Shown piece by piece: positions 1-64,000 of a stretch of DNA of 64,000 bases. This DNA comes from an uncultured Acidobacteriota bacterium (GTDB lineage Bacteria > Acidobacteriota > Vicinamibacteria > Vicinamibacterales > SCN-69-37). Below the pieces are notes generated by a model that saw only the letters and a list, made by a program, of their open reading frames with translations, was not told the DNA's origin and made no database searches. How positions within the stretch are numbered: position 1 is the first letter of the stretch; the number at the start of each line of letters is the position of its first letter. The position numbers and the translations under genes are program-made. The stretch spans positions 9,978 through 73,977 of the forward strand of contig CAVVWN010000007.1 in assembly GCA_963752045.1 (NCBI GenBank), in the 5' to 3' direction.

Positions 1-489
1 ACCCGGCACGCCGTGACTTGACCTGCCAGGCGTTCAGGTTGCTCGGGTGGTTGTCCGAGAAGAGCAGCACGTCGTCGCCCGGACCGAGATCGAGGCCGCT
101 CGACACGAGGTTGTTCGATTCGCTCGTGTTCCGCGTGAGGATGACGGTCTCCGGCGTCGCGCCAATGAACGCGGCCACGCGCCGGCGAGCTTCTTCCCGC
201 CCTTCGCCGAGCTGCCGCCGATTGGCGGGAGATGGATCCCGGTCGATCTCGCGGCTCGCCCGCTCGAGGACGCCGACGACGCGGCGCGACGCCGGACAGA
301 GGTTGGCCGCGTTGAACATCGCGAGATCGCCGTCCATCAGGAACGCCGCGCGCACGTTCTCCCAGGCGGCTTCACCCGGCGCCTGACCGAGCCAGTCACT
401 CGACCGCGCCGGCATCGGAACGAGGGCCGCCGAGCCGCCAAGGGCGAGCACTCTGCCAAAGTCCCGTCGGCTCCATCCTGTCGCGCGCA
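1..489 (-). CDS. PLP-dependent class V aminotransferase-like enzyme (cysteine desulfurase / isopenicillin-N epimerase type), N-terminal part only; the gene runs off the left edge
   Basis: Own translation of the minus strand from ATG at 489-487: MRATGWSRRDFGRVLALGGSAALVPMPARS...AAWENVRAAFLMDGDLAMFNAANLCPASRRV...VILTRNTSESNNLVSSGLDLGPGDDVLLFSDNHPSN. It has a twin-arginine style leader (RRDF) and the class V N-terminal layout. It is absent from the ORF track because it is open at the window edge. Confidence 0.6.
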
Positions 490-598
490 TGTCGCCCCTC
501 CTCCTGTTGTCCGTCCCCGCACATGCCGGGTCCGCCACGGCCGTCCCGACGACGCCCAGTGAAACGCAAACCCCCGGAACGCGCTATTGTAGGGTGTT

Positions 599-2434
599 AT
601 GCACAGCCGAACCATCGTGCGCCGCCTTGCGCTCTCTGTCTTCGCTCTTGCGGCGGCCACGACCGTCCTTCGGTCGGCGGCGCCCGAACCGGCCGACCAG
701 CGCCGCTTCATCGGCGGTGTCGAGCTCGTCGCCGTGGACTTCGTGGCGCTCGACGCGGCCGGCCAGCCCGTGCCGGACCTGCGCGAGGACGAAGTCACCG
801 TCAAGATCGACGGACGGAACCGCGTCATCCGCTCGCTGCAGTACGTGGAAGTGGCCCGCCCGCTTTCGGCATCGGCGCCGGCGGCCCCGCTGCCGCCGCC
901 GTATGGCAGCAACGCGCCCGAAGACGCCGGCCGCTCGTTCGTCATGGTCATCGACGACGAGTCGTTCCGGCCGGGCAAGGAATCGCTCATGCGGGCGGCC
1001 GTCGGCCAGTTCCTCGACACGCTCTCGCGCCGCGACCGGGTGGCGCTCGTGACCGTGCCGCACGGCAGCACGCGTACCGATCTGACGACCGATCACGCGC
1101 GCGTGAACGAGATCCTGCAGACCATCGTGGGCCACGCACCCCAGCAACTCGACGCATCCGAGGAAGCGTGCCGCACGCGCCGCACGCTCGAGGCGCTCGA
1201 CAGCCTGCTCAGGGGCATCGTCAATCCCGACGGCCCGACCCACGTGCTCTTCTTCTCATCGAGCATGCTCCCGCCCCGGCGGGACTCGGTGGCCACGCGC
1301 GCGCCGGGCATGTGCGAGATCACGCCTGAGCACTTCCTGTTCGTGGGCGAAGCGGCCGGAAACGCCCGCGCCCAGTTCTACGTCATCATGCCGACCGAGG
1401 TCATGCCCGACCCGGCGTACGAGGTCACGAACTTCAACTCGCCGTCCGGATCGGCCAACCCGATCGAGGGCCTCGAGCACCTCGCCGGCGTCACCGGCGG
1501 CGAGCGCATGACCCTCGTCACGAACCAGGCACGCCCGCTCGACCGCGTGCTCACGGAAACGTCGGGGTACTACATCGTGGCGTTCGAGCCGGAACCGTCG
1601 GATCGGAACTCCGAGCATCACGGCCTCGAGATCAGCGTGTCGCGTGAGGGCGTTGCCGAGCGCGCGCGGCCCACGATTGCGATCGCCGAGCGCGTCGACG
1701 ACCCGATCCCCACCGTGACGCCGGCCGACATGCTGCGCGAAGCCCGCGTGTACCGCGACCTGCCGCTCAGAACCACCGGCTACATCTCGCGCGGGCCGAC
1801 GGCCGAAGAACCGCGGGTTGTCGTCATGGGCGAGGCGTTCGATCCGGCAGCCGCGCTCGTGGCCGCCGCCGCCGGCCTCTTCGACCAGCAGGGACGACTC
1901 GTCGCACAGTGGACGGCCAACTCGTCGGATCTCGGCCGGCGCGCCACGATCGGCGCGCTCGCGGCGCCGCCGGGCACCTATCGCCTGCGCTTTGCCGCCC
2001 GCGACGCCGACGGGCGCACGGGCACGGCCGACACGCAAGTGGAGGTCGGCCTGATGGGAGGAACCGGGTTCGAGCTGAGCTCGGTGGTGCTGGGCCTGTC
2101 GAGATCGGGCGGCGCCGGCATGGGCGTCTCGTTCCAGCCACGTCTGGAGTTCACGACCGAGCCGGTGGCGATTGCCTACGTCGAAGTGTACGGCGGCCAG
2201 GCCGGAGACCGGGTTGGCGCCATGGTGGAGATCACGACGTCGGTGGACGGCCCGGCGATCGTCGCCCTGCCGCTCGCGCTCGAGCCCACGCGTGACGCCG
2301 ACCGGTTCCAGGCCACGGGCGCCGTGCCCATCGGCGCTCTCCCGGCGGGCGATTACCTCGTTCGCGTGAGCGTCGGCCCGGAGGGTCAGGCCGGAACGAC
2401 CGTGTTCCGGACGCTGCGCAAGTCGGCCGGATAG
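599..2434 (+). CDS. VWFA-related Acidobacterial domain protein (secreted)
   Basis: 611-aa ORF. A signal-like N-terminus (RRLALSVFALAAATTVLRS) is followed by FIGGVELVAVDFVALDAAGQPVPDLREDEVTVKIDGRNRVIRSLQYVE, the typical opening of this Acidobacteria-specific family, and then a VWA-like core (SFVMVIDDESF...DRVALVT). The stop lies 1 nt before the next ATG. Confidence 0.7.
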   Translation: MHSRTIVRRLALSVFALAAATTVLRSAAPEPADQRRFIGGVELVAVDFVALDAAGQPVPDLREDEVTVKIDGRNRVIRSLQYVEVARPLSASAPAAPLPPPYGSNAPEDAGRSFVMVIDDESFRPGKESLMRAAVGQFLDTLSRRDRVALVTVPHGSTRTDLTTDHARVNEILQTIVGHAPQQLDASEEACRTRRTLEALDSLLRGIVNPDGPTHVLFFSSSMLPPRRDSVATRAPGMCEITPEHFLFVGEAAGNARAQFYVIMPTEVMPDPAYEVTNFNSPSGSANPIEGLEHLAGVTGGERMTLVTNQARPLDRVLTETSGYYIVAFEPEPSDRNSEHHGLEISVSREGVAERARPTIAIAERVDDPIPTVTPADMLREARVYRDLPLRTTGYISRGPTAEEPRVVVMGEAFDPAAALVAAAAGLFDQQGRLVAQWTANSSDLGRRATIGALAAPPGTYRLRFAARDADGRTGTADTQVEVGLMGGTGFELSSVVLGLSRSGGAGMGVSFQPRLEFTTEPVAIAYVEVYGGQAGDRVGAMVEITTSVDGPAIVALPLALEPTRDADRFQATGAVPIGALPAGDYLVRVSVGPEGQAGTTVFRTLRKSAG

Positions 2435-2435
2435 C

Positions 2436-4034
2436 ATGGCGCGACGGGCAGCTCTGCTGTTCGCACTGCTCGCTGCCCTTCACACCTGGCCGCTCGCGAG
2501 CGCGCCGGCGCGGCTGTCGCTCAACTACAACGCCGACGCCGAACTGAACGCGTGGATTCTCTCGTGGGTGGCCCGCACGCTGCCGGCCGACCCGGCCAGC
2601 CTCTTCAACGGGAACATCTTCGAGCCCGAGCGCGCCACATTGGCCTACTCGGAGCCGCTCATCGTGCCGGCGCTCATCGGGGCGCCGGCGAGATGGCTCG
2701 GCGGCTCGCCCGTGCTCACGTTCAATCTGGTGCTCGTCGCCGGCCTGGTGCTCACGGCGCTCAGCGGCTGGTACGTCACCTGGAAGTGGACCGGATCGAA
2801 CGGCGCGGCGCTCGTGGCCGGGGCGCTCCTGGCTTTCAACGAACATCTGCTGATTCGCCTGCCGCACACGGCGGCCTCGCACCTGTGGGGACCGCCGCTC
2901 GCGCTGTATCTGGCCGATCGGCTGCTGGCTTCGCCGGAACGCCGCCACGCGGCATGGCTTGCGCTCGTCGTGGCCGCCACGGCCGCGACGTCGGTCTACT
3001 CGCTGGCGCTCTCGGGCATCGTCGTCGGCTGCGTGATCGTGTCGGGCGTGCTCACAAGACGATGGCGGGCGGCTGCCGTCGTCGCGGCGTCGGCGATGGC
3101 GGGCCTCGTCGTCGCCTCACCGGTCCTCGTGCCGTACGCGCGCCTGGCCTCGAGCGGGGCGACGCGGCCGCTCGAGATCGTGTCGCAGTTCACGGCGGCG
3201 CCGGCGGCCTATCTCACGTCGATGAGCCGCCTGCACGCCGGCTGGTCGTCGGTGTTCTTCCGTGACGACCTCAACGTGTTTTTCGCCGGGTTCACCGCGC
3301 TCGTGCTGGCCGGCATCGGCCTCGTGACTGCCGTCGGCGACGAGGCGCAGAGGCGGCGCGCGCTCGTCCTCGTGCTCATCGCCGCGGTGGGCGTGCTCTT
3401 GTCGTTCGGACCCGGGACGTCCGTTTACGTGTGGCTCTACGAGCACTTCCCTCCGCTCCGCGGCATTCGCGCGCCCGTCCGGTTCGGCTATCTCTATCTG
3501 ATGGTGGTGGGTCTCTCTGCCGGCTTCGGTGTGGCTTTCGTGCTCGCGCGCGCGCGCCGCGGCCGGTGGGCGACTGCCGCGTGTGCGCTCGTTCTGGTGA
3601 CGGCCGAGGCGGCGCACGCGCCGATTCGCACGGCGCCGTTCACCGAGGTTCCGCCCATCTACACGCTGCTTCGCGACATCGACGCGCCCGTCGTGCTCGT
3701 CGAAACGCCGTTCTGGCCGCCCGACGTCATGCACGAAAACGGCGAGTACGTGCTCAACGCCACGGCCCACTGGCGACCGGTGATGAACGGCTACAGCGGG
3801 TTCACGCCGATGTCGTACCGCGAGCGGGCGGCCACGTTCTGGTACTTCCCACGCGAGGGCACGGTCGAGGCCATGCGGCGGGAAGGCGCCACGCACGTCA
3901 TGGTGCACCTCGAACGATTCGACGAACGCGAAAGCCGCGAGGTCGCCGAGAACCTCGCCGGCCGCCGCGACCTCTGGCTCGTGGCGACCGACAGCTTCGG
4001 CCACCGGCTCTACGAACTACGAGGCGGCAAGTGA
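2436..4034 (+). CDS. Polytopic membrane protein, GT-C-like putative glycosyltransferase
   Basis: 532 aa with many hydrophobic spans in the first ~390 aa. N-terminal motifs are reminiscent of ArnT/PMT-like GT-C enzymes (AELNAWILSWVARTL, NIFEPERATLAYSEPLIVPAL). The C-terminal domain looks soluble. Family assignment is tentative. Confidence 0.5.
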   Translation: MARRAALLFALLAALHTWPLASAPARLSLNYNADAELNAWILSWVARTLPADPASLFNGNIFEPERATLAYSEPLIVPALIGAPARWLGGSPVLTFNLVLVAGLVLTALSGWYVTWKWTGSNGAALVAGALLAFNEHLLIRLPHTAASHLWGPPLALYLADRLLASPERRHAAWLALVVAATAATSVYSLALSGIVVGCVIVSGVLTRRWRAAAVVAASAMAGLVVASPVLVPYARLASSGATRPLEIVSQFTAAPAAYLTSMSRLHAGWSSVFFRDDLNVFFAGFTALVLAGIGLVTAVGDEAQRRRALVLVLIAAVGVLLSFGPGTSVYVWLYEHFPPLRGIRAPVRFGYLYLMVVGLSAGFGVAFVLARARRGRWATAACALVLVTAEAAHAPIRTAPFTEVPPIYTLLRDIDAPVVLVETPFWPPDVMHENGEYVLNATAHWRPVMNGYSGFTPMSYRERAATFWYFPREGTVEAMRREGATHVMVHLERFDERESREVAENLAGRRDLWLVATDSFGHRLYELRGGK

Positions 4035-4120
4035 ATCTGGGATCTGGAATCTGGGATCTGGGATCTGAGTTTCCAGATTCCAGATGCCCGTAGATCCCAG
4101 ATTCCCGATCCCAGATTCAC
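4031..4120. repeat. Hairpin built from tandem 7-mers (GGGATCT/GGAATCT on the left arm, their complement CCAGATT/CCCAGAT on the right arm); probable terminator of the upstream gene
   Basis: Read directly: GTGAATCTGGGATCTGGAATCTGGGATCTGGGATCTG ... CAGATTCCAGATGCCCGTAGATCCCAGATTCCCGATCCCAGATTCAC. The outer 14 nt pair perfectly. It overlaps the stop codon at 4032-4034 and sits 37 nt before tRNA-His. Confidence 0.7.
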
Positions 4121-4157
4121 CGATCGAGCTGTGCTAGAGTGGTGAGTCCTGCCGTGT

Positions 4158-4233
4158 GGTGAGTGTAGCTCAATGGCAGAGCACCGGACTGTGGCTCCGG
4201 TGGTTGCGGGTTCGATCCCCGTCACTCACCCCA
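4158..4233 (+). tRNA. tRNA-His (anticodon GTG) with genomically encoded G-1 and CCA end
   Basis: Folded by hand. Acceptor stem is GTGAGTG/CACTCAC, with the extra 5' G (4158) pairing with discriminator C4230. D arm is GCTC/GAGC. Anticodon stem is CCGGA/TCCGG with loop CTGTGGC, giving anticodon GTG at 4191-4193. T arm is GCGGG-TTCGATC-CCCGT. CCA lies at 4231-4233. Confidence 0.92.
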
Positions 4234-4386
4234 AAACCCGGTTCGCGGTTCTCGGGCCACCCGTCCAGCCGTTTCGCGAGGACGCTCCATTCCGCCCGAC
4301 TCTCGATCAGGGCTATCCGGCCCTGACGTAGTCCGTCGCAGGCAGTATCCCGGCGCACGTGCTGAGGAAGATCAAGGAGGAACTCG

Positions 4387-4659
4387 ATGGCGGCTCGTAA
4401 GCGGAACATTGGCCTCGAAATCCTCGAGGGCATTCGGGAGCTCAAGCGGGGTGAGCACGGACGCATCATCAACGTGCCGTCCATCTCGAGCATTCGTGAG
4501 AAGACCGGGCTCTCGCAGTCGCAGTTCGCAGGAGTGCTGGGGGTGTCCGTACGCACTCTCCAGGAATGGGAGCAGGGCCGGCGCACGCCATCCGGCGCGG
4601 CGCGAACCTTGCTGCTGATCGCCGCCAGGAACCCGAAGGCGTTGTTGGACGTCGCCTGA
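4387..4659 (+). CDS. XRE-type HTH antitoxin (COG2944/NadS-like antitoxin of RelE/HigB-type toxins), apparently orphaned
   Basis: 90 aa: MAARKRNIGLEILEGIRELKRGEHGRIINVPSISSIREKTGLSQSQFAGVLGVSVRTLQEWEQGRRTPSGAARTLLLIAARNPKALL. It has the HTH core and the typical C-terminal RTPSGAARTLL...P.AL tail. RBS-like AAGGAGGAA lies 5 nt upstream. Confidence 0.75.
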   Translation: MAARKRNIGLEILEGIRELKRGEHGRIINVPSISSIREKTGLSQSQFAGVLGVSVRTLQEWEQGRRTPSGAARTLLLIAARNPKALLDVA

Positions 4660-4681
4660 CGAAGGGCGCCGGGCTTGAGCC

Positions 4682-4984
4682 ATGGCTCTTACCCGGGACT
4701 TCAAGGAAACGGTCCAGGCGCGGATTCGGCGAGACCCCGCGTACCGGAAGGAACTGCTCCGAGAGGGCGTGCAGTGTCTTCTGGAGGGCGACCTGGACAC
4801 GGGAAAGGCGATCCTGAGCCACGGATTGCCCGGGCCACCTTCGCCATTGCGAAGTGGCCCGGCGGCGGCAGCGCGCAATCCGCGCGGACGGAGGTGGCGG
4901 TTTCTCGTGTCACCTCGCCCGGAGGCCGCACGGCGTCAACGCCGGCGCGCTTCGGACGGCTCGGCGCACTTGAAAGAAACTTGA
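4682..4984 (+). pseudogene. Degraded addiction-module antidote / HTH regulator gene (only the first ~45 codons look genuine)
   Basis: The N-terminus MALTRDFKETVQARIRRDPAYRKELLREGVQCLLEGDLDTGKAIL matches the conserved start of ~100-aa antidote proteins. After about position 4815 the translation turns into low-complexity P/R/A-rich sequence with no HTH. Confidence 0.4.
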
Positions 4985-5009
4985 AACGCGCACCGCGGGC
5001 AGGCCAGCA

Positions 5010-6278
5010 TCATCGTGACCGTGACGCTCTGCGCGCGCGCGCCAGGTCGTCGTGCTCGAAGGCCGAGGCCATGCGGTCGATGTCCGGCTGCGTGAGGCCG
5101 CGTCTTGCTGCCTCCGCGCGCCAGCGCGACACTGCGGCGGCTACTTCGGCCGCGATCTGCTTCGCGCGGGCTTCGGTCAGCTCGAAGTATCCCGCCGCCT
5201 CGAACGCCAGCACCATCGAGGCCGTGTTGTCATCCTCGGTGATCGCCGTCGTCATGACCCGCGGCTTGATGTCGACGGGGACCGGATTGAGGTCGTAGGC
5301 AGGAGACAGCCGCCAGCCGTTCTGCCCGGCGTAGAGGAAGGCGTGGTTGCGCAGGTGGTCGTCGGTGTTGGAGATCAGCACGTTGAAGACAAGCCTCCGC
5401 CAGAGTTGCTCCATATCCTGTTGCGGCGCGGCCCCGTACTGGCGCAGGGCGTCCACCAGTTCGAGATAGCTGTGCATCTCGTTGGCCCTTGCGCCCAGCA
5501 TGCTCATCGCCGACAGGAACGGGACGCGCGTTCCGCCGCTTCGATCGAAGCGCGTGACGATCACAACCGGCTTTCCGGCAACAGCCTCGAGGCTGAATTC
5601 GGGCACGGAGATACCAGAGGCTTGCGCAAGCGACAGGGCGACCGCCTCCCAGGCGACGGTATTGATTTCGTCGTCGCGGTGCGGGAACTTCGCGATCGCA
5701 AGTCGGCCGTCGCGCAATCGCACCGAAGCCTTGGGACGCGCGCCACCGAGTGAAGATCCGGGCGCAAACAGCAGCCGCAGGTCTTCGTCAGTGTCCCGCT
5801 CGTCGACCACGCGTTCCGAAGCCGCGAGGAGCCCTGGCAGTTCCATGAGAGGCGGAATGCGCTGTCCGTCGTCCGCCTCGCGCAGGAATGGTCCCCCTTC
5901 CTGCATGGCGAATCGCAACGCGCCCTGCCTCGCTTCATCGTCAACCAGCAGCAGGTAGTCGATTTCGCGCAGGAAGCGCACGGCCTGCCCACGGCGTTCC
6001 GCCTGCCGCCGCGCACGACGGCGCATGAGCGCGCGTCCCCACCGGTCGGGCGCGGAGTCTCCCACCGCGCCAAACATCGGCATGTCGGCTGGCGTGTGGA
6101 ACGCTCCCCCGCCGAGCACAAGCGCCGGCTCGAGTGAGAACCGTGCCGGATGCCGTAACCACGCGGAGTCGTATTCGAAGCTGGCGGTTTCCTTGTTCTT
6201 GCGCAGCCGCGCCCAGAGGCGCCCCGAGAGATGGGCGACGCCGTCGAGATCGACGTAGACGAGCACCTCGGTGTCCAT
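5010..6278 (-). CDS. hipA: HipA-family Ser/Thr kinase toxin
   Basis: Start MDTEVLVYVDLDGV, with ATG at 6278-6276 sharing one base with the upstream stop. Contains the HipA N-terminal and C-terminal regions, including GSSLGGARPKA and NTDDHLRNHAF (catalytic loop). The 5' extension in the ORF track (to 6629) overlaps the hipB frame and is not coding. Confidence 0.88.
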   Translation of the reverse strand: MDTEVLVYVDLDGVAHLSGRLWARLRKNKETASFEYDSAWLRHPARFSLEPALVLGGGAFHTPADMPMFGAVGDSAPDRWGRALMRRRARRQAERRGQAVRFLREIDYLLLVDDEARQGALRFAMQEGGPFLREADDGQRIPPLMELPGLLAASERVVDERDTDEDLRLLFAPGSSLGGARPKASVRLRDGRLAIAKFPHRDDEINTVAWEAVALSLAQASGISVPEFSLEAVAGKPVVIVTRFDRSGGTRVPFLSAMSMLGARANEMHSYLELVDALRQYGAAPQQDMEQLWRRLVFNVLISNTDDHLRNHAFLYAGQNGWRLSPAYDLNPVPVDIKPRVMTTAITEDDNTASMVLAFEAAGYFELTEARAKQIAAEVAAAVSRWRAEAARRGLTQPDIDRMASAFEHDDLARARRASRSR

Positions 6279-6622
6279 CACGTCGTCCCTCGGGGTTTGA
6301 TCCGGCGCGTGGTGCGGATGCGCTGCGGCAGGAATTCCTCTTCGAGTTGGAGGCCCAGGGCGTCGTTCCTCGGGTCGGCGAGATTGCCCAGTGGCTCCAG
6401 GAGGCCGAGCACAAAGAGAACTGTCGCGTAGATGCCCATGGCAACCCCGGCGTTGCCCTTTTCGAGTTTCACGAGCGTGGTCTGGCTGATGGACGCGCGC
6501 TCGGCGACGATCGCCAGGGGAAGACGCCGCCGCCGCCGCGCATCGCGGATATCGCGACCCAGCTTCCGCAGGGCGTTGCGAACCGGGATGGGGAGGGCGA
6601 TAGCAGCCCGACTTGTCCTCAT
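6278..6622 (-). CDS. hipB: HipB-like XRE-family antitoxin/repressor
   Basis: 114 aa. NALRKLGRDIRDARRRRRLPLAIVAERASISQTTLVKLEKGN is an XRE helix-turn-helix. It lies immediately upstream of and overlaps hipA (TGATG junction). Confidence 0.72.
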   Translation of the reverse strand: MRTSRAAIALPIPVRNALRKLGRDIRDARRRRRLPLAIVAERASISQTTLVKLEKGNAGVAMGIYATVLFVLGLLEPLGNLADPRNDALGLQLEEEFLPQRIRTTRRIKPRGTT

Positions 6623-6700
6623 GTAGCATCCATATTAATTGTCTTTATATGATTTAAAATATATTATTATGTAGTCTAACTAAAGCACAACCAAACCTCG
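6623..6700 (-). promoter_or_regulatory. Extremely AT-rich hipBA upstream region (probable promoter/operator)
   Basis: ATCCATATTAATTGTCTTTATATGATTTAAAATATATTATTATGTAGTCTAACTAAAGC sits in a genome that is otherwise about 70 percent GC. It contains several TATAAT-like hexamers and a TTTAAA-centred partial palindrome (ATATGATTTAAAATATAT). Confidence 0.45.
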
Positions 6701-6772
6701 ACAGCCAGCAACCCCGCCGCCTGGTCCACCGTCCAACCTGCCGATAGCGGCCTCGCCGCTCCCCGGTGGCTC

Positions 6773-9199
6773 ATGGACAACAGGTTTCCTCCCCTCATCG
6801 GTGATCTCCTGCAGGACGCTCGGATTGCGGCACGCTCGTGGCCCAGGCAACCGGCCGTCCTCATCACAGCGCTCGTCACCATGGCGGTCGGCATCGCCGG
6901 CACGGTTGCCATGTTCGGGGTGCTCGACGCCTCGATCATCAGGGCCCTCCCCTATCCCGAGAGCGAACGCCTGGTCCTGGGACGCTCGATCTTCGGCACC
7001 GAGCCAGGCCCGGTGGTGTCGGCGCACGACTTCGAGGACTACCGGGATCGTGTCGAGGGCTTCGAGGCGCTCGGCGCGATCGCCCCGTTCCCGGGTCGTC
7101 TCACGCTGACCGGCCTCGGAGATGCCGAACGGCTCGACCGGATCGTCGTGTCGCACGACTTCTTTCGTGTGCTCTCGGTCGACCCGATCGTGGGCCGCCA
7201 CTTCACGCACGACGAAACCCGACCGGGAGCCGCGCGCGTCCTCATGCTGTCGTACGGCTACTGGCAGCGCCGGTTCGGCGGCGATCCGGGCATCGTCGGC
7301 CGACTGCTGACGCTCAACGGCGTCGCGTACCAAGTGATCGGCGTCATGCCGAGCGAGTTTCGGTTCTATCTGGACACGGACGTCTGGAGTCCGTATCAGC
7401 TGGGCACCGACTTCGCCGCGGGACGCGGCTTCCACAACTTCCTGGTCGTAGGCCGACTCGAGCGCGGCCTGACCCTTCTGCAGGCTCAGGCCCAGGCCAA
7501 TGCCGTCTCGACGGCGCTTCAAGCGGAACACCCGGAGACGAACGAGGACAAAGGGCTGACGTTGACCCCGCTTCGGGAGGCGTTGGCCGAGCCGTACGTC
7601 TCGACGCTCACCGTGCTGGGCGCCGCTGCGGTGCTCATCCTGCTCGTCGCCTGCGCCAATGTCGCCGGCCTGCTGGCGGCCCGCGGCGCGTCGCGACGGG
7701 AGGAAATGGCCGTGCGCTCGGTGATGGGCGCCCCGGGCGGCCGCCTGGTGCGTCAACTTCTGACGGAGAACGCGCTGCTGGCTGGAACGGCCGGCATCCT
7801 CGGCACGCTCCTGGCCCTGTGGATTGAACGCGGCGTGCTCGCGTTCCTGTCGCTCGACCGGCTGGGGGATCTCGACGCGGGACTCTCGGCGCCGACGCTG
7901 GCATTCGCCCTTGCGATCTCGACCGCGACCGTCCTGCTGGCCGGCCTCGCGCCCGCGCGTCGCGCTGCCCGCGTCGACCCGGCCGCAGACCTGCGGTCCG
8001 GGAGGCGCACGGTGGGCGCGCGCGAGGCCACGCGCTTTCGAAGCGCCATGGTGGTGGCCCAGATTGCGCTGACGTCCGTCCTCATCGTCGTCTCCGGCCT
8101 GCTGCTCCGGAGCTTCGTGGAACTGCAGCGCGTCGACCTGGGCTTCGACGCCCGATCGATCCTGACCGCCGAGGTCCAGGTGGCCGGAACCAGCAGCACC
8201 GAGGAACGCATCAGCTTCCCGGTCGCACTCAAGCAGCGCATCGAGGCCGTTCCCGGCGTCGTTTCGGTAGCGATGAGCAGTCATCTCCCCGTGCGCGATC
8301 CGGGAAACACGATGAACGTCGAGCGACGCGATGAGGTCTCGGGCGAGCCGGTGAGTCTCTCGACGTCGCAGCGGCTGGTACTTCCGGGGTACTTCGAGGC
8401 GATGGGCATTCCGCTCCTCTCCGGCCGCGGCATCGAGCCGTCGGACGGCCCGGACACCGAGCGCATCATCGTGTTGAGTGAGAGCACGGCGCGGCGGCTC
8501 TTCGGAACCGAGGAGCCGGTCGGAGGACTCGTCGACGCCCCGGCGCAGAACGGGCGCCTCGCCCCACACCGCGTCGTGGGCACCGTCGGCGACGTCGTCC
8601 TGGGCGATCCGGCGAACGGCCCCAACATCGCGATGTACCAGGCGCACGCCCAGATCCCGCGAACACGGCTGCGGCTGGGCATCCGCGTGGCCGACGGCGC
8701 GGCGGTGATCGACCCGATTCGAGCCATCCTGCGCGAGCTCGACCCCGACGTGCCGCTCGACGACGTGCGATGGATGGATGCGGTGATCGCAGGTTCGCTC
8801 TACGACCAGAAGACGGTCACGGCCGTGCTCGCGGTGTTCGCCGCAACCGCGCTCGTACTCGCAGCCGTCGGGCTCTACGGGCTTCTCACGTTCCAGGTCT
8901 CGGTACGACGTGCCGAGATCGGCATACGGATGGCGCTCGGAGCGTCACGCGCGGGAATCACCGGGCACGTGCTTCGAGGCGGCCTCGCGCTTGTGGCCGG
9001 CGGGCTCGTCCTGGGCGGCATGCTCGCGCTCATCGCTGGAAGGCTGATGACGGGAATGCTGTTCGGCGTGACCGGGTACGACCCGATCACGTATGTGGGC
9101 CTGGCTGCCGTTCTCGGTCTGGTCGGCACCGTCGCGTGCGTGCTGCCGGCCCGCCGGGCGACCGCCATCAACCCGGTGGACGCCATGCGGACCGACTGA
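6773..9199 (+). CDS. ADOP-family duplicated FtsX/MacB-type ABC permease (acidobacterial duplicated orphan permease)
   Basis: 808 aa. The N-terminus DLLQDARIAARSWPRQPAVLITALVTMAVGIAGTVAMFGVLDASIIRALPYPESERLVL is the classic ADOP opening. Two TM-periplasmic domain-FtsX units are present, and the C-terminus ends ARRATAINPVDAMRTD. Confidence 0.82.
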   Translation: MDNRFPPLIGDLLQDARIAARSWPRQPAVLITALVTMAVGIAGTVAMFGVLDASIIRALPYPESERLVLGRSIFGTEPGPVVSAHDFEDYRDRVEGFEALGAIAPFPGRLTLTGLGDAERLDRIVVSHDFFRVLSVDPIVGRHFTHDETRPGAARVLMLSYGYWQRRFGGDPGIVGRLLTLNGVAYQVIGVMPSEFRFYLDTDVWSPYQLGTDFAAGRGFHNFLVVGRLERGLTLLQAQAQANAVSTALQAEHPETNEDKGLTLTPLREALAEPYVSTLTVLGAAAVLILLVACANVAGLLAARGASRREEMAVRSVMGAPGGRLVRQLLTENALLAGTAGILGTLLALWIERGVLAFLSLDRLGDLDAGLSAPTLAFALAISTATVLLAGLAPARRAARVDPAADLRSGRRTVGAREATRFRSAMVVAQIALTSVLIVVSGLLLRSFVELQRVDLGFDARSILTAEVQVAGTSSTEERISFPVALKQRIEAVPGVVSVAMSSHLPVRDPGNTMNVERRDEVSGEPVSLSTSQRLVLPGYFEAMGIPLLSGRGIEPSDGPDTERIIVLSESTARRLFGTEEPVGGLVDAPAQNGRLAPHRVVGTVGDVVLGDPANGPNIAMYQAHAQIPRTRLRLGIRVADGAAVIDPIRAILRELDPDVPLDDVRWMDAVIAGSLYDQKTVTAVLAVFAATALVLAAVGLYGLLTFQVSVRRAEIGIRMALGASRAGITGHVLRGGLALVAGGLVLGGMLALIAGRLMTGMLFGVTGYDPITYVGLAAVLGLVGTVACVLPARRATAINPVDAMRTD

Positions 9200-9264
9200 C
9201 GATCCACCACCGGAACCGCCTCAGGGCCCGGTGAGCCGGTGCCACCACGGCGCGTCTGTCAGGC

Positions 9265-9558
9265 TCACGGCAGGCCGAGCCTCGTCTGCTCGCTGACGTA
9301 GATGGCGACGAGCGCGGCGCTGACCCAGAGCACCAGCTGCAGGAAGAACCGGGCGACCGGCCCGAACCGCGCCTTCCACTGCTGCTCGACCGCCACCACC
9401 CAGATGCTGCCGGCCACGCCCCACCCGATGATGCGCGCCACCTCGATCGACACCCATCGCACGAGCACGTCCGGGACGACCACCAGAATCACGGTCATGA
9501 GGATCCAGACGACGACGTTCGTGACGACGAAGACGGCGCGCGAGGTCCGTTCGGCCAT
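9265..9558 (-). CDS. Small integral membrane protein (3 predicted TM helices), unknown function
   Basis: 97 aa, strongly hydrophobic (AVFVVTNVVVWILMTVILVVV, IIGWGVAGSIWVVAV, FFLQLVLWVSAALVAIYV). The frame is clean and no family was recognised. Confidence 0.5.
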   Translation of the reverse strand: MAERTSRAVFVVTNVVVWILMTVILVVVPDVLVRWVSIEVARIIGWGVAGSIWVVAVEQQWKARFGPVARFFLQLVLWVSAALVAIYVSEQTRLGLP

Positions 9559-9590
9559 GTCGGCTCGGGTTCCTTATAGCAGACAACCCG

Positions 9591-9596
9591 TATAAT
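9591..9596 (+). promoter_or_regulatory. Consensus -10 hexamer TATAAT, 6 nt before the GTG start of the ExeA-like gene (leaderless-type arrangement)
   Basis: Read directly: CCCGTATAATCGCTCCGTGGAT. The hexamer ends at 9596 and the GTG lies at 9603. Confidence 0.35.
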
Positions 9597-9602
9597 CGCT
9601 CC

Positions 9603-10787
9603 GTGGATCCGCAGGCCCCCTCCAGGCCACACATCAACCCGATCTACGAGACCTACTACGGTCTCACCGAGCAGCCGTTTGCCATTTCGACCGATCCCCG
9701 CTTCCTGTACATGAGCACGTCGCACGCGCGGGCCTTCGAGGACCTCGTGGCCGGTCTGCGCCGCGACGAGGGCCTGGTGCTGCTCACGGGCGAGGCCGGC
9801 ACGGGCAAGACGACGCTCTGCCGTGCGGTCATCAGCGCGCTCGGCGAGCGCACCTTCTCGTGCATCGTGCTCAACCCGTACATGACGGGCGCGGAACTGC
9901 TCAAGGTGGTGCTGCGCGACTTCGGCCTGGTGTCGCGCGACGAGCTTCGCAGCGGCGCGCTCGCGCGCGCCGATGCCGTTCAGCTCATGGACACGCTCGA
10001 AGGCTTCCTGCTCACCGTGCGCTCGGTCGACTCGCGGGCGATTCTGGTGGTGGACGAAGCGCAGAGCCTCGCGCCGGCCGTCCTCGACCAGGTGCGCCTC
10101 CTGACGGCGCTCGAGCGCAACGGGCGGCGGCTCATCCAGGTGGTGCTCGGCGCGCAGCCGGCCATCCTCCAGACACTGAAGAAAGACTCGATGTACGCGC
10201 TGAACGAGCGCATCTCGCGCCGCGTCTTCCTCGCGCCGCTCAGCGGCAGCGAGATCAAGGCCTACATCGAGCATCGGCTGGAGGTCGCCGGCGGCAGGAA
10301 CAAGGTGACGTTCACGCCGGAGGCGGTGGCCGTCGTCACGGCCCTCGCCCGGGGGCTGCCGCGGCGCGTGAACCTGCTCTGCGACCGCGCGCTTCAGGTT
10401 GGTCTTGCCGAGCGCGTGAACGTCATCGGGCCGGAGCTTGTGAGCCGGGCGGCACAGTCGATGTCGGGCGGCGCCGGCTCCGGCGCCGCGCCGCCGGCCA
10501 GCCAGCGGCCCGACGAAGAGCCGGTCATCGTCACCACACTGCCGGAGCGCTCGTCGGCGCGCCGGCGGCGCCGGCTGCTCGTGGCCGCGGCCGGCACGTC
10601 GATGCTCCTCGCGGCCGGCGGCCTCGCCTACGGGTACTACGCGCGCGAGACGCTCGCCGCCGACCCGGGCGTGCCCGCCGCCCCGGCGGCGCCGCCGATC
10701 GAGATTGGCCGGCCCGCACCGATGCCAAGGCCGCCGAGCCAGGCTGACCTGGACGAGTGGCTGAAGTTGATGTCGATCGGGGGATGA
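9603..10787 (+). CDS. ExeA/GspA-like AAA ATPase with C-terminal TM segment and proline-rich tail
   Basis: YETYYGLTEQPFAISTDPRFLYMSTSHARAFEDLVAGLRRDEGLVLLTGEAGTGKTTLCR (Walker A), ILVVDEAQSL (Walker B), then RRRRRLLVAAAGTSMLLAAGGLAYGYY (TM). Confidence 0.75.
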   Translation: MDPQAPSRPHINPIYETYYGLTEQPFAISTDPRFLYMSTSHARAFEDLVAGLRRDEGLVLLTGEAGTGKTTLCRAVISALGERTFSCIVLNPYMTGAELLKVVLRDFGLVSRDELRSGALARADAVQLMDTLEGFLLTVRSVDSRAILVVDEAQSLAPAVLDQVRLLTALERNGRRLIQVVLGAQPAILQTLKKDSMYALNERISRRVFLAPLSGSEIKAYIEHRLEVAGGRNKVTFTPEAVAVVTALARGLPRRVNLLCDRALQVGLAERVNVIGPELVSRAAQSMSGGAGSGAAPPASQRPDEEPVIVTTLPERSSARRRRRLLVAAAGTSMLLAAGGLAYGYYARETLAADPGVPAAPAAPPIEIGRPAPMPRPPSQADLDEWLKLMSIGG

Positions 10788-10797
10788 CGGCCGGCGG

Positions 10798-11658
10798 CTA
10801 CCTGGCTGCCCGCTTCTTTGCCACGGCCTTCCCGGCCGCCCGCGCCGGCTTCGACGCCACCTTGGCGGCGCGCTTCTTGTTGACCGACACGCGCTCGAGG
10901 CTCTGGCGAAGCGCCTCCATGAGATTGACGACCTTCGGCGGCGCCTCTTCCGCTGTGGCCACGATCTCTTCGCCGGCCACCTTCGCGTCGATGATCCGCC
11001 GAAGCTCGTTCTGATAGTCGTCCTGGTACTGCGTCAGGTCTCCGCCGGTCTCGAAGTTGCCGATGACCTGTTTCGCCAGCTTGATCTCGTCGGGCTTGAT
11101 CTTCGCGGGCACGGTCTTCAGCTCGTCGATGGCGCTCATCGCACGTACTTCGCTCGCGTGGCGCATCGTGTACATCACCAGGCCGTTCTCGCGCGGCTGG
11201 ATGGCCACGAGGTACTCGCGGCCGTAGAGCGCCAGCTTGCCCACGGCGGCCTTGCCGGCCATGCCTTCCCGCATGACGGCGAACGCCTCGGCCGCCACCT
11301 GCCCGTCCGGCGCCAGGTAGTAGGGCCGCTCGACGTAGACCGGGTCGATCACCGCGGCATCGGCAAACTGCACGATGTTGATGACACGCGTCGATTCGGG
11401 CTTCACCTTCGCGAGGTCGTCCTCGTCGATGACGACGTACTTGCCCTTCTCGACCTCGTAGCCTTTCACCAGGTCGGTGTTGGGCACCTCGGTCTCGCAG
11501 GTCGGACACCATCGCTTCTGCTGAATGCGGGTCCGGCACTCGCGGTGCAGCTGGTTGAAGCTCACCGTCGCCTTCGCGTCCGTGGCTGGGAAGACTCGGA
11601 CGGGAATGTTGACGAGACTGATCTTGAGATAGCCCTTCCAGGTCGGTCGAGCGGCCAT
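10798..11658 (-). CDS. ku: Ku protein (non-homologous end joining)
   Basis: Start MAARPTWKGYLKISLVNIPVRVFPAT (ATG at 11658-11656), then KGYEVEKGKYVVIDEDDL, YYLAPD, and a basic Lys/Ala-rich C-terminal tail. The 45 extra N-terminal codons in the ORF track fall in the repeat array. Confidence 0.9.
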   Translation of the reverse strand: MAARPTWKGYLKISLVNIPVRVFPATDAKATVSFNQLHRECRTRIQQKRWCPTCETEVPNTDLVKGYEVEKGKYVVIDEDDLAKVKPESTRVINIVQFADAAVIDPVYVERPYYLAPDGQVAAEAFAVMREGMAGKAAVGKLALYGREYLVAIQPRENGLVMYTMRHASEVRAMSAIDELKTVPAKIKPDEIKLAKQVIGNFETGGDLTQYQDDYQNELRRIIDAKVAGEEIVATAEEAPPKVVNLMEALRQSLERVSVNKKRAAKVASKPARAAGKAVAKKRAAR

Positions 11659-11749
11659 GTGCTGTTCGGCTCCTGTCAAAGGGTCATTATCGGTCCGGAC
11701 GCGCCGAAAGTGTAATTGCACACTTTGGCACACAAGGGGGAGGCGATCA

Positions 11750-11791
11750 GGTACGACGGGTACGACAGGGTACGACGGGTACGACAGGTAC
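11750..11791. repeat. Tandem array of GTACGAC-core 9/10-mers (GGTACGACG/GGTACGACAG x4)
   Basis: Read directly: GGTACGACGGGTACGACAGGGTACGACGGGTACGACAGGTAC. It is the inverted partner of the array at 11958-12020. Confidence 0.8.
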
Positions 11792-11957
11792 AAGGGAAGA
11801 GCTGCCGCTGGCCCGCATCGATTGGATGCCGGTCAGTGTCGATTCCTGGCTCGGCATGCGTCCGCGCAACGCCGGCGCTTGCGCACCAGGCGATGCCCGC
11901 ATGCAGTCCGCGTTGGTCAGACCAGTCCAGAATCGACAACGCGCGCCTTTTCGTTCC

Positions 11958-12020
11958 GGGTACCTGTCGTACCTGTCGTACCCTGTCGTACCTGTCGTAC
12001 CCGTCGTACCCGTCGTACCT
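11958..12020. repeat. Tandem array of GTCGTAC-core 9/10-mers (x6-7), reverse complement of the array at 11750-11791
   Basis: Read directly: GGTACCTGTCGTACCTGTCGTACCCTGTCGTACCTGTCGTACCCGTCGTACCCGTCGTACC. It ends 15 nt before the ligD ATG. Confidence 0.8.
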
Positions 12021-12023
12021 GAT

Positions 12024-12029
12024 TACAAT
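12024..12029 (+). promoter_or_regulatory. -10-like hexamer TACAAT, 5 nt before the ligD ATG (leaderless-type arrangement)
   Basis: Read directly: CCTGATTACAATCCCCCATGCCC. No Shine-Dalgarno sequence is visible. Confidence 0.3.
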
Positions 12030-12034
12030 CCCCC

Positions 12035-14161
12035 ATGCCCCGTTGGCGCGACGACCCGGCGAAGGTGAGGCCCATGCTGGCATCGCTCGACGACCCGCCG
12101 GTCGTCAAGCGCGGGCTCGTCTACGAACCGAAGTACGACGGCGTGCGGGCGCTTGCGGACCTCCGCCCGCCCGAGAAGCGGGGACAGCCGCCGCACGTGG
12201 CCCTCTACTCGCGTAACGGCCACGACAAGCGGCGCCAGTTCCCGGCTATTGCCGAGGCGCTCGGCACGCTCGTCACGAAGATCGGACGGCCGATCCTCGC
12301 CGATGCGGAGATCGTGGCCGTCGACCCAAAAGGCCGGCCGCTCGGCTTCGGCAAGCTCCAGGGTCGCATTCATCTCACCGCCGAAACCGACATCGCGCGC
12401 GCCGAACGCGACCAGCCGGCGGCCATCGTGATCTTCGACCTGCTGCGCGACGGCGACGAAGACCTGCGCGCCCTGCCACTCGCGGCGCGCCGCCTCCATT
12501 TGCAGAAAGTCGTCAAGCCGAAGGGCGCCCTGGCCCGGTTGATCCGGCTCAGCGAAGTCGAGGCCGACGACGGCCGGCCGATGCTCCGGCGGGCGGAGAA
12601 GGAAGGCTGGGAAGGCCTCATCGTCAAGGACGGCCACAGCGTGTACCAGAGCGGACGCCGCACGCCGGCCTGGCGCAAGCTCAAGCTCACCGGCCAGCAG
12701 GAGCTCGTCGTCGTCGGCTGGACCAATCCCCAGGGCAGCCGGCATCACTTCGGCGCCCTGCTCGTCGCCGTTCACGAAGACGGCGCGCTGCGGTACGCGG
12801 GCAGCGTCGGCACCGGTTTCGACGAGCGCGAGCTGGAACGGGTGGCGAAGCTGCTCGCGAAGCGCGCGCGCACGTCGTCGCCGCTCGCCGACACGCCCAG
12901 GTCGCTCTCGGCCGCGCACTGGGTGGAGCCGTCGCTTGTGGCTGAAGTGCGATTCACCGAGTGGACGAGCGACGGCATGCTGCGTCACCCGGTGTACCTG
13001 GGTCTGCGCGACGACAAGCCCGCGGGGAAGGTCGTGAGGGAGCGGCGAAGGTCCGAAGGTCCGAAGGTCCGGAGGTCCGAAGGTCCGAAGGTCCGGAGGT
13101 CCGAAGGTCCGAAGGTCCGGAGGTCCGGCGGTCCGAAGGTTCGGGGTCCGGGCGGCCGAGAGTCCGGTCACGGGACAGTCACCGGTGACGCCGGTGTCGT
13201 CGAGCAGTTGCTGGCGCTCGAGGACGCGCGCAAGGACGGCGACGTCCTGCTGCCGAATGGCGACCGCCTTCGCGTGACGAATCTCGGCAAGGTGTTCTGG
13301 CCGGCGCTCGGCATCACGAAGGGCGAGCTGCTCCGCTACTACGCGGAGGTGGCGCCGCTCGTCCTGCCGGCCGTCGACGACCGGCCGCTCGTGATGAAGC
13401 GCTTTCCGAACGGCGTGGACAAGAAGGCCTTCTACCAGCAGCGGCATCCAGATCCCGTCCCGGCCGGCGTGAGACGCGAGCGGCTCGCCGAAGACGTCGA
13501 CCCCATCGACGAGGCCGAGGGCGGACGCGAGCGGCTGATTGGCGGCTCGCTCACGACCCTGCTCTACATGACGCAGCTGGCCGCCATCTCGCAGGATCCG
13601 TGGTTCTCCAGGGTGTCCGATCCGCTGGCGCAGGACTACACGGCCATCGATCTCGACCCGGGCGACGGCACCACGTTCGCCCACGTGCTCGACGTCGCGC
13701 GATGGGTGAAAGACGAACTGGACCGGTTCGGCATCCCTGGCGTGCCCAAGACGTCCGGGTCGCGGGGCCTGCACATCTACATTCCGCTTCCGCCGGGCAC
13801 CGGCTACGATGTCGGCCAGTTGCTCGCCCAGATTGTCGCCACGATCGTGTCGAGCGCGCATCCGAAGGTGGCGACGATCGAGCGCATGGTGCGGCGCCGG
13901 CCGAAGGGCACGGTGTATGTGGACTATCTGCAGAACATCCTCGGCAAGACACTCGCCACCGCCTATTCGGCCAGGGCCAGCGACTATGCCGGCGTGTCGA
14001 CGCCACTCACGTGGGACGAAGTGGCCGATGGCATCGACCCGCGGGACTTCACGATACGGTCGGCGCCGCAGCGGTTCCGCGAGGTGGGCGACCTGTGGGC
14101 GCCCCTGCGCTCGGGCGCGCCCGTGAACCTCTCGCGCGTGCTGCGCACGCATCTCCGATGA
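12035..14161 (+). CDS. ligD: ATP-dependent DNA ligase LigD, ligase domain + polymerase/primase domain (no phosphoesterase domain)
   Basis: 708 aa. The N-terminal ligase domain carries the adenylation motif EPKYDGVRA and WEGLIVKD, RTPAWRKLK. The C-terminal LigD polymerase domain carries VTNLGKVFWPALGITKGELLRYYAEVAPLVLPAVDDRPLVMKRFPNGV and SGSRGLHIYIPL. A repeat-encoded linker lies between them. Confidence 0.9.
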   Translation: MPRWRDDPAKVRPMLASLDDPPVVKRGLVYEPKYDGVRALADLRPPEKRGQPPHVALYSRNGHDKRRQFPAIAEALGTLVTKIGRPILADAEIVAVDPKGRPLGFGKLQGRIHLTAETDIARAERDQPAAIVIFDLLRDGDEDLRALPLAARRLHLQKVVKPKGALARLIRLSEVEADDGRPMLRRAEKEGWEGLIVKDGHSVYQSGRRTPAWRKLKLTGQQELVVVGWTNPQGSRHHFGALLVAVHEDGALRYAGSVGTGFDERELERVAKLLAKRARTSSPLADTPRSLSAAHWVEPSLVAEVRFTEWTSDGMLRHPVYLGLRDDKPAGKVVRERRRSEGPKVRRSEGPKVRRSEGPKVRRSGGPKVRGPGGRESGHGTVTGDAGVVEQLLALEDARKDGDVLLPNGDRLRVTNLGKVFWPALGITKGELLRYYAEVAPLVLPAVDDRPLVMKRFPNGVDKKAFYQQRHPDPVPAGVRRERLAEDVDPIDEAEGGRERLIGGSLTTLLYMTQLAAISQDPWFSRVSDPLAQDYTAIDLDPGDGTTFAHVLDVARWVKDELDRFGIPGVPKTSGSRGLHIYIPLPPGTGYDVGQLLAQIVATIVSSAHPKVATIERMVRRRPKGTVYVDYLQNILGKTLATAYSARASDYAGVSTPLTWDEVADGIDPRDFTIRSAPQRFREVGDLWAPLRSGAPVNLSRVLRTHLR
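13047..13150 (+). repeat. In-frame tandem repeat (8-mer GGTCCGAA/GGTCCGGA; 24-nt supra-unit x3 plus degenerate copies) inside the ligD linker
   Basis: GAAGGTCCGAAGGTCCGAAGGTCCGGAGGTCCGAAGGTCCGAAGGTCCGGAGG... encodes (RRSEGPKV)x3-RRSGGPKVRGPGG. It is followed by the 12-nt perfect palindrome GTCACCGGTGAC. Confidence 0.85.
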
Positions 14162-15060
14162 CGGACAGCCACACGCGATTCGCACCGGCACCGACCGGAT
14201 ACCTGCACCTGGGCCACGTGGCCAACGCGATCTTCGTGTGGGGCCTCGCCCGAACGCGCGGCGCGCGCGTCATCCTGCGCGTCGAAGACCACGACCGTCA
14301 GCGTTCGCGCCCGGTCTACGAACACGCCCTCCTGGAGGACCTCGACTGGCTCGGGTTCGTCCCGGACGTCTTCCCCACCGCTGATTTCCGCGCTGGTTCG
14401 TGCGATGGCCGCCAGAGCAATCGGCACGCGCACTACGAAGCCGCCGCACGCCGGCTTGCCGAGGCCGGTCGGCTCTACGGGTGCGGCTGTTCGCGCCAGG
14501 ACCTCGGGGCCGCAACGCCGGATACGACCGGCGAGCGCCGCTATCCAGGTACCTGCAGAGATCGCGGCATCGGTCTCGGGCCCGACGTGGCGTGGCGAGT
14601 CCGGATCGAGCCGGGAACCGAATCGTTCGACGATCTTCTGGCCGGCCCGCAAACCCAGGATCCCGATGGCCAGTGCGGCGACGTCGTCATCCGCGACCGA
14701 CTGGGCAACTGGACCTACCAGTTCGTCGCGAGTGTCGACGACTGGCTGATGGGCGTGGACCTGGTGGTGCGCGGCCGGGATCTGCTGCCATCGACCGGCC
14801 GGCAGATGCGGCTCGCCCGCCTGGCAGGCCGATCTCAGCCGCCGGCCTTCGCGCATCATCCGCTGATCATGAAGTCCTCCGGGCAGAAGCTGAGCAAGTC
14901 GGATCGTGACACCGGCGTCCGCGACCTTCGCTCGAGCGGCTGGACCGCCGCGAGCGTCATCGGCGAAGCCGCCTGGCGCGTGGGCCTCATCCCGGCCGTC
15001 CGGGACGTGGAGGCGGCCGAGGTGTCGGCGTTCTTTCTGGCGGCTTCCAGTTCTCTGTAG
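14158..15060 (+). CDS. gluQ: Glutamyl-Q tRNA(Asp) synthetase (truncated GluRS paralog)
   Basis: 300 aa: RFAPAPTGYLHLGH (HIGH-type), ILRVEDHD, Zn-site-like CGCSRQD...YPGTCR, KLSKS. There is no anticodon-binding domain. The ATG overlaps the ligD stop (ATGA at 14158-14161). Confidence 0.85.
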   Translation: MTDSHTRFAPAPTGYLHLGHVANAIFVWGLARTRGARVILRVEDHDRQRSRPVYEHALLEDLDWLGFVPDVFPTADFRAGSCDGRQSNRHAHYEAAARRLAEAGRLYGCGCSRQDLGAATPDTTGERRYPGTCRDRGIGLGPDVAWRVRIEPGTESFDDLLAGPQTQDPDGQCGDVVIRDRLGNWTYQFVASVDDWLMGVDLVVRGRDLLPSTGRQMRLARLAGRSQPPAFAHHPLIMKSSGQKLSKSDRDTGVRDLRSSGWTAASVIGEAAWRVGLIPAVRDVEAAEVSAFFLAASSSL

Positions 15061-15067
15061 CGGCCCG

Positions 15068-15151
15068 GGTGGGGGAGATTTGCACAGGAGGGGGACGGGT
15101 CTCGCTTGCGCGAGCAAGACCCGTCCCCCTCCTGTGCAAATCTCCCCCACC
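15068..15151. terminator. Near-perfect 84-nt palindrome (about 40-bp stem) between the convergent gluQ and MBOAT genes; probable bidirectional terminator / palindromic element
   Basis: GGTGGGGGAGATTTGCACAGGAGGGGGACGGGTCTCGCTTGCGC|GAGCAAGACCCGTCCCCCTCCTGTGCAAATCTCCCCCACC, read directly. Confidence 0.7.
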
Positions 15152-15220
15152 TTCTCGGTAGGCGCTTCCTGCAAACCGCTTGAGCCGTTTCCGGCCGGCT
15201 ACACCGAAACGGAAACGGCT

Positions 15221-16687
15221 CTAGAACTGAAAATAGATGAAACTCAGCGACTCGCGGCTCCGGAAGACCAGGATCAGCGCGAAGAGGACGCCGCAGAAGA
15301 GCGCCTGTGCCGCAATCCACCCGGGAGCGGAGTACGGCGCGCGGCCCGAATCGGCCCTCCGAACAAACGGCAGCGCGTCCCAGGCGGCATGGATCCAGAG
15401 CGGCAGCGAGTAGACCGCCGAGAGGAGCAGCAGGTAGGCGCCGGCCTGGTTGTCGGCGGTCGAGGCCGCCCAGGGCGAGAGCGCAAGGTCGCGCGCGAGC
15501 GCGGCGAACTCACGCTCGCGGAAGATCAGCCAGCCCACGTTGGTGAGGAGGAACATCACGAACATCTGACCCGGCGCGAGCAGCCAGCGCACGGCGGCGG
15601 GTCGAATGTCGAGGCGCGCGAGCGCCCGCGCCACGAGCAGCAGCACGCCGTGATAGAAGCCCCACAGCACGAAGTTCCAGCTGGCGCCGTGCCAGAACCC
15701 CGACACGACGAACGTGATGACGACGTTCCGAGCCCACATCGGCGTGCCGGTGCGGGACCCGCCCAGCGGAATGTAGACGTAGTCACGAAACCACGTGGAG
15801 AGCGAGATGTGCCAGCGGTGCCAGAAGTCGGCCGGGCTCCTGGCCACGTACGGATGGTCGAAGTTCTTCATCACGTCGAAGCCCAGCCACCGGGCCGTGC
15901 CGCGCGCGATGTCGCTGTAGGCTGAAAAGTCGGCGTAGATCTGAATCCCGAACGCGAACACGCCGGCCCAGAGCACCGGAAACGTCGGGTCGGCGAGCGC
16001 GAACACCTTGTTCGCGACAACGCCGACGTTGTCGGCGATCACGAGCTTCTTGAAGAAGCCCCAGAGCATCAGCACGAGGGCGTTGCGGGCAAGATCGGCC
16101 GAGAACACCCGGGGCCGCTCCACCTGAGGCAGCAGGTGCGAGGCCCGCTCGATGGGCCCGGCCACCAGCTGCGGAAAGAACGACACGAACACGGCGACGT
16201 CGAGAAAGCTCCGCCGCGGCTCCAGCCGCCCGCGATAGACGTCGATCGTGTAGCTGAGCGTCTGGAACGTGTAGAACGAGATCCCGACCGGCAGCACGAT
16301 CTGAAGCGCGGGCTTCGGCACGCCGAGCCCCATGGCGTCGAGCACGACGAACACGTTGTCGACGAAGAAGTCGAAGTACTTGAAGAAGCCGAGCAGGCCG
16401 AGATTGGCGAAGAGACTGACGAGCAGCCAGCGACGGCGCCTGTCAGGGCGGGCTTCAGCCCGCCCACCGATCGACGGCGCGGCCGTCGCGCTGGCCATGG
16501 CTCGCGCGGCCCAGTAGTCCACGAACGTGGACGCGAAGATGAGGCTGAGGAACCACGGATGGACCCACCCGTAGAACACGTAGCTGCCGACCAGGAGCAG
16601 CCAGTTCTGCGCGCGGTGGCCGAGGCGCCAGTAGATCGCGACGATGATCGCGAAGAACGCCAGGAAGTCGAGGCTGTGAAACGTCAC
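15221..16687 (-). CDS. MBOAT-family membrane-bound O-acyltransferase (AlgI/DltB-like)
   Basis: 488 aa: MTFHSLDFLAFFAIIVAIYW...YVFYGW, ISFYTFQTLSYTIDVYRG, and FWHRWHISLSTWFRDYVYIPLGG with the conserved His. Confidence 0.87.
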   Translation of the reverse strand: MTFHSLDFLAFFAIIVAIYWRLGHRAQNWLLLVGSYVFYGWVHPWFLSLIFASTFVDYWAARAMASATAAPSIGGRAEARPDRRRRWLLVSLFANLGLLGFFKYFDFFVDNVFVVLDAMGLGVPKPALQIVLPVGISFYTFQTLSYTIDVYRGRLEPRRSFLDVAVFVSFFPQLVAGPIERASHLLPQVERPRVFSADLARNALVLMLWGFFKKLVIADNVGVVANKVFALADPTFPVLWAGVFAFGIQIYADFSAYSDIARGTARWLGFDVMKNFDHPYVARSPADFWHRWHISLSTWFRDYVYIPLGGSRTGTPMWARNVVITFVVSGFWHGASWNFVLWGFYHGVLLLVARALARLDIRPAAVRWLLAPGQMFVMFLLTNVGWLIFREREFAALARDLALSPWAASTADNQAGAYLLLLSAVYSLPLWIHAAWDALPFVRRADSGRAPYSAPGWIAAQALFCGVLFALILVFRSRESLSFIYFQF

Positions 16688-17730
16688 CGCGGCAGGCGTG
16701 AGATGGCGTCGTGGAAGAGGTCCGTATACCGGATGCGCTCGGACCGGTCGATGTGGTCGCCGTCGTTGTAGACGAGGCTCGCCATCTCCGGGATGTCACG
16801 GTCGTCGATGAGCGCGCCGCCACCGGCCTCGATGTACGCCCGGAGGTCGCGAACGTAGCGTGCGAGCGCCGGCGACTCGGGCGGCGGGCGGCCGGCGACC
16901 GGCCGCCGCAGCACGCGCACGAAACACAGCCGCAGCCCGCGCTCGCGCGCGAGGCGCAGCATCGCCGGCAGCACCGACGACTCCACGTTCCCGGCAAAGT
17001 CCGCGTCGCGGTCGGCGGCGGCGCGCAGGTCGGCCTCCTCCATCGGCCGCAACCGTTCGAGCGCGAACGTGTCGTTCACCCGGCGCAGAAGCTCGTCGCG
17101 GCCGCGGCTGCCGACGACCACGCGCGCGATCCACGACGTGAGCGCAGGCTCGGTCCAGCGGCGCGTGTCGTCGACGCGGTAGGCCCGGCTCGCCAGCGCG
17201 TGCGCACGGTGCCACGCGCCCTCGAGCCGCGCGGCCACGAGCGCGTCGAGCTCCGGCTCCTCGTCGAGCGCCATCGGATCGGTGCGGTCCGGCGCAGGCC
17301 CGTCGATGCGGAAGAGCGTGTCGGTGAGGTTCGTGTCGCGGAAGAACACCACGACCCACTGCGGATCGATCCGGCTCGGAACCACCCAGTTCTTCAGCGC
17401 CAGATACCAGAGGGCCGGGCCGGACGCGGCGTAGCGGATGGGCGCCACCGGCACGCCGCTCGTCTCGGCGAGGTGGTGCTCGTCGATCCGGCCCGCCATC
17501 GAATCGCCGATGACGACAAACCCCGGCTGCATCCGCTCGAGCCCGTCGATGACGCCGGAGTCGAAGGGCGCGCGCGCGCGTGGTCCCTCGAGCGACGGCA
17601 GGTAGCTCGGCGCAAGCGACGTCGGCTCGGGCCCCCAGGCCGCGGAGACCGCGCGCCAGCCGAGGGGCACCGCCAGCGTGACGGCCATCACGAGCACGAT
17701 CGGCACGAGCCCGGTACCGTGCGTGCGCAC
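16684..17730 (-). CDS. MBOAT-associated periplasmic protein, SGNH/AlgJ-X-like (putative acyl-transfer partner)
   Basis: 348 aa. N-terminal TM anchor, then FVVIGDSMAGRID (GDS-type block). Its stop overlaps the MBOAT ATG (ATGA at 16684-16687). The start is a GTG at 17730. The family call rests on context and this one motif. Confidence 0.5.
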   Translation of the reverse strand: MRTHGTGLVPIVLVMAVTLAVPLGWRAVSAAWGPEPTSLAPSYLPSLEGPRARAPFDSGVIDGLERMQPGFVVIGDSMAGRIDEHHLAETSGVPVAPIRYAASGPALWYLALKNWVVPSRIDPQWVVVFFRDTNLTDTLFRIDGPAPDRTDPMALDEEPELDALVAARLEGAWHRAHALASRAYRVDDTRRWTEPALTSWIARVVVGSRGRDELLRRVNDTFALERLRPMEEADLRAAADRDADFAGNVESSVLPAMLRLARERGLRLCFVRVLRRPVAGRPPPESPALARYVRDLRAYIEAGGGALIDDRDIPEMASLVYNDGDHIDRSERIRYTDLFHDAISRLPR

Positions 17731-17772
17731 GTCAGCCCTTCCGGCTCCCGCTCGCGCCCGATGCGCCAGCGG

Positions 17773-18174
17773 TCACGCGCGTTCTGGCACGTAGGCCACG
17801 CAGTCGATTTCGACCCGCAGGCCCTTGCCGGGTAATGCCGCCGCCTGGATGGTGGTTCGCGCCGGCTTGTGGCCCGCGAACAGCCGTTCGTAGACCGCGT
17901 TCATCTTCGGGAACTCCGCCATGTCGACGAGGAAGACGCCGCACCGCAGCACGTGCTGCAGGTCCGAGCCGGCGTCCCTGAGGATGGCCTGAAGATTCCG
18001 GAAACACTGCTCGGTCTGCGACTCGATGTCGGCCCCGGAAAGCTCGCCGGTCGCCGGGTCGGTGGCCCCCTGACCCGACACGAAGACGAGGCGGTCGAAC
18101 ACGGCGGCCGGTGAATACGGGCCGGCCGGCTTCGGCAGATGCGGCGCTGGCTGCACGAGACGATGCGTGGACAT
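17773..18174 (-). CDS. ridA: RidA/YjgF family reactive-intermediate deaminase
   Basis: Start MSTHRLVQPAPHLPKPAGPYSPAAVFDRLVFVSGQG...CFRNLQAILRDAGSDLQHVLRCGVFLVDMAEFPKMNAVY...ARTTIQAAALPKGLRVEIDCVA-type C-terminus. The ATG at 18174 was chosen over the ORF-track 18216. Confidence 0.85.
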   Translation of the reverse strand: MSTHRLVQPAPHLPKPAGPYSPAAVFDRLVFVSGQGATDPATGELSGADIESQTEQCFRNLQAILRDAGSDLQHVLRCGVFLVDMAEFPKMNAVYERLFAGHKPARTTIQAAALPGKGLRVEIDCVAYVPERA

Positions 18175-18316
18175 GCGGCAAATCTTAGCCCAGCCGCGGC
18201 GGGATCGGCGGCGCACATTTCCCCTGTCCGCAAGGGCGGCGCGGTGCTACTTTCTAGAAGTCGTTGGCCGCCATCCGGAAGGCGGCCCGGGACAGGCGCA
18301 GGAGGTGTTCACGGTC

Positions 18317-21300
18317 ATGCCGCGCGCCGCGTTTGCCGCTGCCGACGACGACGTGCTGGCCGGCGGCACGCTTGTCGTCGATGCCGGCGTTGAACACCTC
18401 CGGCTGCGCGAGCTCGATGCCTCGGGCCGTGTCGTCGACGACGCCCTCGTTGCCAACCACGGCGACCTGAAGAAGATTTTCAGCGCGCGAGGGCTGGACC
18501 ACCGCTTCGGCAACGGGCACGGCGGACGCGTGGTGGTCACCGGCAAGCTGGCCGACACTGTTGCTGGCGCCATCGGCCGGGGCCGCACGATTCTGCCGGC
18601 GGCCGCACTCTGGCTGGCCGCCCGCCGCGTCATCGCGCGACCCGAGAACGCCGGTGTCGAGACGCTCGCGCTCGTCGACCTCTCCGCTTCGGGATACCTG
18701 CTCGTCGGCATCAACCGCTCGGGACTCCTCGCGCACGATCTACTCGTCGTCAATCCCCGGTGCGGCGCCGGGTCGGGCATCAATCTCGATCGCGTGCTGC
18801 AGAAACTGGCGGTCGGGCGCGACGAGGTGGACGGTCTGCTCGCCCCGTATCTCGGAGACGCCGGGCGCGCGAAGCGCGCGAGCATCGGCACGCGCGCCGA
18901 CCGCTGCGGCGTGTTCGCATCGTCGGCCACCGTGTCCGACAAGAACCAGGGCATTCCCCTCGACGTGGCCCTGGCCACCACGCTCAAGTCCGAAGTGCTC
19001 AAGACCTGCCGAAAGCTGCCGCCGGGTTTCGAGATGGTCTGTTTCTCGGGCCGTATCTTCCGGTGGCAGTTCGCGCGCGATTCGGCCGAAGACTTCGTGC
19101 GCGACCTCGGTGTGGCACGCGTGGTCTACGACACCGAGAACACGCATGTTCTCGATGCGCTTGCCGATCTCGCCCCGGACGCCGAGACGCCCGACGCGGT
19201 GCCCGAACCGGCGGCCCCGCCCCCACTGACCACGAGCGCGAGACTCTATCCGTCGTTTCGAGACCTCAGAAGCCGGCACGAGGCGGATGGCCTCTACACG
19301 CGGATGCCGTCCGAGCCGATTCCGGCGCCCGATCCCGACGTCCTCGCCGGCCGGCCCGTGATCGTAGGCCTCGACGTAGGATCGACGATGGCCAAGGTGG
19401 CGATTGCCGACGCCAGTGATGGCCGCCTCCTCGCGATGTCGGCGTACAGCAACGCCGGCGACACGGTCGAGACGGTCAAGTGCGCCCTGCGCGATCTGCA
19501 GGCGCGCGGCATCGACACCTTGACCGTCGCTGGCATCGGCATCACCGGGTCGGCCCGCTACCAGGTGCAGCAGGCGCTCATGCGCATCTATCCGGAGGCG
19601 GCCGACCGGGTGAGCGTGCTCGTCGAGAACTACGCGCACGCCCGCGGGTCGATCGATCTCGCGCGGGCCCACGTCGCCGACCTTGCCGCGCGCGGCGTCG
19701 ACGTGAACCGCGACCTGGCGATCCTCGTGGACATCGGAGGCGAAGACACGAAGATCTCGACGATCGCGCTCTCGCGGGCGGAACTGTTCGCCAATGCCAT
19801 GAACCTCAAGTGCTCGGCGGGCACGGGCAGCCTGATGGACACGCTGGCCTCGCTTTTCGGCATCGCGGGCGTGGCCGAGGCGTGCGCCGAGGCGTATCTG
19901 GCGCCACGCTCGCGCGCGATCAACGCCACCTGCGCCGTGTTCCTCATGGAGAACGCGCGCAAGCTCCAGGCCGAGGGCGTGCCCCGCAACGAGATCCTCG
20001 CGTCGGCCAACTGGGCGATTGTCGAGAACATGGCGCGCACGCTCTGGCACCAGATCGACCTGCCGGCACGCGCCGTCGTGCTGCTCCACGGCCAGACGAT
20101 GCTGTCCGATCCGCTGCCGCTTGCGGTGACCGATCGGCTGCAGTCGTTTCTCGGCGCGCCCGCCTGGGCGCTCGTGCCGCCGTATCCGGGTCACCGCGCC
20201 TGCGTCGGCCTCGTCCGCACGATGATGCAGGCCGCGCCGGCCGGCGCCACCGCGATCAGACTCGCCGATTTCGTGGACGCAACGTTCGAGAAGCGCATCA
20301 TCGAGTGTCGCGGGGCCGTGTGCGGCGATGCCGACGCGCGCTGCAACCGTACGTCGCTCGCCTGTCTGGGCAAGGACGGCGGCCGGTTCACGTTCACGCT
20401 GGGCGGCTGCACCGCGATCAACGAGCTGTTCGGCCGCCGGGGCCAGCCGCGCGACGCGCCGCCGCGCGACGCCTACAAGGAGATCTGGGACGCGATTGCC
20501 GCGCGGCAACCGAAGTCCGACGCGCCAAACCGGCTGGTGCTCGCGCGCAGCTTCTGCGTGTCGGAGTGGGCGTACCTGTTTGCGCGCACGTTCGAGCGGT
20601 TCGGCATTCCCGTGCACGTCGACGAGGTGCGCGAGGCCGACCTCATGAGCGCGCAGGGCCTCTTCAACATCGACACCTGCGCGCCGCACATGGGCGCCGT
20701 CGGGCAGTACCGACGCCTTGCGGCCGAACCGCACGGCGTCATTCTCGTGCCGCAGATTGTCGACCTGCCAACCGGCGGCCGCAGCCGCGGGCATACGTGC
20801 ACGCTCAACCAGGGCGGCGTGGCCGTGGCCCAGAACCTGGCGTCGATGGCCTCGCCCGAGGCGCGTTTTCATCCATTCGGCGTGCGCCTGTCCGACCTCG
20901 ATGCCGACGCCATCTGCGATCAGCTCGAGCCGGGCTTTCGCGGCGTGTTCGCGCGCTACGGCCTTGCGCCTTCGGCCGCCGACCTCTGCGCCGCGCTCGC
21001 CGGGGCCATCGACGATCACCTGGCCCTGCGCCGTGAGGCCGCCGACCTTGCGGCCGACCTGGCCGAAGCCGCACTCGCCGAGGGCCGGCAGATCGCGGTC
21101 GTCGTCGGCCGGGAGTACGTGCTCAACCCCGGCCTGTACGACAGCTCCGTGCGGCGCCTGCTGCGCGACAAGCGGATGACGGCCATTCCGTCCTACGTGC
21201 TCGACGTCGACCTCGATCCGGAGTTCAGCAACATCTACTGGCGCAACCCGCACGCCATCGTCACGATCCTGAACGCGATCGCCAACAAGGCGCTCCACGA

Positions 21301-23077
21301 GCGCCTGCGCCACCCTCGATTGGCCGCGGTCTTCCGCAGCATCGAGGCTCGCGACCCGCCCGGACCGCTCCTGCCCGTCGTGCAGGTCTCGACCTTCTCG
21401 TGCGGACCCGACAGCGTGACGACGCATCTGGTGGCCGACATCATGCGGCGGCGGCCCTTCCTGCTGCTGCAGTCGGACGCGATCCTCAAGGAGCTGGCGC
21501 ACCTCGAGAATCGCGTGAACACGTACGTGAAACAGCTCGAGCTTGGTCTGCATGGCGAGCTGCGGCTCGATGACGGCACGCCGTTCGAGGTCAAGCGCCT
21601 GCACGAGCTGCAGCATGGCGACCCGATCGACCGCGAGCGTGACGTCCTCTACTTCCCGACGCTTGGCGACAACCGGCCGGTGACCTCGGTTCTGCGAGGC
21701 GCGGGCTTCACGTGCATCGACAACTGGACCGAGGCGTACGACCTCGGCGCGGTCATTCGCGAGGGGCGGCGCTTTGCAGGCGATGCGGTGTGCGCGCCGC
21801 TGGCCGCCGTGTACGGCGACCTCGTCGGCGCCGTCGAGGATTTTGCCGAGCGCCATCGGCGCGGCGACCCGCTCGTCCGCAACAAGCGGCGCGTGCTGTA
21901 TTTCGACAACCAGGGCGACGGCCCGTGCCGTCAAGGCCAGTACGCCGAGGTGCACGCCATGCTCGCGCGTGGCGCGCTGGAAACCAGCGGACGTTCCGGG
22001 CCGGACGGCCGGGGCGACTTCGCGCTGCGCCTGCTCGTCGGCGCCGAGGAGCGCGACTTCGACATCGGGATCGAGGAGTGGACGATGTACCGCGCGTATC
22101 AGGCGGTGGTCGTCCACGCGGTGCTGCAGGATCTGCTCTTCCAGGGCGGGTCGCGCTGCCGCGACCGCGCGGATTACGGAGAGTTCATCGCCGACCATCG
22201 CCGGCTGAAGCGCGAGGTGCATGCGGCCCTCGAGTCGTTCCACGGACCCGGTCCGAACGCGCGGCGCCTGATCCGGGCCGCCGGAGAACGGACGGCCGCA
22301 GGCGCCGCCATCAAGTACTTCGCCTACCGTCTCGACGGGCGGGATCTCAGGCCGCTGTTGCGGCGGTTTGCGCGGCGATGGGTCCACGGCCGAACGCTTG
22401 CGCCCGGCCACCTTCGCATTCACGTGTCGGGCGAGGTCTACATGCGAATCGCCCAGGCCGAACAGGTCTTCGAGGCGCTCCTGTCGATCGTCGGGTTCAA
22501 GAGGTTCCACATGTCGCTCTCACCGATCTGGGCGTACCTCGAGTACCTGCCTGAGTACCGGGTCGAGGAGGCGAAGGAGGCGATCGGCGTGTGGGAAGCC
22601 AGACGCCGGCGCGCCGCCGCACCGGAGGACGTGCGGGCATCCGACGAGGGCATTCGCGCCGAACGACAGCGCATCAGGGACGCCGAGCGGCTCGGCGCCG
22701 TGCTCCGCACGCGCGTGGCGCGACCACTCTACCGGGCGGCCGGCCTGCCGCTGCCCGACCCGCCGCGCCACCTGCTGGACACGGCCAGGGACATCCTGCC
22801 GACGCTCCGCCCGGCCGGCGAGCTGGGGCTGTACGTGGGCGAGGCGCTGCTCGAACTGCGGGCCGGCGCGGACATCTTTCTCAGCATCGCGCCGACCGGT
22901 TGCATGGTGACGTCGATGGGCGAAGTCATGACACCCAAGCTCCAGCAGGCCGGCGCGGGACGGATCCAGAGCCTGTTCTCGGCCGACGGCGACGTCGACC
23001 GCGAACTGCTCGGCGTCTCGCTCCTGCGTGCCCTGGGCCCGGAACGGTTCGTCGAGGCGCAGAGCGCCGCCTCATAG
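18317..23077 (+). CDS. Giant acyl-CoA dehydratase activase-related protein: two BcrAD/BadFG-type ATPase modules fused to a large dehydratase-like / DUF2229-like region
   Basis: 1,586 aa from the ATG at 18317 (AGGAGG 12 nt upstream; the ORF-track start at 18167 overlaps ridA). Module 2 is canonical: VIVGLDVGSTMAKV, VDIGGEDTKIS, KCSAGTGSLMD, TCAVFLMENA. Module 1 keeps RCGAGSGINLD and RCGVFASSA but has VVDAGVEHL and VDLSASGYL instead of the ATP motifs. A Cys-rich junction follows: CRGAVCGDADARCNRTSLAC. Confidence 0.7.
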   Translation: MPRAAFAAADDDVLAGGTLVVDAGVEHLRLRELDASGRVVDDALVANHGDLKKIFSARGLDHRFGNGHGGRVVVTGKLADTVAGAIGRGRTILPAAALWLAARRVIARPENAGVETLALVDLSASGYLLVGINRSGLLAHDLLVVNPRCGAGSGINLDRVLQKLAVGRDEVDGLLAPYLGDAGRAKRASIGTRADRCGVFASSATVSDKNQGIPLDVALATTLKSEVLKTCRKLPPGFEMVCFSGRIFRWQFARDSAEDFVRDLGVARVVYDTENTHVLDALADLAPDAETPDAVPEPAAPPPLTTSARLYPSFRDLRSRHEADGLYTRMPSEPIPAPDPDVLAGRPVIVGLDVGSTMAKVAIADASDGRLLAMSAYSNAGDTVETVKCALRDLQARGIDTLTVAGIGITGSARYQVQQALMRIYPEAADRVSVLVENYAHARGSIDLARAHVADLAARGVDVNRDLAILVDIGGEDTKISTIALSRAELFANAMNLKCSAGTGSLMDTLASLFGIAGVAEACAEAYLAPRSRAINATCAVFLMENARKLQAEGVPRNEILASANWAIVENMARTLWHQIDLPARAVVLLHGQTMLSDPLPLAVTDRLQSFLGAPAWALVPPYPGHRACVGLVRTMMQAAPAGATAIRLADFVDATFEKRIIECRGAVCGDADARCNRTSLACLGKDGGRFTFTLGGCTAINELFGRRGQPRDAPPRDAYKEIWDAIAARQPKSDAPNRLVLARSFCVSEWAYLFARTFERFGIPVHVDEVREADLMSAQGLFNIDTCAPHMGAVGQYRRLAAEPHGVILVPQIVDLPTGGRSRGHTCTLNQGGVAVAQNLASMASPEARFHPFGVRLSDLDADAICDQLEPGFRGVFARYGLAPSAADLCAALAGAIDDHLALRREAADLAADLAEAALAEGRQIAVVVGREYVLNPGLYDSSVRRLLRDKRMTAIPSYVLDVDLDPEFSNIYWRNPHAIVTILNAIANKALHERLRHPRLAAVFRSIEARDPPGPLLPVVQVSTFSCGPDSVTTHLVADIMRRRPFLLLQSDAILKELAHLENRVNTYVKQLELGLHGELRLDDGTPFEVKRLHELQHGDPIDRERDVLYFPTLGDNRPVTSVLRGAGFTCIDNWTEAYDLGAVIREGRRFAGDAVCAPLAAVYGDLVGAVEDFAERHRRGDPLVRNKRRVLYFDNQGDGPCRQGQYAEVHAMLARGALETSGRSGPDGRGDFALRLLVGAEERDFDIGIEEWTMYRAYQAVVVHAVLQDLLFQGGSRCRDRADYGEFIADHRRLKREVHAALESFHGPGPNARRLIRAAGERTAAGAAIKYFAYRLDGRDLRPLLRRFARRWVHGRTLAPGHLRIHVSGEVYMRIAQAEQVFEALLSIVGFKRFHMSLSPIWAYLEYLPEYRVEEAKEAIGVWEARRRRAAAPEDVRASDEGIRAERQRIRDAERLGAVLRTRVARPLYRAAGLPLPDPPRHLLDTARDILPTLRPAGELGLYVGEALLELRAGADIFLSIAPTGCMVTSMGEVMTPKLQQAGAGRIQSLFSADGDVDRELLGVSLLRALGPERFVEAQSAAS

Positions 23078-23142
23078 ACCCGACGCTCGGGCCCGCGCCG
23101 GCCGCGCGCAGAGGGCATCCAGAACGCAGGATAGAATTCCGC

Positions 23143-24015
23143 ATGCCGCTCACCCCGCTACCGCCGACCGACACTCGCGCGCTCTTTCGCCCTGTTTCCT
23201 CCGAGCTCGTCACGCTCTTGCGCAGCCTCGAACCCGACGACTGGCAGAAGCCGACCATTGCCGGCACCTGGGTCGTGCGAGACATCGTCGCGCACCTGGT
23301 GGATCTGACGTTCCGGCGCCTGTCGTTCCATCGCGACGGGATGACGCCGCCTCCCCCACCGAAGCCGATCACATCCGAGCGGGACTTCGTCGAGTTCATC
23401 AACTGGCTGAATGCCGAGTGGGTGGGCACGACGCGGCGTTTCAGCCCGCGCGTGCTCACCGACCTCGTGGAGCTGGCCAGCCGTGACATCGCCACATGGT
23501 TCGAGGCGCTCCCCCTCGACGCGCCGGCGCTGTTCGGCGTGTCGTGGGCCGGCGAAATGGAGTCTGAGGGCTGGTTCGACGTCGGGCGCGAGTTCACCGA
23601 GCTCTGGCATCACCAGCAGCAGATCCGGCTGGCCGTGGGCGCACCGCCGCTTGCCGATCCCCGATACCTGCGCGCCGTGCTCGCGATCGCGATGCGCGGC
23701 CTTCCACACGCGTTCCGGAACCAGCAGGCCGAGCCGGGCCAGACGGTAGTCGTCGACGTCGGCGGCGCTGCGGGCGGCACCTGGACGCTTCGCCGGGAAG
23801 CCGATCGCTGGACGCTCCACGCAGGCGAGCCGCCCACGGCGACCGCACGCGCGCGCCTGTCGGATGAGGCGGCGTGGAAGCTGCTTCACAACGCACTGGA
23901 CCGTGAGGAGGCAGGCCGGGAGGTCCGGATCGAGGGACTGGCCTCGCTTGCCGAGCCCATCTTCGGCGCGCGGGCGGTCGTCGTGGAGACCGGTCAAAGA
24001 CCGGGCACCGTGTAA
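23143..24015 (+). CDS. DinB-like / maleylpyruvate isomerase (mycothiol-dependent) N-terminal domain family protein
   Basis: 290 aa: FRPVSSELVTLLRSLEPDDWQKPTIAGTWVVRDIVAHLVD (DinB-type metal-binding His region) and EFTELWHHQQQI. Confidence 0.6.
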   Translation: MPLTPLPPTDTRALFRPVSSELVTLLRSLEPDDWQKPTIAGTWVVRDIVAHLVDLTFRRLSFHRDGMTPPPPPKPITSERDFVEFINWLNAEWVGTTRRFSPRVLTDLVELASRDIATWFEALPLDAPALFGVSWAGEMESEGWFDVGREFTELWHHQQQIRLAVGAPPLADPRYLRAVLAIAMRGLPHAFRNQQAEPGQTVVVDVGGAAGGTWTLRREADRWTLHAGEPPTATARARLSDEAAWKLLHNALDREEAGREVRIEGLASLAEPIFGARAVVVETGQRPGTV

Positions 24016-24106
24016 GGCACGCGAAGGCGGACGAAAAGAAGAAGGACTTCTGGTCGCGCGTCGCCGGCGTCTTCAAGCGCGGCGGCTGACGCGCCGCGCG
24101 CCCGGG

Positions 24107-26465
24107 CTACTGCACCTGGACCGTGACGCGGTGAATCCTGCCGGTAAACCGGTTGGCGCCCTCCCGGTATTCGGGGGTCACGGGCGTCTCGTTGTCCGTG
24201 CCGACGTCGATGCCCTCGTCGGCGGAGTAGACGAAGGGCATCGTCCTCGGCACGCGGCCCTCGACCGCCGGCTGGCCGTCGACGCTCAGGCGGCTCATGC
24301 CGCCCGAGCCCGGATTGCCGCCGTCGTACGCAAACTCGTAGAGGATCGTGTGACGTCCCGGTGCGAGCGCTGCCGATGAGACGACCGTACGCTCGAGGCC
24401 GCCGAAGTTGTAGACGTGATGGACGCGTCCCGCCTTCATGTAGAGGCTCCAGCCACCGAACCGTCCGGCCTGCGCGATGATGACGCCGTCGGCGCCGCCC
24501 GAGGGCACCTCCACCTCGGCCGTGATCGTGTGCGACTTGCCCTTGATGTTGATGAACGCATTTTCCGCAATGCCGGTCATGCCCTCGTAGAGCGTGAGCG
24601 AGGTGCGCGGGCCCATCAGGTCCGGCCGGCCGGCCAGCGCCGCATCGAAACGCTCCACGCGGCGGTCGTCGAGCGGATACACCTTGTTGCGAATCGCTTC
24701 CGTGTCGAAGACGGCCTGAAGCTCGCGGAGCTTCTCCGGGTTCTCGGCCGCCAGATCCCGGGCCTGGCTGAAGTCCTCCACGACGTTATAGAGCTCCCAG
24801 CGGTCCTCGTCGAAGGACGGAAGCGGCGCCATGAGCCACGGAATGGAATGGCGCGTGGCCGCGACCCAGCCCTCGTGATAGATGGCGCGATTGCCGAACA
24901 TCTCGAAGTACTGCGTCGTGCGGCGCTCGGGCGCCGCCGCATCCGCGAACGTGTAGGCCATCGACACGCCGTCCATCGCCCGCTGCGTCGACGCCGTTCA
25001 CCATCGTCGGCTCGGGCAGGGTCGCCGCCTCGAGCACGGTCGGTGCGATGTCGATCACATGATGGAACTGCGAGCGCACTTCGCCGCGCGCCGTGATGCG
25101 GCTCGGCCAGTGCATCACCATGGCGTTGCGCGTGCCGCCGAAGTGCGAGGCGACCTGTTTGGTCCACTGAAACGGCGTATTGCCGGCATGGGCCCAGCCG
25201 ACCGCGAAGTGGGGGAACGTCTCCGGGCCGCCCCAGTCTTCGAGGTGGGGCAACTGCGACGCGATGTCGCTCACGATGCCGTTGAGCGCGAGGAGCTCGT
25301 TGTAGGTACCGTCGGGCCCGCCCTCCGCACTGGCGCCGTTGTCACCCGCGATGTAGATGACGAGCGTGTTCTCGAGCTCCCCCATGTCGCGGATGGCCCC
25401 GATCAGCCGCCCGATCTCGAAATCGGTGTGCTCGCCGAATCCGGCGAACGTCTCCATCTGCCGGGCGAAGAGCCGCTTCTGATCGTCGGTGAGCGAGTCC
25501 CAGGCCGGGATCTCGGCGGGTCGCTCGGTGAGCGCCGTCCCGGCCGGCACGACGCCGTCGGCAATCTGACGCGCCAGCGTTTCCTCGCGCAGACGGTCCC
25601 ACCCCTCGTCGAACCGGCCCCGGTACTTCTCGATCCACTCCTTCGGCACGTGATGCGGTGCGTGGGTCGCGCCCGTGGCGAAGTAGACGAAGAACGGCTT
25701 GTCGGGCGTCAGCGACTGCTGAAAGCGCACCCACGAGATCGCCTGGTTCGTCATGTCGGTCGTGAAGTGGTATTCGGGGTCGTGGGGCACCTCGACCCGC
25801 GTCACGCCGTCGTAGACCGCGGGAGCCCACTGGTTGGTCTCGCCGCCGATGAAGCCGTAGAACTTGTCGAATCCGGAACGCGTCGGCCAGCGATCGTACG
25901 GACCGGACACCGACGCCTCCCACGGCGCGGTCTCGTGGTACTTGCCGAAGGCCGCCGTGCTGTACCCGTTCTGGCGGAGGATCTCGGCGAGCGGCGTGAC
26001 GCTCGCTGGGCGCACGCCGGTGTTGCCTGGAAACGCCGTCGCCAGCTCCATGATGGCGCCGGCGTTGTTCACATGATGGTTGCGGCCCGTGAGCAGGGCC
26101 GTCCGCGTCGGCGAGCAGAGCGCCGTCGTGTGGAACCGGTTGAAGCGCAGGCCGTTGTCGGCGAGACTCTCGAGCGTCGGTGTGCTGATCGGACCGCCGA
26201 ACGTGCTGCTGTGCCCGAAGCCGAAGTCGTCGACGAGAACGATGACGACGTTCGGCGCGCCAGCCGGCGGGGTCACTTCGAACCGTGGTGGCGCCTGCGC
26301 GTTGCGCGCGTCACGCTCTGTAATCGGCGGGTACTCGGGCTCCTGGATTGGCAGCACCGAGCGGTCGAGACCGCCCGCCGGCGGCGTTTCCACAGTCGGC
26401 CCGCCGCACGACGACACCACGACCGCCGAGAGGGCGATCAGGACACAACTCCGGTACCACTTCAT
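24107..26465 (-). CDS. Arylsulfatase (formylglycine type), lipoprotein; one frame break as given near 24985-25000
   Basis: N-terminal part (ORF 24786..26483; start MKWYRSCVLIALSAVVVSSCGG with lipobox): VVIVLVDDFGFGH and the Cys-type sulfatase motif LCSPTRTALLTGRNHH. C-terminal part (ORF 24107..24976): MDGVSMAYTFADAAAPERRTTQYFEMFGNRAIYHEGW. The downstream frame can be read back to TQRAMDGVSM, so a 1-nt indel sits right after ...EPTMVNG. Confidence 0.82.
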
Positions 26466-26549
26466 GCTGGATCTCCTGAACAAGGCTCAAGAAGGCTACC
26501 ACGAAGATGCAGCCCCCCTGTCTGCTCCTGCCTGGCGACTTCTACTCGC

Positions 26550-28592
26550 CTACCGGCGCGCCGCCGGTTCGTCCCTGGTGGTCCACTTCTCCCACCAGTA
26601 GCGCAGGTAGAGCTGCGTGCGCAGGAAGTTCGAAGGCGTCGACGACGTGCCGTGCCATTCGTTGTTGAAGCGCAGCATCGCCGTGGGCACGCCCACGGCC
26701 TTGAGCGCCTGGTAGAACTCCTCCGTCTGGCCCATGGGCGTGCGCATGTCGAGGACGCCGGTCATGAGCATCGTCGGCGTCTTCACGTTGCCGACGTACA
26801 TGAGCGGCGACCGGCGCAGGTGCTCGCTGGGATCCTCCCAGGGGAACTTCTCGAAGTCCTCGTACCACCGCAGCGGATTTCCGTCCACGTTCCCTACGAA
26901 CGAGATCCAGTTGATGACCGGGCACTGCGACGCCGCCGCCGCGAACCGGTCCGTGTGCCCCACTGTCCACGCCGTGAGGACGCCGCCGCCCGAACACCCG
27001 TAGACGAACATGTTGCGCTCGTCGACGTAGCCTTTGGCGATGACGGTGTCGACGCCCTTCATCAGATCGTCGAAGTCCTTCGACGGGTAGGCGTACTTGA
27101 TCGCGTTCCCGAACTCGCTGCCGTAGCCGGTCGAGCCGCGCGGGTTGGTGTAGAGCACGAGATATCCGTTGGCAGCGTGCTCCTGCCAGGCGAAGTTGAA
27201 GCCGACGCCGTACATCGAGTGCGGTCCGCCGTGAATCGACAGCATCAGCGGGTACTTCTTCGAGGGATCGAAGTCCGGCGGCTTGATGACCCAGCCCTGC
27301 ACCTTGTAGTTGTCCAGCGAGTCGTACCAGATCTCCTCCACCTCGCCGAGCGTGACATGCCCGAGCACGTCGGCGTTCACGTCGGTGAGCTGCCGCACGT
27401 TCGACGGGTTCGCGAGCGAGAACGACACGATGTCGCCGGGCTTGTGGAAGCTCGTGATCGTGCCGACGGCCTGTCCGCTCCGGTTGACGTCACTCAGACT
27501 CACAAGGTGCGTGCCGGTCGTGACCGAACGGATCGGGCCGTCGAGCGGGGCGTAGTGGAGGTTGCGGGTGCCGCTGTCGTCGGCGGCGAAGTAGATGCCG
27601 TTCGAGTCGGGCGACCAGGTGAGGTTGGCGGGCGACCGGTTGAACGTCGCGGTCATGTGCCGCCGGTTACGGCCGTCGATGCCGACCACGTACAGCTCGT
27701 TGTCGATGTAGGTATCGGTCGTGTAGTCGTAGCCGAGGTAGGCGACCCACCGCCCGTCGGGCGAGACCACCGGGCTTCCGTCCGGGCCGCTCCGGTCGCT
27801 CAGTTGCCTGAGCGCGCCCGTCTCGATGTTCAACGCGTAGACGTCGGACTGCCGGTAGTCGCGCTCGGCCCGTTCGCGATTCGTGTCGCGATTGTCCGAG
27901 AAGATCACTTCCTTCCCGTCTGGCGTGAGCGAGAACCCGCCGTAGTTGTACGGGCCGCTCGTGATTTGCCGCTCGGTGCCGCCTTCGGCCGGCACGATGA
28001 AGATGTGGGTATGCGCCTCGTCAACGAACCCGCGCCGGTCGGCGCGGTAGCTCAGGCTCTCGATGATGCGCGGACCCTCCGTCCAGCGCGCGCCTTCGGG
28101 TCGCGCCGGCATCTGGATGGGCCACGACCGACGGTCCGCAATGCTCATCGTGAAGAGAATCGACTTGCCGTCGGGCGTCCACGCGATCTCCGACGGGCCG
28201 TCTTCAAGCCTGGTGATCTGCGACTCGGCGCCCTCGGCGTCCATCCACCGCACGAAGATCTGCGTGCCGCGCGGCTCGCCCTGGCGCGTGAAGGCGATGC
28301 GCGTGCCGTCGGGCGACCACACGGCGCCGGAGCCCTCGGTGAGCATCCGGTTCTTCGACCCGTCGGCGTTCATGATCCACATGTCCGACTGCCGCCGGTC
28401 GTTGACCTTGTCCACCCACCCGCGCGTGTAGATGATCTGGCTGCCGTCGGGCGAGATCTTCGGGTTCGACACCGATTCCATGTCGAAGAACTGTTCGAGC
28501 GTGAGCTTCGTCACGGGCCGGGACTGCGCGTACGCCGCGGTCGGGGCCGCAAGCGCCGCGACAACGCCGAGAACGGTGAGGGTTCGCGTCAT
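26550..28592 (-). CDS. S9-family serine peptidase with N-terminal TolB-like beta-propeller (prolyl oligopeptidase / DPP type)
   Basis: Start MTRTLTVLGVVAALAAPTAAYAQ (signal; GGAGG RBS). Repeated SPDG propeller blades, a catalytic block VYGCSGGGVLTAW (GxSxG), and a C-terminal hydrolase domain. Confidence 0.87.
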   Translation of the reverse strand: MTRTLTVLGVVAALAAPTAAYAQSRPVTKLTLEQFFDMESVSNPKISPDGSQIIYTRGWVDKVNDRRQSDMWIMNADGSKNRMLTEGSGAVWSPDGTRIAFTRQGEPRGTQIFVRWMDAEGAESQITRLEDGPSEIAWTPDGKSILFTMSIADRRSWPIQMPARPEGARWTEGPRIIESLSYRADRRGFVDEAHTHIFIVPAEGGTERQITSGPYNYGGFSLTPDGKEVIFSDNRDTNRERAERDYRQSDVYALNIETGALRQLSDRSGPDGSPVVSPDGRWVAYLGYDYTTDTYIDNELYVVGIDGRNRRHMTATFNRSPANLTWSPDSNGIYFAADDSGTRNLHYAPLDGPIRSVTTGTHLVSLSDVNRSGQAVGTITSFHKPGDIVSFSLANPSNVRQLTDVNADVLGHVTLGEVEEIWYDSLDNYKVQGWVIKPPDFDPSKKYPLMLSIHGGPHSMYGVGFNFAWQEHAANGYLVLYTNPRGSTGYGSEFGNAIKYAYPSKDFDDLMKGVDTVIAKGYVDERNMFVYGCSGGGVLTAWTVGHTDRFAAAASQCPVINWISFVGNVDGNPLRWYEDFEKFPWEDPSEHLRRSPLMYVGNVKTPTMLMTGVLDMRTPMGQTEEFYQALKAVGVPTAMLRFNNEWHGTSSTPSNFLRTQLYLRYWWEKWTTRDEPAARR

Positions 28593-28628
28593 GGGAGCCT
28601 CCAGGGTCCTTGCTGAACGGATGACCGG

Positions 28629-28634
28629 ATTATA
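28629..28634 (-). promoter_or_regulatory. Consensus -10 hexamer (TATAAT on the minus strand), 36 nt upstream of the S9 peptidase ATG
   Basis: Plus strand GGATTATAGCGG; minus strand CCGCTATAATCC. Confidence 0.3.
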
Positions 28635-28653
28635 GCGGCGTACGGCACGCCCG

Positions 28654-30115
28654 TTACGGCCTGCGGACGATCTTGATCGACGAAGTGGCCACCCGGGCCG
28701 CCGTGGCACGCCCGTCAGGACCGACGTCGAAAACGACCAGCTCGCCGCTCGTGCCGCCGCCCCGCATGCGGAACGTGTGCGGTCCGGCCGGCACGAGCGT
28801 GACCCGCCCATTCCATCGAGAGCCGGTCGTGACCATCGTCAGCTCGTTGCCGAGCACGAGAAACTCTGTCTGGGTATCAGGATCATCGGGACGAGCGTAG
28901 ATGCCCACGTAGGCTTGCCAGGCCGGGTCGGCCTTCGGCTCGGGGCGGGGCCGCGCCGTCGCGGCCGCGATAGCCGGCCCGATGGTGCCGAGCACCTCTT
29001 CCAGATAGCTTCCCGGGTCGCCATCGTCGGCATTGGTGAGGACGATGACGGCGAGTCTTCGCGGCTGGGACGATCTGAATCTGCGTCCGGAAACCCGGCG
29101 TGCTGCCGCCGTGACCGACCTGCACCTGGTCATCCACGCGGCGAATGGCGAAGCCGAGCCCCTGCCCGCTCTGCCAGTCCGGGCGAAGCCACTCGACGCG
29201 GTGCATCTCGCGGATGGTGGACCCGCGCAGAATCTGGGCGCCGCCGGCCGGGCCGTTCCGGAACTGCAGCGACGCGAACTTCGCCAGGTCCTCGACCGAC
29301 GTGGCCAGATTGGCCGCCGGCGTCATCCCGGCCCAGTCGGAGAAGCGCTGAACGCGGCGGGGCTTTCCCGGCACGCGTCGCGAGTACGGCGTGGCCAGAC
29401 CGGGCATGTCCGGCGTGGGACGCATCGTGCTCGAGGTCATGCCCAGCGGCTGCAGGATGTGCGCGGCGACGTACTCATCGTACGGCTGCCCGGAGACGGC
29501 GGCGACCACTTCGCCGGCCAGGGCCCACGCGAGGTTGGAGTACTTGAACTCCGTGTCGCGGTCGAGCACGGTCGCCTGCGCGGGCAGCGCATCGATCATC
29601 TGCTGACGGGTTGGCCACCCCACCTCGCCGTCGGGCATGCCGGCCGAGTTGCGCGGCAGCCCGGACGTGTGGGTCATCAGGTGCCGAATCGTGATTGGCG
29701 GGCTGTCGGCGAACGTGTCGCTCACCTTGAACCACGGCAGGTAGCTCACCACCGGGTCGTCGAGGCGGATCTTCCCGGCGTCACGCAGCTGCATGAGCGC
29801 GGTTGCCGTGAAGAGCTTCGAGATCGACGCGACCCGGTAGATCGTCGACGGTGTGGCGGGCCGTTTCGCCTCGACGTCGGCGAACCCGTAGCCGCGCGAC
29901 CAGATGAGATCCTGGTCGTACACGATCCCCACCGAGATGGCAGGCTGCTCGCGCTCGGCCACGGTGTTTGCGAGCCACCGATCGAGCATTTCGAGGCGGG
30001 CCTTGACGTCCGGATGATCGACAAGCGGCTGCTGAGCGGCAGGCAGCCGAGCGGCGAGTGGGTGCGCGAGGAAGAGGGTGACCGCCGCGACGATCGGCGC
30101 GAGAGCGTGGCGCAT
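28654..30115 (-). CDS. Beta-lactamase-family serine hydrolase (class C / PBP4*-like) with extra C-terminal domain; one frame break as given near 29060-29075
   Basis: Start MRHALAPIVAAVTLFLAHPLAA (signal), SxxK motif YRVASISKLF, and YSNLAW. Frame A ends ...GHGGSTPGFRTQIQIVP, and frame B continues ...RRLAVIVLTNADDGDPGSYLEEVL. Homologous proteins read straight through this block. Confidence 0.78.
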
Positions 30116-30145
30116 GACGTGTCCTTTCCTGCTGGTGAAGGTGGG

Positions 30146-30151
30146 ATTATA
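30146..30151 (-). promoter_or_regulatory. Consensus -10 hexamer (TATAAT on the minus strand), 30 nt upstream of the beta-lactamase-family gene
   Basis: Plus strand GGGATTATACGCG; minus strand CGCGTATAATCCC. Confidence 0.3.
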
Positions 30152-30180
30152 CGCGCCTGCCTTCGAGCGCGGGCACTTGC

Positions 30181-32814
30181 TCAACGCCGGTCGAGCGTTT
30201 GCAGCCAGTTGGTGACGAAGTCGAGCGAGCGCGCACCCGGCTCTTCGCGCACGAACAAGAAGTGCTTCCCGTCCGGGCTCAGGCTGTAATGCGGGATCGA
30301 GAGGTTTGGGCCGAACCGGTACTGCTGGTCGAAGAGCAGTCGCGGCGGCGATAGATTGGGGTCGGGGCCGAGCGCGACGTCGACGGCCATCAGGCGCTGG
30401 CCGTCGCGATAGTAGATGTGGCGGCCGTCCGGACTCCACAGCGGATGCAGGCCGCCGCCCGCCGACACCGAGTACCGTCGATCGGCCTGCGGATACGGCG
30501 AGAGATAGACCTGGGCCTCCCCGCCTTCATCAGACGTGTACACCATCCATCGCCCGTCCGGCGAAAACTGGCCCCCGCCTTCGTAGGCCGGCGTCTCGAA
30601 CAGCGACCGCGGGGCCTCGGTGTTGTCAAGGGGGACGACGTAGATGTCGCCGCTCGTCACGGGCGAGATTCTGATGAACGCCAGCGTACGGCCGTCGGGA
30701 GATACCGATGCCGGAAAGTCACTGGAACCCGTTGCGGCCAAGGCCTGCTCCCCGCCGGTGCCATCCGCCTTGATCATCGCGAGTGTCGTCGTGGATCTGA
30801 AGACGATGTGGTCCGGGCCTGCCCACTGGGCGTAGCCGGCACCGGAGGGTGCCAGTTTCGTCAAGGCGCCGCGCGCGAGGTCGAGCGTCCACAGGCCGTC
30901 ACCGCCGGAAAACACGAGGCGCCGCCCGTCGGGCGAGACGCGCGGGTTGGAGTACTCGCGCGAAGGTCCGATCACTGGCGTCTCCGTGCCGTCGCTGGTC
31001 ACCCAGACCAGCCGACCCAGTGACACGGCACTGCCGGCCGCGATCAGATCACCACTGGCCGACACGCTTGCGGCAAACCCGAGATTGGCCGCGAACGTCA
31101 CATCCTCTCGAACCCGGATCGGCGTCTCGGTGACCTGGCCGTCGCGGAGGCGCGCGGCGTAGAGCGCGCCGTCGCGGGCGAGCACCAGGCGGTCGGGAAA
31201 CGCCGCGATGGCCTGATACGCCTCCGGCAACGCCACGAACTGCCGCCCGGTCGAGAGGTCGACGCCGTGGAGCGCGTCGTGACCGTCCGTGGAGGTGCTG
31301 GTATAGAAGACGAAGGCCGAGTCGGTCGACGCGACCGGCAGCCTGTGCGCGATCTCACCGCGGGCCACGTCGAGCGTGGTCAGCGCCCGCGCATCCCCGC
31401 CGGCGGCCGGTATCGCCCAGAGACTGCCCTCGCGACCAAAGACGATCTGGTCATCTGCGCTCCAGGCCAGTCCTGCAACGAAGTCGGCGCGGGTGGCGAG
31501 CCGTTGAGAGGCGGTGCCGTCGACCGACAGCTTCATGAGGTCGCCCGTATTCGACACCTGGGCCACCTGGGCGCCGTCTGGCGACACGGCCAGCGCGCTG
31601 GTCGACGCACTGCCGGGGACCTCTCTCATCTCCCGATCATCGAGCCGCCGAGTGAAGATCTGGCGTACGCCGGCGCGGACGGCGAAGAAGGCCGCGACGG
31701 ATCCATCAGCCGAGAGCCGCGGCACGCCAAAGAACTCGATGTCCGAGGGCATGTTGAGCGACGCGGCGACCAGCCGCGCGTCGCCGTCGCCGCCTCGATC
31801 CCCGAGCGCCACCGCGAACGCCACGAGGAGCAGTCCGGCCACCGACCAGGAGAGCAGCGGCGATGCGAACCAGCGGCGCGATGACGACCCGGAGGAAGCC
31901 CCCGCGTCTTCCGGCGCCGCCTCGTCGTGTCCGGCAATGACCTCGTCGAGCAGAATGCGCGCTTCGCCGATGTCGCGCAGCCGCTGCCGCGGATCCTTCG
32001 TCAGGCATCGCGAGAGAAGCCGACGTATCGACCTGGGCGTCGCGGGCGGCAGTTGCGCAAGGTCCGGCTCGCGCTCGATCACCTTCGCGAGGACATCCGT
32101 GATGTCGTCGCCGGGGAACGCACGCGTGCCCGTGATCATCTCGTAGAGCACGACGCCGAACGCCCAGACGTCGGCCCGCCGGTCTACGGCCTTGCCGCGC
32201 GCCTGCTCGGGCGGCATGTAGGCGGCCGTGCCCATGATCATCCCGAGCTCGGTGGCGCGCGCCGTGAGGGTCGGGGAATTGGCGACGTGTTGGGCGGACT
32301 GCAGTTCAGTCCGCCCTGCGACTTCAGCCTTGCCCAATCCGAAGTCGAGCAGCTTGGCCTGCCCGTCGGGAGTGACCCGGATGTTGGCCGGCTTGAGGTC
32401 ACGATGGATGATGCCGCGCTCGTGCGCCGCCTCGAGCGCGTCGGCGATCTGCCGGCCGATGGCCCACGCCTCGGCAAACGGCAGCGCGGCGGGTGAAGCG
32501 CCGGCCGGGCGCAGCATCTCTTCGAGCGTCCGGCCCTCGACGAGCTCCATCACGATGACCGGGCCGGCGCCAGACTGCTCGAGGCCGTAGATGGACGCGA
32601 TGTGCGGGTGATTGAGCGACGCGAGCAGCTGCGCTTCGCGCTCGAATCGCGCCAGCCGGTCCGGATCCGACGCCACGATCTCCGGCAGGGACTTGATGGC
32701 GACGTCCCGCCGAAGCCGATCGTCGTGCGCCCGATAGACCTGCCCCATGCCCCCCTCGCCGATGAGAGCGGTCAGCTCGTAGGGGCCGATGCGTGTGCCG
32801 GGCGCGAGACTCAT
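30181..32814 (-). CDS. Ser/Thr protein kinase with TM segment and C-terminal TolB-like beta-propeller
   Basis: 877 aa: GPYELTALIGEGGMGQVYRAHD...VAIK, HRDLKPANI, DFGLGK, AYMPPEQ. Then a TM segment (LLSWSVAGLLLVAFAVAL) and repeated SPDG/propeller blades. Confidence 0.88.
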   Translation of the reverse strand: MSLAPGTRIGPYELTALIGEGGMGQVYRAHDDRLRRDVAIKSLPEIVASDPDRLARFEREAQLLASLNHPHIASIYGLEQSGAGPVIVMELVEGRTLEEMLRPAGASPAALPFAEAWAIGRQIADALEAAHERGIIHRDLKPANIRVTPDGQAKLLDFGLGKAEVAGRTELQSAQHVANSPTLTARATELGMIMGTAAYMPPEQARGKAVDRRADVWAFGVVLYEMITGTRAFPGDDITDVLAKVIEREPDLAQLPPATPRSIRRLLSRCLTKDPRQRLRDIGEARILLDEVIAGHDEAAPEDAGASSGSSSRRWFASPLLSWSVAGLLLVAFAVALGDRGGDGDARLVAASLNMPSDIEFFGVPRLSADGSVAAFFAVRAGVRQIFTRRLDDREMREVPGSASTSALAVSPDGAQVAQVSNTGDLMKLSVDGTASQRLATRADFVAGLAWSADDQIVFGREGSLWAIPAAGGDARALTTLDVARGEIAHRLPVASTDSAFVFYTSTSTDGHDALHGVDLSTGRQFVALPEAYQAIAAFPDRLVLARDGALYAARLRDGQVTETPIRVREDVTFAANLGFAASVSASGDLIAAGSAVSLGRLVWVTSDGTETPVIGPSREYSNPRVSPDGRRLVFSGGDGLWTLDLARGALTKLAPSGAGYAQWAGPDHIVFRSTTTLAMIKADGTGGEQALAATGSSDFPASVSPDGRTLAFIRISPVTSGDIYVVPLDNTEAPRSLFETPAYEGGGQFSPDGRWMVYTSDEGGEAQVYLSPYPQADRRYSVSAGGGLHPLWSPDGRHIYYRDGQRLMAVDVALGPDPNLSPPRLLFDQQYRFGPNLSIPHYSLSPDGKHFLFVREEPGARSLDFVTNWLQTLDRR

Positions 32815-32857
32815 GAAGTGGCGAAAGAATACACCAGCCGCTCAGCGGGCCAGCGTC

Positions 32858-32988
32858 AGGGGGACGGGTCTGTTTTCCACAGATTTGCGCAGTTGGGGGC
32901 CAGGTCTCCGTGGGTCTCCGTGGGGCATCTGACCCACGGAGACCTGGCCCCGAACGCGCAAATCTGTGGAAAACAGACCCGTCCCCCT
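32858..32988. repeat. 131-nt near-perfect palindrome (about 58-bp arms) in the divergent region between the two kinase genes
   Basis: AGGGGGACGGGTCTGTTTTCCACAGATTTGCGCAGTTGGGGGCCAGGTCTCCGTGGGTC-loop-GACCCACGGAGACCTGGCCCCGAACGCGCAAATCTGTGGAAAACAGACCCGTCCCCCT. One arm mismatch was seen. It shares the GGGGGACGGGTCT and AGATTTGC modules with the palindrome at 15068-15151. Confidence 0.8.
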
Positions 32989-33022
32989 CTTTCGCGGTAC
33001 CATGCCGGCCTCGGAGGCATGC

Positions 33023-35662
<2,640 letters not shown>

Positions 35663-35673
35663 AGCGCTCCCAC

Positions 35674-36246
35674 TCACATGTGCTCTGCCAGCTTGACCAG
35701 CGCGCGCACGACGGCCATCCGGGCGGCGTCGGGCGACGGCCTGTCGAGCAGCTCCGCGATTTCGGCGTAGCTCAGTTTCAGCTCCACACGAGCCACGACG
35801 GCGGCGCGAGCCTCCGGCTCCAGCTTGGCCAGGGCGGCTTCATAGCGCGCGACCGCCTCGCGCCCGATGGCGGCCTCGAGCGGCGACGTCCCGTCGTCCA
35901 CCATCCCCGAATCGAGCGCGGCGGCGGGCGGCTTGACCGCCGAATTTCGCAAGCGTGTCCGCACCCGGTTGACGAAAGCCTGGCGCAGGTAGGCCTGGAG
36001 CGCGCCTTCGCCGCGGGGTTCGAAGCCCTCCAGATTGCGAAACGCCCCCAGCATCGTCTCCTGGACGAGGTCGACAGTGTCGACCGCGTCACGTGCCCAC
36101 TGGGGCAGCCGCCCGGCGGCCCAGCGGCGAAGCAGCGGCGTGTGCCGGGCAAAGAGCTCATCGAGGGCCTCGCGGTCGCCCGCGCGGGCGCGTTGCAGGA
36201 GGTCCGCCGTCAGGTCGGGCGGATGGGGGACGTCTTCGGGAGCCAT
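35674..36246 (-). CDS. ECF-type RNA polymerase sigma factor (sigma-70 family, regions 2 and 4)
   Basis: LLQRARAGDREALDELFARHTPLLRRWA...DLVQETMLGAFRNLEGFE (region 2) and LSYAEIAELLDRPSPDAARMAVVRALVKLAEHM (region 4 HTH). The start could be 36246 or 36285. Confidence 0.8.
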   Translation of the reverse strand: MAPEDVPHPPDLTADLLQRARAGDREALDELFARHTPLLRRWAAGRLPQWARDAVDTVDLVQETMLGAFRNLEGFEPRGEGALQAYLRQAFVNRVRTRLRNSAVKPPAAALDSGMVDDGTSPLEAAIGREAVARYEAALAKLEPEARAAVVARVELKLSYAEIAELLDRPSPDAARMAVVRALVKLAEHM

Positions 36247-36392
36247 GGGACGGGCCGATCTTAATGCGTTCGGTTCGGCCTCCAACCGAGTTTTGGACAG
36301 GGAGCCGACACCACATCGGGTTGCGCCGTCCTGTCAGGCCGCTTTGGGCCGGCCGGACGCGGCCCCTAACCGAGCTCACAGGAGGCCTTTCT

Positions 36393-37142
36393 ATGGTCCG
36401 CACGACACGAATGATGGTCATCGCCGTCGCCACCCTCGCTCTCGCCGCAACAGCGGGAGGGCCCATCCGTGCTCAGGGGAAAGGCGGAAAGCCGAAGCCG
36501 CCGTCCGCGCCGTCGAGCTACCCGGGAACCCTGACTTTTCGCTGCGTCGTCGGCGCGTGCGCCGATGGACTCATCGGTGATGGCTCCGACTACCTCGGCG
36601 GTGGCGATCCCGAGACGGGCTACGGTGCCCACCTGAAGACGTCAAGCGGCGAGCTATGGCTGGGGTTTGGCAACGCCGCCTACGAAATCACGATCGACCT
36701 TGGCGACCGGCTGTCGACCCTATGTGGCGAGCCCGGAGAGCCGGCGTGCCGCTGGCCGTGGCCCATGTCCACATGGACGATCAACTCTGGAGAGATCCAA
36801 TCGAACGTCGTCGATGGGCCAACCGGAGCGGAAGTGGCCGGGGGGCTGCTCTCGATCGACCCAGGCGCCATCGGATGGGCCCGCCTCAAAGTGAACTTCG
36901 CGGGCCCGGTCGGCAGTTACCTGTACCTCCTCAATTTCAACGGGACGGACGATGAGGGTGCAACGGCCGTTGAGGTCGAGCGGGGCACGGTCGCGGAGGG
37001 AACAGAGTGCACGTGGGTATTCAATGGGGACAACGCCACTGCGATGCTCAAATCGGGCGTTCGGAAGAACCTCGTGAAGGAAGGGCTCTTCTATATGCCG
37101 TTCGAGATCACCTTCACCGCACCTGGCTGCATGGGAAGCTGA
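36393..37142 (+). CDS. Secreted protein of unknown function (distant paralog of the 59457..60212 lipoprotein)
   Basis: 249 aa from the ATG at 36393 (AGGAGG 7 nt upstream). Signal MVRTTRMMVIAVATLALAATAGGPIRAQG. No known domain was recognised. Blocks LIGDGSDYLGGG, EITIDLGD and GLFYMPFEITFTAP resemble ILGDGLGAYVHNVGG, GIALDLDD and GTFYARFRIHVTRP in the other protein. Confidence 0.55.
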   Translation: MVRTTRMMVIAVATLALAATAGGPIRAQGKGGKPKPPSAPSSYPGTLTFRCVVGACADGLIGDGSDYLGGGDPETGYGAHLKTSSGELWLGFGNAAYEITIDLGDRLSTLCGEPGEPACRWPWPMSTWTINSGEIQSNVVDGPTGAEVAGGLLSIDPGAIGWARLKVNFAGPVGSYLYLLNFNGTDDEGATAVEVERGTVAEGTECTWVFNGDNATAMLKSGVRKNLVKEGLFYMPFEITFTAPGCMGS

Positions 37143-37248
37143 ACCAGGCGTAGACCCGGGCGGCGCGCAGGCCGGTGCCACGCGCCGCCCCAGGGTCGGT
37201 CCTTGGCCGCAGCAATGCTGAACTACAATCCGGGTCAGTCTCCGGACC

Positions 37249-38135
37249 ATGCCTCCTTCCGATCGCGAGCTGGCGGATCTTGCTGCAGCCGTTGCTGACG
37301 GCGCGTCACCAGACTGGGCAGACGCCGAGTCGTCGGCTGCGGACGAGAAGACCCGTACACTCATCGGGCGGCTTCGGACCATCTCCGAGATCGCCCGGGC
37401 GCACGACGCCGACGGCATGCCGTCGGGCGAGCACTCGCCCGTAGACATTCCAGCCGCCGCTCCGGCCGGTTTCAGCGGGAACCCGGGCCAGTGGGGCCCG
37501 TTGCGCATCCTCGAGCACGTGGCCAGCGGCCGCTTTGGCGACGTCTACCGCGCGTTCGATCCGAATCTCGATCGGGACGTCGCGCTCAAGCTGCTGCGCC
37601 ACCGCACGTCCGACCCGGGGTCTGAGGACACGACGCTCGACCTGCGCGCGTGCCGCGCCGCATCACCAACCCACGCCGCATTCACCGGCTGGATCTGGCG
37701 ACGAGGGCCACGTCCGTGGTTTACGACGCTTCACAGGATGGGCCTCTCGGCTCTGATGCATTTGCCGTGTCACCTGACGGGAATGACCTGTTGGTCGTCG
37801 CGCTGCGCAACGAGAATGGACGCGTCGACCACGTGCTGCGCATCGTCCGGTCCGATGGATCGACGCTTGACCGCCACGTGATGGATGTGGATTGTGCCGG
37901 CACGGTTGCGTGGAGTCCGGACGGCGCGCACATCATCGCCACCTGCATGACGTCTCGGGACCGTCCGGTCGTGCTGTGGATGATGCAGGCTGAATCGGGC
38001 GAGCCGACCGAAGTCACGATCGATGTCGAGAACATCACGGACCTTGCGATCCGGCCGGATGGTCGCGCGATTACGTTCACCGCAGGGAATCCGGCACCGG
38101 CGTACTACGCACTGAGCGGAATCCGCTGGAACTGA
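37249..38135 (+). pseudogene. Ser/Thr kinase gene with a large internal deletion (N-terminal extension + kinase subdomains I-II joined out of frame to the last propeller blades)
   Basis: ORF 37249..37881 reads WGPLRILEHVASGRFGDVYRAFDPNLDRDVALKLLR (Gly-loop and VAIK-type Lys) and then degenerates. ORF 37650..38135 reads ...LDLATRATSVVYDAS...FAVSPDGNDLLV...VAWSPDGAHIIAT...LAIRPDGRAITFT (propeller). The catalytic loop, DFG and TM segment are all missing. Total length is about 295 codons, against about 880 in the intact paralogs. Confidence 0.65.
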
Positions 38136-38151
38136 GCCGTCGGCGAACGGT

Positions 38152-38193
38152 CAAAGCAACGCGATCCACGCCATTCTGAACTGGCGCCGCTAG
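38152..38193 (+). pseudogene. Orphan 3'-end fragment of a kinase paralog (QSNAIHAILNWRR-stop)
   Basis: CAAAGCAACGCGATCCACGCCATTCTGAACTGGCGCCGCTAG compared with the end of the 33023..35662 kinase, CAGAGCAACGCGATCCACGCCATTCTCAACTGGCGGCGGTAG. The encoded peptide is identical and the DNA differs at about 4 of 42 nt. Confidence 0.6.
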
Positions 38194-38444
38194 TCTGTCC
38201 GGCGGAGCGCCGCCCGCAGTCTGACCTTGACGGCTTCATCGAAGTCGCCGGCGTACAGACGGTCGAAGATCCGGACCCGCAGCTCGGCCTCCGAGATGTC
38301 GGGCTCGGCGCTGCGTATGCTGGCCGCAATCAGGCGCTTGGCCGACTCGAACATCTCGCTCACCATCCGCAGGCGGTCGATGGGCGCCACCGCGGCGAAC
38401 CGGCGCGCGAAGGCAATCTCCGAGTCGTTGAACGTGTCCTTCAT
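38190..38444 (-). CDS. Small helical protein, probable partner of a nucleotidyltransferase-type (TA-like) pair
   Basis: 84 aa: MKDTFNDSEIAFARRFAAVAPIDRLRMVSEMFESAKRLIAASIRSAEPDISEAELRVRIFDRLYAGDF. The ATG overlaps the stop of the upstream fragment (ATGA at 38441-38444). The long N-terminal extension in the ORF track is not coding. Confidence 0.5.
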   Translation of the reverse strand: MKDTFNDSEIAFARRFAAVAPIDRLRMVSEMFESAKRLIAASIRSAEPDISEAELRVRIFDRLYAGDFDEAVKVRLRAALRRTD

Positions 38445-38623
38445 GGACGAACCTCGGCGAGCAGCGACTTGACCGTCAGGCGTACGGCCCAGCAATCGAT
38501 GTAGTCCCAGTCGAGGTCCTGCTGCACGACAATCATCGCCCGGACGTCGCGAAGCTGCAATTCCGACGGGCTTTGCTTGGCCCACGCGAGCTTCGACAGG
38601 ATGAGGTCCTCTGGAGCGATCAC
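38441..38623 (-). pseudogene. C-terminal fragment (60 codons) of a nucleotidyltransferase-like protein, N-terminus lost
   Basis: IAPEDLILSKLAWAKQSPSELQLRDVRAMIVVQQDLDWDYIDCWAVRLTVKSLL resembles the C-terminal third of ~190-aa proteins of this type. The upstream DNA is instead a kinase 3'-end scar (LNWRR-stop at 38651-38668). Confidence 0.4.
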
Positions 38624-38741
38624 CCAGACGAGCTGGCCCTCGACCTCGATCTGAACTGGCGGCGGTAAAGGTCTGCGACGGCCGGGTGTAAGATCGACCG
38701 TCGCATCGGGTGCCGTTCACATCCCAGTCGAGGAGACCGCC

Positions 38742-39005
38742 ATGAGCGCTGTTGCCGACGCTTTCTGCGAAACGGGCTTCGCTCGCTTCATCAACCGCCC
38801 AGCGGGCCGCGTCGCACGCATCGTCGCGGGCCTCGCGCTCATCGGCTGGGGTTACGCCCAGGGCGGAGGTGGCCTCGGGCTGGCCCTGCTCGTGGCGGGT
38901 CTCGTTCCGCTCCTGGCCGGCGTGTTCAACTGGTGCCTCATCAGCGCGCTCCTGGGCGGACCGATCAGCGGCGCACTGATCGCCTCGCGCAAGCCGCACG
39001 CCTGA
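38742..39005 (+). CDS. DUF2892 / YgaP-like small membrane protein
   Basis: 87 aa: RVARIVAGLALIGWGY...LALLVAGLVPLLAGVFNWCLISALLG, the characteristic two-helix DUF2892 pattern ending in F.WC. Confidence 0.7.
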   Translation: MSAVADAFCETGFARFINRPAGRVARIVAGLALIGWGYAQGGGGLGLALLVAGLVPLLAGVFNWCLISALLGGPISGALIASRKPHA

Positions 39006-39228
39006 GCGCTGTCGAGACTCGCCGCCGCCGGTGCGGCGAACCGCATGCACGTCGGAAGCGCTCGATTCCAGCCGCGGCAATAGCGGCCCAGCCGCCGCGC
39101 CATCTGGGGTATAAGTGGCGCTGAGGGCTGAAGGTCGCGCCCACGCTCTTCAGGGCGCCGCTCAGGAAAGCACACGCCGTCGCGGCGCCCAGCCGCGCGG
39201 CTGGCTCCCGTCTCAACGGAGGTGGAGC

Positions 39229-39918
39229 ATGCGCCACGTGCCCCGATGGCTGAACGAGCTCGGCAACTCGCCCGATGCCGTCTTTGCCGTCGACGAGACC
39301 CAGCGGATCCTGACCTGGAACCGGGCAGCCGAGAAGGTCTTCGGCCTGCCCGCATCGGACGCGATCGGCCGCTTCTGCTACGACGTCGTCGGGGGGCGGC
39401 TGCGATCCGGCCGTTGCTTCTGTCGTCCCGATTGCCTGGCGCAGCAGACCGTGCGCCGCGGCGACACGTGCCACGCGTTCGAACTGCAGACGCGCAACGC
39501 GCGCGGCGAGCGGTCGTGGGTGGACGTCAGCGTCACGACGCTCTCGACGAGCCGTGGCCCATTGGCCCTGCACACGCTGCGCGTGGATCGGCCGCGCGAT
39601 CGCAGTGAAGACGCCATCGGGGAAATCGTGGAGACGCTGACGGCCCACGGGCTCGTGCCGAAACCGAGCCCGACCGAGGAGGCAGCGCAGGATTCCGGCC
39701 ATTCGAACAGCCAGCCGAACGACCCGCTGGCGGCGCTCAGTCCACGGGAACAGGAAGTGCTGGCCCTGCTGACTCGCGGGTGCTCCACCGAGCAGATTGC
39801 CGGCACGCTCGGCGTGAGCGTGCTGACGGCACGCTGCCACATCCGCAACATGCTGCGCAAAGCGCGCGCGCACAGCCGAACGGAACTGGTGTCTCTGGCG
39901 CTGCGCCCCACCCGCTGA
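39229..39918 (+). CDS. PAS-domain / LuxR-type HTH transcriptional regulator with a Cys-rich insert in the PAS core
   Basis: 229 aa from the ATG at 39229 (GGAGGTGGAG upstream). SPDAVFAVDETQRILTWNRAAEKVFGL (PAS). C-terminal LSPREQEVLALLTRGCSTEQIAGTLGVSVLTARCHIRNMLRK (LuxR/GerE HTH). Cys cluster: RFCYD...GRCFCRPDC...DTCH. Confidence 0.78.
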   Translation: MRHVPRWLNELGNSPDAVFAVDETQRILTWNRAAEKVFGLPASDAIGRFCYDVVGGRLRSGRCFCRPDCLAQQTVRRGDTCHAFELQTRNARGERSWVDVSVTTLSTSRGPLALHTLRVDRPRDRSEDAIGEIVETLTAHGLVPKPSPTEEAAQDSGHSNSQPNDPLAALSPREQEVLALLTRGCSTEQIAGTLGVSVLTARCHIRNMLRKARAHSRTELVSLALRPTR

Positions 39919-39997
39919 GCGCCGACGCAGGCGACGCGCGCGCAGTACCCGCGGCGCCAGACCCCGGTCGTCCACATGGAGGAGAAAATTACTCCAC

Positions 39998-41404
39998 ATG
40001 GGGGATTGCGGGCGCGTCCGGCTGCGCGTCTACTGGACCCCAGTGGGCGACCAGCAGCTTCGGCTCGAGGACGGGTCACGGGTGGCGGTCATCGGCAGCG
40101 GCCCAGCCGGGTCGTTCTTCACCTACTTCCTCCTGCAGATGAGCGGGCGCCTGGGAATGTCGGTGGACGTCGACGTGTACGAACCGCGGACGTTCGCCGT
40201 GCCGGGCCCGCAGGGTTGCAACATGTGCGGCGGCATCATCTCCGAGTCGCTCGTGCAGAACCTCGCCGCGGAGGGCATCGCGCTGCCGCCCACCGTCGTG
40301 CAGCGCGGCATCGACTCCTACGTGCTGCACATGGACGTCGGGTCGGTACGCATCGCCACGCCGCTCGCCGAGATGCGCATCGGCGCCGTGCATCGGGGCG
40401 CCGGGCCGCGCGACGCGACCGAAGCGCGCTGGGAGAGCTTCGACCATCACCTCCAGGCGCTGGCCGTGGGCAACGGCGCCCGCGTCGTGAACGCCCGCGT
40501 CGACGACGTGCTGCGCGAGAACGGCCGGCCGGTCCTCAAGGTGCGCAACGGCGACCCGCAGACCTACGATCTGGTGGTCGTCGCCGCCGGCATCAACTCG
40601 ACCATCCTCAAGGCCTTCGAAGGCCTGGGCATCGGCTACGCCCGCCCGAAGGTGACCAAGACGCTCATCCGCGAGTACTACCTGGGCGGCGACGTGATCA
40701 ACCGGACGCTCGGCACCTCGATGCACGTGTTCCTGCTGAGCATTCCCCGGCTGGAGTTCGCCGCGCTCATCCCGAAGGGCGACTACGTGACGATGTGCCT
40801 GCTCGGGGAAGACATCGACAAGGAGTTGATCGACGCGTTCGTGGCCGCGCCCGAGGTGCGCGCCTGCATGCCCGATGGATGGACGCCGGAGGCCAAGTCC
40901 TGCCAGTGCATGCCGCACATCAACGTGCGCGGCGTCGAGAAGCCCTACGCGGACCGCGTCCTGTTCATCGGCGACGCGGGCGTCACGCGGCTCTACAAGG
41001 ACGGCATCGGCGCCGCCTACCGGACGGCCAAGGCGGCGGCTCGCGCGGCGGTCTTCGGCGGGCTCTCCGAGGACGCCTTCCGCCGTCATTACCACCCGGT
41101 GTGCCGGCGGATTGCCGACGACAACCGCATCGGCCGGGCGGCGTTCCTGTTCACACGGCTCGCGCAGCGCTCCTCGCCCATGCGCCGGGCGGTGCTCGAC
41201 ATGACCGTCCGGGAGCAGGCAGCCCGCGACGGTCGGGGGCGCATGAGCGGCGTGCTCTGGGACCTGTTCTCGGGGAGCGCGCCCTACGCCGACATCTTCA
41301 CGCGCATGCTGCATCCGGCCTTCGTCAGCCGGTTCACGTGGTCGGTCGCCGCCGGCAACCTCCGGCGCGGCGGTGCCCGCTCGCAGGAGTCTCTCCATGA
41401 CTGA
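39998..41404 (+). CDS. FAD/NAD(P)-dependent oxidoreductase (geranylgeranyl-reductase-like fold; specific function unknown)
   Basis: 468 aa: VAVIGSGPAGSFFTYFLL (GxGxxG dinucleotide fold), PQGCNMCGGIISES, FIGDAGVTRLYKDGIGAA. Confidence 0.7.
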   Translation: MGDCGRVRLRVYWTPVGDQQLRLEDGSRVAVIGSGPAGSFFTYFLLQMSGRLGMSVDVDVYEPRTFAVPGPQGCNMCGGIISESLVQNLAAEGIALPPTVVQRGIDSYVLHMDVGSVRIATPLAEMRIGAVHRGAGPRDATEARWESFDHHLQALAVGNGARVVNARVDDVLRENGRPVLKVRNGDPQTYDLVVVAAGINSTILKAFEGLGIGYARPKVTKTLIREYYLGGDVINRTLGTSMHVFLLSIPRLEFAALIPKGDYVTMCLLGEDIDKELIDAFVAAPEVRACMPDGWTPEAKSCQCMPHINVRGVEKPYADRVLFIGDAGVTRLYKDGIGAAYRTAKAAARAAVFGGLSEDAFRRHYHPVCRRIADDNRIGRAAFLFTRLAQRSSPMRRAVLDMTVREQAARDGRGRMSGVLWDLFSGSAPYADIFTRMLHPAFVSRFTWSVAAGNLRRGGARSQESLHD

Positions 41405-41798
41405 AGGCGGGCTCGGCAGGGTCTATCAGGACGGCGAGGTCGTCGTGCGCCAGGGCGACGTCGGCGACTGCCTGTTCGTGGTTCAGGAAGGCCAGGTCGA
41501 CGTGCTCGTCGAGCGCGACGGCAAGACGACGCTGCTACGCACGCTCGGCCCGGGCGAGATGCTGGGCGAGATCGCGATCTTCGAGCGCGTCAAACGGTCC
41601 GCGACCGTGCGGGCCCGGGGATCGGCCCGGCTGCTGACCGTCGACAAGAAGAACTTCCTGCGCCGGATCAACGAGGACCCGTCGATAGCCTTCCGCATCG
41701 TCGAGACGATGTCGCGGCGGATCCGGGAGCTGAGCGCCGAGGTCGTCGAGTTGACCGACCAGGTCGCCGAACACGCCGGCGGCCGCGCCGAGCCGTGA
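41397..41798 (+). CDS. Stand-alone cyclic-nucleotide-binding (CAP/CNB) domain protein, no DNA-binding domain
   Basis: 133 aa: YQDGEVVVRQGDVGDCLFVVQEGQVDVLVE...LGPGEMLGEIAIFERVKRSATVRARGSARLLTVDKKNF (phosphate-binding cassette GE...R.A). Its ATG lies 8 nt inside the end of the upstream gene. Confidence 0.82.
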   Translation: MTEGGLGRVYQDGEVVVRQGDVGDCLFVVQEGQVDVLVERDGKTTLLRTLGPGEMLGEIAIFERVKRSATVRARGSARLLTVDKKNFLRRINEDPSIAFRIVETMSRRIRELSAEVVELTDQVAEHAGGRAEP

Positions 41799-42841
41799 TG
41801 CCCGTTCCCCCGATTCGGTACGTCGCGCCGCCGATCCGAACGGACCGCGCGCCGTGCGTGCTCGTCGCCGGCGCCGGTACGGCCGACGAGTGCCGCCTGC
41901 CCTTCTACAACGAGATCGAGATCGGCCGCGACGACGGACGCCCGGCCGCCCCTGGCGTCGCGCTCGTCGCGGACGCGACGATCTCGCGCCGGCATTGCGT
42001 CGTAGCGCACCGGGGTGATGGCCGCTGCTACGTTCGCGACGTCAGCCGCAACGGCACGCGCCTCGAAGGCCGCCGACTCGTGCCGAACATCGAGATGGAG
42101 TTCTGTTCCGGGCAGCGCCTGTCGCTTTCGGCCGAGCTCGAGCTGATGCTCGAGACCGACGCGGCAGCCACGACCGAGCCGACGGGTCTGGACGAATCCG
42201 AATCGAAAGCGACGGTCGCCATGCCCTCGAGCACGTTTGCCACGCTGCTCGTCGGCGACATCCGCGACTACACGGTGCTCGTGCGGCGGGCGTCCTCCTC
42301 GGACCTGCAGCAGTCGGTCAACCGCGTGTTCGCGGCGCTCAGCCAGGCGGTCGGGCGGCTCGGAGGCACGGTCAAGGAGTACCAAGGTGACGCGGTCGTC
42401 GCCTTCTGGGAAGGCTCGCCCCGAGGCGGGCAGGTCGCAGCGGCCTGCCATGCGGCCCTTGCGCTCGACGGCATCACCGCGCAACTGGCGGCCGACCGCC
42501 GCACCTGGGGACTCACCGAGTTTCCGCTGCAGATGGACTGGGCGCTCGCCACGGGCCCGGTCCTCATCGACTCGATCGGCGGCGCGTCGCCACAAGGTCT
42601 GTCGATGATCGGCGAGGCGATCGTGCTGGCGTTCCGGCTCGAGAAGTTCGCGAATGACAAGGTCGGGCGCATTCTCGCGTGCCGCGTCACGCAGCAGATG
42701 GCGGGCCCGCGATTCCGGTTCCGGGACCTCGGCCTGATGACCGCCAAGGGCTTCGACAAGCCCGACCGCGTGTTCGCGCTCGAGGGGGAACTGCCGGACG
42801 CGGCGGCGGTCGCCTCCCCACGCGCCGCAGGTCTCCCGTGA
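41795..42841 (+). CDS. FHA-domain / class III nucleotidyl cyclase
   Basis: 348 aa. FHA: IEIGRDDG...TISRRHCVVAHRGDGRCYVRDVSRNGTRLEG. Cyclase: ATLLVGDIRDYTVL, VKEYQGDAVVAFW, MIGEAIVLAFRLEKFA. ATGA overlap with the CNB gene. Confidence 0.8.
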   Translation: MMPVPPIRYVAPPIRTDRAPCVLVAGAGTADECRLPFYNEIEIGRDDGRPAAPGVALVADATISRRHCVVAHRGDGRCYVRDVSRNGTRLEGRRLVPNIEMEFCSGQRLSLSAELELMLETDAAATTEPTGLDESESKATVAMPSSTFATLLVGDIRDYTVLVRRASSSDLQQSVNRVFAALSQAVGRLGGTVKEYQGDAVVAFWEGSPRGGQVAAACHAALALDGITAQLAADRRTWGLTEFPLQMDWALATGPVLIDSIGGASPQGLSMIGEAIVLAFRLEKFANDKVGRILACRVTQQMAGPRFRFRDLGLMTAKGFDKPDRVFALEGELPDAAAVASPRAAGLP

Positions 42842-43599
42842 GGGTCCGCATCCTGCCGTCGTCGCCCGACGTCGGCCACCTGCACCACCTGACGACCTTC
42901 GTCGTCGACGGCCACCTCGCGGTCGACGCCGGCTGTCTCGGCCTGTGCGGCACACCGCGCGAGCAGTCGGCCATCACCGACGTCGTGCTCTCGCACAGCC
43001 ATGCCGACCACGTGCTCTCGTTGCCGATGTACGCGATGAACGTCTTCGACGCAACCGAGCGGGGCGTCACCGTGCACGCGCCGCAGCCGGTGATCGACAG
43101 CCTGCGCCGGGACGTCTTCAACTGGCGCGTCTGGCCGGACTTTGCGGCCCTCGGCTGCCCGGACCGTCCGTTCCTCGTGTTCGAGGAGGTAGCCCTGCGC
43201 CAGCCGATCACGTTCGGCAACCTGACGGTCACGCCCATTCCTGTGAACCACCCCGTGCCGACCGTGGGCTACCTGGTCGACGACGGCGCATCGGCGGTCC
43301 TGTTTGCCGTCGACACCGGACCCACCGAGGAGATCTGGCAGGTGGCCGTCGCGAATCCGCGGCTTGCGGCCGCGTTCGTGGACGCGGCGTTCCCCGATCG
43401 GCTGTCCGGCCTCGCCGAGGGCTCGGGCCACCTGACGCCACGGATGCTCGCCGAGCAGGTGGCACGCCTGCCGGAAACGGTCGCGCGCGTGGCCGTGCAC
43501 CTCAAACCGGCGTTCGACGACGAGATCCGCCACGACCTCGATCGCGCGGCGATTCCGAACCTCTCGATTGGCTGCCCCGGACGGGAGTACGACTTCTGA
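42838..43599 (+). CDS. MBL-fold hydrolase resembling class II 3',5'-cyclic-nucleotide phosphodiesterase
   Basis: 253 aa from the GTG at 42838 (GTGA overlap with the cyclase stop): VRILPSS...LTTFVVDGHLAVDAGCLG...VVLSHSHADHVLSLP (HxHxDH), VNHPVPTVGYLV. Confidence 0.65.
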   Translation: MRVRILPSSPDVGHLHHLTTFVVDGHLAVDAGCLGLCGTPREQSAITDVVLSHSHADHVLSLPMYAMNVFDATERGVTVHAPQPVIDSLRRDVFNWRVWPDFAALGCPDRPFLVFEEVALRQPITFGNLTVTPIPVNHPVPTVGYLVDDGASAVLFAVDTGPTEEIWQVAVANPRLAAAFVDAAFPDRLSGLAEGSGHLTPRMLAEQVARLPETVARVAVHLKPAFDDEIRHDLDRAAIPNLSIGCPGREYDF

Positions 43600-43609
43600 G
43601 CCCGCCGGC

Positions 43610-44314
43610 TCATACGGCCGGATGGCCGTCGCAGAGGCGGGCGAACGCCGACTCGCAGTGGGCCTTGAAGCGGTCGAGCGAGTGCGCGGTCACGCGGTTG
43701 TGAATGGACTCCCAGAGCGGGCGGACGGTCCGCGCCCCCAGCCAGTCCCGACGGCCGAAAAAATCGAAGGACACGACGAAGAACATCTGCGTGGCTTCGC
43801 GCTCCCCTTCAGCCGCGATGTTGGACCGGATGTAAATCGAGAAGATGCCCATGGGATAGCCGCCCTCGCACCGGTAGAGCAGGTACCTGGCGTTGTCGAC
43901 GTCAGTCGGCAGCGGCACGGTCTGGCGCCTGATCAGGTCCATCGTGAACAGCGGGATGAAGCTCAGGCCGAGCGCGCGGCCGGGCAGACCGAACGGGAGG
44001 CGGGTCCGGCCGAGCAGGAAGACCTCGACGTGACCGGCCGGCGTTCCCCGGAGGACCCTGGCCAGCGCATTGGGCCAGTAGCCCGCGTCCGGCCGCCACT
44101 GGCCAACCTGGTCGGCGACGAAGGTCGTCGGCGCCTCGATGCCAATGCGATGGATATTGAGCACCGAGTAATCCGCCACGCGGATGCTGAGGCGCTGGAG
44201 GATTCGGTTGTTGTAGTCGTCCCGGTCGGCCGGCGTCCGCAGCGACACGTGCGTTTGCCGCGTCGGCCGCCGAAACACGTAGGTTCTCAGATCAGACCAG
44301 ACGTCCCTCGTCAT
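43610..44314 (-). CDS. Conserved-looking hypothetical protein, no family recognised
   Basis: 234 aa with non-shadow amino-acid composition (YSVLNIHRIGIEAPTTFVADQVGQW, YLLYRCEGGYPMGIFSIYIRSN). Convergent with the phosphodiesterase gene. Confidence 0.5.
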   Translation of the reverse strand: MTRDVWSDLRTYVFRRPTRQTHVSLRTPADRDDYNNRILQRLSIRVADYSVLNIHRIGIEAPTTFVADQVGQWRPDAGYWPNALARVLRGTPAGHVEVFLLGRTRLPFGLPGRALGLSFIPLFTMDLIRRQTVPLPTDVDNARYLLYRCEGGYPMGIFSIYIRSNIAAEGEREATQMFFVVSFDFFGRRDWLGARTVRPLWESIHNRVTAHSLDRFKAHCESAFARLCDGHPAV

Positions 44315-44407
44315 GGATACCCGAGGTGCGCCCGATCATATCGCAGGCGAGAGCCCGTCCGGTACCTTTCCGCTCGAGTGGTGCTATTGTTGGCGAACAC
44401 CAGCCCC

Positions 44408-44776
44408 ATGATCGACCAGCTCTACGAAAAGGTCGGCGGCCGCAAGACGATCAACGAGCTGGTACGTCTTTTCTACGATCGCGTGCTGGCCGACCCGCGC
44501 CTCGCGCCCTTCTTTCCCGACGCGGACATGGAGGGCCTGCGAGCGAAGCAGGTGATGTTCCTGGCCCTGCTGCTCGGGCGCAGCCGGACGTACGCCGGAC
44601 GCGACCTGACGGCGGCCCACGCCGGCGCGCGCGCGCAGGGCCTCACCGACGAGCACTTCGACGCGCTCATCAGCCACTTCGCCGCTTCGCTCGCCGAACT
44701 CGACGTCGACGACGCCTACTCGCGGGAGATCATCGCGCGAATCGAGGCGACGCGCGACGCCGTCCTTGGCCGCTGA
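44408..44776 (+). CDS. glbN: Group I truncated haemoglobin (2-on-2 globin)
   Basis: 122 aa: MIDQLYEKVGGRKTINELVRLFYDRVLADPRLAPFFPDADMEGLRAKQVMFLALLLG...AHAGARAQGLTDEHFDALISHFAASL. Confidence 0.85.
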   Translation: MIDQLYEKVGGRKTINELVRLFYDRVLADPRLAPFFPDADMEGLRAKQVMFLALLLGRSRTYAGRDLTAAHAGARAQGLTDEHFDALISHFAASLAELDVDDAYSREIIARIEATRDAVLGR

Positions 44777-44822
44777 GCCCGCAGACGGAACCGGAGACCT
44801 TCGGCCCCCGTAGGGAGAACCC

Positions 44823-45209
44823 ATGACTCGAATCGCCGGCACCATCGTCGCTACCCTGCTCGCCGTGTGCGTGATCGCGGCCGCGCAGGATCTCTCCGGA
44901 GTCTGGACCGGAGTGTTCAACATCACGGTCGACGGAGAGACCCGGCCGGACGTCGTCCACATGGTCCTCAAGCAATCGGGGACCTCGATCACCGGGACGG
45001 TAGGCCCGAACACCGAGAATCAGTGGCCGATCGCGAACGGCAAGGTCGACGGCGCCAAGGTGACCTTCCAGGTGCAGCCGGAGGGCGAGATGGCCCTGGT
45101 CACGTTCTCGCTCACGCTCGCCGAAGGGCACCTCAAGGGCGAGGCTAATGCTCAGGCCGAGGGGCGGTCGTTCAGCGCCGCGGTGGACGTCGCGCGCAAG
45201 GTGAACTGA
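44823..45209 (+). CDS. Small secreted protein of unknown function
   Basis: 128 aa. Signal MTRIAGTIVATLLAVCVIAAAQD, then DLSGVWTGVFNITVDGETRPDVVHMVLKQSGTSITGTVGP...GKVDGAKVTF, a pattern common in acidobacterial secreted hypotheticals. Confidence 0.55.
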   Translation: MTRIAGTIVATLLAVCVIAAAQDLSGVWTGVFNITVDGETRPDVVHMVLKQSGTSITGTVGPNTENQWPIANGKVDGAKVTFQVQPEGEMALVTFSLTLAEGHLKGEANAQAEGRSFSAAVDVARKVN

Positions 45210-45237
45210 AGGCGCGGCCGCCCCGCCGTTCGGCGTC

Positions 45238-45693
45238 TCACGCCCCGGTGGCAATCAATCGCCGGACCGCCTTCTGCCGGTACGCGAAGATGCGGCCGAG
45301 CTGCGCGCGCACGATCGGGTAGGCCGCCTGGCCGACCGGGAACAGAGGGAGTCGCCACTTCACTTCGTCGACGATCACCGTGCCGCCCGGGACGGACTCG
45401 AACCGGTGAAGGTGCACCCATTCGGCGTACGGACCGCGCCGCTGTTCATCCACGAAGGCATGCGGCGGCTCCCACCTCGTGATCTCGCTCTGCCACCGGA
45501 ACGGAATGCCGAAGAGCCGGAGCTGGTAGTCGATGAGCGTGCCCGCCTGAATCACGATCGGCTGCGGCGTCGTGATGCGGAAGCCGAGCTCCGGCGGCGT
45601 GATCCGCTCGAGATTGGCGGCATCCGAGAAAAAGGCAAACACGCGCTCGATCGGCACCGGCAGCTCGAGCCGGGTCTCCAGAAGGTGCGTCAT
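45238..45693 (-). CDS. SRPBCC-superfamily (cyclase/dehydrase-like ligand-binding) protein
   Basis: 151 aa: LELPVPIERVFAFFSDAANLERITPPELGFRI...YQLRLFGIPFRWQSEITRWEPPHAFVDEQRRGPYAEWVHLHRFE. Confidence 0.75.
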   Translation of the reverse strand: MTHLLETRLELPVPIERVFAFFSDAANLERITPPELGFRITTPQPIVIQAGTLIDYQLRLFGIPFRWQSEITRWEPPHAFVDEQRRGPYAEWVHLHRFESVPGGTVIVDEVKWRLPLFPVGQAAYPIVRAQLGRIFAYRQKAVRRLIATGA

Positions 45694-45732
45694 CGACTCC
45701 TCTCCGAGGGCGCGCCGACCGGCGGCCCGGGC

Positions 45733-46878
45733 CTACCGCCGACCCCACGCGGGCGGCACCGACACGAACGATGGATCGAGGTCGGTGACCGCACCGCACC
45801 CCAGCAGCTTCATCGTCCGCACGATGTCCGTCCGCAGGATCTCGAGCGCGCGCGCCACGCCGGCTTCCCCGCCCGCGCCGAGCCCGTAGGCGTACGCGCG
45901 GCCCGCGAGCACGGCCTTCGCGCCCATCGCAACAGCCTTGACGACGTCGCTGCCGCGGCGCACGCCGCCGTCGAGGAGCACGTCGACGCGTCCACCCACG
46001 GCCTCGACGACCTCCGGCAGGACGCGAAGCGTCGCAGCCACTCCGTCGAGTTGGCGGCCGCCATGATTCGACACGACCACCGCATCGGCGCCCGCGTCGA
46101 TCGCCTTCCGCGCATCGTCGGCGGTGTGCGCGCCCTTGGCGATGACCGGGCCCTGCCACGCGTCCCTGATCCACCGGAAGTCGGCCCACGACACCATCGA
46201 CTTCTCGAGCGCCGCCGTGACGTCCGCGTACGCCATCGGGCCTTCGGGCAACACGATGTTCGGAAACTGCATGAGACCGCCGTCCCGATACGTGTCCCAG
46301 AGCCAGCGCGGCCTGGTCACGACCTGCCCGAGGTGCGGCAGGCTCGCCATGCCACCCGTGATGAGCTCCTTGACGCCGTTGCGCCAGTCGCGCTCGCGCA
46401 GGCCCGCCACGGGCGTGTCGATCGTGACGATGAGCGCGCTGTAGCCGGCGGCCTTCGCGCGGGCAATCGCGCCCAGGGCCACGTCCTTCCCGCCGATGAG
46501 GTAGAGCTGGTACCAGGCCGAGCCTGACGTGGCCGACCGCACGTCCTCGAGCCGGCAACCGGACAGCGTCGACAGCGAGTAGATCGTCCCGGCCTTCCCC
46601 GCCGCCCGGGCCGCCTGTTCCTCGCCACGAGGCCAGAACAGCCGGCTGCTGCCGACCGGCGCGCAGATGACCGGCATCGACACGGACTCTCCGCACACCG
46701 TGGTCGACAGGTCGCAGCTGTAGGTGGCCACGGCCGATCGCGGCCGGAGCAGCACCTCGTCGAAGACGCTCTCGTTGTCGCGCATCGTGCGCTCGGTCTC
46801 GGCGCCGCCGTCGATGTAGTCGAAGACGGCTCGCGGCAGGCGGCGCTTCGCGATGAGCCGCAGATCTCCAATCGTCAT
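45733..46878 (-). CDS. FMN-dependent alpha-hydroxy acid oxidase/dehydrogenase (L-lactate dehydrogenase / glycolate oxidase family)
   Basis: 381 aa: LIAKRRLPRAVFDYIDGGAETERTMRDN, LIVTIDTPVAGLRERD, VVSNHGGRQLDG, GSDVVKAVAMGA. Confidence 0.87.
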   Translation of the reverse strand: MTIGDLRLIAKRRLPRAVFDYIDGGAETERTMRDNESVFDEVLLRPRSAVATYSCDLSTTVCGESVSMPVICAPVGSSRLFWPRGEEQAARAAGKAGTIYSLSTLSGCRLEDVRSATSGSAWYQLYLIGGKDVALGAIARAKAAGYSALIVTIDTPVAGLRERDWRNGVKELITGGMASLPHLGQVVTRPRWLWDTYRDGGLMQFPNIVLPEGPMAYADVTAALEKSMVSWADFRWIRDAWQGPVIAKGAHTADDARKAIDAGADAVVVSNHGGRQLDGVAATLRVLPEVVEAVGGRVDVLLDGGVRRGSDVVKAVAMGAKAVLAGRAYAYGLGAGGEAGVARALEILRTDIVRTMKLLGCGAVTDLDPSFVSVPPAWGRR

Positions 46879-46911
46879 GCGCGTGAGCCAGATGGTTCGA
46901 AGACATGCCCG

Positions 46912-47670
46912 TCACTCCCAGCGAAACACGCGCGCCGACACGGCCGTGAACACCGCGAAGCATGCGGCCAGTCCGGCCACGTCTCCAACATGCGCCGTCC
47001 ACGGCTCGCCGAGGAGCGTGCCTTTGAGCAGCGAGACGGCATAGGTCGTCGGCAGCAGGCGCGACACGAGGTCCAGACCGCCGGGCAGGTCGTCCACCGA
47101 GACGAAGAGCCCGGAGATCGACGAGCATCGGGTAGAGCACGATCGTGCCGATCGGCTGCGCGAACCGCGCCGTCGGCACGACGCTCGCGATGACGAACCC
47201 GAGCGAGAGGATGCTCACGGTGCTGACCAGCGAGCGCCAGCGCCGAAGCTCGACCACGGCACGTCGAGGTCCACCGGGTAGTAGCGCCGGCCGACCAGCA
47301 GCCATGAGCGCCAGGGTGACGCGCCGTGAAGAGCAGCTTCACGAGCGACGTGCGCGCGTCGAGGATCGTCGGCGGGCGGAGCGGCGTCGCGCGGAGCCGC
47401 TTGAGGATGCCGCCCTCGCGATAGATCGCGATGATGGTGACGAGCGAGAGCACGGCGCTCACCGCGATCAGCATGGCCGCGAGCACCGGCACGTCGACGC
47501 GTGAGGTACTCGACGCCCGGATCGGCCCGCGTCGCGCCGTCAGCCCGAACTGCGCCCGAGCACCAGGAAGAGCACCACCGGCATCGCCGACGGTGCCGAT
47601 GAGGCCGAGCGGCTCGCGCACGAAGATCTTGATCTCGAGCCAGGTCAGGTTCCAGCAGTCCGCGCAGCAT
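46912..47670 (-). pseudogene. ABC-2-type transporter permease, at least 3 frame breaks as given
   Basis: Genuine-looking pieces lie in three frames: MLRGLLE.. (start 47670), VPVLAAMLIAVSAVLSLVTIIAIYREGGILKRLRATPLRPPTILDARTSLVKLLFTA, and the C-terminus DDLPGGLDLVSRLLPTTYAVSLLKGTLLGEPW...AVSARVFRWE (ORF 46912..47097). Confidence 0.65.
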
Positions 47671-47679
47671 CGTCAGTCC

Positions 47680-48617
47680 TCAGTCCCGGATCGAATGGCC
47701 GGTCAGCTTGAGGAACACGTCCTCGAGCGTCGGGCATCACCGTGCGGAAGTCGCGTGACGCGAATGCGGCGGTCGGCCAGACACGTGGATCACGCTCGGT
47801 CACGAGGTCGTCGCCGCGCGCCGCGCACGAGCGAGGTCGCGTCCGGTCCGCGTCACCGCGATCGATGCCGGGAATCGCGCCCGAGGACGCCGCCCGCGCG
47901 CCGTCACCGGTCGCTCGAGACACGACGGTGCGCTCCGGGCAGTGCCGCCGGACGAGCTCGGCCGGCGCGCCGATGTCCACGATGCGCGCCGTGCTCGATG
48001 ATCGCGACGCGATCGCACAGCCGCTCGGCCTCTTCCATCAGGTGCGTCGTCAGGAACACGGTCTTGCCGCGCTCGCGGATGCCGGTGACCAGCGTCCCAG
48101 ATCGCGCGCCGCGCCTGCGGATCGAGGCCGGTCGTGAGCTCGTCGAGGAACACGACCTCGGGGTCGTTGATGAGCGCGAGCGCGATGAACAGCCGCTGCT
48201 TCTGGCCGCCGGAGAGCGTCATGAACCACGCGTTGCGCTTCTCGGCAAGCCCGAGCTGATCGAGCAGCCGGTCGCGCATCCACGGGCGTCGGGTAGAGCG
48301 ACGCCCACAGGTCGACCGCCTCGCGGACCTTGATGCGCTTCTGCAGCTGCGCTTCCTGGAGCTGCACGCCGATCCGCTCCTGCAGCGCGTAGCACGTCCC
48401 GGACGCGGGTCGAGCCCGAGCACCGTCGATCCGGCCGGCGTCGGGCGCCCGCAGGCCCTCGACGCATTCCATCGTCGTCGTCTTGCCGGCGCCGTTCGGC
48501 CCGATCAGGCCGAAGATCTCGCCGCGCCGAACCTCGAACGACACGTCGTCGACGGCCACGCGTCCGGCCGTACGCCTTGCGCAGATTCGCGACGTCGACG
48601 ACAGTCTCGGCAGCCAT
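47680..48617 (-). pseudogene. ABC transporter ATP-binding protein, at least 6 frame breaks as given, all motifs otherwise intact
   Basis: Pieces by frame: [19 protein letters not shown] | [43 protein letters not shown] (Walker A) | VLGLDPRPG | [33 protein letters not shown] | [58 protein letters not shown] (signature, Walker B) | [35 protein letters not shown] (own translation) | [21 protein letters not shown] | PTLEDVFLKLTGHSIRD-stop at 47680-47682. Confidence 0.72.
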
Positions 48618-48640
48618 CACACCAGGTGGGCTGGATGCCC

Positions 48641-48682
48641 GATCCCCAGATTCCCAGATTCCCAGATGCTCTGAGATTCCAG
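48641..48682. repeat. CCCAGAT/TCCCAGA 7-mer array (same family as the 4031-4120 hairpin)
   Basis: Read directly: GATCCCCAGATTCCCAGATTCCCAGATGCTCTGAGATTCCAG. Confidence 0.7.
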
Positions 48683-49033
48683 TTGTTCACGTCGCGTGCC
48701 GCGACGCCCGCACCCGACGAACAGGCCTGTGGCGGTACCGGACGCCAGGGCCGGGGGACCGTGGAGACGTGGAGCCCGTGGAGGTGCGCCTCCACCCCGT
48801 GTCGTCAACCGGTCGCCGTGGCCCCGTCGGGGCCGACCGGGCGCCGACGAGCCGCCCCGTCCTGCGCCGGTCCCCCGACTCGGCGGCTCATCGGCGCCCG
48901 GTCGGACCCGACGCCGGCGGCCGGAGGCCGCGCGAGCGCGGCTCGCGGCCACGGCGACAAAGCGCTGCCGCGGCTTGTGGTCGCCAGAGGCCCTCCATGC
49001 ACTCCACGTTCTCAACGGTGGCATTTTCGTAGC

Positions 49034-49055
49034 AGATCCCAGGTTCCAGATTCCC
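49034..49055. repeat. Short copy of the CCAGATTCC 7-mer motif, in direct orientation relative to 48641-48682
   Basis: Read directly: AGATCCCAGGTTCCAGATTCCC, 15 nt downstream of the ggt stop (ggt is on the minus strand). Confidence 0.6.
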
Positions 49056-49069
49056 CCGTGACGACGGTT

Positions 49070-50767
49070 TCAGTACCCAATGGCCAGCCCGTCCTTGCGC
49101 GGATCGGATGAGGCCGCCCATCCTCGCGGCAGCTTCATGATCATCTGCGCGCCGCCGAAGTCGGTGCGCGACTCGTCGGCCAGCTCGTGGCCGAGTGCCA
49201 CGAGCGCGGCGCGCACGGCGTCACCCATCGGTGATTCGATGGCCACGCGCAGGCCGGACAGGTGCCGGAAGCGCGGCGCGTCGTTGGCCTGCTGCAGGTC
49301 CATGCCGAAGAGCAGCACGTTCAGGAGCACCTGCACGTGCCCCTGCGGCTGCATCGCGCCGCCCATGACGCCGAACGACAGGAACGGCTCGTCGCCCAGC
49401 GCGTCGCGCAGCACGCCCGATTCGCGGGTCGTCTTCGTCACGAACGCGGGAATGATCGTGTGGAACGGCCGCTTGCGCGGCCCCACGGTGTTGGCCAGCC
49501 CCTCGGTCATCGTGAAGCCCGTGCCTCGGTCGTGCAGGAGCAGGCCGGTGCCCGGCACGACGATGCCGGAGCCGAAGTAGTCGTAGACGGAGTTGATGAG
49601 CGACACCATGTTGCCGTCGGCGTCGGCGGCCGTGAGGTAGATCGTGTCGCTCGCCGTCATGGCCTCGCCGGGCTCGACGCGCTCGGCGGCCCGCGCGGGA
49701 TCGATGAGCGCGCGCCGCCGGTTCACGAACGCGTCGTCGAGCAGTTGCTCCGGCGGGATCTTCATGTCGGCGGGCTCGCCGACGTAGTGCTGGATGTCCG
49801 CGTAGGCCAGCTTCTTCGCCTCGACGAGGTGGTGCAGGTAGGCGGCCGAGTTGTGCCCCATCGCCGTCAGGTCGTACGGCTCGACGAGTCGCAGCATCTC
49901 GAGCGCCGCGATCCCCTGGCTGTTCGGCGGCAGCTCCCACAGCCTGTAGCCCTTGAACGGCACGGACACCGGCTGCACCCACTCGACCTGATGGGCGCGG
50001 AAGTCCTCCGGCGTCAGGAACCCATCGAGCGCCTGGACGTGGGCGGCCACCTGGCGGCCGAGCTCGCCTCCATAGAGATGACCGGGACCGAGACGGCCGA
50101 CGTCGGTGAGCGTCCGGGCCAGATCGGGATTACTGAACCACTCCCCCGCCGCCGGCGCGCGCTCGCCGTCGATCAGGAACGTGGCGCGGGCCGCTTCGTC
50201 GCGCCGGAGCAGGTTCACCTGCGCAGCCCAGTTCCTGGCGATGATCGGCGTGACCGGAAAACCCTCCCGCGCGATGCGGATGGCCGGGGCGAGCGCCTCG
50301 CCGAGCGAGAGCGTGCCGAACTTCTCGAGGAGCGCGGCCCAGCCCGAGAGCGCGCCGGGCACCGTGACCGCCTCGGCCCCACGGGTGACGCGCGTCAGAC
50401 CGCGCGCCGCCAGGGCCTCGCGCGTCATGAGCGACCCGCTGCGCCCGCTGGCGTTGAGCCCGTGCAGCCGGCGATCCTCCGCGGACCACACCATCGCGAA
50501 GAGGTCCCCGCCCATGCCCGTCATGTGCGGCTCGACGACCGCCAGCACCGCCGCGGCCGTGACGGCGGCGTCGATGGCGTTCCCGCCACTCTGCAGCACC
50601 GCGAGCCCGGCGGCGCTCGCAAGCGGCTGGCTCGTCGCAATGACGCCGCGCGGCGCGTAAACCGTGGAGCGCCCGGCCAGCGTGGTCGGCCGCTGTGCGG
50701 CCGGATGTGCGACCACGGCGATGCCGGCGACCACAGCCAGGAACCAGCCTCGAGCTCTCACGCGCAT
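49070..50767 (-). CDS. ggt: Gamma-glutamyltransferase
   Basis: 565 aa from the ATG at 50767 (GGGAGGG RBS). Signal MRVRARGWFLAVVAGIAVVAHPAAQ, VIATSQPLASAAGLAVLQSGGNAIDAAVTAAAVLAVVEPHMTGMGGD, and the processing-site region SDTIYLTAADADGNMVSLINS...GSGIVVPGTG. Confidence 0.9.
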   Translation of the reverse strand: MRVRARGWFLAVVAGIAVVAHPAAQRPTTLAGRSTVYAPRGVIATSQPLASAAGLAVLQSGGNAIDAAVTAAAVLAVVEPHMTGMGGDLFAMVWSAEDRRLHGLNASGRSGSLMTREALAARGLTRVTRGAEAVTVPGALSGWAALLEKFGTLSLGEALAPAIRIAREGFPVTPIIARNWAAQVNLLRRDEAARATFLIDGERAPAAGEWFSNPDLARTLTDVGRLGPGHLYGGELGRQVAAHVQALDGFLTPEDFRAHQVEWVQPVSVPFKGYRLWELPPNSQGIAALEMLRLVEPYDLTAMGHNSAAYLHHLVEAKKLAYADIQHYVGEPADMKIPPEQLLDDAFVNRRRALIDPARAAERVEPGEAMTASDTIYLTAADADGNMVSLINSVYDYFGSGIVVPGTGLLLHDRGTGFTMTEGLANTVGPRKRPFHTIIPAFVTKTTRESGVLRDALGDEPFLSFGVMGGAMQPQGHVQVLLNVLLFGMDLQQANDAPRFRHLSGLRVAIESPMGDAVRAALVALGHELADESRTDFGGAQMIMKLPRGWAASSDPRKDGLAIGY

Positions 50768-50916
50768 GCTGCCCTCCCGAAGGTGAAGGTGACGAGCTTC
50801 AGATCCTACTCGCCGCTTTGATTCGACGCCATGCTTTCGATGCAGCGACGCCGCGATTCCGACAGAATAGTGAGAGGTTGTCCGATTCGCCATCACCCCG
50901 CCCTCGAGCCCCACGC

Positions 50917-53900
50917 ATGAGACGAGCCAGGCGATTCGTCGTCGCCGCGGCCGCACTGGCTCTGCTCATGGTGGCCGTGGTGCATCTGCCGTTCTCGACC
51001 GCGCTCGTCCTCGAGTGGATGACGGGGTGGCTGCGACGATCTGCCGGCATCGAGCTGTCGTCCTCCGCCCTGCGCTACAACCTGTTCACCCTCTCGGTGG
51101 AGCTCCGGGACGTCCGAGTCGCCTCGACGGCGACACCCGACGATCCCTTCGCCACCGCGAACCGGGTCGAGGCCGATCTCGGATGGCGGACGCTCATGGG
51201 CCGATTCGACCTGCGTCGCCTGGAGATCGATTCGCCGAGCTTCACGGTTCGGCGCGAGCAGGACGGGTCCGGCAACCTGCCCGACTCGGGATCGGAGCCG
51301 ACGAGCCCCACGGCCCCGGCATTCACCCTTCCCGACGTCTCGGTCGAGGACCTCGCTGTCGAGGTGACTCTTCCCGGCCTGGCTGTCAGCCTCCAGAATG
51401 CGTCTGCCACCGTCACGAGCCCGTCGACCGGCGTCATCGATCTCGACCTCCGGGCCACGGCGGGCGTGTCGCTGACGACCGGCGAGACGACCATCACGGC
51501 CGACGCGGCTGCCGCGCGGGCGCGGTACGACGGGCGCGCCATCTCAATCGACGAGTTCTCCGCCACGCGACCCGGCACGTCGGTGACCGCCACGGGATCG
51601 GTCGATATCGCCGGCGACGATCCGCAGATCACGATCGACTTCGCCGGTTCCACGGACCTCGCATCCTGGACCGCCGAGGCCGTCGAGGCCGACCGAATCA
51701 GCGGACGGGTCGAGGGACGCGGTCAGCTGACCGGCGCGCGCTCGAGTCCCGCAGTCATCGCGGAGTTGACCGGCGAGAATCTCGGCTGGTCGACCCTGGA
51801 AGCCGCGTCGGCGAGCGCGAACGGCACGTTCCGCGATGGCGTGCTCGAGGTCGACACGCTCACGGGCAGGCTGGCCGGCGGCTCGGTGGACGGCCGCGCG
51901 CGCATCGCATTCGCCGCCGACAGTGAGCCGAGCACGGCAATTGTCAGCTGGTCCGGTGTGGATCTCTCCGAGATCGCTGGTGGCACCGGGCTGAAGGCCG
52001 GCGTGCTGGCCTCCGGGCGTGCTGCGGTCGAATGGCAGTGGCCCGGCGGACCGGCCGCGACGGTGCGCGCGCGCCTTGATGCCGATGCCCGGCTGACGTC
52101 GGGTGATCAGGCCGTGAATCTCACCGCGAACGCCTCGGGTACCGGAGCCGACTGGCGCGTGGACGTCGAGTCAGCCGACGGCGACGAGACGGTACTCCGG
52201 GCCGGCGTCAACCTGACCCTCGACGACCGGGCCTGGACTGACTCGGCGATCTCCGGAGCGGCGAGCCTCGCAGCACCCGACATCCAGCGCGTCCTGCGAA
52301 TCCTCGACGCGGCCGGCATCCCGCTCGGCGCATTGGATATCTCGTCGGCGTCGGGTTCGGCGGCGCTCGCGGCGACGCTCGACGGCACGCTCGAGGCATT
52401 GACCGTCGCCGGCAACCTCGAGGGCCGGTCCGTCGTCCTCGCCGGATCGCCCCCGGCGCATGCGACAGCCACGTTTGCACTGGCCACCGGTGACGGCACG
52501 TCAACCGGACAATTCCAGCTCGACCTGCCCGACCTCGCGCCCTGGGCCGGCGCCGTGTTTCCCGAGCTCGGCCTGCGCGGCGGGTTGACGGCCACTGGCG
52601 GGTGGTCGGGCCCCCTCGACGACCCGACTGCCATCGTCGACCTCGCTGGTCGAGAGCTAGTGGCGAGCGGCATCGAGATCACCAGCCTCAGCGCCAACGG
52701 CAGCGCGAGCGTGGCGGCCGTCGACATCCTGCGCGCTGAACTGCATGACGCCGGCGGCGGTGTTCTCACGTTCGAGGGGCGCTACGACCTGGTCACCAGA
52801 CACCTCTCGATCACCGCCAGCGGCTCGGGCCTCCAGGCGACCTTTCCAGCCGCGCCAGGCACGCTCACCGACGCGATGACGTTGTCTGACGCGTCGATGT
52901 CGGCCACCGTCGAGGGTCTCGTCGAAGACCTGAGCGGCGAGGCCGCAGTGTCGGTTCGCTCGGTGCGCGCAGGCACACAGGACCTCGGCACGGTCGACAT
53001 CGACGCGACATTCGCCAACGGCACGGCGGCCCTGCGCCTGCGCGTGCCGGCTCTGGGCACGACCGCTCAGGCGAATGTCGACCTCACGGCGCCGTACACG
53101 TTCACCGGCAGTGGCACGCTGGATTCGACCGAGCTCGCCAGGGTGGCGCGCGCCGCGGGCCTGTCGCTCGAAGACCCTGCCGATCTCGCCGGTTCGGTGG
53201 ACGGGTCGATCGACTTCAGCGGGCAGCTCGGGGACGGCTCCGCCCTGTCGGCCACCGTGGCCCTGACGCCGGCCGACGTCGTGCTCTTCGGCGTGCCGAT
53301 ACAGGCGCAGGACGGCCTTCGGCTGATTGTCGCCGACGGCCGTATCGGCATCGACCGCGCTCGCGCTGCTCGTCGGCGACGTCTCGATCGACGCCACGGG
53401 CGAGGTCGGCACGGGTGCTGCTGCCGAGGGGTCGCTGCAACTCGACGTCAACGGCAGATTGGAATCGCTCGGTCCGTGGCTCGCCCGTTTGGATCGGCCA
53501 AGTCCGTGGGCGACCGACGGCCGGATCGCGGGCCGCCTGGAGGCCGTTCGAACGGCGTCGGGTCTCCACGTGACCGGCACGGTCGAGTCGGCAATTGCCA
53601 GCGTCCGCCACGGCGACGAGTCCATAGCCGACGATCTGGCGCTCGCGTTCGAGCTCGACGGCACGCGGGTACATCTCCGCCAACTCACCGGATCGCTGTT
53701 GTCGGGTCAAACGGACATCACGGGAAGCGCGCCTCTCGCCTGGCTCAACGAGTGGCTCCCGGCCAGCGTGCATCTGGCGTCTCCGGCCGTCGACGAACCG
53801 GGCGTCGTCGACGGTACGTTCACATTCGACGTCGCCGCGGCGCTCGCCCGTGCCGACGTACCGCTCCAGCAGGAGGTCGGCGGTATCGTCAGCGTCACGG

Positions 53901-55378
53901 CCAGGCTGAGCGCGACCGCGCTCACGCTCGAGGCAGCCACGGGCGACATCACCATCGACCGCGGCGAGATGACCACGCTCAACCGGACGTTCGCCCAGGC
54001 CCAACCGACGGTTCTGCGACTGGCTGGGCGCCAGCTGATCGTCGAGACGCTGGACTGGAGAGGCCAGAGTGGCGACATCGCCGGGGGCGGGGCGATCGGC
54101 CTGGCGGCCGACGTCGACACGAACCTGAGCTTCGTTTTCGACACGACGCTGCGGGTGCTCGATGCGTTCGTTCCCGGCCGCTCGACCGGCACGATCCGGG
54201 GCACGCTCGACGTCGGCGGACATCCGGGCGACTGGTCCGTCGCGACGGAGGTGACACTGGCCGACGCCAGCTGGCTGCTTCCCGAAGCCCGCCTGTTCTT
54301 CGCCGACTGGTCCGGCCAGATGCAGGTGACCGACGAGGGCGTCGTGGTGTCGGCCCTCGAGGGGCAGCTCAATGGCGGCACGATCACCGTGACCGGACGG
54401 CTGCCGTTCGGGACGGGACCGGAAGGTGACGGCCTGACGATTGTCGCGCGAGAAGTTCTGCTCGACATTCCGAAGGGGCTGCACAGCCAGGCCGTCGCCG
54501 ATCTCCGATGGATCCCACGCGACGGCGCGTCCGTGCTCGCCGGGTCGGTCACGCTCACCGCCAATCGGTATCGGGAGCCCGTCACGCGCATGCTCGAGAT
54601 GGTCGACACACTCTCGAGGTCGAGCCGCGGGAGCGCCAGCGAAGACAGCGCGCTGCCCGACTGGCTGGCCTCGACCACGCTCGACATCGCACTGAGCGTC
54701 ACCGATCCGGTGATTCTCGACAACAGCCTCGGCACCGTGGAGTTCGTGCCGGACCTGCGCCTCACCGGCACGGTTGGCAGCCCGGCTCTTGCCGGCGACA
54801 TCGGCGTGCTCGACGACGGCCGCATCAGCATCGGCGGTCGACGATACAGGCTGCGCGAGAGCCGGCTGCGCTTCGTGCCCGCCGAGGGACTGGCACCCAC
54901 ACTGGATGTGGTCGGCGAAACCCGTGTCGGCGACTACGACGTCGTGTTGCGCATCTCGGGCAGGCCGGATCAGATCGAAACCAGCTTCAGCTCCTCGCCG
55001 CCGCTCAGCGAGCGCGACCTGCGGTCGCTCCTCGTCACCGGACAGGTCGAAAGCGCAGGCACGTCGTCGGACGAATTTGCCCTCGAGGCCGCGTCGACCG
55101 ACATCCTGGGCCTGGCGGGCAAGTTCGTCGGGCTCGATTCGGTCCGGCTGGGCGCCGCCGACCTCGATATCGTGTCGAAGGACGCGCGGACCGCGCAGCA
55201 CCTGACCGTGTCGAAGTCGTTCGGCCGCATGTTCGAGCTCATCCTCTCGGAGAACCTCGAAGACGGGCCGCTGACATGGGTCGTGGTGTGGAAGCCGTTG
55301 ACCGGATACGAGTTCCGGTTCGCGTCAGTCGAGAACACCGAGACAACGGTCGAGTTCCGGCAGGAGCTGCTGTTTGGC
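50917..55378 (+). CDS. tamB: TamB-like (AsmA-family, DUF490 C-terminus) inner-membrane-anchored translocation/assembly protein; one frame break as given near 53340-53360; no stop codon at its natural end
   Basis: Start MRRARRFVVAAAALALLMVAVVHLPF (signal anchor) ...LEIDSPSFTVRREQDGSGNLPD. The first frame is good up to ...LRLIVADGRIGID, and the next frame continues ...ALALLVGDVSIDATGE. The DUF490-type end reads DYDVVLRISGRPDQIETSFSSSPPLSERDLRSLLVTGQ ... LTVSKSFGRMFELILSENL...TTVEFRQELLFG. Confidence 0.78.
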
Positions 55379-57684
55379 CCCGGCGCATCGAGAGCACGGT
55401 CGGCTCGCCCGGACACGCCCGCCACTCCGCAGCCGCAGATTGCCGGCATCGAGATCACGGGGAACCCCGGCTTCAGCGAAGCGGAACTGTCGAGCGCCCT
55501 TCGCCTCAAGCCGGGACAGCGCTTCGACATCCGGCGGTGGATCGACGACCGGGTCCGGCTCGAGCGGTTCTACCGGGACCGCGACTACCATCGCGTCCGC
55601 ATCGTGCCGACCCGCATCGAGGGAGATTCGGTCGGCAGCCCGCGCCGTTTGTCGCTCAGATACGACATCGATCGCGGACCGCGCACCGTTATCGAGGTCG
55701 CGGGCGACGACCTGCCCGCCGACGCGGTGAAAGAGATGCAAGAGGAATGGGGCGGCGTGCCGATCGCCGACATCCTCCGCGATGAATTCGAGCGCATCGC
55801 CCGCCTCGCGTTGGCCCGCCGCGGCTACTTTCGGGCCACCGTCGGCGCCGAGTTCACCACGTTGACCGACGAGCTCGAGCAGGCGGTGCTCACGGTCGAC
55901 CGCGGAGCGCGCACGCGGCACCAGCTGATCGCCTGGAGCGGCAACCGGGCGGTGACGGCCGCGGACCTCGACGCGATCGCCGCGGAACTGCCGGCCGAAC
56001 TGAGTCCGTTCGTCGACCCCCCGGCGCTCGTCAGGGACATCACGGCGCGGTACGCCGAAGCGGGCTTCTTCGATACCGAGGTCGTCGTGGGCGCGACCGC
56101 GTTCGATGGCGACACGGCCACACTGCCCATCGCGATTGTCGAAGGCCCGGTCTCGCGTGTGACGTCACTCGCACTCGAAGGCGTCGCCCCCGATCGACTC
56201 GATGGCGCACGGGCGGCGGTCGACCTGCCCGACGGTTCGACGTTCGGCTCGAGAACCGCCATCGAGGCACACCGGCGCCTCGAAGGTTTCTACGCCGACC
56301 TCGGCTATCGCGATGCCGCGGTCACCTACAGCGTCGACCGCTCGCCCGAGGGTTCGGTCGCCCTGGCGATGACGGTCGACGAAGGGTTGCCGCATGTCGT
56401 GAGCGACGTGCAGGTGTCGGGCGTCGAAAGCACGAGCCGCACGCTGGTCGATCGCGCCGTGACGCTCGCCCCGGGCCAGGAGGCTGGCCGGCAGCGCGCC
56501 CTCGACACACGCCGGAACCTGTACGACATCGGCACGTTCCGCCAGGTGGACGTCACGTTCGAGCCATCGGCGCTGGCCGCCGAACCGGGCGCGACGATTC
56601 CCGTCTGGGCCTCGGTGTCGGTCGAGGAACCGAGAAAGTACCAGCTCCGCTACGGCGTGCAGATATCGAGCAACTACACGGTGGCGACCGGCTTCGGCAA
56701 AACAGCGTTCGGCGCGACCGCCGAACTGCGCGACCGCAACTTCCTGGGACGGGGCATGCAGGCCAGCGTGGGCGCCCGCTACGACACCGACATCCAGGCG
56801 TTCAGCGTGCTGCTCTCGATGCCTCGGACCTTCGGGCGCGAGATTCGCACGAACATCTTCGCGCGCGAGCGCCGCGAGATTACCGACGCCGATGTATTGA
56901 CCTTCGAGGACCGCCGGCGGGACTTCACGTTCGAACAGCGCTGGCGGCCGCGGCAGACGTTCGAGATGGCCTGGAGCTACGCCTTCGGGTACCGGGCCTT
57001 CCGCCTGTCGGCGCCGGGCGATCTGGAAGACGAATCGGGCGGCTTCCTGGCCGGCCCGACCGCTCTCGGTCGTCCTCGACCATCGCGACGATCCGTTCGA
57101 CGCCACGAGCGGCTGGTTTCACTCGTCGAGCATCCAGGGCGGCCTCGAGTGGCTCGGCTCGGACCTCGACTACAGCCGGTACCTCGGACGGCAAACGCAC
57201 TACGTCTCGTTCGGACCGTTGACGTTTGCCGGTGGCGGCAGGTGGGGCACGCTCGACGCCTATCGAGGCGCGCCGCCTCTCTCGGTGCTCGACCTGTTCT
57301 TCACTGCCGGTGGCACGAACACCATCCGTGGCTATCCCGAAGGCTCGCTGTCGGCGGCCACGATCGAAGTCGTCAGGTTCGGCGACCTGCTGCTCATCCT
57401 TCCCGAGCCCCTGAAGGTGGGCGGCCCGGAGCTGCTCGTGCTCAACGGCGAGGTCCGCTATCCGGTTTTCCGACTGGATCCGGGGCGTGATCTTCGTGGA
57501 TGCCGGCAACACGTTCCTCAGCTGGAACGACATCTCGGCATCGAAGATGGCGGTTGGCGGCGGGCTGGGCATCCGCATCCGAACGCCGCTCGCGCCGCTC
57601 CGCTTCGATTTCGCGTATCCGCTCACGACGGGCTTCGGCTACCGCGGGCTGCGTATTCACTTTTCGATCGGGCAGATGTTCTAG
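55379..57684 (+). CDS. Omp85/BamA-like outer-membrane protein portion (20-aa linker, about 5 POTRA repeats, beta-barrel), read in frame from the TamB-like part; two further frame breaks as given (about 57055 and about 57470)
   Basis: Linker PGASRARSARPDTPATPQPQ, then POTRA-like units starting IAGIEITGNPGFSEAEL, EVAGDDLPADAV, LIAWSGNRAVTAADL, LALEGVAPDRLDGAR, VQVSGVESTSRTLVDR. Barrel: LRYGVQISSNY...RDRNFLGRGM...; own translation VVLDHRDDPFDATSGWFHSSSIQGGLEWLGSDLDYSRY; FFTAGGTNTIRGYPEGSL; C-terminus WIRGVIFVDAGNTF...GGGLGIRIRTPLAPLRFDFAYPL...RIHFSIGQMF (terminal Phe). Confidence 0.75.
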
Positions 57685-57715
57685 GCGCTGGGGTAAGATC
57701 CTCGGCGCGCCGCTC

Positions 57716-58159
57716 ATGATCGTCCAGATTGCCGTCGCGCTCGCTCTGACGACCGTTACCGTGCTGATCCACGCGCTCGGCACGATCGCGGCCATCCGGC
57801 GCCTGACGCGAGTGATCCAGACAAAGCAGCGGCTCGACTGGCTCGGGCTCGGCGCGCCGCTGGCCTTCCTCGTGAGCAGTCTCCTCACGCTGGCCGTGGT
57901 CGAGGTGCTCGTGTGGGCGGCCGTCTACCGGTGGGCCGGTCACCTGCCGGACTTCGAAACGGCGGTCTATTTCTCGTTCACGAGTTACACCACGGTCGGC
58001 TACGGCGACGTCGTGCTGCCGCTTGGCGGCCGGCTGCTCGGCCCAATCGAGGGCGCCGTCGGGGTCCTGATGTTCGGCTGGTCGACCAGCGTGCTCGTCG
58101 CAGCCATCAGCCGGATCGCCGCGTCGATGGGCAGCTCGGCTGCCGGCGACGGCCACTGA
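57716..58159 (+). CDS. Minimal two-TM potassium channel (KcsA-like pore, TVGYGD filter)
   Basis: 147 aa from the ATG at 57716: TM1 IAVALALTTVTVLIHALGTIAAI, pore helix/filter AVYFSFTSYTTVGYGDVV, TM2 GAVGVLMFGWSTSVLVAAI. Confidence 0.82.
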   Translation: MIVQIAVALALTTVTVLIHALGTIAAIRRLTRVIQTKQRLDWLGLGAPLAFLVSSLLTLAVVEVLVWAAVYRWAGHLPDFETAVYFSFTSYTTVGYGDVVLPLGGRLLGPIEGAVGVLMFGWSTSVLVAAISRIAASMGSSAAGDGH

Positions 58160-58177
58160 TCGAACCGGTTCTGCGCC

Positions 58178-58435
58178 ATGCTGAAAACGTTACTGATTGT
58201 CGTGTTCGTGGCGTACGGCATTCCGCTCTTCAAGCTGCGGTACCGCTGGCGGGCGACCGTGTATCGAATGACGGACTGGAAAATCAACGTTCTGCCGTGG
58301 TTCGGACACGACATAGCCGCGCTCTTCACCAACCGGTACTTTCACACCGACGACGAGCGCGCGATGGCCCGGCGCTTCCGCTGGTACCTCGCCGGCTACT
58401 TCGCGCTCCTGGCCGTCATCCTCTGGTTACCCTGA
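58178..58435 (+). CDS. Small membrane protein, unknown function
   Basis: 85 aa with hydrophobic ends (LLIVVFVAYGIPLF, LAGYFALLAVILWL). Tightly packed between the channel and DUF1295 genes. Confidence 0.45.
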   Translation: MLKTLLIVVFVAYGIPLFKLRYRWRATVYRMTDWKINVLPWFGHDIAALFTNRYFHTDDERAMARRFRWYLAGYFALLAVILWLP

Positions 58436-58438
58436 CCC

Positions 58439-59206
58439 ATGCCGAACGCACCAGACCTACTCGTCACCCTCGCGCTCAGCCTGGCGATCCAGGCCGTGTT
58501 CTTCGTCTTTGCCGCGTCGTTCAAGACGGACAAGGTGACCGATCTTTCCTACGGCCTGACGTTCATCCTCCTGGCGGTGTTCCTGCTGTTCAGGCACCCG
58601 CCGATGACCGGACCGTCGCTTGCGGTGACCGCGATGGTCGTCCTGTGGGGCGTGCGGCTCGCCGGGTATCTCCTCGTTCGCATCGTGCGCATGAAGCGCG
58701 ACAAGCGGTTCGACGGCATCCGCGAGCACTTCTGGAAGTTCTTTCAGTTCTGGTTCTTCCAGGGTGTCGTCGTGTGGATCATCATGGTGCCGGTCATCTT
58801 CTGGTTCGGCGCGCCTGGCCGGTGGAACCTGTGGATGACGATCGGCGTTCTGGTCTGGGCGACTGGCCTCGTCATCGAAACCGTCGCCGACGCGCAGAAG
58901 TTCCGATTCAAGTCGCAGCCGGGCGGTGGCGGGCGCTGGATCGACGCGGGCCTCTGGCGCCTCAGCCGCCACCCGAACTACTTCGGCGAGATCCTCTGCT
59001 GGTGGGGCGTGTTCCTGTTCACCTCACGGGACCTCGGCGCGTGGATCTGGGCCGGCGCCATCGGACCGGTGACGTTGACCCTGATCCTCCTCTTCTTCAC
59101 CGGCATCCCGACGCTCGAGAAGAGCGCGCGCGAGAAGTGGGGCGACGACCCCGAGTACCGGGCTTACCGCGAGCGGACGCGCCTGCTCGTGCCGTGGCCC
59201 AAGTGA
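58439..59206 (+). CDS. DUF1295 / steroid 5-alpha-reductase-like membrane protein
   Basis: 255 aa: KTDKVTDLSYGLTFILLA, VVLWGVRLAGYLLVRIVRMKRDKRFDGIRE, and GLWRLSRHPNYFGEILCWWGVF (the hallmark block). Confidence 0.8.
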   Translation: MPNAPDLLVTLALSLAIQAVFFVFAASFKTDKVTDLSYGLTFILLAVFLLFRHPPMTGPSLAVTAMVVLWGVRLAGYLLVRIVRMKRDKRFDGIREHFWKFFQFWFFQGVVVWIIMVPVIFWFGAPGRWNLWMTIGVLVWATGLVIETVADAQKFRFKSQPGGGGRWIDAGLWRLSRHPNYFGEILCWWGVFLFTSRDLGAWIWAGAIGPVTLTLILLFFTGIPTLEKSAREKWGDDPEYRAYRERTRLLVPWPK

Positions 59207-59207
59207 T

Positions 59208-59275
59208 GAAGGTCCGAGGGTCCGAGGGTCCGAGGGTCCGAGGGTCCGAGGGTCCGAGGGTCCGAGGGTCCCCGG
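59208..59275. repeat. Tandem 8-mer array (GGTCCGAG x8) starting 2 nt after the DUF1295 stop
   Basis: Read directly: GAAGGTCCGAGGGTCCGAGGGTCCGAGGGTCCGAGGGTCCGAGGGTCCGAGGGTCCGAGGGTCCCCGG. A short inverted copy, CCTCGGACCTTCGGCC, lies at 59340-59355. Confidence 0.85.
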
Positions 59276-59456
59276 AGTTCGCGGATAGGGTACGCTCGCC
59301 AGCCTCGTTTGGAGGAGAGTCGGCGACCGCCAGCTCGTTCCTCGGACCTTCGGCCCCCTTGATCCCTGACACGGCGCAGATTAGCTACTTGGGTCGCCCG
59401 CTCGTCCCTCCGGCCGACGGCCGACCCCAAGGTCTGCAGGTCCCCAGGCCCGAGCT

Positions 59457-60212
59457 CTAGGGCCGGGTGACGTGAATTCTGAACCGCGCGTAGAACGTCC
59501 CGATGTGCGTTCTCGGCCCTTTTCTGTTTTCGCGCATCACGCGCGTGATCGCGGGGTCCTGGCCGATTGGCTCGATGGACCAGTCGTTGCACCCGCCGGC
59601 GTCGGCGGCATTGCAGACCACCAGGGCGTCCGTCGTCTCCAGAAAGCCGTTGGACGAGCGCGCCGCCCCCTTGTGGTACGTAATTCCGCTGAAGACGAAG
59701 TTGGTGCCGAGCGGACATTCAAGAGAACTGCTCGCCGTCATCGTCTTCATGCTGCGGTTGACCTTCGTGCACATGGTGTGGATGTTGCCCGGTACGAGCT
59801 GCGTTCCCCAGTAGGGCGGCGTAGCAGGCACGAGGTAGGCCGGCTCGCCCAGTTGCACGGCGTCGTCCAAATCCAACGCGATGCCGAATCTTCTTCCCGC
59901 TGTCCCCGGCGAAAACTGCCAGTCGCCATGCGTGAGTCCGTTGTACACGTTGGCCGTGAGGATTGATTTCACTCCGCCGACGTTGTGGACATACGCGCCA
60001 AGACCATCGCCGAGTATGTCTGCGGGCAATCCATTTTCGTCAAGGTGCTCGATGTAGGTCGTGACCGAAAGGTCGCCCGACGGCTTCGCGGCCATTGCGT
60101 CTGGGCTTTGTGATGTGGGCGCCACCGGACTCGTCCCCTCAGGTCCGAATTCGGAACACGCCGTGTTGAAAACAAATAGAAGACCGAACGGTGCCAGTGC
60201 TTTCAGTTTCAT
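59457..60212 (-). CDS. Lipoprotein of unknown function (lower-GC gene; distant paralog of 36393..37142)
   Basis: 251 aa. Lipobox-type signal MKLKALAPFGLLFVFNTAC. No known domain. The local GC content is visibly lower than in the flanks. Confidence 0.6.
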   Translation of the reverse strand: MKLKALAPFGLLFVFNTACSEFGPEGTSPVAPTSQSPDAMAAKPSGDLSVTTYIEHLDENGLPADILGDGLGAYVHNVGGVKSILTANVYNGLTHGDWQFSPGTAGRRFGIALDLDDAVQLGEPAYLVPATPPYWGTQLVPGNIHTMCTKVNRSMKTMTASSSLECPLGTNFVFSGITYHKGAARSSNGFLETTDALVVCNAADAGGCNDWSIEPIGQDPAITRVMRENRKGPRTHIGTFYARFRIHVTRP

Positions 60213-60276
60213 GAAATGTCCTCACAAGTAATCAAGTAATAACGACGGCCAGCAGTAAACCGGAAAACTGCTCCAG

Positions 60277-60335
60277 ACTCGGACCGTCGGACCCTAGGAC
60301 CTTCGGACCTTCGGACCTTCGGACCCTCGGACCTC
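60277..60335. repeat. Tandem 8-mer array (CTCGGACC/CTTCGGAC x7), inverted relative to 59208-59275
   Basis: Read directly: ACTCGGACCGTCGGACCCTAGGACCTTCGGACCTTCGGACCTTCGGACCCTCGGACCTCC. Confidence 0.85.
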
Positions 60336-60539
60336 CTGGCCATCGGCGTAGGGATTGCCGTCGGAGCAGATGTCACAGCTTTGGTTGGCTGAGTCCGTAT
60401 CTTCAATCGTCACTGACAGGGCGACCGGTGTCTGACCGCCCCCACCTGCTCCAGGCTTCTTCTTGCCTTGCCTGGCCATCGGCTGAGTGGCCAGCAGGGA
60501 CACGGCGAGGACAGATACGAGCAGGGCGACTCGATTCAT
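60294..60539 (-). CDS. Small secreted protein; the C-terminus and stop codon lie inside the 8-mer array (possible truncated paralog of the downstream lipoprotein)
   Basis: 81 aa from the ATG at 60539: MNRVALLVSVLAVSLLATQPMA (signal) ...VALSVTIEDTDSANQSCDICSDGNPYADGQEVRGSEGPKVRRS-stop. The block ALSVTIEDTDSANQ..DICSDG resembles DLSVTTYIEHLDENGLPADILGDG of the 59457..60212 protein. Confidence 0.4.
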   Translation of the reverse strand: MNRVALLVSVLAVSLLATQPMARQGKKKPGAGGGGQTPVALSVTIEDTDSANQSCDICSDGNPYADGQEVRGSEGPKVRRS

Positions 60540-60687
60540 GGGAAGACTCCCACCCGCGTTTCTACGCAAATGGCCGTCCGGAGTCCTTATGGAAACCTGA
60601 TCTTGGGGTGATCACGCGAGAAACCCGGCCTTCCTGGCCCTGATCCCGAGGCTTCTCCGGGGCGACGTCCGAATCGGCCGCCGCGGC

Positions 60688-61521
60688 CTACGGGCGCCAG
60701 CCGAGCTCCCGCCGGCTGAAATCGAACTGCAGGAAGGAAGAGCCCAGGACGGTTGGCGCAAGGAGGCCCTTCACGGGGCGGGTCGCGACCGGAGCCTCGG
60801 CGACCACTGCCTGCAGGTTGTTCACGCGCCAGGCGCCGACCCTGAGCTCCGGCAGAAGCAGCCCCTGAATCGCCACCGTGCCCCCGAGAATGGACGCGGC
60901 AATCGCCCCCGCCTGTTCGAACGTGCGGTCGCCGGTCGGCAGGAACAGCACGACGTGGCTCGCCCCCGTGTCGACGATGAGCTCGGCGGGAACGCCGCCG
61001 ATGTCGACGCTGACCACGGGGAACACGGGGTCCGGTCCCAGCGGGATGAGGTGACGGGTTCGGGTCCCCACCCCGAACGACAGGCGCCGGCGCGCGTAGT
61101 CGATTGCGAAGCTCGCGCGACCGAGCACGTCCATGCCGATGATCCCGTCGAGCCGGTCGAGTCCAAGCGATTCAGTCGTGGCGGACAAGTCGGTCGAGAC
61201 GACTCTAAGGTCGTCCGCGCGTACGTCACCAATGCGCAGATCGGGAAGCACGACCTCCGCGCCCGCCATCGTCCTCCCGAACGTCAAGACCGACGTGGCC
61301 CGGCCCGTGAGTCCGAGTGAGGCAGCCACCGGTGTGTCGACGACCGTCCGGCTCGTGCCGGTGTCGACCAGCAGCCGAAGCTCGTCGCGGGCTCCGGCGC
61401 TGGCAGAGATGACAATCAGATGGCCCCGGTGGAGCTCAAAGGCCACATCGACGGGTGCGTTCGAGGTCAAGCCGCAGCAGAGAGCTGCGGCCATGACGAG
61501 CATGGCAACTCGGCCTGGCAT
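60688..61521 (-). CDS. Secreted tandem retropepsin-like aspartic protease (two DTG domains in one chain)
   Basis: 277 aa with a signal peptide, then LLVDTGTSRTVVD (domain 1) and LIVDTGASHVVLF (domain 2), each followed by IIGMDVLG/ILGG-type flap/dimer blocks. Confidence 0.75.
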   Translation of the reverse strand: MPGRVAMLVMAAALCCGLTSNAPVDVAFELHRGHLIVISASAGARDELRLLVDTGTSRTVVDTPVAASLGLTGRATSVLTFGRTMAGAEVVLPDLRIGDVRADDLRVVSTDLSATTESLGLDRLDGIIGMDVLGRASFAIDYARRRLSFGVGTRTRHLIPLGPDPVFPVVSVDIGGVPAELIVDTGASHVVLFLPTGDRTFEQAGAIAASILGGTVAIQGLLLPELRVGAWRVNNLQAVVAEAPVATRPVKGLLAPTVLGSSFLQFDFSRRELGWRP

Positions 61522-61647
61522 GGCAATGTCCCCCGCCTACGGTGTATGCGGGGGACCCCAGCCGAGTCCTTATGGCTATGCGAGGTTCTACCGATGAACC
61601 GCCGATGTTCTGGTGATTCTCGGTTCCTCCGTCGTCCGGAGTTTGCG

Positions 61648-64000
61648 TTAGCGAGTCGCCCTTGAGGCGGTGCCGGAAGGCTGTATTCCAGAATCGGCAA
61701 CGAGTTGCGCCGAGGCCTCGAGCTCGCGGAAGAACGGGTGATCGGGATCGGCCACGGACATGAGCTGCCTGACCTGCGCTTCGAGCGCGTCGGCATCATC
61801 GGCCCTGCCGGCCCGACGGTAGGCACCGACCAGCTTCACCTGCGCCTTGATCCACCAGGCGCCAGTCAGCCCAGGAACGTTGTAGACGGGCTGAGTCACG
61901 ACGGCCTCTTCGAGCACGCGAATAGCCTGTGAAGCGCTGCCTGAGCGCTCCCACATGTCGGCCAGCGTGACCGATGTGTCGTAAAAGCCGGATGTCGGGT
62001 TCTCGCGGCGGATGTCCACGACCTGCTGGAGCGCTGTCGCCGCCTCACGGAAACTGCCGCTCGCCGCAGTCTCGAGCGCCCGTACATGAAGGCGGGCGGT
62101 CTCGCTGGCATACCCTCCGGCAATGATCTCATGAGCCCGATCGAACAGGCCAACGTGGGTGTATGGCACCGGATTGTGAGCCCAATCCACTTCCGAGAGC
62201 AGGTCTCGCATACTCGCCAGGTCGTCGAAGAGGTCTGCGATACGGAACAGATTCGTCGCGCGCTGACCGGGGTGGGCGCCACGTTCGAACACCGCGCGCG
62301 CCCGCTCGATCCGCCCAAACGCAAGCCAGAACAAGCCATTCGCCGTGACGAGCGAGTCCCGCATGAACTCTGTCTGTCCGGCTATCGTGTTCTCGATGCC
62401 CTGCACCGATTCAAGGGCAGCCTGGTAATCGCCACCGGCCCACTGCTGGTACGCGTCGAAGTGAAGGACCCAGGCCGCGCGCCAACATGAATTCTCGCGC
62501 TGTCCGGCCTCCGGCGTGAGTAGCGCGCCTGCCCGGTCGGCGTACGAACGAGCCTCTGGGTGGCCCAGCAGGACGAGATCCTGCGCTGCGTCCGCCATCG
62601 CGTCGAAGTCACCGGGCAGCATCCGGGCAATCGCGATGCTCTGGCGGGCCATCGCCTGCCATTGCCCTTTCGCGGAGTACAACGTACGCAGGAGCGTCCT
62701 GGTTCGCAGCTCGAAGACACTCGGCCTCGCCATCTCCAGCGCTTCCAGCGCCGCCAGTGCCTCACTGCTGCGGTCGAGAACGCTGAGTGCCGCCCCGCGG
62801 ATAAAGAGCTGCTCCTCACGCGAAACGCCTTCGGCCAATACGAGGCTCTCCTGTGCCACCTGCCGGTAGGCGTCCGGATTCGGAGTGCCACCCATGTACG
62901 CCAGCCCGCTCTGTTCCGCCGTGCGCAGGACCATCGCCAGCCAGACCTTCGCCATCGCGAACTCGGGATCGAACCGGAGCGCCTCACGGAACTTCTCGAA
63001 GACCGCCTCCCACGGTCCGTCGATGCTCGCCCAATTGGCATCGGCCACCTCGACTGCCTGCGCAAACAACTGGAGGGCCTGGAGCGACGATGTCGTGACC
63101 GAAGGCAGCGGGCTTGCAGGCGGCCGCGAAGCCGTGACGGACGCGAATCTGGCCATCCTGCGCAGGTCCTGTCTCAATTCCGCCTCATTGGCTCCGTGGA
63201 AGGCGAAACTCGCGAGCGCGTCGCCACTCGAGTCGGTCAACTGAACCGACACCATCACGTCGTCGCCGACTTCAAGCGCGCGGCCTGTGACAAGGGCGGC
63301 GATGTCTGTGTCGCGGGCCATCACTTGCCGGGCCGTCTCGGGGTCGAGAATCGCATTTGGGCGGCGCATGCGGGCGAGCACGGCCGACAGCCGCCCGGCC
63401 GGCACGAGCGCAAGGTTGCCGTGACGCCCGACCTCCTGCTCGAGCAGGCCCGTGATCGTGTCGGCCAAATCGCTCCGACTCGTCCGGTTCTCGAACGGCG
63501 CGAGGAGCACGAGCGCGGGCCCGGTGGCTGAGACGGTCTCCGCCCAGGGACGCGACCACAGCAGGAGACTCGCGAACATCGCGACAAGCGAGGCCACGAT
63601 CGCGACACCCCTCTGGGAGGCCCCCGGCGACGTTGCGGATGGCACCGCGTTCGGCCCCTGCGCCGGGATCATCTCGGGTCGCAACGACTCGACGCCAGGA
63701 GGGGCGCCGATGACGGCGATATCGATAGCCGAGACTTCCAGCTGCCCTACTACGGCGGGCATCAACCGGTACCCCCGCTTCGGAATCGTCTCGATGATGC
63801 GCGGCCGGCGTGCATCGTCTCCAAGCGCGCGACGCAGCTCCGACATCGCGCGCGTGAGGGAATCTTCGCCCACGATCACGCCCGGCCACACCGAGTCCAG
63901 CAGCGCCGCTTTGCTCACGACGGCGCCGGACGACTCGGCGAGCCGCACGAAGAGCTCCATCACCTTCGGCTCGACACGGACGACTTCGTCACCGCGGCTG
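61648..64000 (-). CDS. Winged-helix (OmpR/CadC-type trans_reg_C) transcriptional regulator with TM segment and large TPR-like domain; the N-terminus lies beyond the right edge
   Basis: Own translation across the edge: ...SRGDEVVRVEPKVMELFVRLAESSGAVVSKAALLDSVWPGVIVGEDSLTRAMSELRRALGDDARRPRIIETIPKRGYRL. Then a TM segment (VAIVASLVAMFASLLLW) and about 550 aa of helical-repeat sequence. Confidence 0.75.
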   Translation of the reverse strand, partial: SRGDEVVRVEPKVMELFVRLAESSGAVVSKAALLDSVWPGVIVGEDSLTRAMSELRRALGDDARRPRIIETIPKRGYRLMPAVVGQLEVSAIDIAVIGAPPGVESLRPEMIPAQGPNAVPSATSPGASQRGVAIVASLVAMFASLLLWSRPWAETVSATGPALVLLAPFENRTSRSDLADTITGLLEQEVGRHGNLALVPAGRLSAVLARMRRPNAILDPETARQVMARDTDIAALVTGRALEVGDDVMVSVQLTDSSGDALASFAFHGANEAELRQDLRRMARFASVTASRPPASPLPSVTTSSLQALQLFAQAVEVADANWASIDGPWEAVFEKFREALRFDPEFAMAKVWLAMVLRTAEQSGLAYMGGTPNPDAYRQVAQESLVLAEGVSREEQLFIRGAALSVLDRSSEALAALEALEMARPSVFELRTRTLLRTLYSAKGQWQAMARQSIAIARMLPGDFDAMADAAQDLVLLGHPEARSYADRAGALLTPEAGQRENSCWRAAWVLHFDAYQQWAGGDYQAALESVQGIENTIAGQTEFMRDSLVTANGLFWLAFGRIERARAVFERGAHPGQRATNLFRIADLFDDLASMRDLLSEVDWAHNPVPYTHVGLFDRAHEIIAGGYASETARLHVRALETAASGSFREAATALQQVVDIRRENPTSGFYDTSVTLADMWERSGSASQAIRVLEEAVVTQPVYNVPGLTGAWWIKAQVKLVGAYRRAGRADDADALEAQVRQLMSVADPDHPFFRELEASAQLVADSGIQPSGTASRATR

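Follow-up and report, generated by a model that had tools for sequence, protein, structure and literature searches.

The open reading frame at positions 18317..23077 (+) of the 64,000-nucleotide stretch of DNA analyzed here (the window) encodes a 1,586-aa protein whose best explanation, which on balance we think somewhat probable, is a single-chain ATP-dependent reductase/dehydratase that injects low potential electrons, has a four-part layout resembling that of PlsA plus PlsR or of Ger, and falls in the BCR / 2-hydroxyacyl-CoA dehydratase / DCCP superfamily. The enzyme class and a model with a single ATP site, taken jointly, are held with considerable confidence. The Act-Act-DUF2229 fusion architecture is already known; what is new is an uncharacterized clade whose first ATPase module lacks the ATP loops and retains its cluster cysteines.

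Gene and overall architecture

The end coordinate of the ORF includes the stop codon, and its ATG start sits 11 nt past an AGGAGG sequence; a scan for promoter and terminator was uninformative. Because full-length homologues form more than 120 clusters with 54-82% identity, and because 17 cysteines are invariant in 30 diverse clade members, the sequence comparisons indicate that this is a real, conserved gene and not a chance ORF. Pfam matches only BcrAD_BadFG (in the second module) and DUF2229, and the parts follow one another in the order Act1, Act2, four-Cys junction, Red1 (DUF2229), and Red2. The gene, its parts and its two neighbors are as follows.

18317..23077 (+), whole gene: 1,586 aa and stop; fused activase/reductase, BCR/HAD/DCCP superfamily, PlsA/Ger-like architecture
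18365..19171 (+), aa 17-285: Act1, activase-type ASKHA (sugar-kinase/actin-fold) module without ATP loops (HHalign, AlphaFold2, motif conservation)
19172..19351 (+), aa 286-345: variable linker between Act1 and Act2, partly of low confidence
19352..20236 (+), aa 346-640: Act2, intact HgdC/BcrAD-type ATPase (Pfam PF01869, HgdC/HadI sequence matches)
20285..20416 (+), aa 657-700: four-Cys junction, small beta domain, presumed Fe-S or Zn site (invariant Cys, modeled strands)
20447..21466 (+), aa ~711-1050: Red1, DUF2229 and HGD-D-like patch (Pfam PF09989, Cys conservation)
21467..21616 (+), aa 1051-1100: conserved segment QSDA..KELAHLENRVNTYVKQLELGLH (19 of 50 positions invariant)
21617..23074 (+), aa ~1101-1586: Red2, PlsR-equivalent half, collinear with the C-terminal part of ~1,400-aa relatives
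17773-18216 (-): RidA, neighbor gene, confirmed
23143-24015 (+): DinB/MDMPI-like gene, neighbor, confirmed

Two activase modules, one with ATP loops

The initial annotation had described two activase modules in one chain with ATP loops only in the second, and this description holds: every motif string that it quoted lies at the expected place in the translation. Act2 has, as had been claimed, canonical phosphate-1 (DxGST..K) and phosphate-2 (DxGGxD) loops and both cluster cysteines, with GLDVGSTMAK at aa 351-360 (P1, DVGSTMAK), VDIGGEDTK at aa 471-479 (P2, DIGGEDTK), KCSAGTGS at aa 498-505 (C499), TCAVFLME at aa 538-545 (C539), and HGQT as the adenosine-site motif. Pfam PF01869 BcrAD_BadFG matches aa 350-631 at 49 bits (cutoff 31.5), NCBIfam TIGR00241 scores 81 bits on the protein, under its cutoff of 125, and the sequence matches of Act2 in the PDB are HgdC (1hux) and HadI (4eht). 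Within the family 115 of its 295 positions are invariant, and C499 and C539 are present in 30/30 members as well as in 51/51 relatives. In HgdC, the two Cys per module of the activase bridge one [4Fe-4S] cluster.

Act1 has VDAGVEHL at aa 21-28, VDLSASGY at aa 120-127, RCGAGSGI at aa 148-155, and RCGVFASS at aa 196-203, so that its P1 is VDAGVEH, its P2 is VDLSASGY, and the cluster cysteines C149 and C197 are retained. That the first module keeps these cysteines had been noted from the single sequence; both are found without exception in the family members (30/30) and the relatives (51/51) compared. Canonical nucleotide motifs are absent from Act1, where DAGVEH and DLSASGY stand in register (MAFFT, HHalign) for DVGSTMAK and DIGGEDTK, and the Pfam search of the protein gave no match on this module. 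The family profile of Act1 nevertheless aligns with the ATP-competent first module of ~1,400-aa relatives at an HHalign probability of 96.3% (E 1.8e-9) with all motifs in register, and the profile comparisons indicate that Act1 is a true activase-type module, orthologous to the ATP-competent Act1 of these relatives and without GS[T] and GG[EQ]D. The two modules of the chain are paralogues. A direct HHalign comparison of their family profiles reaches only weak significance (E 0.083), the alignment with the intact first module of the relatives being the decisive one, and an AlphaFold2 model of aa 1-720 (pLDDT 84, pTM 0.84) has the same strand and helix order in both. The best PDB folds for this model, with the matched module unstated, are HadI, MbdQ, HgdC, and DCCP-R (Foldseek E ~1e-13, TM 0.75-0.84). 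The altered motifs, [ILV]DAG[VIT] and [DE]xSASGY, are nearly invariant across the clade and 62 of 269 Act1 positions are invariant in the family, which argues that Act1 is a conserved, repurposed module under purifying selection and not one in decay. Two invariant Asp residues, D22 and D121, sit where the P1 and P2 strands end and may provide some residual metal or nucleotide binding. A conserved segment of Act1, aa 190-214, is modeled with low confidence. In the linker (aa 286-345), 1 of 60 positions is invariant, and pLDDT is <50 at aa 287-306.

The junction and the reductase half

The junction had been given as C-x4-C-x7-C-x6-C, which was a miscount: the spacing is C664-x4-C669-x6-C676-x6-C683, and the conserved set is C664/C669/C676/C698. 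These four cysteines, in the pattern C664-x4-C669-x6-C676 ... GGC698, are invariant in 30/30 members, with C683, outside the quartet, present in 26/30. An equivalent motif, Cx2-4Cx3-6C...GGxC, occurs in 51 relatives, and beta strands are modeled by AlphaFold2 at aa 657-695.

In Red1, Pfam PF09989 (DUF2229) matches aa 742-958 at 41.8 bits, C788, C828, and C1029 are invariant in the clade and in 51/51 relatives, and aa 979-1071 corresponds to a sub-threshold HGD-D patch of a relative. The conserved segment at aa 1051-1100 has pLDDT <50 in the half-protein model and is possibly an inter-domain docking element. Red2 contains a long helical hairpin at aa 1406-1474, three cysteines common to relatives (C1159, C1204, and C1529), two that are specific to the clade (C1133 and C1281), and a region, aa 1516-1564, that corresponds to a sub-threshold HGD-D-like patch of relatives. 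The only confident PDB folds for an AlphaFold2 model of aa 640-1586 (pTM 0.80) are DCCP, HadC, and BzdO, and these matches are weak (E 1e-3 to 5e-2, TM ~0.4). A PDB profile search returned nothing for the C-terminal 900 aa, the sequence-level matches being confined to Act2, and Pfam HGD-D (PF06050) had no match at E <= 1 in 30/30 members searched. The dehydratase-like character proposed earlier for the C-terminal ~900 aa is supported only by DUF2229 and by the fold matches, and is not reflected in Pfam HGD-D in those 30 members; the models support placing this region in the DCCP/HAD/BCR fold class.

Relatives and distribution

The clade to which the 1,586-aa protein belongs is found in about 230 of 185,579 species, with 43-82% identity over the full length across many phyla. 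Its hosts are mostly Pseudomonadota, together with Acidobacteriota, candidate phyla radiation (CPR) bacteria, and a few archaea, and small-genome CPR bacteria and symbionts are among the carriers. The nearest species-level relative, at 65% identity, is an Acidobacteriota metagenome-assembled genome (MAG). Clade members are annotated only as "activase-related" and the cluster names are generic. The window also encodes an ADOP permease (TIGR03434), which together with that MAG makes it plausible that the DNA comes from Acidobacteriota.

Outside the clade, proteins of ~1,400 aa align end to end by HHalign (probability 100%, E 7e-91, 1,381 columns) at about 21-30% identity, and the nearest representatives reach 24-31% identity, at most 142 bits, and E 1e-36. 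Searches started from relatives led to one Myxococcota clade and one Thermodesulfobacteriota clade, with no named reference protein among the matches. Thirteen cysteines are common to the clade and all sampled ~1,400-aa relatives (four at the Act interface, three to four in the junction, three in Red1, and three in Red2), and four others, C629, C676, C1133, and C1281, are invariant and specific to the clade. By these comparisons the clade is separate, deep-branching and uncharacterized relative to the ~1,400-aa proteins. A degenerate first module also appears in several clades of these relatives, in some of which even the Act1 Asp residues are missing (CLGA, RLGARGY), and the ATPase asymmetry is, from the alignments, not unique to this protein.

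Gene neighborhood

The view that the neighbors give no pathway clue holds in the wider sample as well: the 136 flanking ORFs at 80 related loci belong to 128 different Pfam families and, across many phyla, lie on either strand in equal numbers. No conserved partner gene was found in three contigs and 80 genome loci by all-against-all BLAST of flanking ORFs and a Pfam census of the nearest neighbors; at the 80 loci no lipid gene is consistently nearby, and CoA ligase, CoA transferase, and fermentation genes occupy no conserved position. Apparent ABC-transporter and sensor-kinase "clusters" near the gene were rejected as generic families at varying distances, and at two loci a fusion resembling LplT-Aas, for lysophospholipid recycling, sits ~1 kb from the gene. 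Such a stand-alone position would be expected if the enzyme were self-sufficient and acted on a component common to all cells.

Comparison with characterized systems

[quoted passage not shown] The statement in the initial annotation that the substrate of such giant fusions is unknown is therefore outdated for the architecture at large, since PlsA/PlsR and Ger reduce lipid esters, and holds for the present clade. PlsA/PlsR is encoded in C. perfringens by CPE1195 (1,004 aa) and CPE1194 (420 aa) and is a single chain in E. faecalis (EF1327) and Listeria; examples of Ger are Tmari_0479 / AGL49404 of T. maritima and SHJ90043 of D. alkenivorans. The ether-lipid literature distinguishes PlsA-like proteins by whether Pfam shows one B or two, reports that the architecture with one detectable B accompanies plasmalogen producers, and holds that sequence alone cannot separate PlsA from Ger (PMC13274423). 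NCBIfam has no PlsA/Ger model. The likeness to PlsA/Ger proposed here runs via the architecture and the ~1,400-aa BBD(H) proteins, with which the protein is collinear over 1,381 columns (Pfam itself recognizes B-D alone in it, and H in none of 30 members), and not via alignment to Q8XL47, Q8XL48, Q835P9, AGL49404, or SHJ90043. The cutoffs used in the literature for Ger/PlsA homologues are E <= 1e-50 with coverage >= 30%, or E <= 1e-30 with identity > 30%, and the similarity of the clade probably falls below them.

With PlsA/PlsR the protein appears to have in common the order Act1-Act2-DUF2229 with a further reductase half behind it, descent from the BCR/HAD group, conserved Cys for [4Fe-4S] clusters, a self-sufficient unit of one or two genes, and the long C-terminal helical element described in PlsA models. 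It differs in exceeding the combined 1,424 aa of PlsA and PlsR, to which remote similarity is only inferred, by about 160 aa, in having no HGD-D Pfam signal and no TetR regulator conserved upstream of the clade genes, and in its hosts, which are mostly Pseudomonadota and Acidobacteriota whereas those of PlsA/PlsR are Bacillota and Actinomycetota. Likenesses to Ger are a single chain with plsA and plsR parts, a stand-alone gene, and the BBD core, and we list with them the activity of Ger in E. coli, which is anaerobic only. However, Ger has two Pfam-detectable activation domains (BBDHDDH / BBDHDHDH), while the 1,586-aa protein has a degenerate Act1 and sits in a separate clade; the description of Ger fits those relatives in which Act1 is intact, a group with its top scores in Thermodesulfobacteriota.

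HgdC and HadI resemble the protein in the sequence match to Act2, in two Cys per module at equivalent positions, and in being among the top PDB folds of the aa 1-720 model (module unstated), and HadC of HadBC is weakly matched by the C-terminal half. These activators, however, are homodimeric, have two equivalent ATP sites, and are not joined to the dehydratases HgdAB/HadBC, which recycle the electron and act on 2-hydroxyacyl-CoA esters, whereas here everything lies in one chain with one predicted live ATP site. DCCP/DCCP-R of Carboxydothermus hydrogenoformans share the ATP-dependent reduction at an Fe-S cluster predicted here, the best fold match of the C-terminal half (7yzm_A, 7yyl; very weak, E 1e-3, TM ~0.4), and a match to the N-terminal half, but they are separate proteins, and DCCP holds an [8Fe-9S] cluster on six Cys while the pattern here looks 3 + 3, as in HAD. 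In the class I benzoyl-CoA reductases (BcrABCD, BzdNOPQ, MbdONPQ; 9gai, 8s02) two different activase-type subunits bridge one cluster, as predicted here for Act1 and Act2, and there are fold matches to MbdQ/MbdP and BzdO; unlike the present protein they have four separate subunits and an aromatic CoA-ester substrate. Both of their ATPase subunits are nucleotide-competent.

Hypothetical mechanism and substrate

We propose that Act1 and Act2 form an intramolecular pseudo-dimer around one [4Fe-4S] cluster, bound by C149/C197/C499/C539, that would be reduced by ferredoxin or flavodoxin. The one competent site, in Act2, would bind and hydrolyze ATP and in this way drive a conformational switch, and the electron would then pass, possibly through the four-Cys junction site, to the three-Cys clusters of Red1 and Red2, where the substrate carbonyl, bound at the open iron of the Red clusters, would be converted to a ketyl radical. 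With one live site, the cost would be about one ATP per electron and not two.

Going only by the architecture, the stand-alone genomic context and analogy, the likeliest substrate would be a membrane glycerolipid whose acyl ester is converted to a vinyl or alkyl ether, an assignment that we put forward as plausible yet short of probable. Against it, ether lipids are to our knowledge unreported for the cultured carriers Azovibrio restrictus and Formivibrio citricus. An enzyme of the same class could instead act on a small unsaturated molecule, as DCCP does, or on an acyl or aryl thioester, as in HAD/BCR, and the resemblance to PlsA/Ger would then be purely architectural. The long branch and sharp score gap to all ~1,400-aa relatives, the four clade-specific invariant cysteines, and DCCP as the top fold match of the C-terminal half speak for such a substrate, as does the weakness of function transfer at 21-30% identity, since PlsA and Ger are inseparable from sequence (PMC13274423). 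We regard it as rather unlikely, given that CoA ligase, CoA transferase, and fermentation genes are never at a conserved position and that 13 cysteines and end-to-end collinearity are held in common with the PlsA/Ger-type group. We also know of no characterized CoA-ester enzyme of the superfamily that is not multi-subunit and operon-encoded, and of no characterized single-chain fusion that is not a lipid enzyme.

The single-ATP-site model would have to be modified if Act1 were not dead but bound a nucleotide or ligand in a non-canonical, regulatory or non-hydrolytic way, much as a degenerate site does in some heterodimeric ABC transporters, in which case the enzyme would still need two bound nucleotides. 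D22, G24, D121, and G126 are indeed invariant, and DAG[VI] and SASGY equal the catalytic motifs of Act2 in conservation; but V/I and a variable residue take the place of the Ser/Thr pair in P1, Ser-Ala stands for the Gly-Gly of P2 in a hairpin modeled two residues shorter, the adenosine-site GG is GR in the 1,586-aa protein, and related clades have dispensed with the Asp residues altogether, all of which make this improbable. A reading of the ORF as a fusion that is in decay or wrongly assembled and itself lacks any function, for which the sole point is that Pfam misses module 1 and HGD-D, is refuted by the conservation data (43-82% full-length identity in about 230 species of many phyla, 17 invariant Cys) and sits badly with the confident fold prediction (AlphaFold2 pTM 0.84 and 0.80); we give it practically no weight.

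Significance

Enzymes of this superfamily spend ATP to reach redox potentials beyond those of ordinary cellular donors, and a conserved pair with one live ATP site would price the electron at one ATP, which is relevant to enzymes that consume electrons stoichiometrically. We suggest, tentatively, that the clade may form a new functional branch among the ATP-driven Fe-S radical enzymes, a reductase that stands alone, spends one ATP per electron, and makes ether lipids from esters or reduces another carbonyl. In the first version it would supply the ester-to-ether lipid reductase that is missing from Acidobacteriota and from microaerophilic or facultative Pseudomonadota; as no Ger homologue turned up when ether-lipid-producing Acidobacteria were screened in published work, this, if true, would bear on the disputed biological sources of the branched tetraether (brGDGT) lipids used as climate proxies. 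In the second version a different carbonyl substrate altogether would be reduced. If ether lipids are made, the capacity would extend to Betaproteobacteria, Gammaproteobacteria, and Acidobacteriota, with a bearing on the sources of ether-lipid biomarkers, and surveys of this capacity may miss the clade because its similarity is probably under their thresholds. The published assay for Ger/PlsA is the production of 1-O-alk(en)yl glycerolipids on anaerobic expression in E. coli (PMC13159169).

Activase modules of the fused protein

The target gene encodes a single chain in which two activase-type modules (Act1 and Act2) are followed by a four-cysteine junction and two reductase-like parts, Red1, which contains DUF2229, and Red2. 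Act1 has lost its ATP site but has kept its cluster cysteines, while Act2 is intact. The gene and the one domain that Pfam recognizes in the C-terminal half are:

18317 (ATG) to 23077 (stop end), + strand: target ORF, 1,586 aa
target aa 742-958: DUF2229 (Pfam)

The ATG is preceded, 11 nt 5′, by AGGAGG. The ORF is a real gene, since a search among 5.8 billion proteins gave more than 120 full-length homologue clusters (~1,540-1,670 aa, 54-82% identity) and 30 diverse members of the clade comprising the target and its close full-length homologues align with 17 invariant cysteines (mean column identity 64%). The initial annotation of a two-module fused ORF is borne out with small corrections, and every motif string that it quoted was located in the translation.

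BcrAD_BadFG is detected by Pfam only once (aa 350-631, 49 bits against a cutoff of 31.5), and the scan of the target gave no domain beyond this and DUF2229. NCBIfam TIGR00241 ‘acyl-CoA dehydratase activase’ scores 81 bits, under its cutoff of 125. In a PDB sequence search only aa ~390-590 match, to HgdC (1hux), HadI (4eht) and DCCP-R (7yyl), with MbdQ (9gai) added when the family profile is the query. Module 1 is overlooked by Pfam because the profile signal between the clade's Act1 and its own Act2 is weak (HHalign E 0.083). Nevertheless, the motifs of the two modules fall in register in a MAFFT alignment of both modules from 12 clade representatives and 51 distant Act-Act-DUF2229 proteins (the ~1,400-aa relatives).

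Corresponding motifs of Act1 and Act2
Phosphate-1 (P1): Act1 VVDAGVEHLRL; Act2 GLDVGSTMAKV
Phosphate-2 (P2): Act1 ALVDLSASGYLL; Act2 ILVDIGGEDTKI
Cluster Cys 1: Act1 VNPRCGAGSGIN; Act2 MNLKCSAGTGSL
Cluster Cys 2: Act1 ADRCGVFA; Act2 NATCAVFL
Adenosine site: Act1 FSGR; Act2 LHGQ

The clade's Act1 profile aligns by HHalign with the ATP-competent Act1 of the relatives (probability 96.3%, E 1.8e-9, 224 columns), such that IDAGV faces IDiGSvsvK and LSA--SGY faces IGGeDaK. In an AlphaFold2 model of aa 1-720 (59-sequence alignment; pLDDT 84, pTM 0.84) strand and helix order is identical in the two modules, with the first strand ending at D22 in Act1 and D353 in Act2 and the fourth at D121 and D472. 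The top Foldseek matches of this model in the PDB are HadI, MbdQ/MbdP, HgdC and DCCP-R (E about 1e-13, target TM 0.75-0.84), and two-lobed hexokinases rank next. Motif strings, MAFFT register, HHalign and AlphaFold2 thus agree with the earlier reading of module 1 as an activase module devoid of ATP motifs. The replacement motifs [ILV]DAG[VIT] and [DE]xSASGY are nearly invariant across the clade and 62 of 269 Act1 positions are invariant (63/250 in Red1, 115/295 in Act2), a degree of conservation which argues that the altered Act1 motifs are not drift.

Junction and C-terminal half

The junction was described initially as C-x4-C-x7-C-x6-C but counts as C664-x4-C669-x6-C676-x6-C683, and its last cysteine is not invariant: C683 is kept in 26 of the 30 aligned members, while C698, within a GGC motif, is invariant. 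Since the ~1,400-aa relatives carry Cx2-4Cx3-6C ... GGxC at the equivalent place, the alignments identify C664/C669/C676/C698 as the conserved four-Cys site.

An AlphaFold2 model of aa 640-1586 (pLDDT 80, pTM 0.80) has only six confident PDB fold matches (E 1e-3 to 5e-2, TM about 0.4), namely DCCP (7yzm_A, 7yyl_A/B), the (R)-2-hydroxyisocaproyl-CoA dehydratase chains 3o3m_B/D and BzdO (8s02_B), and the predicted similarity is weak but specific. The proposal that this region is dehydratase-like finds support in DUF2229 and in the fold, but not in Pfam HGD-D, which matched none of the 30 clade members scanned. Invariant residues are frequent at aa 190-214 (window 18884-18958) and at aa 1051-1100 (window 21467-21616), but both segments have pLDDT below 50, possibly because the halves were folded separately and each model lacks the partner half; the two may touch in the complete protein, or cluster binding may order them.

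Relation to the ~1,400-aa relatives

An exhaustive phmmer scan of aa 330-1529 against 1.84 billion cluster representatives returned about a dozen full-length clade representatives (40-56% identity, 860-1,400 bits), after which scores drop sharply to the ~1,400-aa proteins (24-31% identity, ≤142 bits), whose alignments cover no more than module 2, DUF2229 and a portion of the remainder. By profile-profile comparison the two groups align end to end (query 17-1608 with template 2-1425 of 1,430; probability 100%, E 7e-91, 1,381 columns, 21% identity). Thirteen cysteines are common to both: C149, C197, C499, C539, C664, C698, C788, C828, C1029, C1159, C1204 and C1529 are kept in all 51 relatives and C669 in 46. 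C629, C676, C1133 and C1281 were scored as clade-specific, yet the junction motif of the relatives includes an equivalent of C676. From its positions, the shared set reads as four cysteines at the Act interface, the junction, three in Red1 and three in Red2, the last two resembling the three-Cys clusters of HAD. In the relatives Pfam marks BcrAD_BadFG twice and DUF2229, together with HGD-D patches that stay under the threshold; these patches correspond to target aa 979-1071 and 1516-1564, around C1029 and C1529.

In a neighbour-joining tree and module alignment of the clade and these relatives, Act1 of the latter is either intact (group A; DxGSxxxK, EIGG[EQ]DxK) or, in several clades, degenerate (e.g., RLGARGYS or SLGGETF); one of these clades is Myxococcota. 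The best profile matches of group A are from Thermodesulfobacteriota and Syntrophaceae, and HGD-D is recognized by Pfam in some of them. The Act1/Act2 asymmetry, as judged from these motifs, recurs in the superfamily.

Proposed mechanism and substrate

By analogy with HgdC/HadI, BCR and DCCP-R, we propose that Act1 and Act2 would pair within the chain as a pseudo-dimer holding one [4Fe-4S] cluster, that ATP turnover at Act2 alone would gate the passage of low-potential electrons to the clusters of Red1/Red2, and that a carbonyl would there be reduced to a ketyl radical. Sequence motifs, profile alignment and the AlphaFold2 models support the structural part of this scheme, a covalent pseudo-heterodimer fused to its electron acceptor as first suggested, the cluster itself being predicted.

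That the substrate of such giant fusions is unknown, as initially stated, still holds for the target's clade but is outdated for the superfamily, because PlsA/PlsR and Ger, whose architecture is like that of the target as judged via the ~1,400-aa relatives and published descriptions, act on the sn-1 acyl ester. In C. perfringens, the plasmalogen synthase PlsA (1,004 aa) and PlsR (420 aa) yield plasmalogens by sn-1 acyl ester reduction, and the two are fused in facultative anaerobes (PMC9702350, PMC12838417; Halamka supplement). [quoted passage not shown] A 2026 paper reports one or two detectable activation domains in PlsA-like homologues, one B tending to accompany plasmalogen production and BB alkyl-ether production, with PlsA and Ger not yet separable by sequence (PMC13274423).

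Three considerations, namely the architecture, a self-sufficient gene that stands alone and the presence of the clade in small-genome organisms, lead us to suggest, tentatively and with somewhat less than even confidence, a glycerolipid acyl ester as the target's substrate. The main rival is that this divergent clade acts on a different substrate, which we consider somewhat less likely than the glycerolipid ester. In the tree of the clade and the ~1,400-aa relatives, the clade forms a third group on a long branch with its own invariant replacement motifs. It is a distinct, uncharacterised branch of an already known kind of enzyme.

Distribution and gene neighbourhood

Relatives of the target are encoded in 230 of 185,579 species surveyed with one genome each. 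The closest match is an Acidobacteriota MAG (65% identity), followed by many Betaproteobacteria and Gammaproteobacteria; proteobacterial carriers include Thiobacillaceae, Rhodocyclaceae, Azovibrio restrictus DSM 23866, Sulfuritalea, Sedimenticolaceae, tubeworm endosymbionts and Methylococcaceae. Formivibrio citricus is a carrier too, as are Desulfobulbaceae, Campylobacterota, Spirochaetota, Nitrospirota, Planctomycetota, Bacteroidota, CPR lineages and a few archaeal MAGs. Six loci (L031, L058, L060, L067, L075, L081) hold full-length homologues of 44-48% identity in CPR and archaeal MAGs, among them Parcubacteria, Falkowbacteria, Buchananbacteria and a Methanosarcinales bin, which suggests a self-sufficient gene moved by lateral transfer.

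No conserved neighbourhood was found at 80 homologue loci by BLAST clustering of flanking ORFs, which gave generic families only, or by a Pfam census, in which the 136 nearest flanking ORFs spread over 128 families; both strands are equally represented. The neighbours indeed give no pathway clue, as had been noted, since neither the divergent RidA gene nor the DinB-like gene beside the target recurs at other loci. Nearby genes are:

23143-24015, + strand: DinB/MDMPI-like metal-binding protein (TIGR03083, 54 bits)
15221-16687, − strand: DltB/MBOAT-like membrane O-acyltransferase (TIGR04091, 153 bits, under cutoff)
16684-17730, − strand: 348-aa ORF, no family match

The DinB/MDMPI-like gene begins 66 nt past the target stop, and because no terminator-like site was detected in this gap, co-transcription is possible. 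The DltB/MBOAT-like gene, which is ~1.6 kb from the target on its upstream side, overlaps the 348-aa ORF that precedes it by 4 nt, making a two-gene acylation unit likely; homologues of the target do not share it as a neighbour. SufBD Fe-S assembly genes adjoin the homologue downstream at four loci (L041, L043, L044, L045), an association confined to closely related Sedimenticolaceae and tubeworm-endosymbiont genomes. The sole lipid-related neighbour seen occurs in two Sedimenticolaceae MAGs (L007:1296-4760 and L012:1334-4822, both −), where the homologue is preceded at a distance of ~1 kb by an MFS-acyltransferase-AMP-binding fusion of ~1,160 aa, an LplT-Aas-like enzyme of lysophospholipid recycling.

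Remainder of the window

Five predicted long ORFs (515-848 aa) have no Pfam match at E ≤ 1e-5. Other features are:

599-2434 (+), 2436-4034 (+), 32399-34945 (−), 45446-47305 (−), 57913-59460 (+): the five long ORFs
4159-4233: tRNA-His
5010-6629, − strand: HipA-like kinase
6773-9199, + strand: ADOP family duplicated permease (TIGR03434, 759 bits, above cutoff)
12035-14161, + strand: LigD (ligase and primase-polymerase)
~14160-15060, + strand: GluQRS-like tRNA-synt_1c protein
30181-32814, − strand: Ser/Thr kinase with PD40 repeats
35037-35126: tRNA-Ser
49070-50956, − strand: gamma-glutamyltranspeptidase

Acidobacteria have a greatly expanded ADOP permease family, and since the window encodes both an ADOP permease and PD40-type Ser/Thr kinases it is probably acidobacterial. 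The homologue locus of a related Acidobacteriota MAG (L002) likewise has an ADOP-type permease, close to a PadR gene.

Follow-up and report, generated by a model that had tools for sequence, protein, structure and literature searches.

The XC_0250/XC_0249 pair of Xanthomonas campestris consists of a guanylate cyclase adjoining a CNB-GGDEF enzyme, and binding of cGMP raises the activity of this enzyme (PMC3770947). The operon described here appears to share the logic of this pair, in which a dedicated class III cyclase lies beside a CNB-gated enzyme (PMC3770947). The output of the Xanthomonas system is a diguanylate cyclase, whereas the putative output here is a four-Cys FAD protein; additionally, the CNB domain is a separate subunit, a dedicated candidate phosphodiesterase (PDE) is present, and the cyclase has an FHA sensor and is missing the catalytic Asn. 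In two further bacterial enzymes, Bd1971 of Bdellovibrio (CNB-EAL) and Pat/Rv0998 of mycobacteria (CNB-GNAT), activity is gated by a CNB domain on the same polypeptide; these cNMP-binding domains are carried on enzymes and not on DNA-binding domains, as is the case for the CNB protein here, however, their catalytic partners differ from the flavoprotein. Bd1971 and Pat/Rv0998 respond to cAMP. In PKA- and PKG-type systems the CNB domain, with its cassette intact, exists either as a separate subunit or fused, singly or in tandem, to its enzyme, which is also the arrangement of the flavoprotein and CNB described below, and the two-CNB layout of PKA R subunits is mirrored by tandem-CNB flavoprotein fusions of 710-780 aa. 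The partner here is a flavoenzyme and not a kinase, and no inhibitor or pseudosubstrate segment is identifiable; the comparison is one of how the proteins would work and not of family membership. Binding of a phosphopeptide to the N-terminal FHA domain of Bdellovibrio DgcB (FHA-GGDEF) activates its dimeric cyclising domain (PMC6733907). The FHA-cyclase has the same layout, with an N-terminal FHA domain directly before a nucleotide-cyclising domain, however, DgcB uses a GGDEF domain and c-di-GMP whereas the protein here has a class III cyclase fold and its predicted product is a mononucleotide. No description of a system of the kind reported here was found in the searchable literature.

The window, which is the whole 64,000-nucleotide stretch of DNA that was analysed, contains four overlapping plus-strand genes. 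These encode a 468 aa flavoprotein with a PHBH/GGR-fold (39998..41404), a stand-alone CNB protein of 133 aa (41397..41798), a 347 aa FHA-cyclase (41798..42841), and a 253 aa MBL-fold candidate for a class II-type cyclic-nucleotide phosphodiesterase (42838..43599). From sequence, and with a probability of roughly 60%, we read the operon as a cyclic-nucleotide-gated flavoenzyme that is encoded together with its own signalling enzymes. It probably represents a class of cyclic-nucleotide-switched redox enzymes that has so far gone unstudied, because an uncharacterised four-Cys flavoenzyme is paired with an often-fused CNB sensor and with atypical signal enzymes.

The four open reading frames are genuine. 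Their starts are identical in public gene calls, all four products are called genes that lie together on a single public contig of 319,682 bp, and GC at the third position is 0.88-0.94 in the four frames versus 0.75-0.81 in long antisense ORFs. The initial annotation had described translationally coupled genes overlapping at every junction, and the genes are indeed tightly coupled; the domains that it assigned to the four genes all hold as well. Of its three proposed overlaps, two are as described: the 8-nt overlap of the flavoprotein stop and the CNB start at 41397..41404, which reads ATGACTGA, and the 4-nt GTGA overlap of the FHA-cyclase stop and the PDE start at 42838..42841, all on the plus strand. 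The PDE start is backed by homologues that begin with M[RK][IV]RILPS, and the same -4 overlap is found in related loci L004, L012, L055, and L069. In relatives the flavoprotein and CNB genes overlap by 4, 8, or 11 nt, are separated by a short gap, or are fused in frame. The ATGA proposed at 41795-41798 is not present; the plus-strand letters at 41795..41800 read GTGATG, in which the CNB stop TGA occupies 41796-41798. The FHA-cyclase could begin at the alternative GTG at 41795, giving a 4-nt GTGA overlap, or at the ATG at 41798, which shares one base with the stop codon, and the ATG is favoured because of the N-termini of homologues (MPxxP) and the public call.

The flavoprotein features a GxGxxG motif at residues 33-38 and two invariant cysteine motifs, C74-N-M-C77-G-G (nt 40217-40234), which had been picked out at first reading as CNMCGG and proves invariant among relatives, and C302-Q-C304 (nt 40901-40909). 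The four cysteines are the hallmark of the family, which comprises 325 clusters at E<=1e-30 and 742 at E<=1e-10, and the flavoproteins of several phyla share 55-80% identity. Among sequence models, TIGR02032 (GG-red-SF) comes closest, at 54 bits and well under its cut-off of 158.8, with a weak match to DAO, and no PDB relative was found by sequence, even when searching with the family profile. The AF2 model (pLDDT 84, pTM 0.86) has Foldseek matches to KMO, halogenases, FixC, squalene epoxidase, and PHBH with a TM of about 0.6; judged from this model, the matches reflect the generic PHBH fold only and pinpoint no substrate. The flavoprotein thus has the overall fold of the geranylgeranyl reductase / FixC / PHBH-fold (group A) flavoproteins (FixC 7koe_C), however, by its score it lies far from the geranylgeranyl reductase (GGR) family. 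The Cys-Gly-Gly occupies the place of the flavin-proximal Cys of GGR, and by sequence the extra Cys of the CxxC and the invariant CxCxP motif set the protein apart as a separate family. Fusions of relatives with NDH-2, with a Pyr_redox_2 module, and with a multi-pass membrane domain occur, and many flavoprotein-CNB loci have GltD-like and SDR-type genes as neighbours. The NDH-2 and membrane-domain fusions and the GltD-like neighbours hint at a reductase of membrane quinones or isoprenoids, or one working by an Fe-S/dithiol relay.

The CNB protein matches PF00027 with E = 1.5e-23 and has an intact phosphate-binding cassette, G57-E58...R67-S68-A69-T70 (nt 41565-41606), that is followed by a long C-terminal helix. 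Its best single-domain PDB matches are the CNB of Bd1971 (6e-15), CRP-family proteins, and SthK, and the NCBIfam Pat model matches at 9e-12. Linkage to the flavoprotein is obligate: among 80 metagenome loci anchored on the flavoprotein, the CNB gene lies directly 3' in 67 of the 69 that have room for a following gene. Flavoprotein and CNB form one in-frame ORF in 17/103 loci, and more than 120 database relatives are flavoprotein-CNB fusions with one or two CNB domains; for one such fusion, each of its 120 best homologues has 1-2 of them. In the fusions, the Glu and the Arg-Ser-Ala-Thr of the cassette do not vary. These natural fusions strongly back the earlier suggestion that the CNB protein may regulate the flavoenzyme by contact. 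In the AF2 model of one natural fusion the position of the CNB domain has low confidence (pLDDT 70, pTM 0.73), and therefore no interface is predicted.

The third gene contains an FHA domain at about nt 41918-42103 (E = 6.7e-9) and a class III cyclase-homology domain at about nt 42236-42787. The phosphothreonine-binding residues of the FHA domain, G43-R44, S63-x-x-H66, and N85-G86, are invariant, and the N-terminal tail has a conserved RY[T/V]xPP motif, with Val in the window protein where many homologues have Thr. The cyclase domain matches Pfam Guanylate_cyc under the gathering score (E = 1.8e-3), P. aeruginosa CyaB (3r5g) at 4e-13, and Synechocystis Cya2 (2w01) at 5e-12. Residue-level alignments with CyaB and Cya2, a family alignment, and an outgroup comparison place the key residues at D154, E194, D198, S269, V276, and R280. 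Both metal-binding Asp residues (D154 and D198) and the Arg (R280) are invariant in the family alignment, while Glu stands in for Lys, Ser for Asp/Thr, and Val for the catalytic Asn. The FHA and class III domains are thus as annotated, but the active site is not a standard one, since Glu/Ser takes the place of the Lys/Asp specificity pair and the Asn is missing. The base-selecting residues, Glu194 and Ser269, suggest that the substrate is GTP or has another non-adenine base, and Val in place of the Asn suggests low basal or otherwise altered catalysis.

The FHA-cyclase may be weak or inactive, and a possible, though rather unlikely, alternative is that the members of this clade are pseudo-cyclases with very little or no catalysis, whose regulatory role would be to bind nucleotides or to act as a scaffold, for instance by linking a phosphorylated partner to the flavoprotein complex, while the CNB protein answers other cellular cyclases. 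The transition-state Asn is Val or Ile in essentially all clade members sampled, whether adjacent to a flavoprotein or not, and is kept in outgroup FHA-cyclases; together with the Pfam score under threshold and the many flavoprotein-CNB loci without an adjacent cyclase, this fits a loss of activity. A dead site would not be expected to keep both metal-binding Asp residues, the Arg, and the two positions that contact the base invariant across phyla, however, and canonical cyclases take the same slot in other loci. Additionally, every locus with an MBL/PDE-family ORF also contains a cyclase (7/7), as a local make-and-break pair predicts.

The MBL protein matches Lactamase_B_2 (2e-15) and PDEase_II (3.8e-9; 36.5 bits versus a cut-off of 23.7, covering only profile positions 82-147). 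It features H53-x-H55-x-D57-H58 (nt 42994-43011), F94-N95...W99-P100, and G-H198-L-T-P, and shares the HxHxDH, FNDxxWPD, and GHLxP motifs with class II 3',5'-cyclic-nucleotide phosphodiesterases (yeast PDE1, PF02112). The best PDB match of the family profile is yeast PDE1 (4ojv, E = 1.9e-14 over 170 residues), which bears out its annotation as a class II PDE relative, however, it is about 100 residues shorter than yeast PDE1, its Pfam coverage is partial, and RNase Z and PhnP are likewise significant matches of the profile.

A reader-writer-eraser set in fixed stoichiometry, as the initial annotation had it, does not describe the related loci, in which the conserved unit is the flavoprotein and CNB pair; roughly half of them have the FHA-cyclase, which other cyclases can replace, and the PDE is rare (7/55 metagenome loci, 8/80 species loci). 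Of 80 species-level genomes, 30 keep the order flavoprotein-CNB-FHA-cyclase, in at least five phyla that include Acidobacteriota, Eisenbacteria, Gemmatimonadota, Myxococcota, and Krumholzibacteriia, so that the proposed gene order is widely conserved outside the window but the full four-gene set is not. The FHA-cyclase follows the CNB gene in 22/51 loci. When only the 55 loci flanked by 3 kb or more are counted, 33 have a class III cyclase ORF no more than about 7 kb away and the other 22 have none nearby; these cyclases have at least three architectures, including FHA-cyclase and double-zinc-ribbon-cyclase-AAA-TPR. The slot after the cyclase is more often filled by an SDR+DUF2867 gene than by a PDE. 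Locus L164 combines a fused flavoprotein-CNB, a convergent MBL gene, a canonical FHA-cyclase, a DUF2867 gene, and a Ser/Thr kinase.

The reading of a cyclic-nucleotide-gated flavoenzyme builds on the domain identities, the intact ligand and metal residues, the linkage and fusion of flavoprotein and CNB, and the recurrent linkage of cyclase and PDE. In the scheme that we propose, in which we infer the direction of regulation, the identity of the nucleotide, the kinase input, and the substrate of the flavoenzyme, the flavoprotein and the 133-aa CNB protein would form a two-subunit enzyme that is a single polypeptide in many other bacteria, with the CNB part acting as a PKA-type regulatory subunit or domain. 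Phosphothreonine from a Ser/Thr kinase would bind the FHA domain and turn on the dimeric cyclase domain, by analogy with the FHA-gated DgcB, and the FHA-cyclase would then make the nucleotide locally. Binding of this 3',5'-cyclic nucleotide, possibly a cGMP-like one, would alter the contact of the CNB with the flavoprotein and switch its redox activity, and the class II-type MBL phosphodiesterase would remove the signal and reset the system.

It is improbable that the flavoprotein-CNB pair is a sensor and not the output, that is, a redox-to-cNMP transducer in which the four-Cys flavoprotein reports NAD(P)H, quinone, or thiol state and, with the CNB, feeds back on the cyclase or PDE while the true effectors lie elsewhere. 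DNA-binding domains and other classical outputs are absent from the module, the invariant CxxC and CxC beside the flavin site fit a redox-sensing dithiol or Fe-S centre, and a PAS-LuxR regulator and a truncated haemoglobin are nearby. However, a CNB with an intact cassette receives cNMP and does not send it, the pair is kept, and fused, independently of an adjacent cyclase, the NDH-2, Pyr_redox_2, and membrane-domain fusions and the GltD-like or SDR-type neighbours indicate a working enzyme, and the PAS-LuxR adjacency is not conserved. A Pycsar-like anti-phage system, in which an infection-induced cyclic (pyrimidine) nucleotide would act on a CNB-linked flavoenzyme effector in abortive infection with the MBL enzyme as a housekeeping or anti-toxic degrader, is very improbable: the PADLOC domain-level matches (cyclase to PycC, 4e-9; CNB to PycTIR/effector CNB regions, 8e-14) are no more than class III cyclases and CNB domains in general yield and do not extend to the flavoprotein or MBL protein, the weak matches to Apyc1 (7u2r for the MBL family profile, Anti-Pycsar Apyc1 Pfam for the homologue in L001) stand beside the absence of a TIR, TM, or other killing domain, the cross-phylum identity of the flavoprotein and its stable chromosomal order are unlike patchy defence islands, and the FHA domain indicates kinase signalling.

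The PAS-LuxR (GerE) regulator (39115..39918, plus strand) is located 79 bp upstream of the flavoprotein gene, as initially noted, but no homologue adjoins any of the 83 related loci examined, and it is local context only. A truncated haemoglobin is also encoded nearby in the window. The neighbouring Ser/Thr kinases that had been proposed to feed the FHA domain are likewise present: two intact, divergent Pkinase+PD40 genes at 30181-32814 (minus strand) and 32966-35662 (plus strand), with Pkinase E-values of 2e-47 and 1e-50, are candidate inputs, and a third at 37249-38135 is frame-broken. Their linkage across loci is enriched only modestly, with a Ser/Thr kinase within 1.5 kb of the FHA-cyclase in 8/68 species loci, and also in L164.

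The module consists of four overlapping open reading frames on the + strand: the flavoprotein (39998-41404, 468 aa), the protein with the cyclic nucleotide-binding (CNB) domain (41397-41798, 133 aa), the FHA-cyclase (41795 or 41798 to 42841, 348 or 347 aa depending on the start chosen), and the MBL-fold protein (42838-43599, 253 aa). The G+C content of the window is ~69%, and G+C at the third codon position is 0.88-0.94 in the four frames versus 0.75-0.81 in long antisense ORFs, which identifies the + frames as the coding ones. Called genes with exactly these four product lengths are found on one public contig of 319,682 bp. The flavoprotein/CNB junction reads ATGACTGA and features an overlap of 8 nt, and the FHA-cyclase/MBL junction is GTGA, where the MBL start is confirmed by homologues that begin with M[RK][IV]RILPS. 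The initial annotation had both of these right, but the ATGA that it placed at the second junction is wrong. The sequence there is GTGATG, and the FHA-cyclase can start at GTG 41795 (4-nt overlap) or at ATG 41798 (one base in common), of which the N-termini of homologues favour ATG 41798. The tight coupling proposed for the four genes holds. A scan of 38900-44500 for promoters and terminators returned no promoter-like site and one terminator-like site, which is within chance expectation, and Rfam and tRNA scans gave nothing relevant to the module. The closest relative among the loci fetched for comparison is from an Acidobacteria soil MAG (L004), which has the same four-gene order and a flavoprotein that is 79% identical.

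The flavoprotein has weak Pfam matches to DAO and NAD_binding_9. Its nearest NCBIfam model is the geranylgeranyl-reductase superfamily TIGR02032, where it scores 54.1 bits against a curated cut-off of 158.8. Membership of TIGR02032 was rejected on this score, and by sequence the protein is treated as part of a related, yet separate, family. The AF2 model (pLDDT 84, pTM 0.86) matches PHBH-fold flavoenzymes in Foldseek with a TM of ~0.6 and similar scores for kynurenine monooxygenase, halogenases, FixC of EtfABCX, and squalene epoxidase. Searches of the PDB with the sequence and with a family profile returned nothing significant, and since the Foldseek matches are generic as well, no substrate can be assigned. 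The best 120 matches to the flavoprotein are 63-80% identical, and exhaustive searches of cluster representatives gave 325 clusters (50% identity) at E<=1e-30 and 742 at E<=1e-10. The motifs that reach distant relatives are GxGxxG, G-C-N-x-C-[AG]-G, C-x-C-x-P, and GD...RLYKDGIG, and retention of the second and third means that four cysteines (C74, C77, C302, and C304 in the window protein) are invariant. We define the flavoprotein-CNB family by these four motifs together with a CNB domain that is fused or encoded immediately downstream. The window protein has every motif, and the CNB gene overlaps its stop codon. Distant four-Cys relatives occur in other architectures (P0376-P0404, of about 860-930 aa, and P0452, P0439, P0431, and P0454), which include tandem duplications, fusions to NDH-2 (Pyr_redox_2 + NDH2_C) or to a Pyr_redox_2 module, and an N-terminal multi-pass membrane domain, DUF7530, with 4-6 TM segments.

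The CNB protein matches PF00027 with E = 1.5e-23 and 83 bits against a cut-off of 27.5. Its phosphate-binding cassette, G57-E58...R67-S68-A69-T70, is intact, and these residues are invariant in 30 fusion proteins. The protein has the ribose-contacting Glu and the phosphate-contacting Arg-Ser/Thr and is predicted to bind ligand. The best single-domain PDB matches are the CNB domain of Bd1971, CRP-family proteins, and the SthK CNBD. A scan of metagenome contigs, anchored on the flavoprotein and unbiased as to the other genes, found the CNB gene directly after the flavoprotein in 67/69 loci with room for it and the FHA-cyclase following in 22/51. The two proteins form one uninterrupted in-frame ORF in 17/103 loci, and a protein search with one fusion gave more than 120 matches at the top of the list, all of which carry a CNB domain. 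The fusions are 570-600 aa long with one CNB domain and 710-780 aa with two in tandem, and the sources annotate them only as 'flavin-dependent dehydrogenase' or 'cyclic nucleotide-binding domain-containing protein'. The window CNB protein is 47-57% identical to the CNB part of the fusions. Natural fusions of this kind are a classic Rosetta-stone argument for a physical partnership between the small CNB protein and the flavoprotein. An AF2 prediction of a natural fusion (pLDDT 70, pTM 0.73) placed the CNB domain poorly and gave no interface. At locus L165, a two-CNB fusion lies beside a heterodisulfide-reductase-like cluster (10184-16944, - strand) that encodes HdrA-like, FlpD/MvhD, CCG-domain, ferredoxin, and DHODB-type Fe-S proteins, with an NDH-2 gene at the left end of the locus. 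This cluster is a possible redox-partner context in one instance.

The FHA-cyclase features an N-terminal FHA domain (PF00498, 36.5 bits versus a cut-off of 20.7) in which the canonical pThr-binding residues G43, R44, S63, H66, N85, and G86 are invariant across the family. The cyclase domain scores 18.3 bits against PF00211, under the gathering score of 21.9, and a phmmer search of the PDB gave significant matches, over residues 149-328, to the class III cyclases CyaB from P. aeruginosa (3r5g, 4.3e-13) and Cya2, the guanylate cyclase from Synechocystis (2w01, 4.8e-12). The metal-binding residues D154 and D198 align with the Asp residues of CyaB and Cya2 and are invariant in 26 family members. 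Of the transition-state Asn/Arg pair, R280 is present and invariant, and the Asn is replaced by V276. This position is Val or Ile across the clade, while more distant FHA-cyclases from Myxococcota, Longimicrobiales, Desulfosarcina, and Gammaproteobacteria keep the Asn, which indicates that the loss is derived and was then conserved. A whole clade has swapped a textbook catalytic residue with the rest of the active site conserved. A pseudo-cyclase in place of an active enzyme, for which the missing Asn would speak and to which the invariant D154, D198, and R280 are set opposite, is the strongest of the alternatives and is considered unlikely. In class III cyclases the base-selecting pair is Lys/Asp(Thr) for ATP and Glu/Cys-Ser-Gly for GTP. 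Here E194 aligns with the adenine-selecting Lys of CyaB and with Glu of Cya2, and the second selector, S269, aligns with Thr in CyaB and Gly in Cya2; the E/S/V(I) pattern extends to essentially the whole clade. By alignment, the E194/S269 pair is GC-like and not AC-like, which suggests GTP over ATP as the substrate, and the product is not readable from the sequence. The tail before the FHA domain (residues 6-13, window nt about 41813-41836) contains a conserved RY[T/V]xPP-like motif in the family alignment A1; many homologues have Thr at the [T/V] position, and the window protein has Val. The FHA domain of Bdellovibrio DgcB binds the phosphorylated N-terminal tail of the same protein (PMC6733907), and a similar role for the tail of the FHA-cyclase is speculative.

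The MBL protein matches Lactamase_B_2 and part of the PDEase_II profile (PF02112, 36.5 bits versus a cut-off of 23.7). Residues H53, H55, D57, and H58 (HxHxDH), F94-N95, W99-P100, and H198-x-T200-P201 are invariant in the family. A profile of 11 homologues has as its best PDB match the yeast class II phosphodiesterase PDE1 (4ojv, 1.9e-14, 170 residues), with which the protein has FNDxxWPD and GHLxP in common besides HxHxDH; the profile also matches RNase Z and PhnP. The metal motif, the family motifs, and the score make it a candidate class II cNMP phosphodiesterase (PDE).

Conservation was examined by tblastn of the window proteins against 80 loci from species-representative genomes, anchored on the FHA-cyclase. 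The order flavoprotein-CNB-FHA-cyclase recurs in 30/80 loci, from Acidobacteriota, Eisenbacteria/Eiseniibacteriota, Myxococcota, Krumholzibacteriia, and unclassified lineages. In Gemmatimonadota the genes stand in a different order, with the FHA-cyclase first and then the flavoprotein, CNB, and a GltD-like protein. Only 8/80 loci have the MBL gene after the cyclase. All ORFs were also searched with HMMs in the 55 flavoprotein-anchored loci that had 3 kb or more of flank (mean 7.1 kb). A class III cyclase domain was found in 33 of these and an MBL/PDE-family ORF in 7, each of which also has a cyclase. Another cyclase, a ~1040-aa double-zinc-ribbon-cyclase-AAA_16-TPR protein with a canonical GDAVNLAARME motif, lies right after the CNB gene or divergently upstream in six loci, and further large cyclase-containing ORFs were found near flavoprotein-CNB pairs in the same search. 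At locus L164 a fused flavoprotein-CNB gene faces a convergent MBL gene, a gene for an FHA-cyclase with the canonical Lys/Thr/Asn/Arg residues, and a DUF2867 gene, followed by a Ser/Thr kinase-TPR gene. The flavoprotein-CNB unit has thus acquired different cyclases in different lineages, and in some cases a PDE as well. An SDR (NmrA-like) + DUF2867 protein of about 490 aa, or a lone DUF2867 protein, is encoded in 31/166 loci (L021 9007-10440, L027/L036 9046-10464, L103 8861-10318, L140 862-2361, and L164 11560-12090, among others). It is commoner than the PDE and usually stands immediately after the FHA-cyclase, where the window has the PDE. A GltD-like Fer4_20 + Pyr_redox_2 protein is encoded in 9 loci. 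The window contains neither an SDR+DUF2867 gene nor a GltD-like gene. The initial annotation stands in part. Its domain assignments all agree with the Pfam, PDB, and residue-level checks, the gene order is conserved beyond this genome, and its idea that the CNB protein may regulate the flavoenzyme is supported by the fusions and the 67/69 pairing. Its picture of a reader, writer, and eraser in fixed stoichiometry overstates the PDE (8/80 and 7/55) and the FHA-cyclase (22/51).

Sequence and comparative evidence describe an FAD enzyme with a four-Cys site, to which a CNB domain with intact ligand residues is obligately linked and often fused, and beside which dedicated cyclases and PDEs recur. 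Our overall reading, given a confidence of about 0.6, is a cyclic-nucleotide-gated flavoenzyme with its own cyclase and PDE; confidence in any one nucleotide or substrate is low. The FHA domain would couple Ser/Thr phosphorylation to cyclase activity by analogy with FHA-gated DgcB (PMC6733907), the CNB subunit would gate the flavoenzyme on cyclic nucleotide, and the PDE would end the signal. Such gating is likened to that of the PKA regulatory subunit and of the Xanthomonas campestris CNB-GGDEF enzyme XC_0249 (PMC3770947). It is improbable that the flavoprotein-CNB pair is a redox sensor and not an output; the partner genes and the fusions of distant flavoprotein relatives are signs of an active redox enzyme, which may act at the membrane, although they do not identify its substrate. 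A Pycsar-like defence system is very improbable, and membership was rejected, because PADLOC gave only generic, domain-level matches (PycC, CNB) and none for the flavoprotein or the MBL protein, no TIR, transmembrane, or other killing domain is present, no effector domain is attached to the CNB protein, and conservation is housekeeping-like. A broader form of the gated-flavoenzyme reading is tentative. In it, the flavoprotein-CNB pair would found a class of redox enzymes, widespread in bacteria, that a cyclic mononucleotide switches directly. The family comprises hundreds of clusters at 50% identity and is found in Acidobacteriota, Gemmatimonadota, Eisenbacteria, Myxococcota, and Desulfobacterota-type lineages. 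In this clade an FHA-cyclase of Glu/Ser type that lacks the Asn would supply the messenger and couple Ser/Thr phosphorylation to cGMP or a non-canonical cyclic nucleotide, and the flavin-adjacent four-Cys site would be a new Fe-S or dithiol relay that is absent from solved GGR/PHBH-fold enzymes.

Each domain is known, and a cyclase beside a CNB-gated enzyme has precedents in XC_0250/XC_0249, Bd1971, and Pat. Full-text literature searches turned up neither a flavoenzyme regulated by a CNB domain nor the present gene cluster; the initial annotation likewise could not assign the module to a described system. What would be new is a class of effector that responds to cyclic mononucleotides, together with an unusual clade of cyclases. 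In bacteria, signalling by cyclic mononucleotides is known mainly from transcription factors of the CRP type and from a few enzymes gated by a CNB domain. The NCBI name 'cyclic nucleotide-binding domain-containing thioredoxin-disulfide reductase' denotes a different flavoprotein fusion, of which we know no functional study. The phyla that carry the flavoenzyme-CNB unit are abundant soil and sediment bacteria, and very little is known of their biochemistry. If the reading is correct, the unit links cAMP/cGMP-type messengers directly to redox metabolism, perhaps that of membrane quinones or lipids. The proposed chain at the locus is compact, from kinase to FHA-cyclase, cNMP, CNB-flavoenzyme, and PDE, and the natural fusions ease biochemistry. 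The flavoprotein family also marks a structural gap, since its four-Cys motif is invariant and sequence searches detect no relative of solved structure.

The flanking genes are mostly local context. The PAS-LuxR gene noted upstream is real (39115-39918), and it was rejected as a part of the module because no homologue occurs beside the 83 related loci examined. The Ser/Thr kinases noted within 10 kb are also present, as two Pkinase+PD40 genes (30181-32814, - strand, and 32966-35662, + strand) and one frame-broken copy 4-10 kb upstream. Of 68 species loci, 8 have a kinase domain no more than 1.5 kb from the FHA-cyclase and 20 have one anywhere in the flanks; the signal is clearest in Anaeromyxobacter-type loci, where a kinase starts 156-254 bp downstream. 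Because this enrichment is modest, the kinase linkage is kept as an inference. The frame-broken copy (37249-38135, + strand) has a kinase-like N-terminus (ORF 37249-37881) and a PD40/beta-propeller C-terminus (ORF 37650-38135) in different frames, with four stop codons when read in a single frame; probably it is a paralogue of the two intact genes that is frameshifted or in decay. The Rfam tRNA model does not report the tRNA-Ser(GCT) that ARAGORN calls at 35037-35126 (- strand) within the kinase ORF 32966-35662, so this call is probably a false positive. Just upstream of the PAS-LuxR gene are a small Rv0078B-related antitoxin-like ORF that is below the Pfam cut-off (38190-38444, - strand) and a YgaP-like transmembrane protein (38742-39005, + strand). 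About 0.8 kb downstream of the module is a group-I-type truncated haemoglobin (44408-44776, + strand; Bac_globin, E = 2e-20), separated from it by a 234-aa gene (43610-44314, - strand) that is convergent and matches nothing in Pfam. A different globin-like ORF (cluster 24) is found near FHA-cyclases in four other loci.

Follow-up and report, generated by a model that had tools for sequence, protein, structure and literature searches.

Does a soil bacterium make an inner-membrane-anchored lipid bridge and the barrel into which such a bridge normally docks as one protein of ~2,250 residues? The question is raised by a locus in the window, the whole 64,000-nucleotide stretch of DNA that we analyzed. 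Here, a complete TamB-type AsmA-like protein and a complete Omp85 protein with five POTRAs and a 16-strand barrel are encoded in one ORF (Table 1). A sequence-only reading had proposed such a fusion, and the elements that it named were all recovered where it had placed them.

Table 1. Features of the TamB-Omp85 fusion gene, in window coordinates.
Feature	Position	Strand	Basis or remark
Whole TamB-Omp85 fusion gene	50917..57684	+	Four pieces joined across three ±1 frame breaks, ~2,248 codons
AsmA/DUF748-like N-terminal region, lipid-bridge half	50917..51351	+	Pfam
N-terminal signal-anchor, single hydrophobic helix, residues ~7-25, preceded by MRRARR motif	50935..50991	+	Kyte-Doolittle
Frame break 1, frame 1 to frame 2	53352..53372	+	tblastn HSPs
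TamB/DUF490 domain core	54356..55210	+	Pfam PF04357, residues 344-628 of ORF 53327..57490
C-terminal amphipathic β-strand block of TamB	55139..55375	+	Mapped from the P0036 AF2 model, strands 357-435
Junction: invariant Gly and 20-aa linker PGASRARSARPDTPATPQPQ	55376..55438	+	Without stop, start or signal peptide
Five POTRA domains	55439..56638	+	Pfam POTRA and P0036 AF2 model mapped by alignment
16-strand Omp85 barrel	56639..57681	+	Pfam PF01103 and AF2 model
Frame break 2, frame 2 to frame 0	57061..57063	+	One extra G between ACC and CTC is the best account
Frame break 3, frame 0 to frame 1	57463..57470	+	Comparison with uninterrupted orthologues

The gene starts with the ATG at 50917, and the N terminus of its product, MRRARRFVVAAAALALLMVAVVHLPF, is the signal-anchor. 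The joined four-piece translation is 2,248 aa long without a single internal stop, and tblastn searches with the uninterrupted proteins of Povalibacter (2,238 aa) and of a related locus, L007 (2,177 aa), are collinear with the window over 50983-57681. Across the junction, frame 2 (ORF 53327..57490) is stop-free and reads ...TGYEFRFASVENTETTVEFRQELLFG, PGASRARSARPDTPATPQPQ, IAGIEITGNPGFSEAELSSAL..., with a Pro/Ala/Arg linker of 20 residues that follows the Gly and joins the last TamB strand to POTRA1. No stop, start or signal peptide is found at the junction in any frame, and the other two forward frames hold no hydrophobic stretch after a start codon within 55300-55620.

The three frame breaks that the sequence-only reading had flagged are indeed simple ±1 indels, and uninterrupted orthologues align collinearly with the gene over all of them. 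At the first, the HSPs stop at 53352 and restart at 53372, corresponding to residues 812 and 819 of the Povalibacter protein; across the second and third sites, the homologue P0001 reads FLAGPAISVVLDRRD and LNGEVRYPVWRWFRGVVFLDAGN, respectively. In relatives, breaks of this kind are confined to nanopore assemblies (17 of 21, versus 0 of 14 short-read or isolate assemblies), and so those in the window are probably long-read sequencing errors. Alternatively, the window copy could be a decaying pseudogene within a family that is itself functional: all three breaks fall within 6.8 kb, the window's other long ORFs, ~33 kb in total, seem undamaged and have full-length domain matches, and a crude estimate for all three breaks landing in the fusion gene is ~0.005. 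We nevertheless hold decay to be quite improbable. Besides the confinement of breaks to nanopore assemblies, the flanking genes are likewise broken in the frame-broken nanopore assemblies of relatives, and the window copy, indels aside, is stop-free with all motifs intact and 52% identity to the homologue P0036 over 1,180 aligned residues.

The junction is confirmed as real and lies far beyond chance. Each of the relatives examined, at 31-79% identity, has the same in-frame arrangement. It is in frame in 11 of 11 aligned homologues, and 35 related loci in species-representative genomes all agree with the fusion. Thirty-one of these match continuously across the junction, while the other four, all nanopore, contain an indel error within or just after the linker. 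With the gene free of frame breaks at the 14 loci from short-read assemblies or isolate genomes, and no split, two-gene version among the close relatives examined, the proposed joining of TamB to POTRA1 stands. The expected size of ~2,250 aa is likewise borne out by complete copies in short-read or isolate assemblies, which are uninterrupted ORFs of 2,177-2,489 aa (L007, L011, L012, L028, L033 and L034), and the cultured type strain Povalibacter uvarum DSM 26723 has an uninterrupted ORF of 2,238 aa (WP_184332029.1). A profile search of 1.84 billion proteins gave 579 matches at E<=1e-30; ~140 of the 150 top-scoring cluster representatives extend across the junction, and the family includes 87 proteins of 2,007-2,409 aa. 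The fusion is conserved in well over a hundred related protein clusters; its architecture is shared by a large family in Vicinamibacteria and has been transferred to the gammaproteobacterium Povalibacter.

These comparisons bear directly on the possibility that two neighboring genes, tamB followed by an Omp85 gene bearing a start and a signal peptide of its own, were fused by sequencing errors in an error-prone assembly. Such an artefact would be in keeping with the three indels in the window's own fusion gene and with the frameshifts in many long-read relatives, four of them near the junction. However, the junction is in frame and free of breaks in all 14 short-read or isolate assemblies, including the cultured type strain, and the four near-junction breaks are single-base indels in otherwise conserved sequence, with neither a start nor a signal peptide. 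No family member was found to end cleanly at the Phe that precedes the linker, and none of 184 linkers has room for a signal peptide. We regard an artefact as extremely improbable, and for the family it is ruled out by the short-read and isolate genomes that keep the junction in frame. The sequence-only reading had left room for a stop codon or signal peptide in the corrected sequence, or for two genes in relatives; the corrected sequence holds neither, and all 35 loci are fused.

The TamB-type half consists of the signal-anchor, a long β-rich body, DUF490 and terminal amphipathic strands with a β-signal-like Phe. The signal-anchor reaches a Kyte-Doolittle 19-mer maximum of 2.47 at residue 7; 71 of 87 full-length relatives share it, and in none of the 87 does a hydrophobic window occur later in the chain. 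Residues 1-145 match Pfam AsmA (PF05170) with 41.8 bits (cut-off 29.8), and the N-terminal region matches DUF748 with 44.8 bits. Upstream of the junction, the TamB/DUF490 domain (PF04357) scores 85.3 bits against a cut-off of 22.4, and the orthologues score 82-95 bits. The NCBIfam TamB equivalog NF047952, a model built on proteobacterial TamB, gives 51.2 bits and does not reach its cut-off of 825. The amphipathic block, whose last strand TTVEFRQELLF lies at 55343-55375, is the counterpart of the six strands that form a hybrid barrel with TamA in E. coli, and its strand-by-strand pattern agrees with the E. coli TamB C terminus. In the family profile, TamB residues 1064-1207 align to positions 4-148, and ungapped extrapolation places the family's invariant Phe at TamB ~1258-1259. 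E. coli TamB ends at residue 1259, in agreement with the earlier statement that TamB proteins normally stop here. This Phe stands before the linker in 152 of 184 relatives; the TamB terminal strands and the Phe are present yet internal, with ~770 further residues after them.

In the same 184 relatives, the linker is 15-29 aa long (mode 19) and consists to 64% of Arg, Ala, Gly and Pro, with 18% Arg; its length is tightly conserved (15-23 aa) although its sequence drifts freely. It contains no hydrophobic stretch in any of the 184, and this, with no export signal in any frame at 55300-55620, agrees with the claim that the Omp85 half has no export signal of its own. The AF2 model of P0036 shows the linker as disordered (pLDDT below 50), and a conserved cleavage motif after the invariant F-G-x-G is missing from the 184 relatives. 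A disordered, variable and Arg-rich segment might be cut in the periplasm, in which case the chain would be a polyprotein-type precursor of separate TamB and Omp85 proteins that form an ordinary two-subunit TAM, with the fusion merely ensuring that the two are exported together, without need for a signal peptide, and in 1:1 stoichiometry. Both the free C terminus of canonical TamB and the ability of TamAB to take a non-hybrid state (PMC12800296) would suit such a precursor. The missing cleavage motif argues against it, as does the conserved length, which fits a fixed-reach tether better than a mere cleavage site. Neither TamB nor Omp85 proteins are known to undergo such processing, and we consider it unlikely here.

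In the Omp85 half, the POTRA domains start at approximately 55439, 55682, 55919, 56156 and 56390, with a Pfam POTRA match of 81.7 bits just downstream of the junction. The barrel carries the loop-6 motif TIRGY at 57321-57335 and the C-terminal β-signal HFSIGQMF at 57658-57681, followed by the stop codon at 57682-57684. The Omp85 family PF01103 scores 25 and 52 bits on two downstream pieces (57219..57719 and 57487..57684) and 130-145 bits on intact orthologues. The AlphaFold2 model of P0036 shows five β-α-α-β-β units and a 16-strand barrel, and its top Foldseek matches in the PDB are full-length BamA. The N-terminal Sec signal peptide that is usual for the Omp85 superfamily is absent from the fused half. 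The suggestion of a BamA-like rather than TamA-like partner holds for the architecture, with five POTRAs and BamA as the best fold match, but the scores fall under the NCBI BamA cut-off (TIGR03303, 297.15 bits), at 214.8 bits for Povalibacter and 157 for P0001. Those for the TamA equivalog NF047950 (94.8 and 62.2 bits) are likewise under its cut-off of 625 bits, and there are five POTRAs, not three. The term BamA-like applies to architecture only; in function, the barrel of the fusion more probably acts as a TamA-type partner. In a Vicinamibacterales assembly, an unfused BamA-like protein that does have a signal peptide scores 261.1 bits against the BamA model (261 versus 157-215 bits for the fused halves). 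Because this separate protein exists in the Vicinamibacterales, the fused barrel is probably an extra paralogue. The fused halves are below the BamA, TamA and TamB equivalog cut-offs, and function is therefore extrapolated from distant relatives.

Our preferred reading, held with moderate confidence, is that the locus encodes a natural single-chain TAM (TamA-TamB)-like trans-envelope machine. By analogy with the established TamAB and BamA-TamB structures, we infer that the chain would stay uncleaved and dock in cis. The N-terminal helix would be retained in the inner membrane while Sec exports the remainder, so that the Omp85 half would need no signal peptide. The canonical BAM complex would insert the C-terminal barrel via the barrel's own β-signal, and the TamB groove would bridge the periplasm. 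The last TamB strand would pair with β1 of the same-chain barrel to give a hybrid barrel, and the chain would then emerge into the periplasm by way of the invariant Gly-x-Gly turn, with the linker leading on to POTRA1. Such a covalent 1:1 unit would supply the outer membrane with phospholipid from the inner membrane and might also aid the assembly of some outer-membrane proteins. Structures in the literature show the last TamB strand paired with TamA β1 (PMC12800296, PMC13119328), and a Borrelia model has it paired with BamA β1 (PMC13382580). The strongest inter-domain covariation in our data links residue 428 in the last TamB strand to residue 866 in barrel β1 (z = 7.8), a two-clade split that is possibly purely phylogenetic. 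Although the antiparallel registry ranks 1 of 715, one two-clade pair drives the signal.

An intact fusion could also act in trans, the Omp85 half serving as a covalent outer-membrane anchor and the TamB strands docking elsewhere, into the barrel of a neighboring copy or into canonical BamA, so that chains or dimers would form in place of a closed cis unit. With five POTRAs, the N terminus of POTRA1 may be far from the barrel seam, and the ~20-aa linker, at most ~65-70 Å when extended, may fall short of that distance. Borrelia TamB docks onto a canonical five-POTRA BamA (PMC13382580), and a separate BamA-like protein is present in Vicinamibacterales as well. The Borrelia model, however, has POTRA1 near POTRA5 in a closed ring (PMC13382580), and POTRA1 would therefore come near the seam. 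A linker of conserved length points to a defined geometry within one molecule, and the top covarying inter-domain pair, a weak signal, joins the last TamB strand to the fused barrel's own β1. Docking in trans strikes us as distinctly unlikely.

Like E. coli TAM, the fusion combines an Omp85 protein with an AsmA-like/TamB protein that is signal-anchored in the inner membrane and has DUF490 at its C-terminal end, and in both systems the two parts are encoded side by side. In the 2026 cryo-EM hybrid-barrel structures of E. coli TAM (PMC12800296, PMC13119328), the last amphipathic TamB strand, with its aromatic end, partners the Omp85 protein, and its counterpart in the fusion would do likewise. 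E. coli TAM is made of two polypeptides in the order tamA-tamB, whereas the fusion runs from TamB to Omp85 in a single ORF, at all 35 loci and in ~140 of the best 150 representatives. TamA of E. coli has three POTRAs and its own signal peptide, in contrast to five POTRAs and no second signal peptide here, and the free C terminus of E. coli TamB has an internal counterpart strand in the fusion, followed by G-x-G and the linker. Unlike E. coli TAM, both halves are far below the NCBI TamA/TamB equivalog cut-offs.

The Borrelia burgdorferi hybrid BAM-TAM, formed by TamB BB0794 and the five-POTRA BamA BB0795 (PMC5582053, PMC11361582, PMC13382580), shares the BamA-type barrel as the TamB partner. 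Its genes lie in the order tamB then bamA (Heinz 2015, PMC4494059), and the TamB terminal strands are modelled as completing the BamA barrel (PMC13382580). There, the two are separate genes and proteins and the barrel is the sole canonical BamA; here, it is covalently fused and probably an extra paralogue. Closer in phylogeny, a duplicated BamA is encoded beside TamB in Acidobacteria, and Heinz et al. (2015) proposed a second BamA-like Omp85 dedicated to TamB as the origin of TAM (PMC4494059). The fusion belongs to the same phylum and probably has such a dedicated second Omp85, but the acidobacterial BamA and TamB are separate genes in that order, some with seven POTRAs, and no TamB-Omp85 fusion is reported in that study (PMC4494059). 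Nor did we find a prior description of one in the literature searched.

Beyond bacteria, in chloroplast TIC236-TOC75 a TamB homologue anchored in the inner envelope is linked to an outer-membrane Omp85 (10.1101/2021.04.25.441383); this pair differs from the single-chain fusion in comprising two proteins that act in protein import in a eukaryotic organelle. Other N-terminal Omp85 fusions, the patatin-Omp85 PlpD and the 'BamA-BamB-like' WD40-Omp85 (Heinz & Lithgow 2014, PMC4104836), provide a precedent for an Omp85 barrel that carries a functional partner or passenger at its N terminus. What they add is a periplasmic or a secreted domain that follows an ordinary signal peptide, and none brings an anchor in the inner membrane together with a bridge across the periplasm. 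In type IV secretion, one polypeptide, VirB10, both has a helix in the inner membrane and helps to form the outer-membrane channel, although its fold is unrelated to that of the fusion, its outer-membrane part is α-helical and its function is different.

Window positions 50917-57684 on the forward strand hold a single gene in four pieces, split by three frame changes (table). The junction lies in frame 2, where the window translation reads ...TTVEFRQELLFG-PGASRARSARPDTPATPQPQ-IAGIEITGNPGF... with no stop, placing the TamB-like and Omp85 parts in one frame as the sequence-only reading had proposed. Pfam models match four domain types: AsmA, TamB/DUF490, POTRA and Omp85, of which the last three were among the HMM checks that reading had suggested. 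In neither of the two other forward frames across the window junction does a hydrophobic segment follow a start. For the Omp85 half, an internal start or an internal signal peptide can be ruled out, as none occurs in any frame or in the linkers of 184 relatives, which bears out the statement that this half has no export signal of its own. The product begins with a signal-anchor, MRRARRFVVAAAALALLMVAVVHLPF, and the four pieces join into 2,248 residues without an internal stop, close to the ~2,250 aa first estimated. Because frames, domains, signal-anchor and the join all agree, the original observation is correct in every detail.

Features of the fusion gene, its frame breaks, window ORFs that look intact and database members of the family
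Feature	Position or accession	Strand	Remarks
First ORF	50695..54429	+	true coding from ATG 50917 to ~53352
Second ORF	53327..57490	+	coding part ~53372 to 57061
Third ORF	57219..57719	+	coding part 57063 to ~57465
Fourth ORF	57487..57684	+	end of fusion gene
AsmA/DUF748	N-terminus of fusion product		Pfam
TamB/DUF490	residues 344-628 of second ORF (53327..57490)		Pfam, 85 bits
POTRA	begins 20 residues past end of TamB part		Pfam, 82 bits
Omp85 barrel	last two pieces (57219..57719; 57487..57684)		Pfam
Three frame breaks	53352-53372, 57061-57063, 57463-57470	+	all in one 6.8-kb gene
Intact window ORF	18074-23077		1,667 aa
Intact window ORF	49070-50965		GGT
Intact window ORF	45733-46911		FMN_dh
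Intact window ORF	12023-14161		LigD
Fusion member, Povalibacter	WP_184332029.1 / UniProt A0A841HKY7		called 'YaeT' or 'TamB domain-containing protein'
Fusion member, Vicinamibacterales	MFN8059813.1		
Fusion member, Vicinamibacteraceae	MCL4811724.1		
Fusion member, Luteitalea sp.	MPY90131.1		

Because the window holds indel errors, the key question is whether the fusion is real or an artefact. Homologues at 38-79% identity carry TamB, POTRA and Omp85 domains within one protein, and in all eleven that were aligned the junction is in frame, with an invariant F-G-x-G followed by a variable spacer of ~17-21 residues and then POTRA1. A scan of species-representative genomes with a 400-residue junction profile yielded 35 loci, 34 of them in Vicinamibacteria/Acidobacteriota assemblies and one in a cultured gammaproteobacterium, Povalibacter uvarum DSM 26723. 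None of the 14 short-read or isolate loci has a frame change within the fusion gene, whose ORF is unbroken over 2,238 aa in Povalibacter and 2,177 aa in a short-read assembly (L007); one to four changes are present in 17 of the 21 long-read 'MFD' assemblies. Four long-read loci shift frame near the junction, each by a single-base indel in sequence conserved with close relatives, and inspection of these four found no start or signal peptide at the shifts. A large profile search covering 1.84 billion cluster representatives gave 579 matches at E≤1e-30; ~140 of the best 150 cover the whole profile across the junction, many of them being 2,100-2,400 aa long.

The apparently unfused proteins in the databases are products of such frame breaks. 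An 'Omp85-only' homologue (P0041) begins exactly at POTRA1 and lacks a signal peptide, and every 'TamB-only' match either runs into out-of-frame garbage or stops at the end of a contig. These defects, together with the single-base nature of the near-junction shifts, rule out split relatives, and the comparison of fused versus split genes advised in the sequence-only reading finds the gene fused throughout the 35 loci. Homologues, genome loci, 'unfused' proteins and the large profile search thus agree that, at the level of sequence, the TamB-Omp85 fusion is a genuine, old and widespread architecture. In source records, intact members are named inconsistently ('YaeT', 'TamB domain-containing', 'BamA/TamA family'). 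Gene callers split the gene in long-read assemblies (P0041, P0042, P0045 and other ENA proteins), and the split entries resemble Omp85 without a signal peptide or TamB with odd tails.

All three breaks in the window copy are plain ±1 shifts, with homology continuing on either side. Among relatives such breaks occur only in nanopore assemblies, where the flanking genes, in a noisy comparison, are broken too, a pattern that makes sequencing error the likeliest cause. About 33 kb of other long window ORFs look intact, with full-length Pfam matches, so the breaks are more clustered than a uniform error rate predicts; a crude estimate for three breaks in one gene is p ~0.005. The clustering may reflect local low coverage, strain mixture or a decaying copy. 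Pseudogenisation confined to the window copy would fit three breaks in this gene beside intact long ORFs, yet the restriction of relatives' breaks to nanopore assemblies with broken flanks speaks against it, and we consider it unlikely. Programmed frameshifting is ruled out, as break positions vary among loci and short-read orthologues are unbroken. Elsewhere in the window, ORF pairs suspected of frameshifts proved to be separate intact genes. A sulfatase ORF (24786-26486, reverse strand) overlaps another reverse-strand ORF (24107-24997) by ~200 nt, and the coding signal changes frame near 24960-24980, which may mark a frameshift or two overlapping genes. In the nanopore assembly L008, two +1 breaks (12255-12295 and 12613-12620) lie near the window's second and third breaks, 4-12 codons away and at different sites. 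Each is an additional G within a shared context, TCGGTACTG, which looks like a motif-linked base-calling error, perhaps connected with methylation at GTAC.

The sequence-only reading also held that TamB proteins normally stop where the junction begins. E. coli TamB is 1,259 aa long, and the matching end in the window reads ...FELILSENLEDGPLTWVVVWKPLTGYEFRFASVENTETTVEFRQELLF, after which the chain continues. In the family profile, E. coli TamB residues 1064-1207 align weakly (E = 0.007-0.025) to profile positions 4-148, and gap-free extension of this alignment puts the family's terminal Phe at ~1258-1259 of E. coli TamB. Five alternating-hydrophobic strands correspond one to one between E. coli TamB and the window. 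Together, the position of the Phe and the match of the strands agree with the earlier claim and indicate, by alignment, that the fusion point is the natural C-terminus of TamB. With a larger family profile the alignment to E. coli TamB stopped at residue 1197, and a single-sequence phmmer search of the TamB C-terminus against the PDB gave no match; because the profile and phmmer matches are weak or absent, the correspondence of the final strands rests on extrapolation and strand pattern.

Across 184 members with both landmarks aligned, a spacer of 15-29 residues (mode 19, 95% within 15-23) separates the terminal aromatic residue from the first POTRA strand. Arg, Ala, Gly and Pro make up 64% of it, no hydrophobic stretch occurs in it in any of the 184, and the preceding residue is Phe in 152. 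That its length is conserved while its sequence drifts freely argues for a linker serving as a tether of defined reach. The linker could instead be cleaved following export, which we regard as rather unlikely. At the other end of the chain, an N-terminal hydrophobic helix is present in 71 of the 87 proteins of at least 2,000 aa, and none of the 87 has a second such helix further along.

An AlphaFold2 model of the homologue P0036 (1,192 aa; 52% identity with the product of the window gene; mean pLDDT 75.7) has full-length E. coli BamA chains as its best PDB matches, over ~825 aligned columns, with TamA appearing only from rank 46. Among NCBI models the Omp85 half is nearest BamA, with scores of 215 and 157 bits that stay below the cut-off of 297, and it falls well short of the cut-offs for TamA and TamL. 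The TamB half likewise scores far under the cut-off of the NCBI TamB model, which is proteobacterial. The nearest unfused Omp85 found with a signal peptide, P0048, is ~26% identical, and its own close relatives point to Methylomirabilota. Since a Vicinamibacterales assembly encodes a BamA-like protein of 977 aa that is unfused and has a signal peptide (261 bits, BamA model), the fused barrel is probably an additional, TamA-type paralogue, the separate BamA-like protein being known at the level of the order and not of one genome. The BamA-like partner originally suggested is upheld as a description of architecture by the best fold match, to E. coli BamA; the score is under the BamA cut-off, and in function the fused barrel is more likely a partner of TamA type.

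In recent structures the very last TamB strand pairs with TamA beta1, so that the two proteins share a hybrid barrel (PMC12800296, PMC13119328), and for Borrelia the same pairing has been modelled on a BamA that has five POTRAs (PMC13382580). The periplasmic side, where a strand antiparallel to beta1 comes to its end, is also where the linker to POTRA1 must begin, and a fusion at this point is therefore topologically natural. Conservation of the covalent fusion in turn indicates that the two parts would act as an obligate 1:1 unit, and that the last TamB strand would end on the periplasmic side with POTRA1 within ~20 residues' reach. We propose that the N-terminal helix would stay in the inner membrane while Sec exports the remainder of the chain behind it, which would account for the missing second signal peptide. 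BAM would then insert the barrel via HFSIGQMF, the TamB groove would span the periplasm, and the terminal TamB strands would dock into their own chain's barrel. In MI-APC covariation the strongest inter-domain pair (z = 7.8) joins the last TamB strand to barrel beta1, and the matching antiparallel registry ranks first of 715; both signals stem from one two-clade split (Tyr-Asp versus Leu/Ile-Ser/Thr) and may for that reason be purely phylogenetic. Docking in trans, rather than within one chain, seems to us quite unlikely. Tentatively, and with confidence somewhat short of even, we picture the mature chain as intact and in both membranes at once, through an inner-membrane alpha-helix and an outer-membrane 16-strand beta-barrel, with the TamB strands permanently tethered beside the seam. 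Such an intact chain would serve by itself as a covalent conduit for lipid across the envelope and would take the place of the two-subunit TAM throughout an entire class of abundant soil bacteria; BAM would be able to fold a barrel tethered to the inner membrane, and the TamB-Omp85 hybrid barrel would be a stable working state, not a transient one.

Povalibacter is the only non-acidobacterial genome among the 35 loci (L011, NZ_JACHHZ010000003.1, 99978-121183). A neighbour-joining tree built on the junction region places it within Vicinamibacterales sequences, which suggests horizontal transfer of the fusion gene into Povalibacter, and the similar GC content of gene and flanks (63.6% versus 62.2%) suggests that this happened long ago. 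In a synteny comparison, the window and the related loci shared no conserved neighbours. L007 has, 148 nt upstream of the fusion gene and in the same orientation, a gene (3689-6202, +) whose 837-aa product combines HEAT repeats with a PQQ_2/BamB-like beta-propeller; neither the window nor any other locus has such a gene beside the fusion gene. Directly past the Povalibacter fusion gene, and convergent with it, is a gene for a 753-aa patatin-like phospholipase (L011 12886-15147, -), and a Vicinamibacteria locus has a 27%-identical homologue at the equivalent place (L018 12897-14954, -). The C-terminal ~300 residues of the patatin-like protein look beta-barrel-like, possibly PlpD-like, and Pfam gives no Omp85 match in it at E≤1e-3. 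The window also carries a divergent pair of genes for paralogous Ser/Thr protein kinases whose C-terminal parts consist of PD40/beta-propeller repeats (30181-32841, -, and 32933-35662, +), and similar kinase genes occur in several related loci.

The coupling between TamB and its Omp85 partner is under active study, with debate over the stable or transient nature of the hybrid barrel and over the cargo of the machine, which may be lipids, proteins or both. A fusion kept in well over 100 diverged clusters of proteins provides independent evolutionary evidence on this coupling, and it is of interest for outer-membrane biogenesis because it bears on how stable the TamB-Omp85 junction is and on its stoichiometry. 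The fusion also poses a puzzle of biogenesis, in that a ~240-kDa chain must be exported and its barrel inserted while it is anchored in the inner membrane. Because the cultured type strain of Povalibacter uvarum, DSM 26723, carries the fusion, there is an experimental handle on these matters.

In full-text literature, with most subscription journals outside the search, we found no description of a natural TamB-Omp85 fusion, which is absence of evidence only. A further known case of a TamB-type/Omp85 partnership is TIC236-TOC75 in plastids. The parts and the partnership are known, the fusion proteins themselves are public under inconsistent names, and no new principle is involved. Both the parts and their partnership are familiar from the TAM of Proteobacteria (PMC12800296, PMC13119328), and a BamA-TamB partnership is known in spirochaetes (PMC13382580). 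Omp85 proteins with other N-terminal fusions have been described (Heinz & Lithgow 2014, PMC4104836), as has, in Acidobacteria, a duplicated BamA adjoining TamB (Heinz 2015, PMC4494059).
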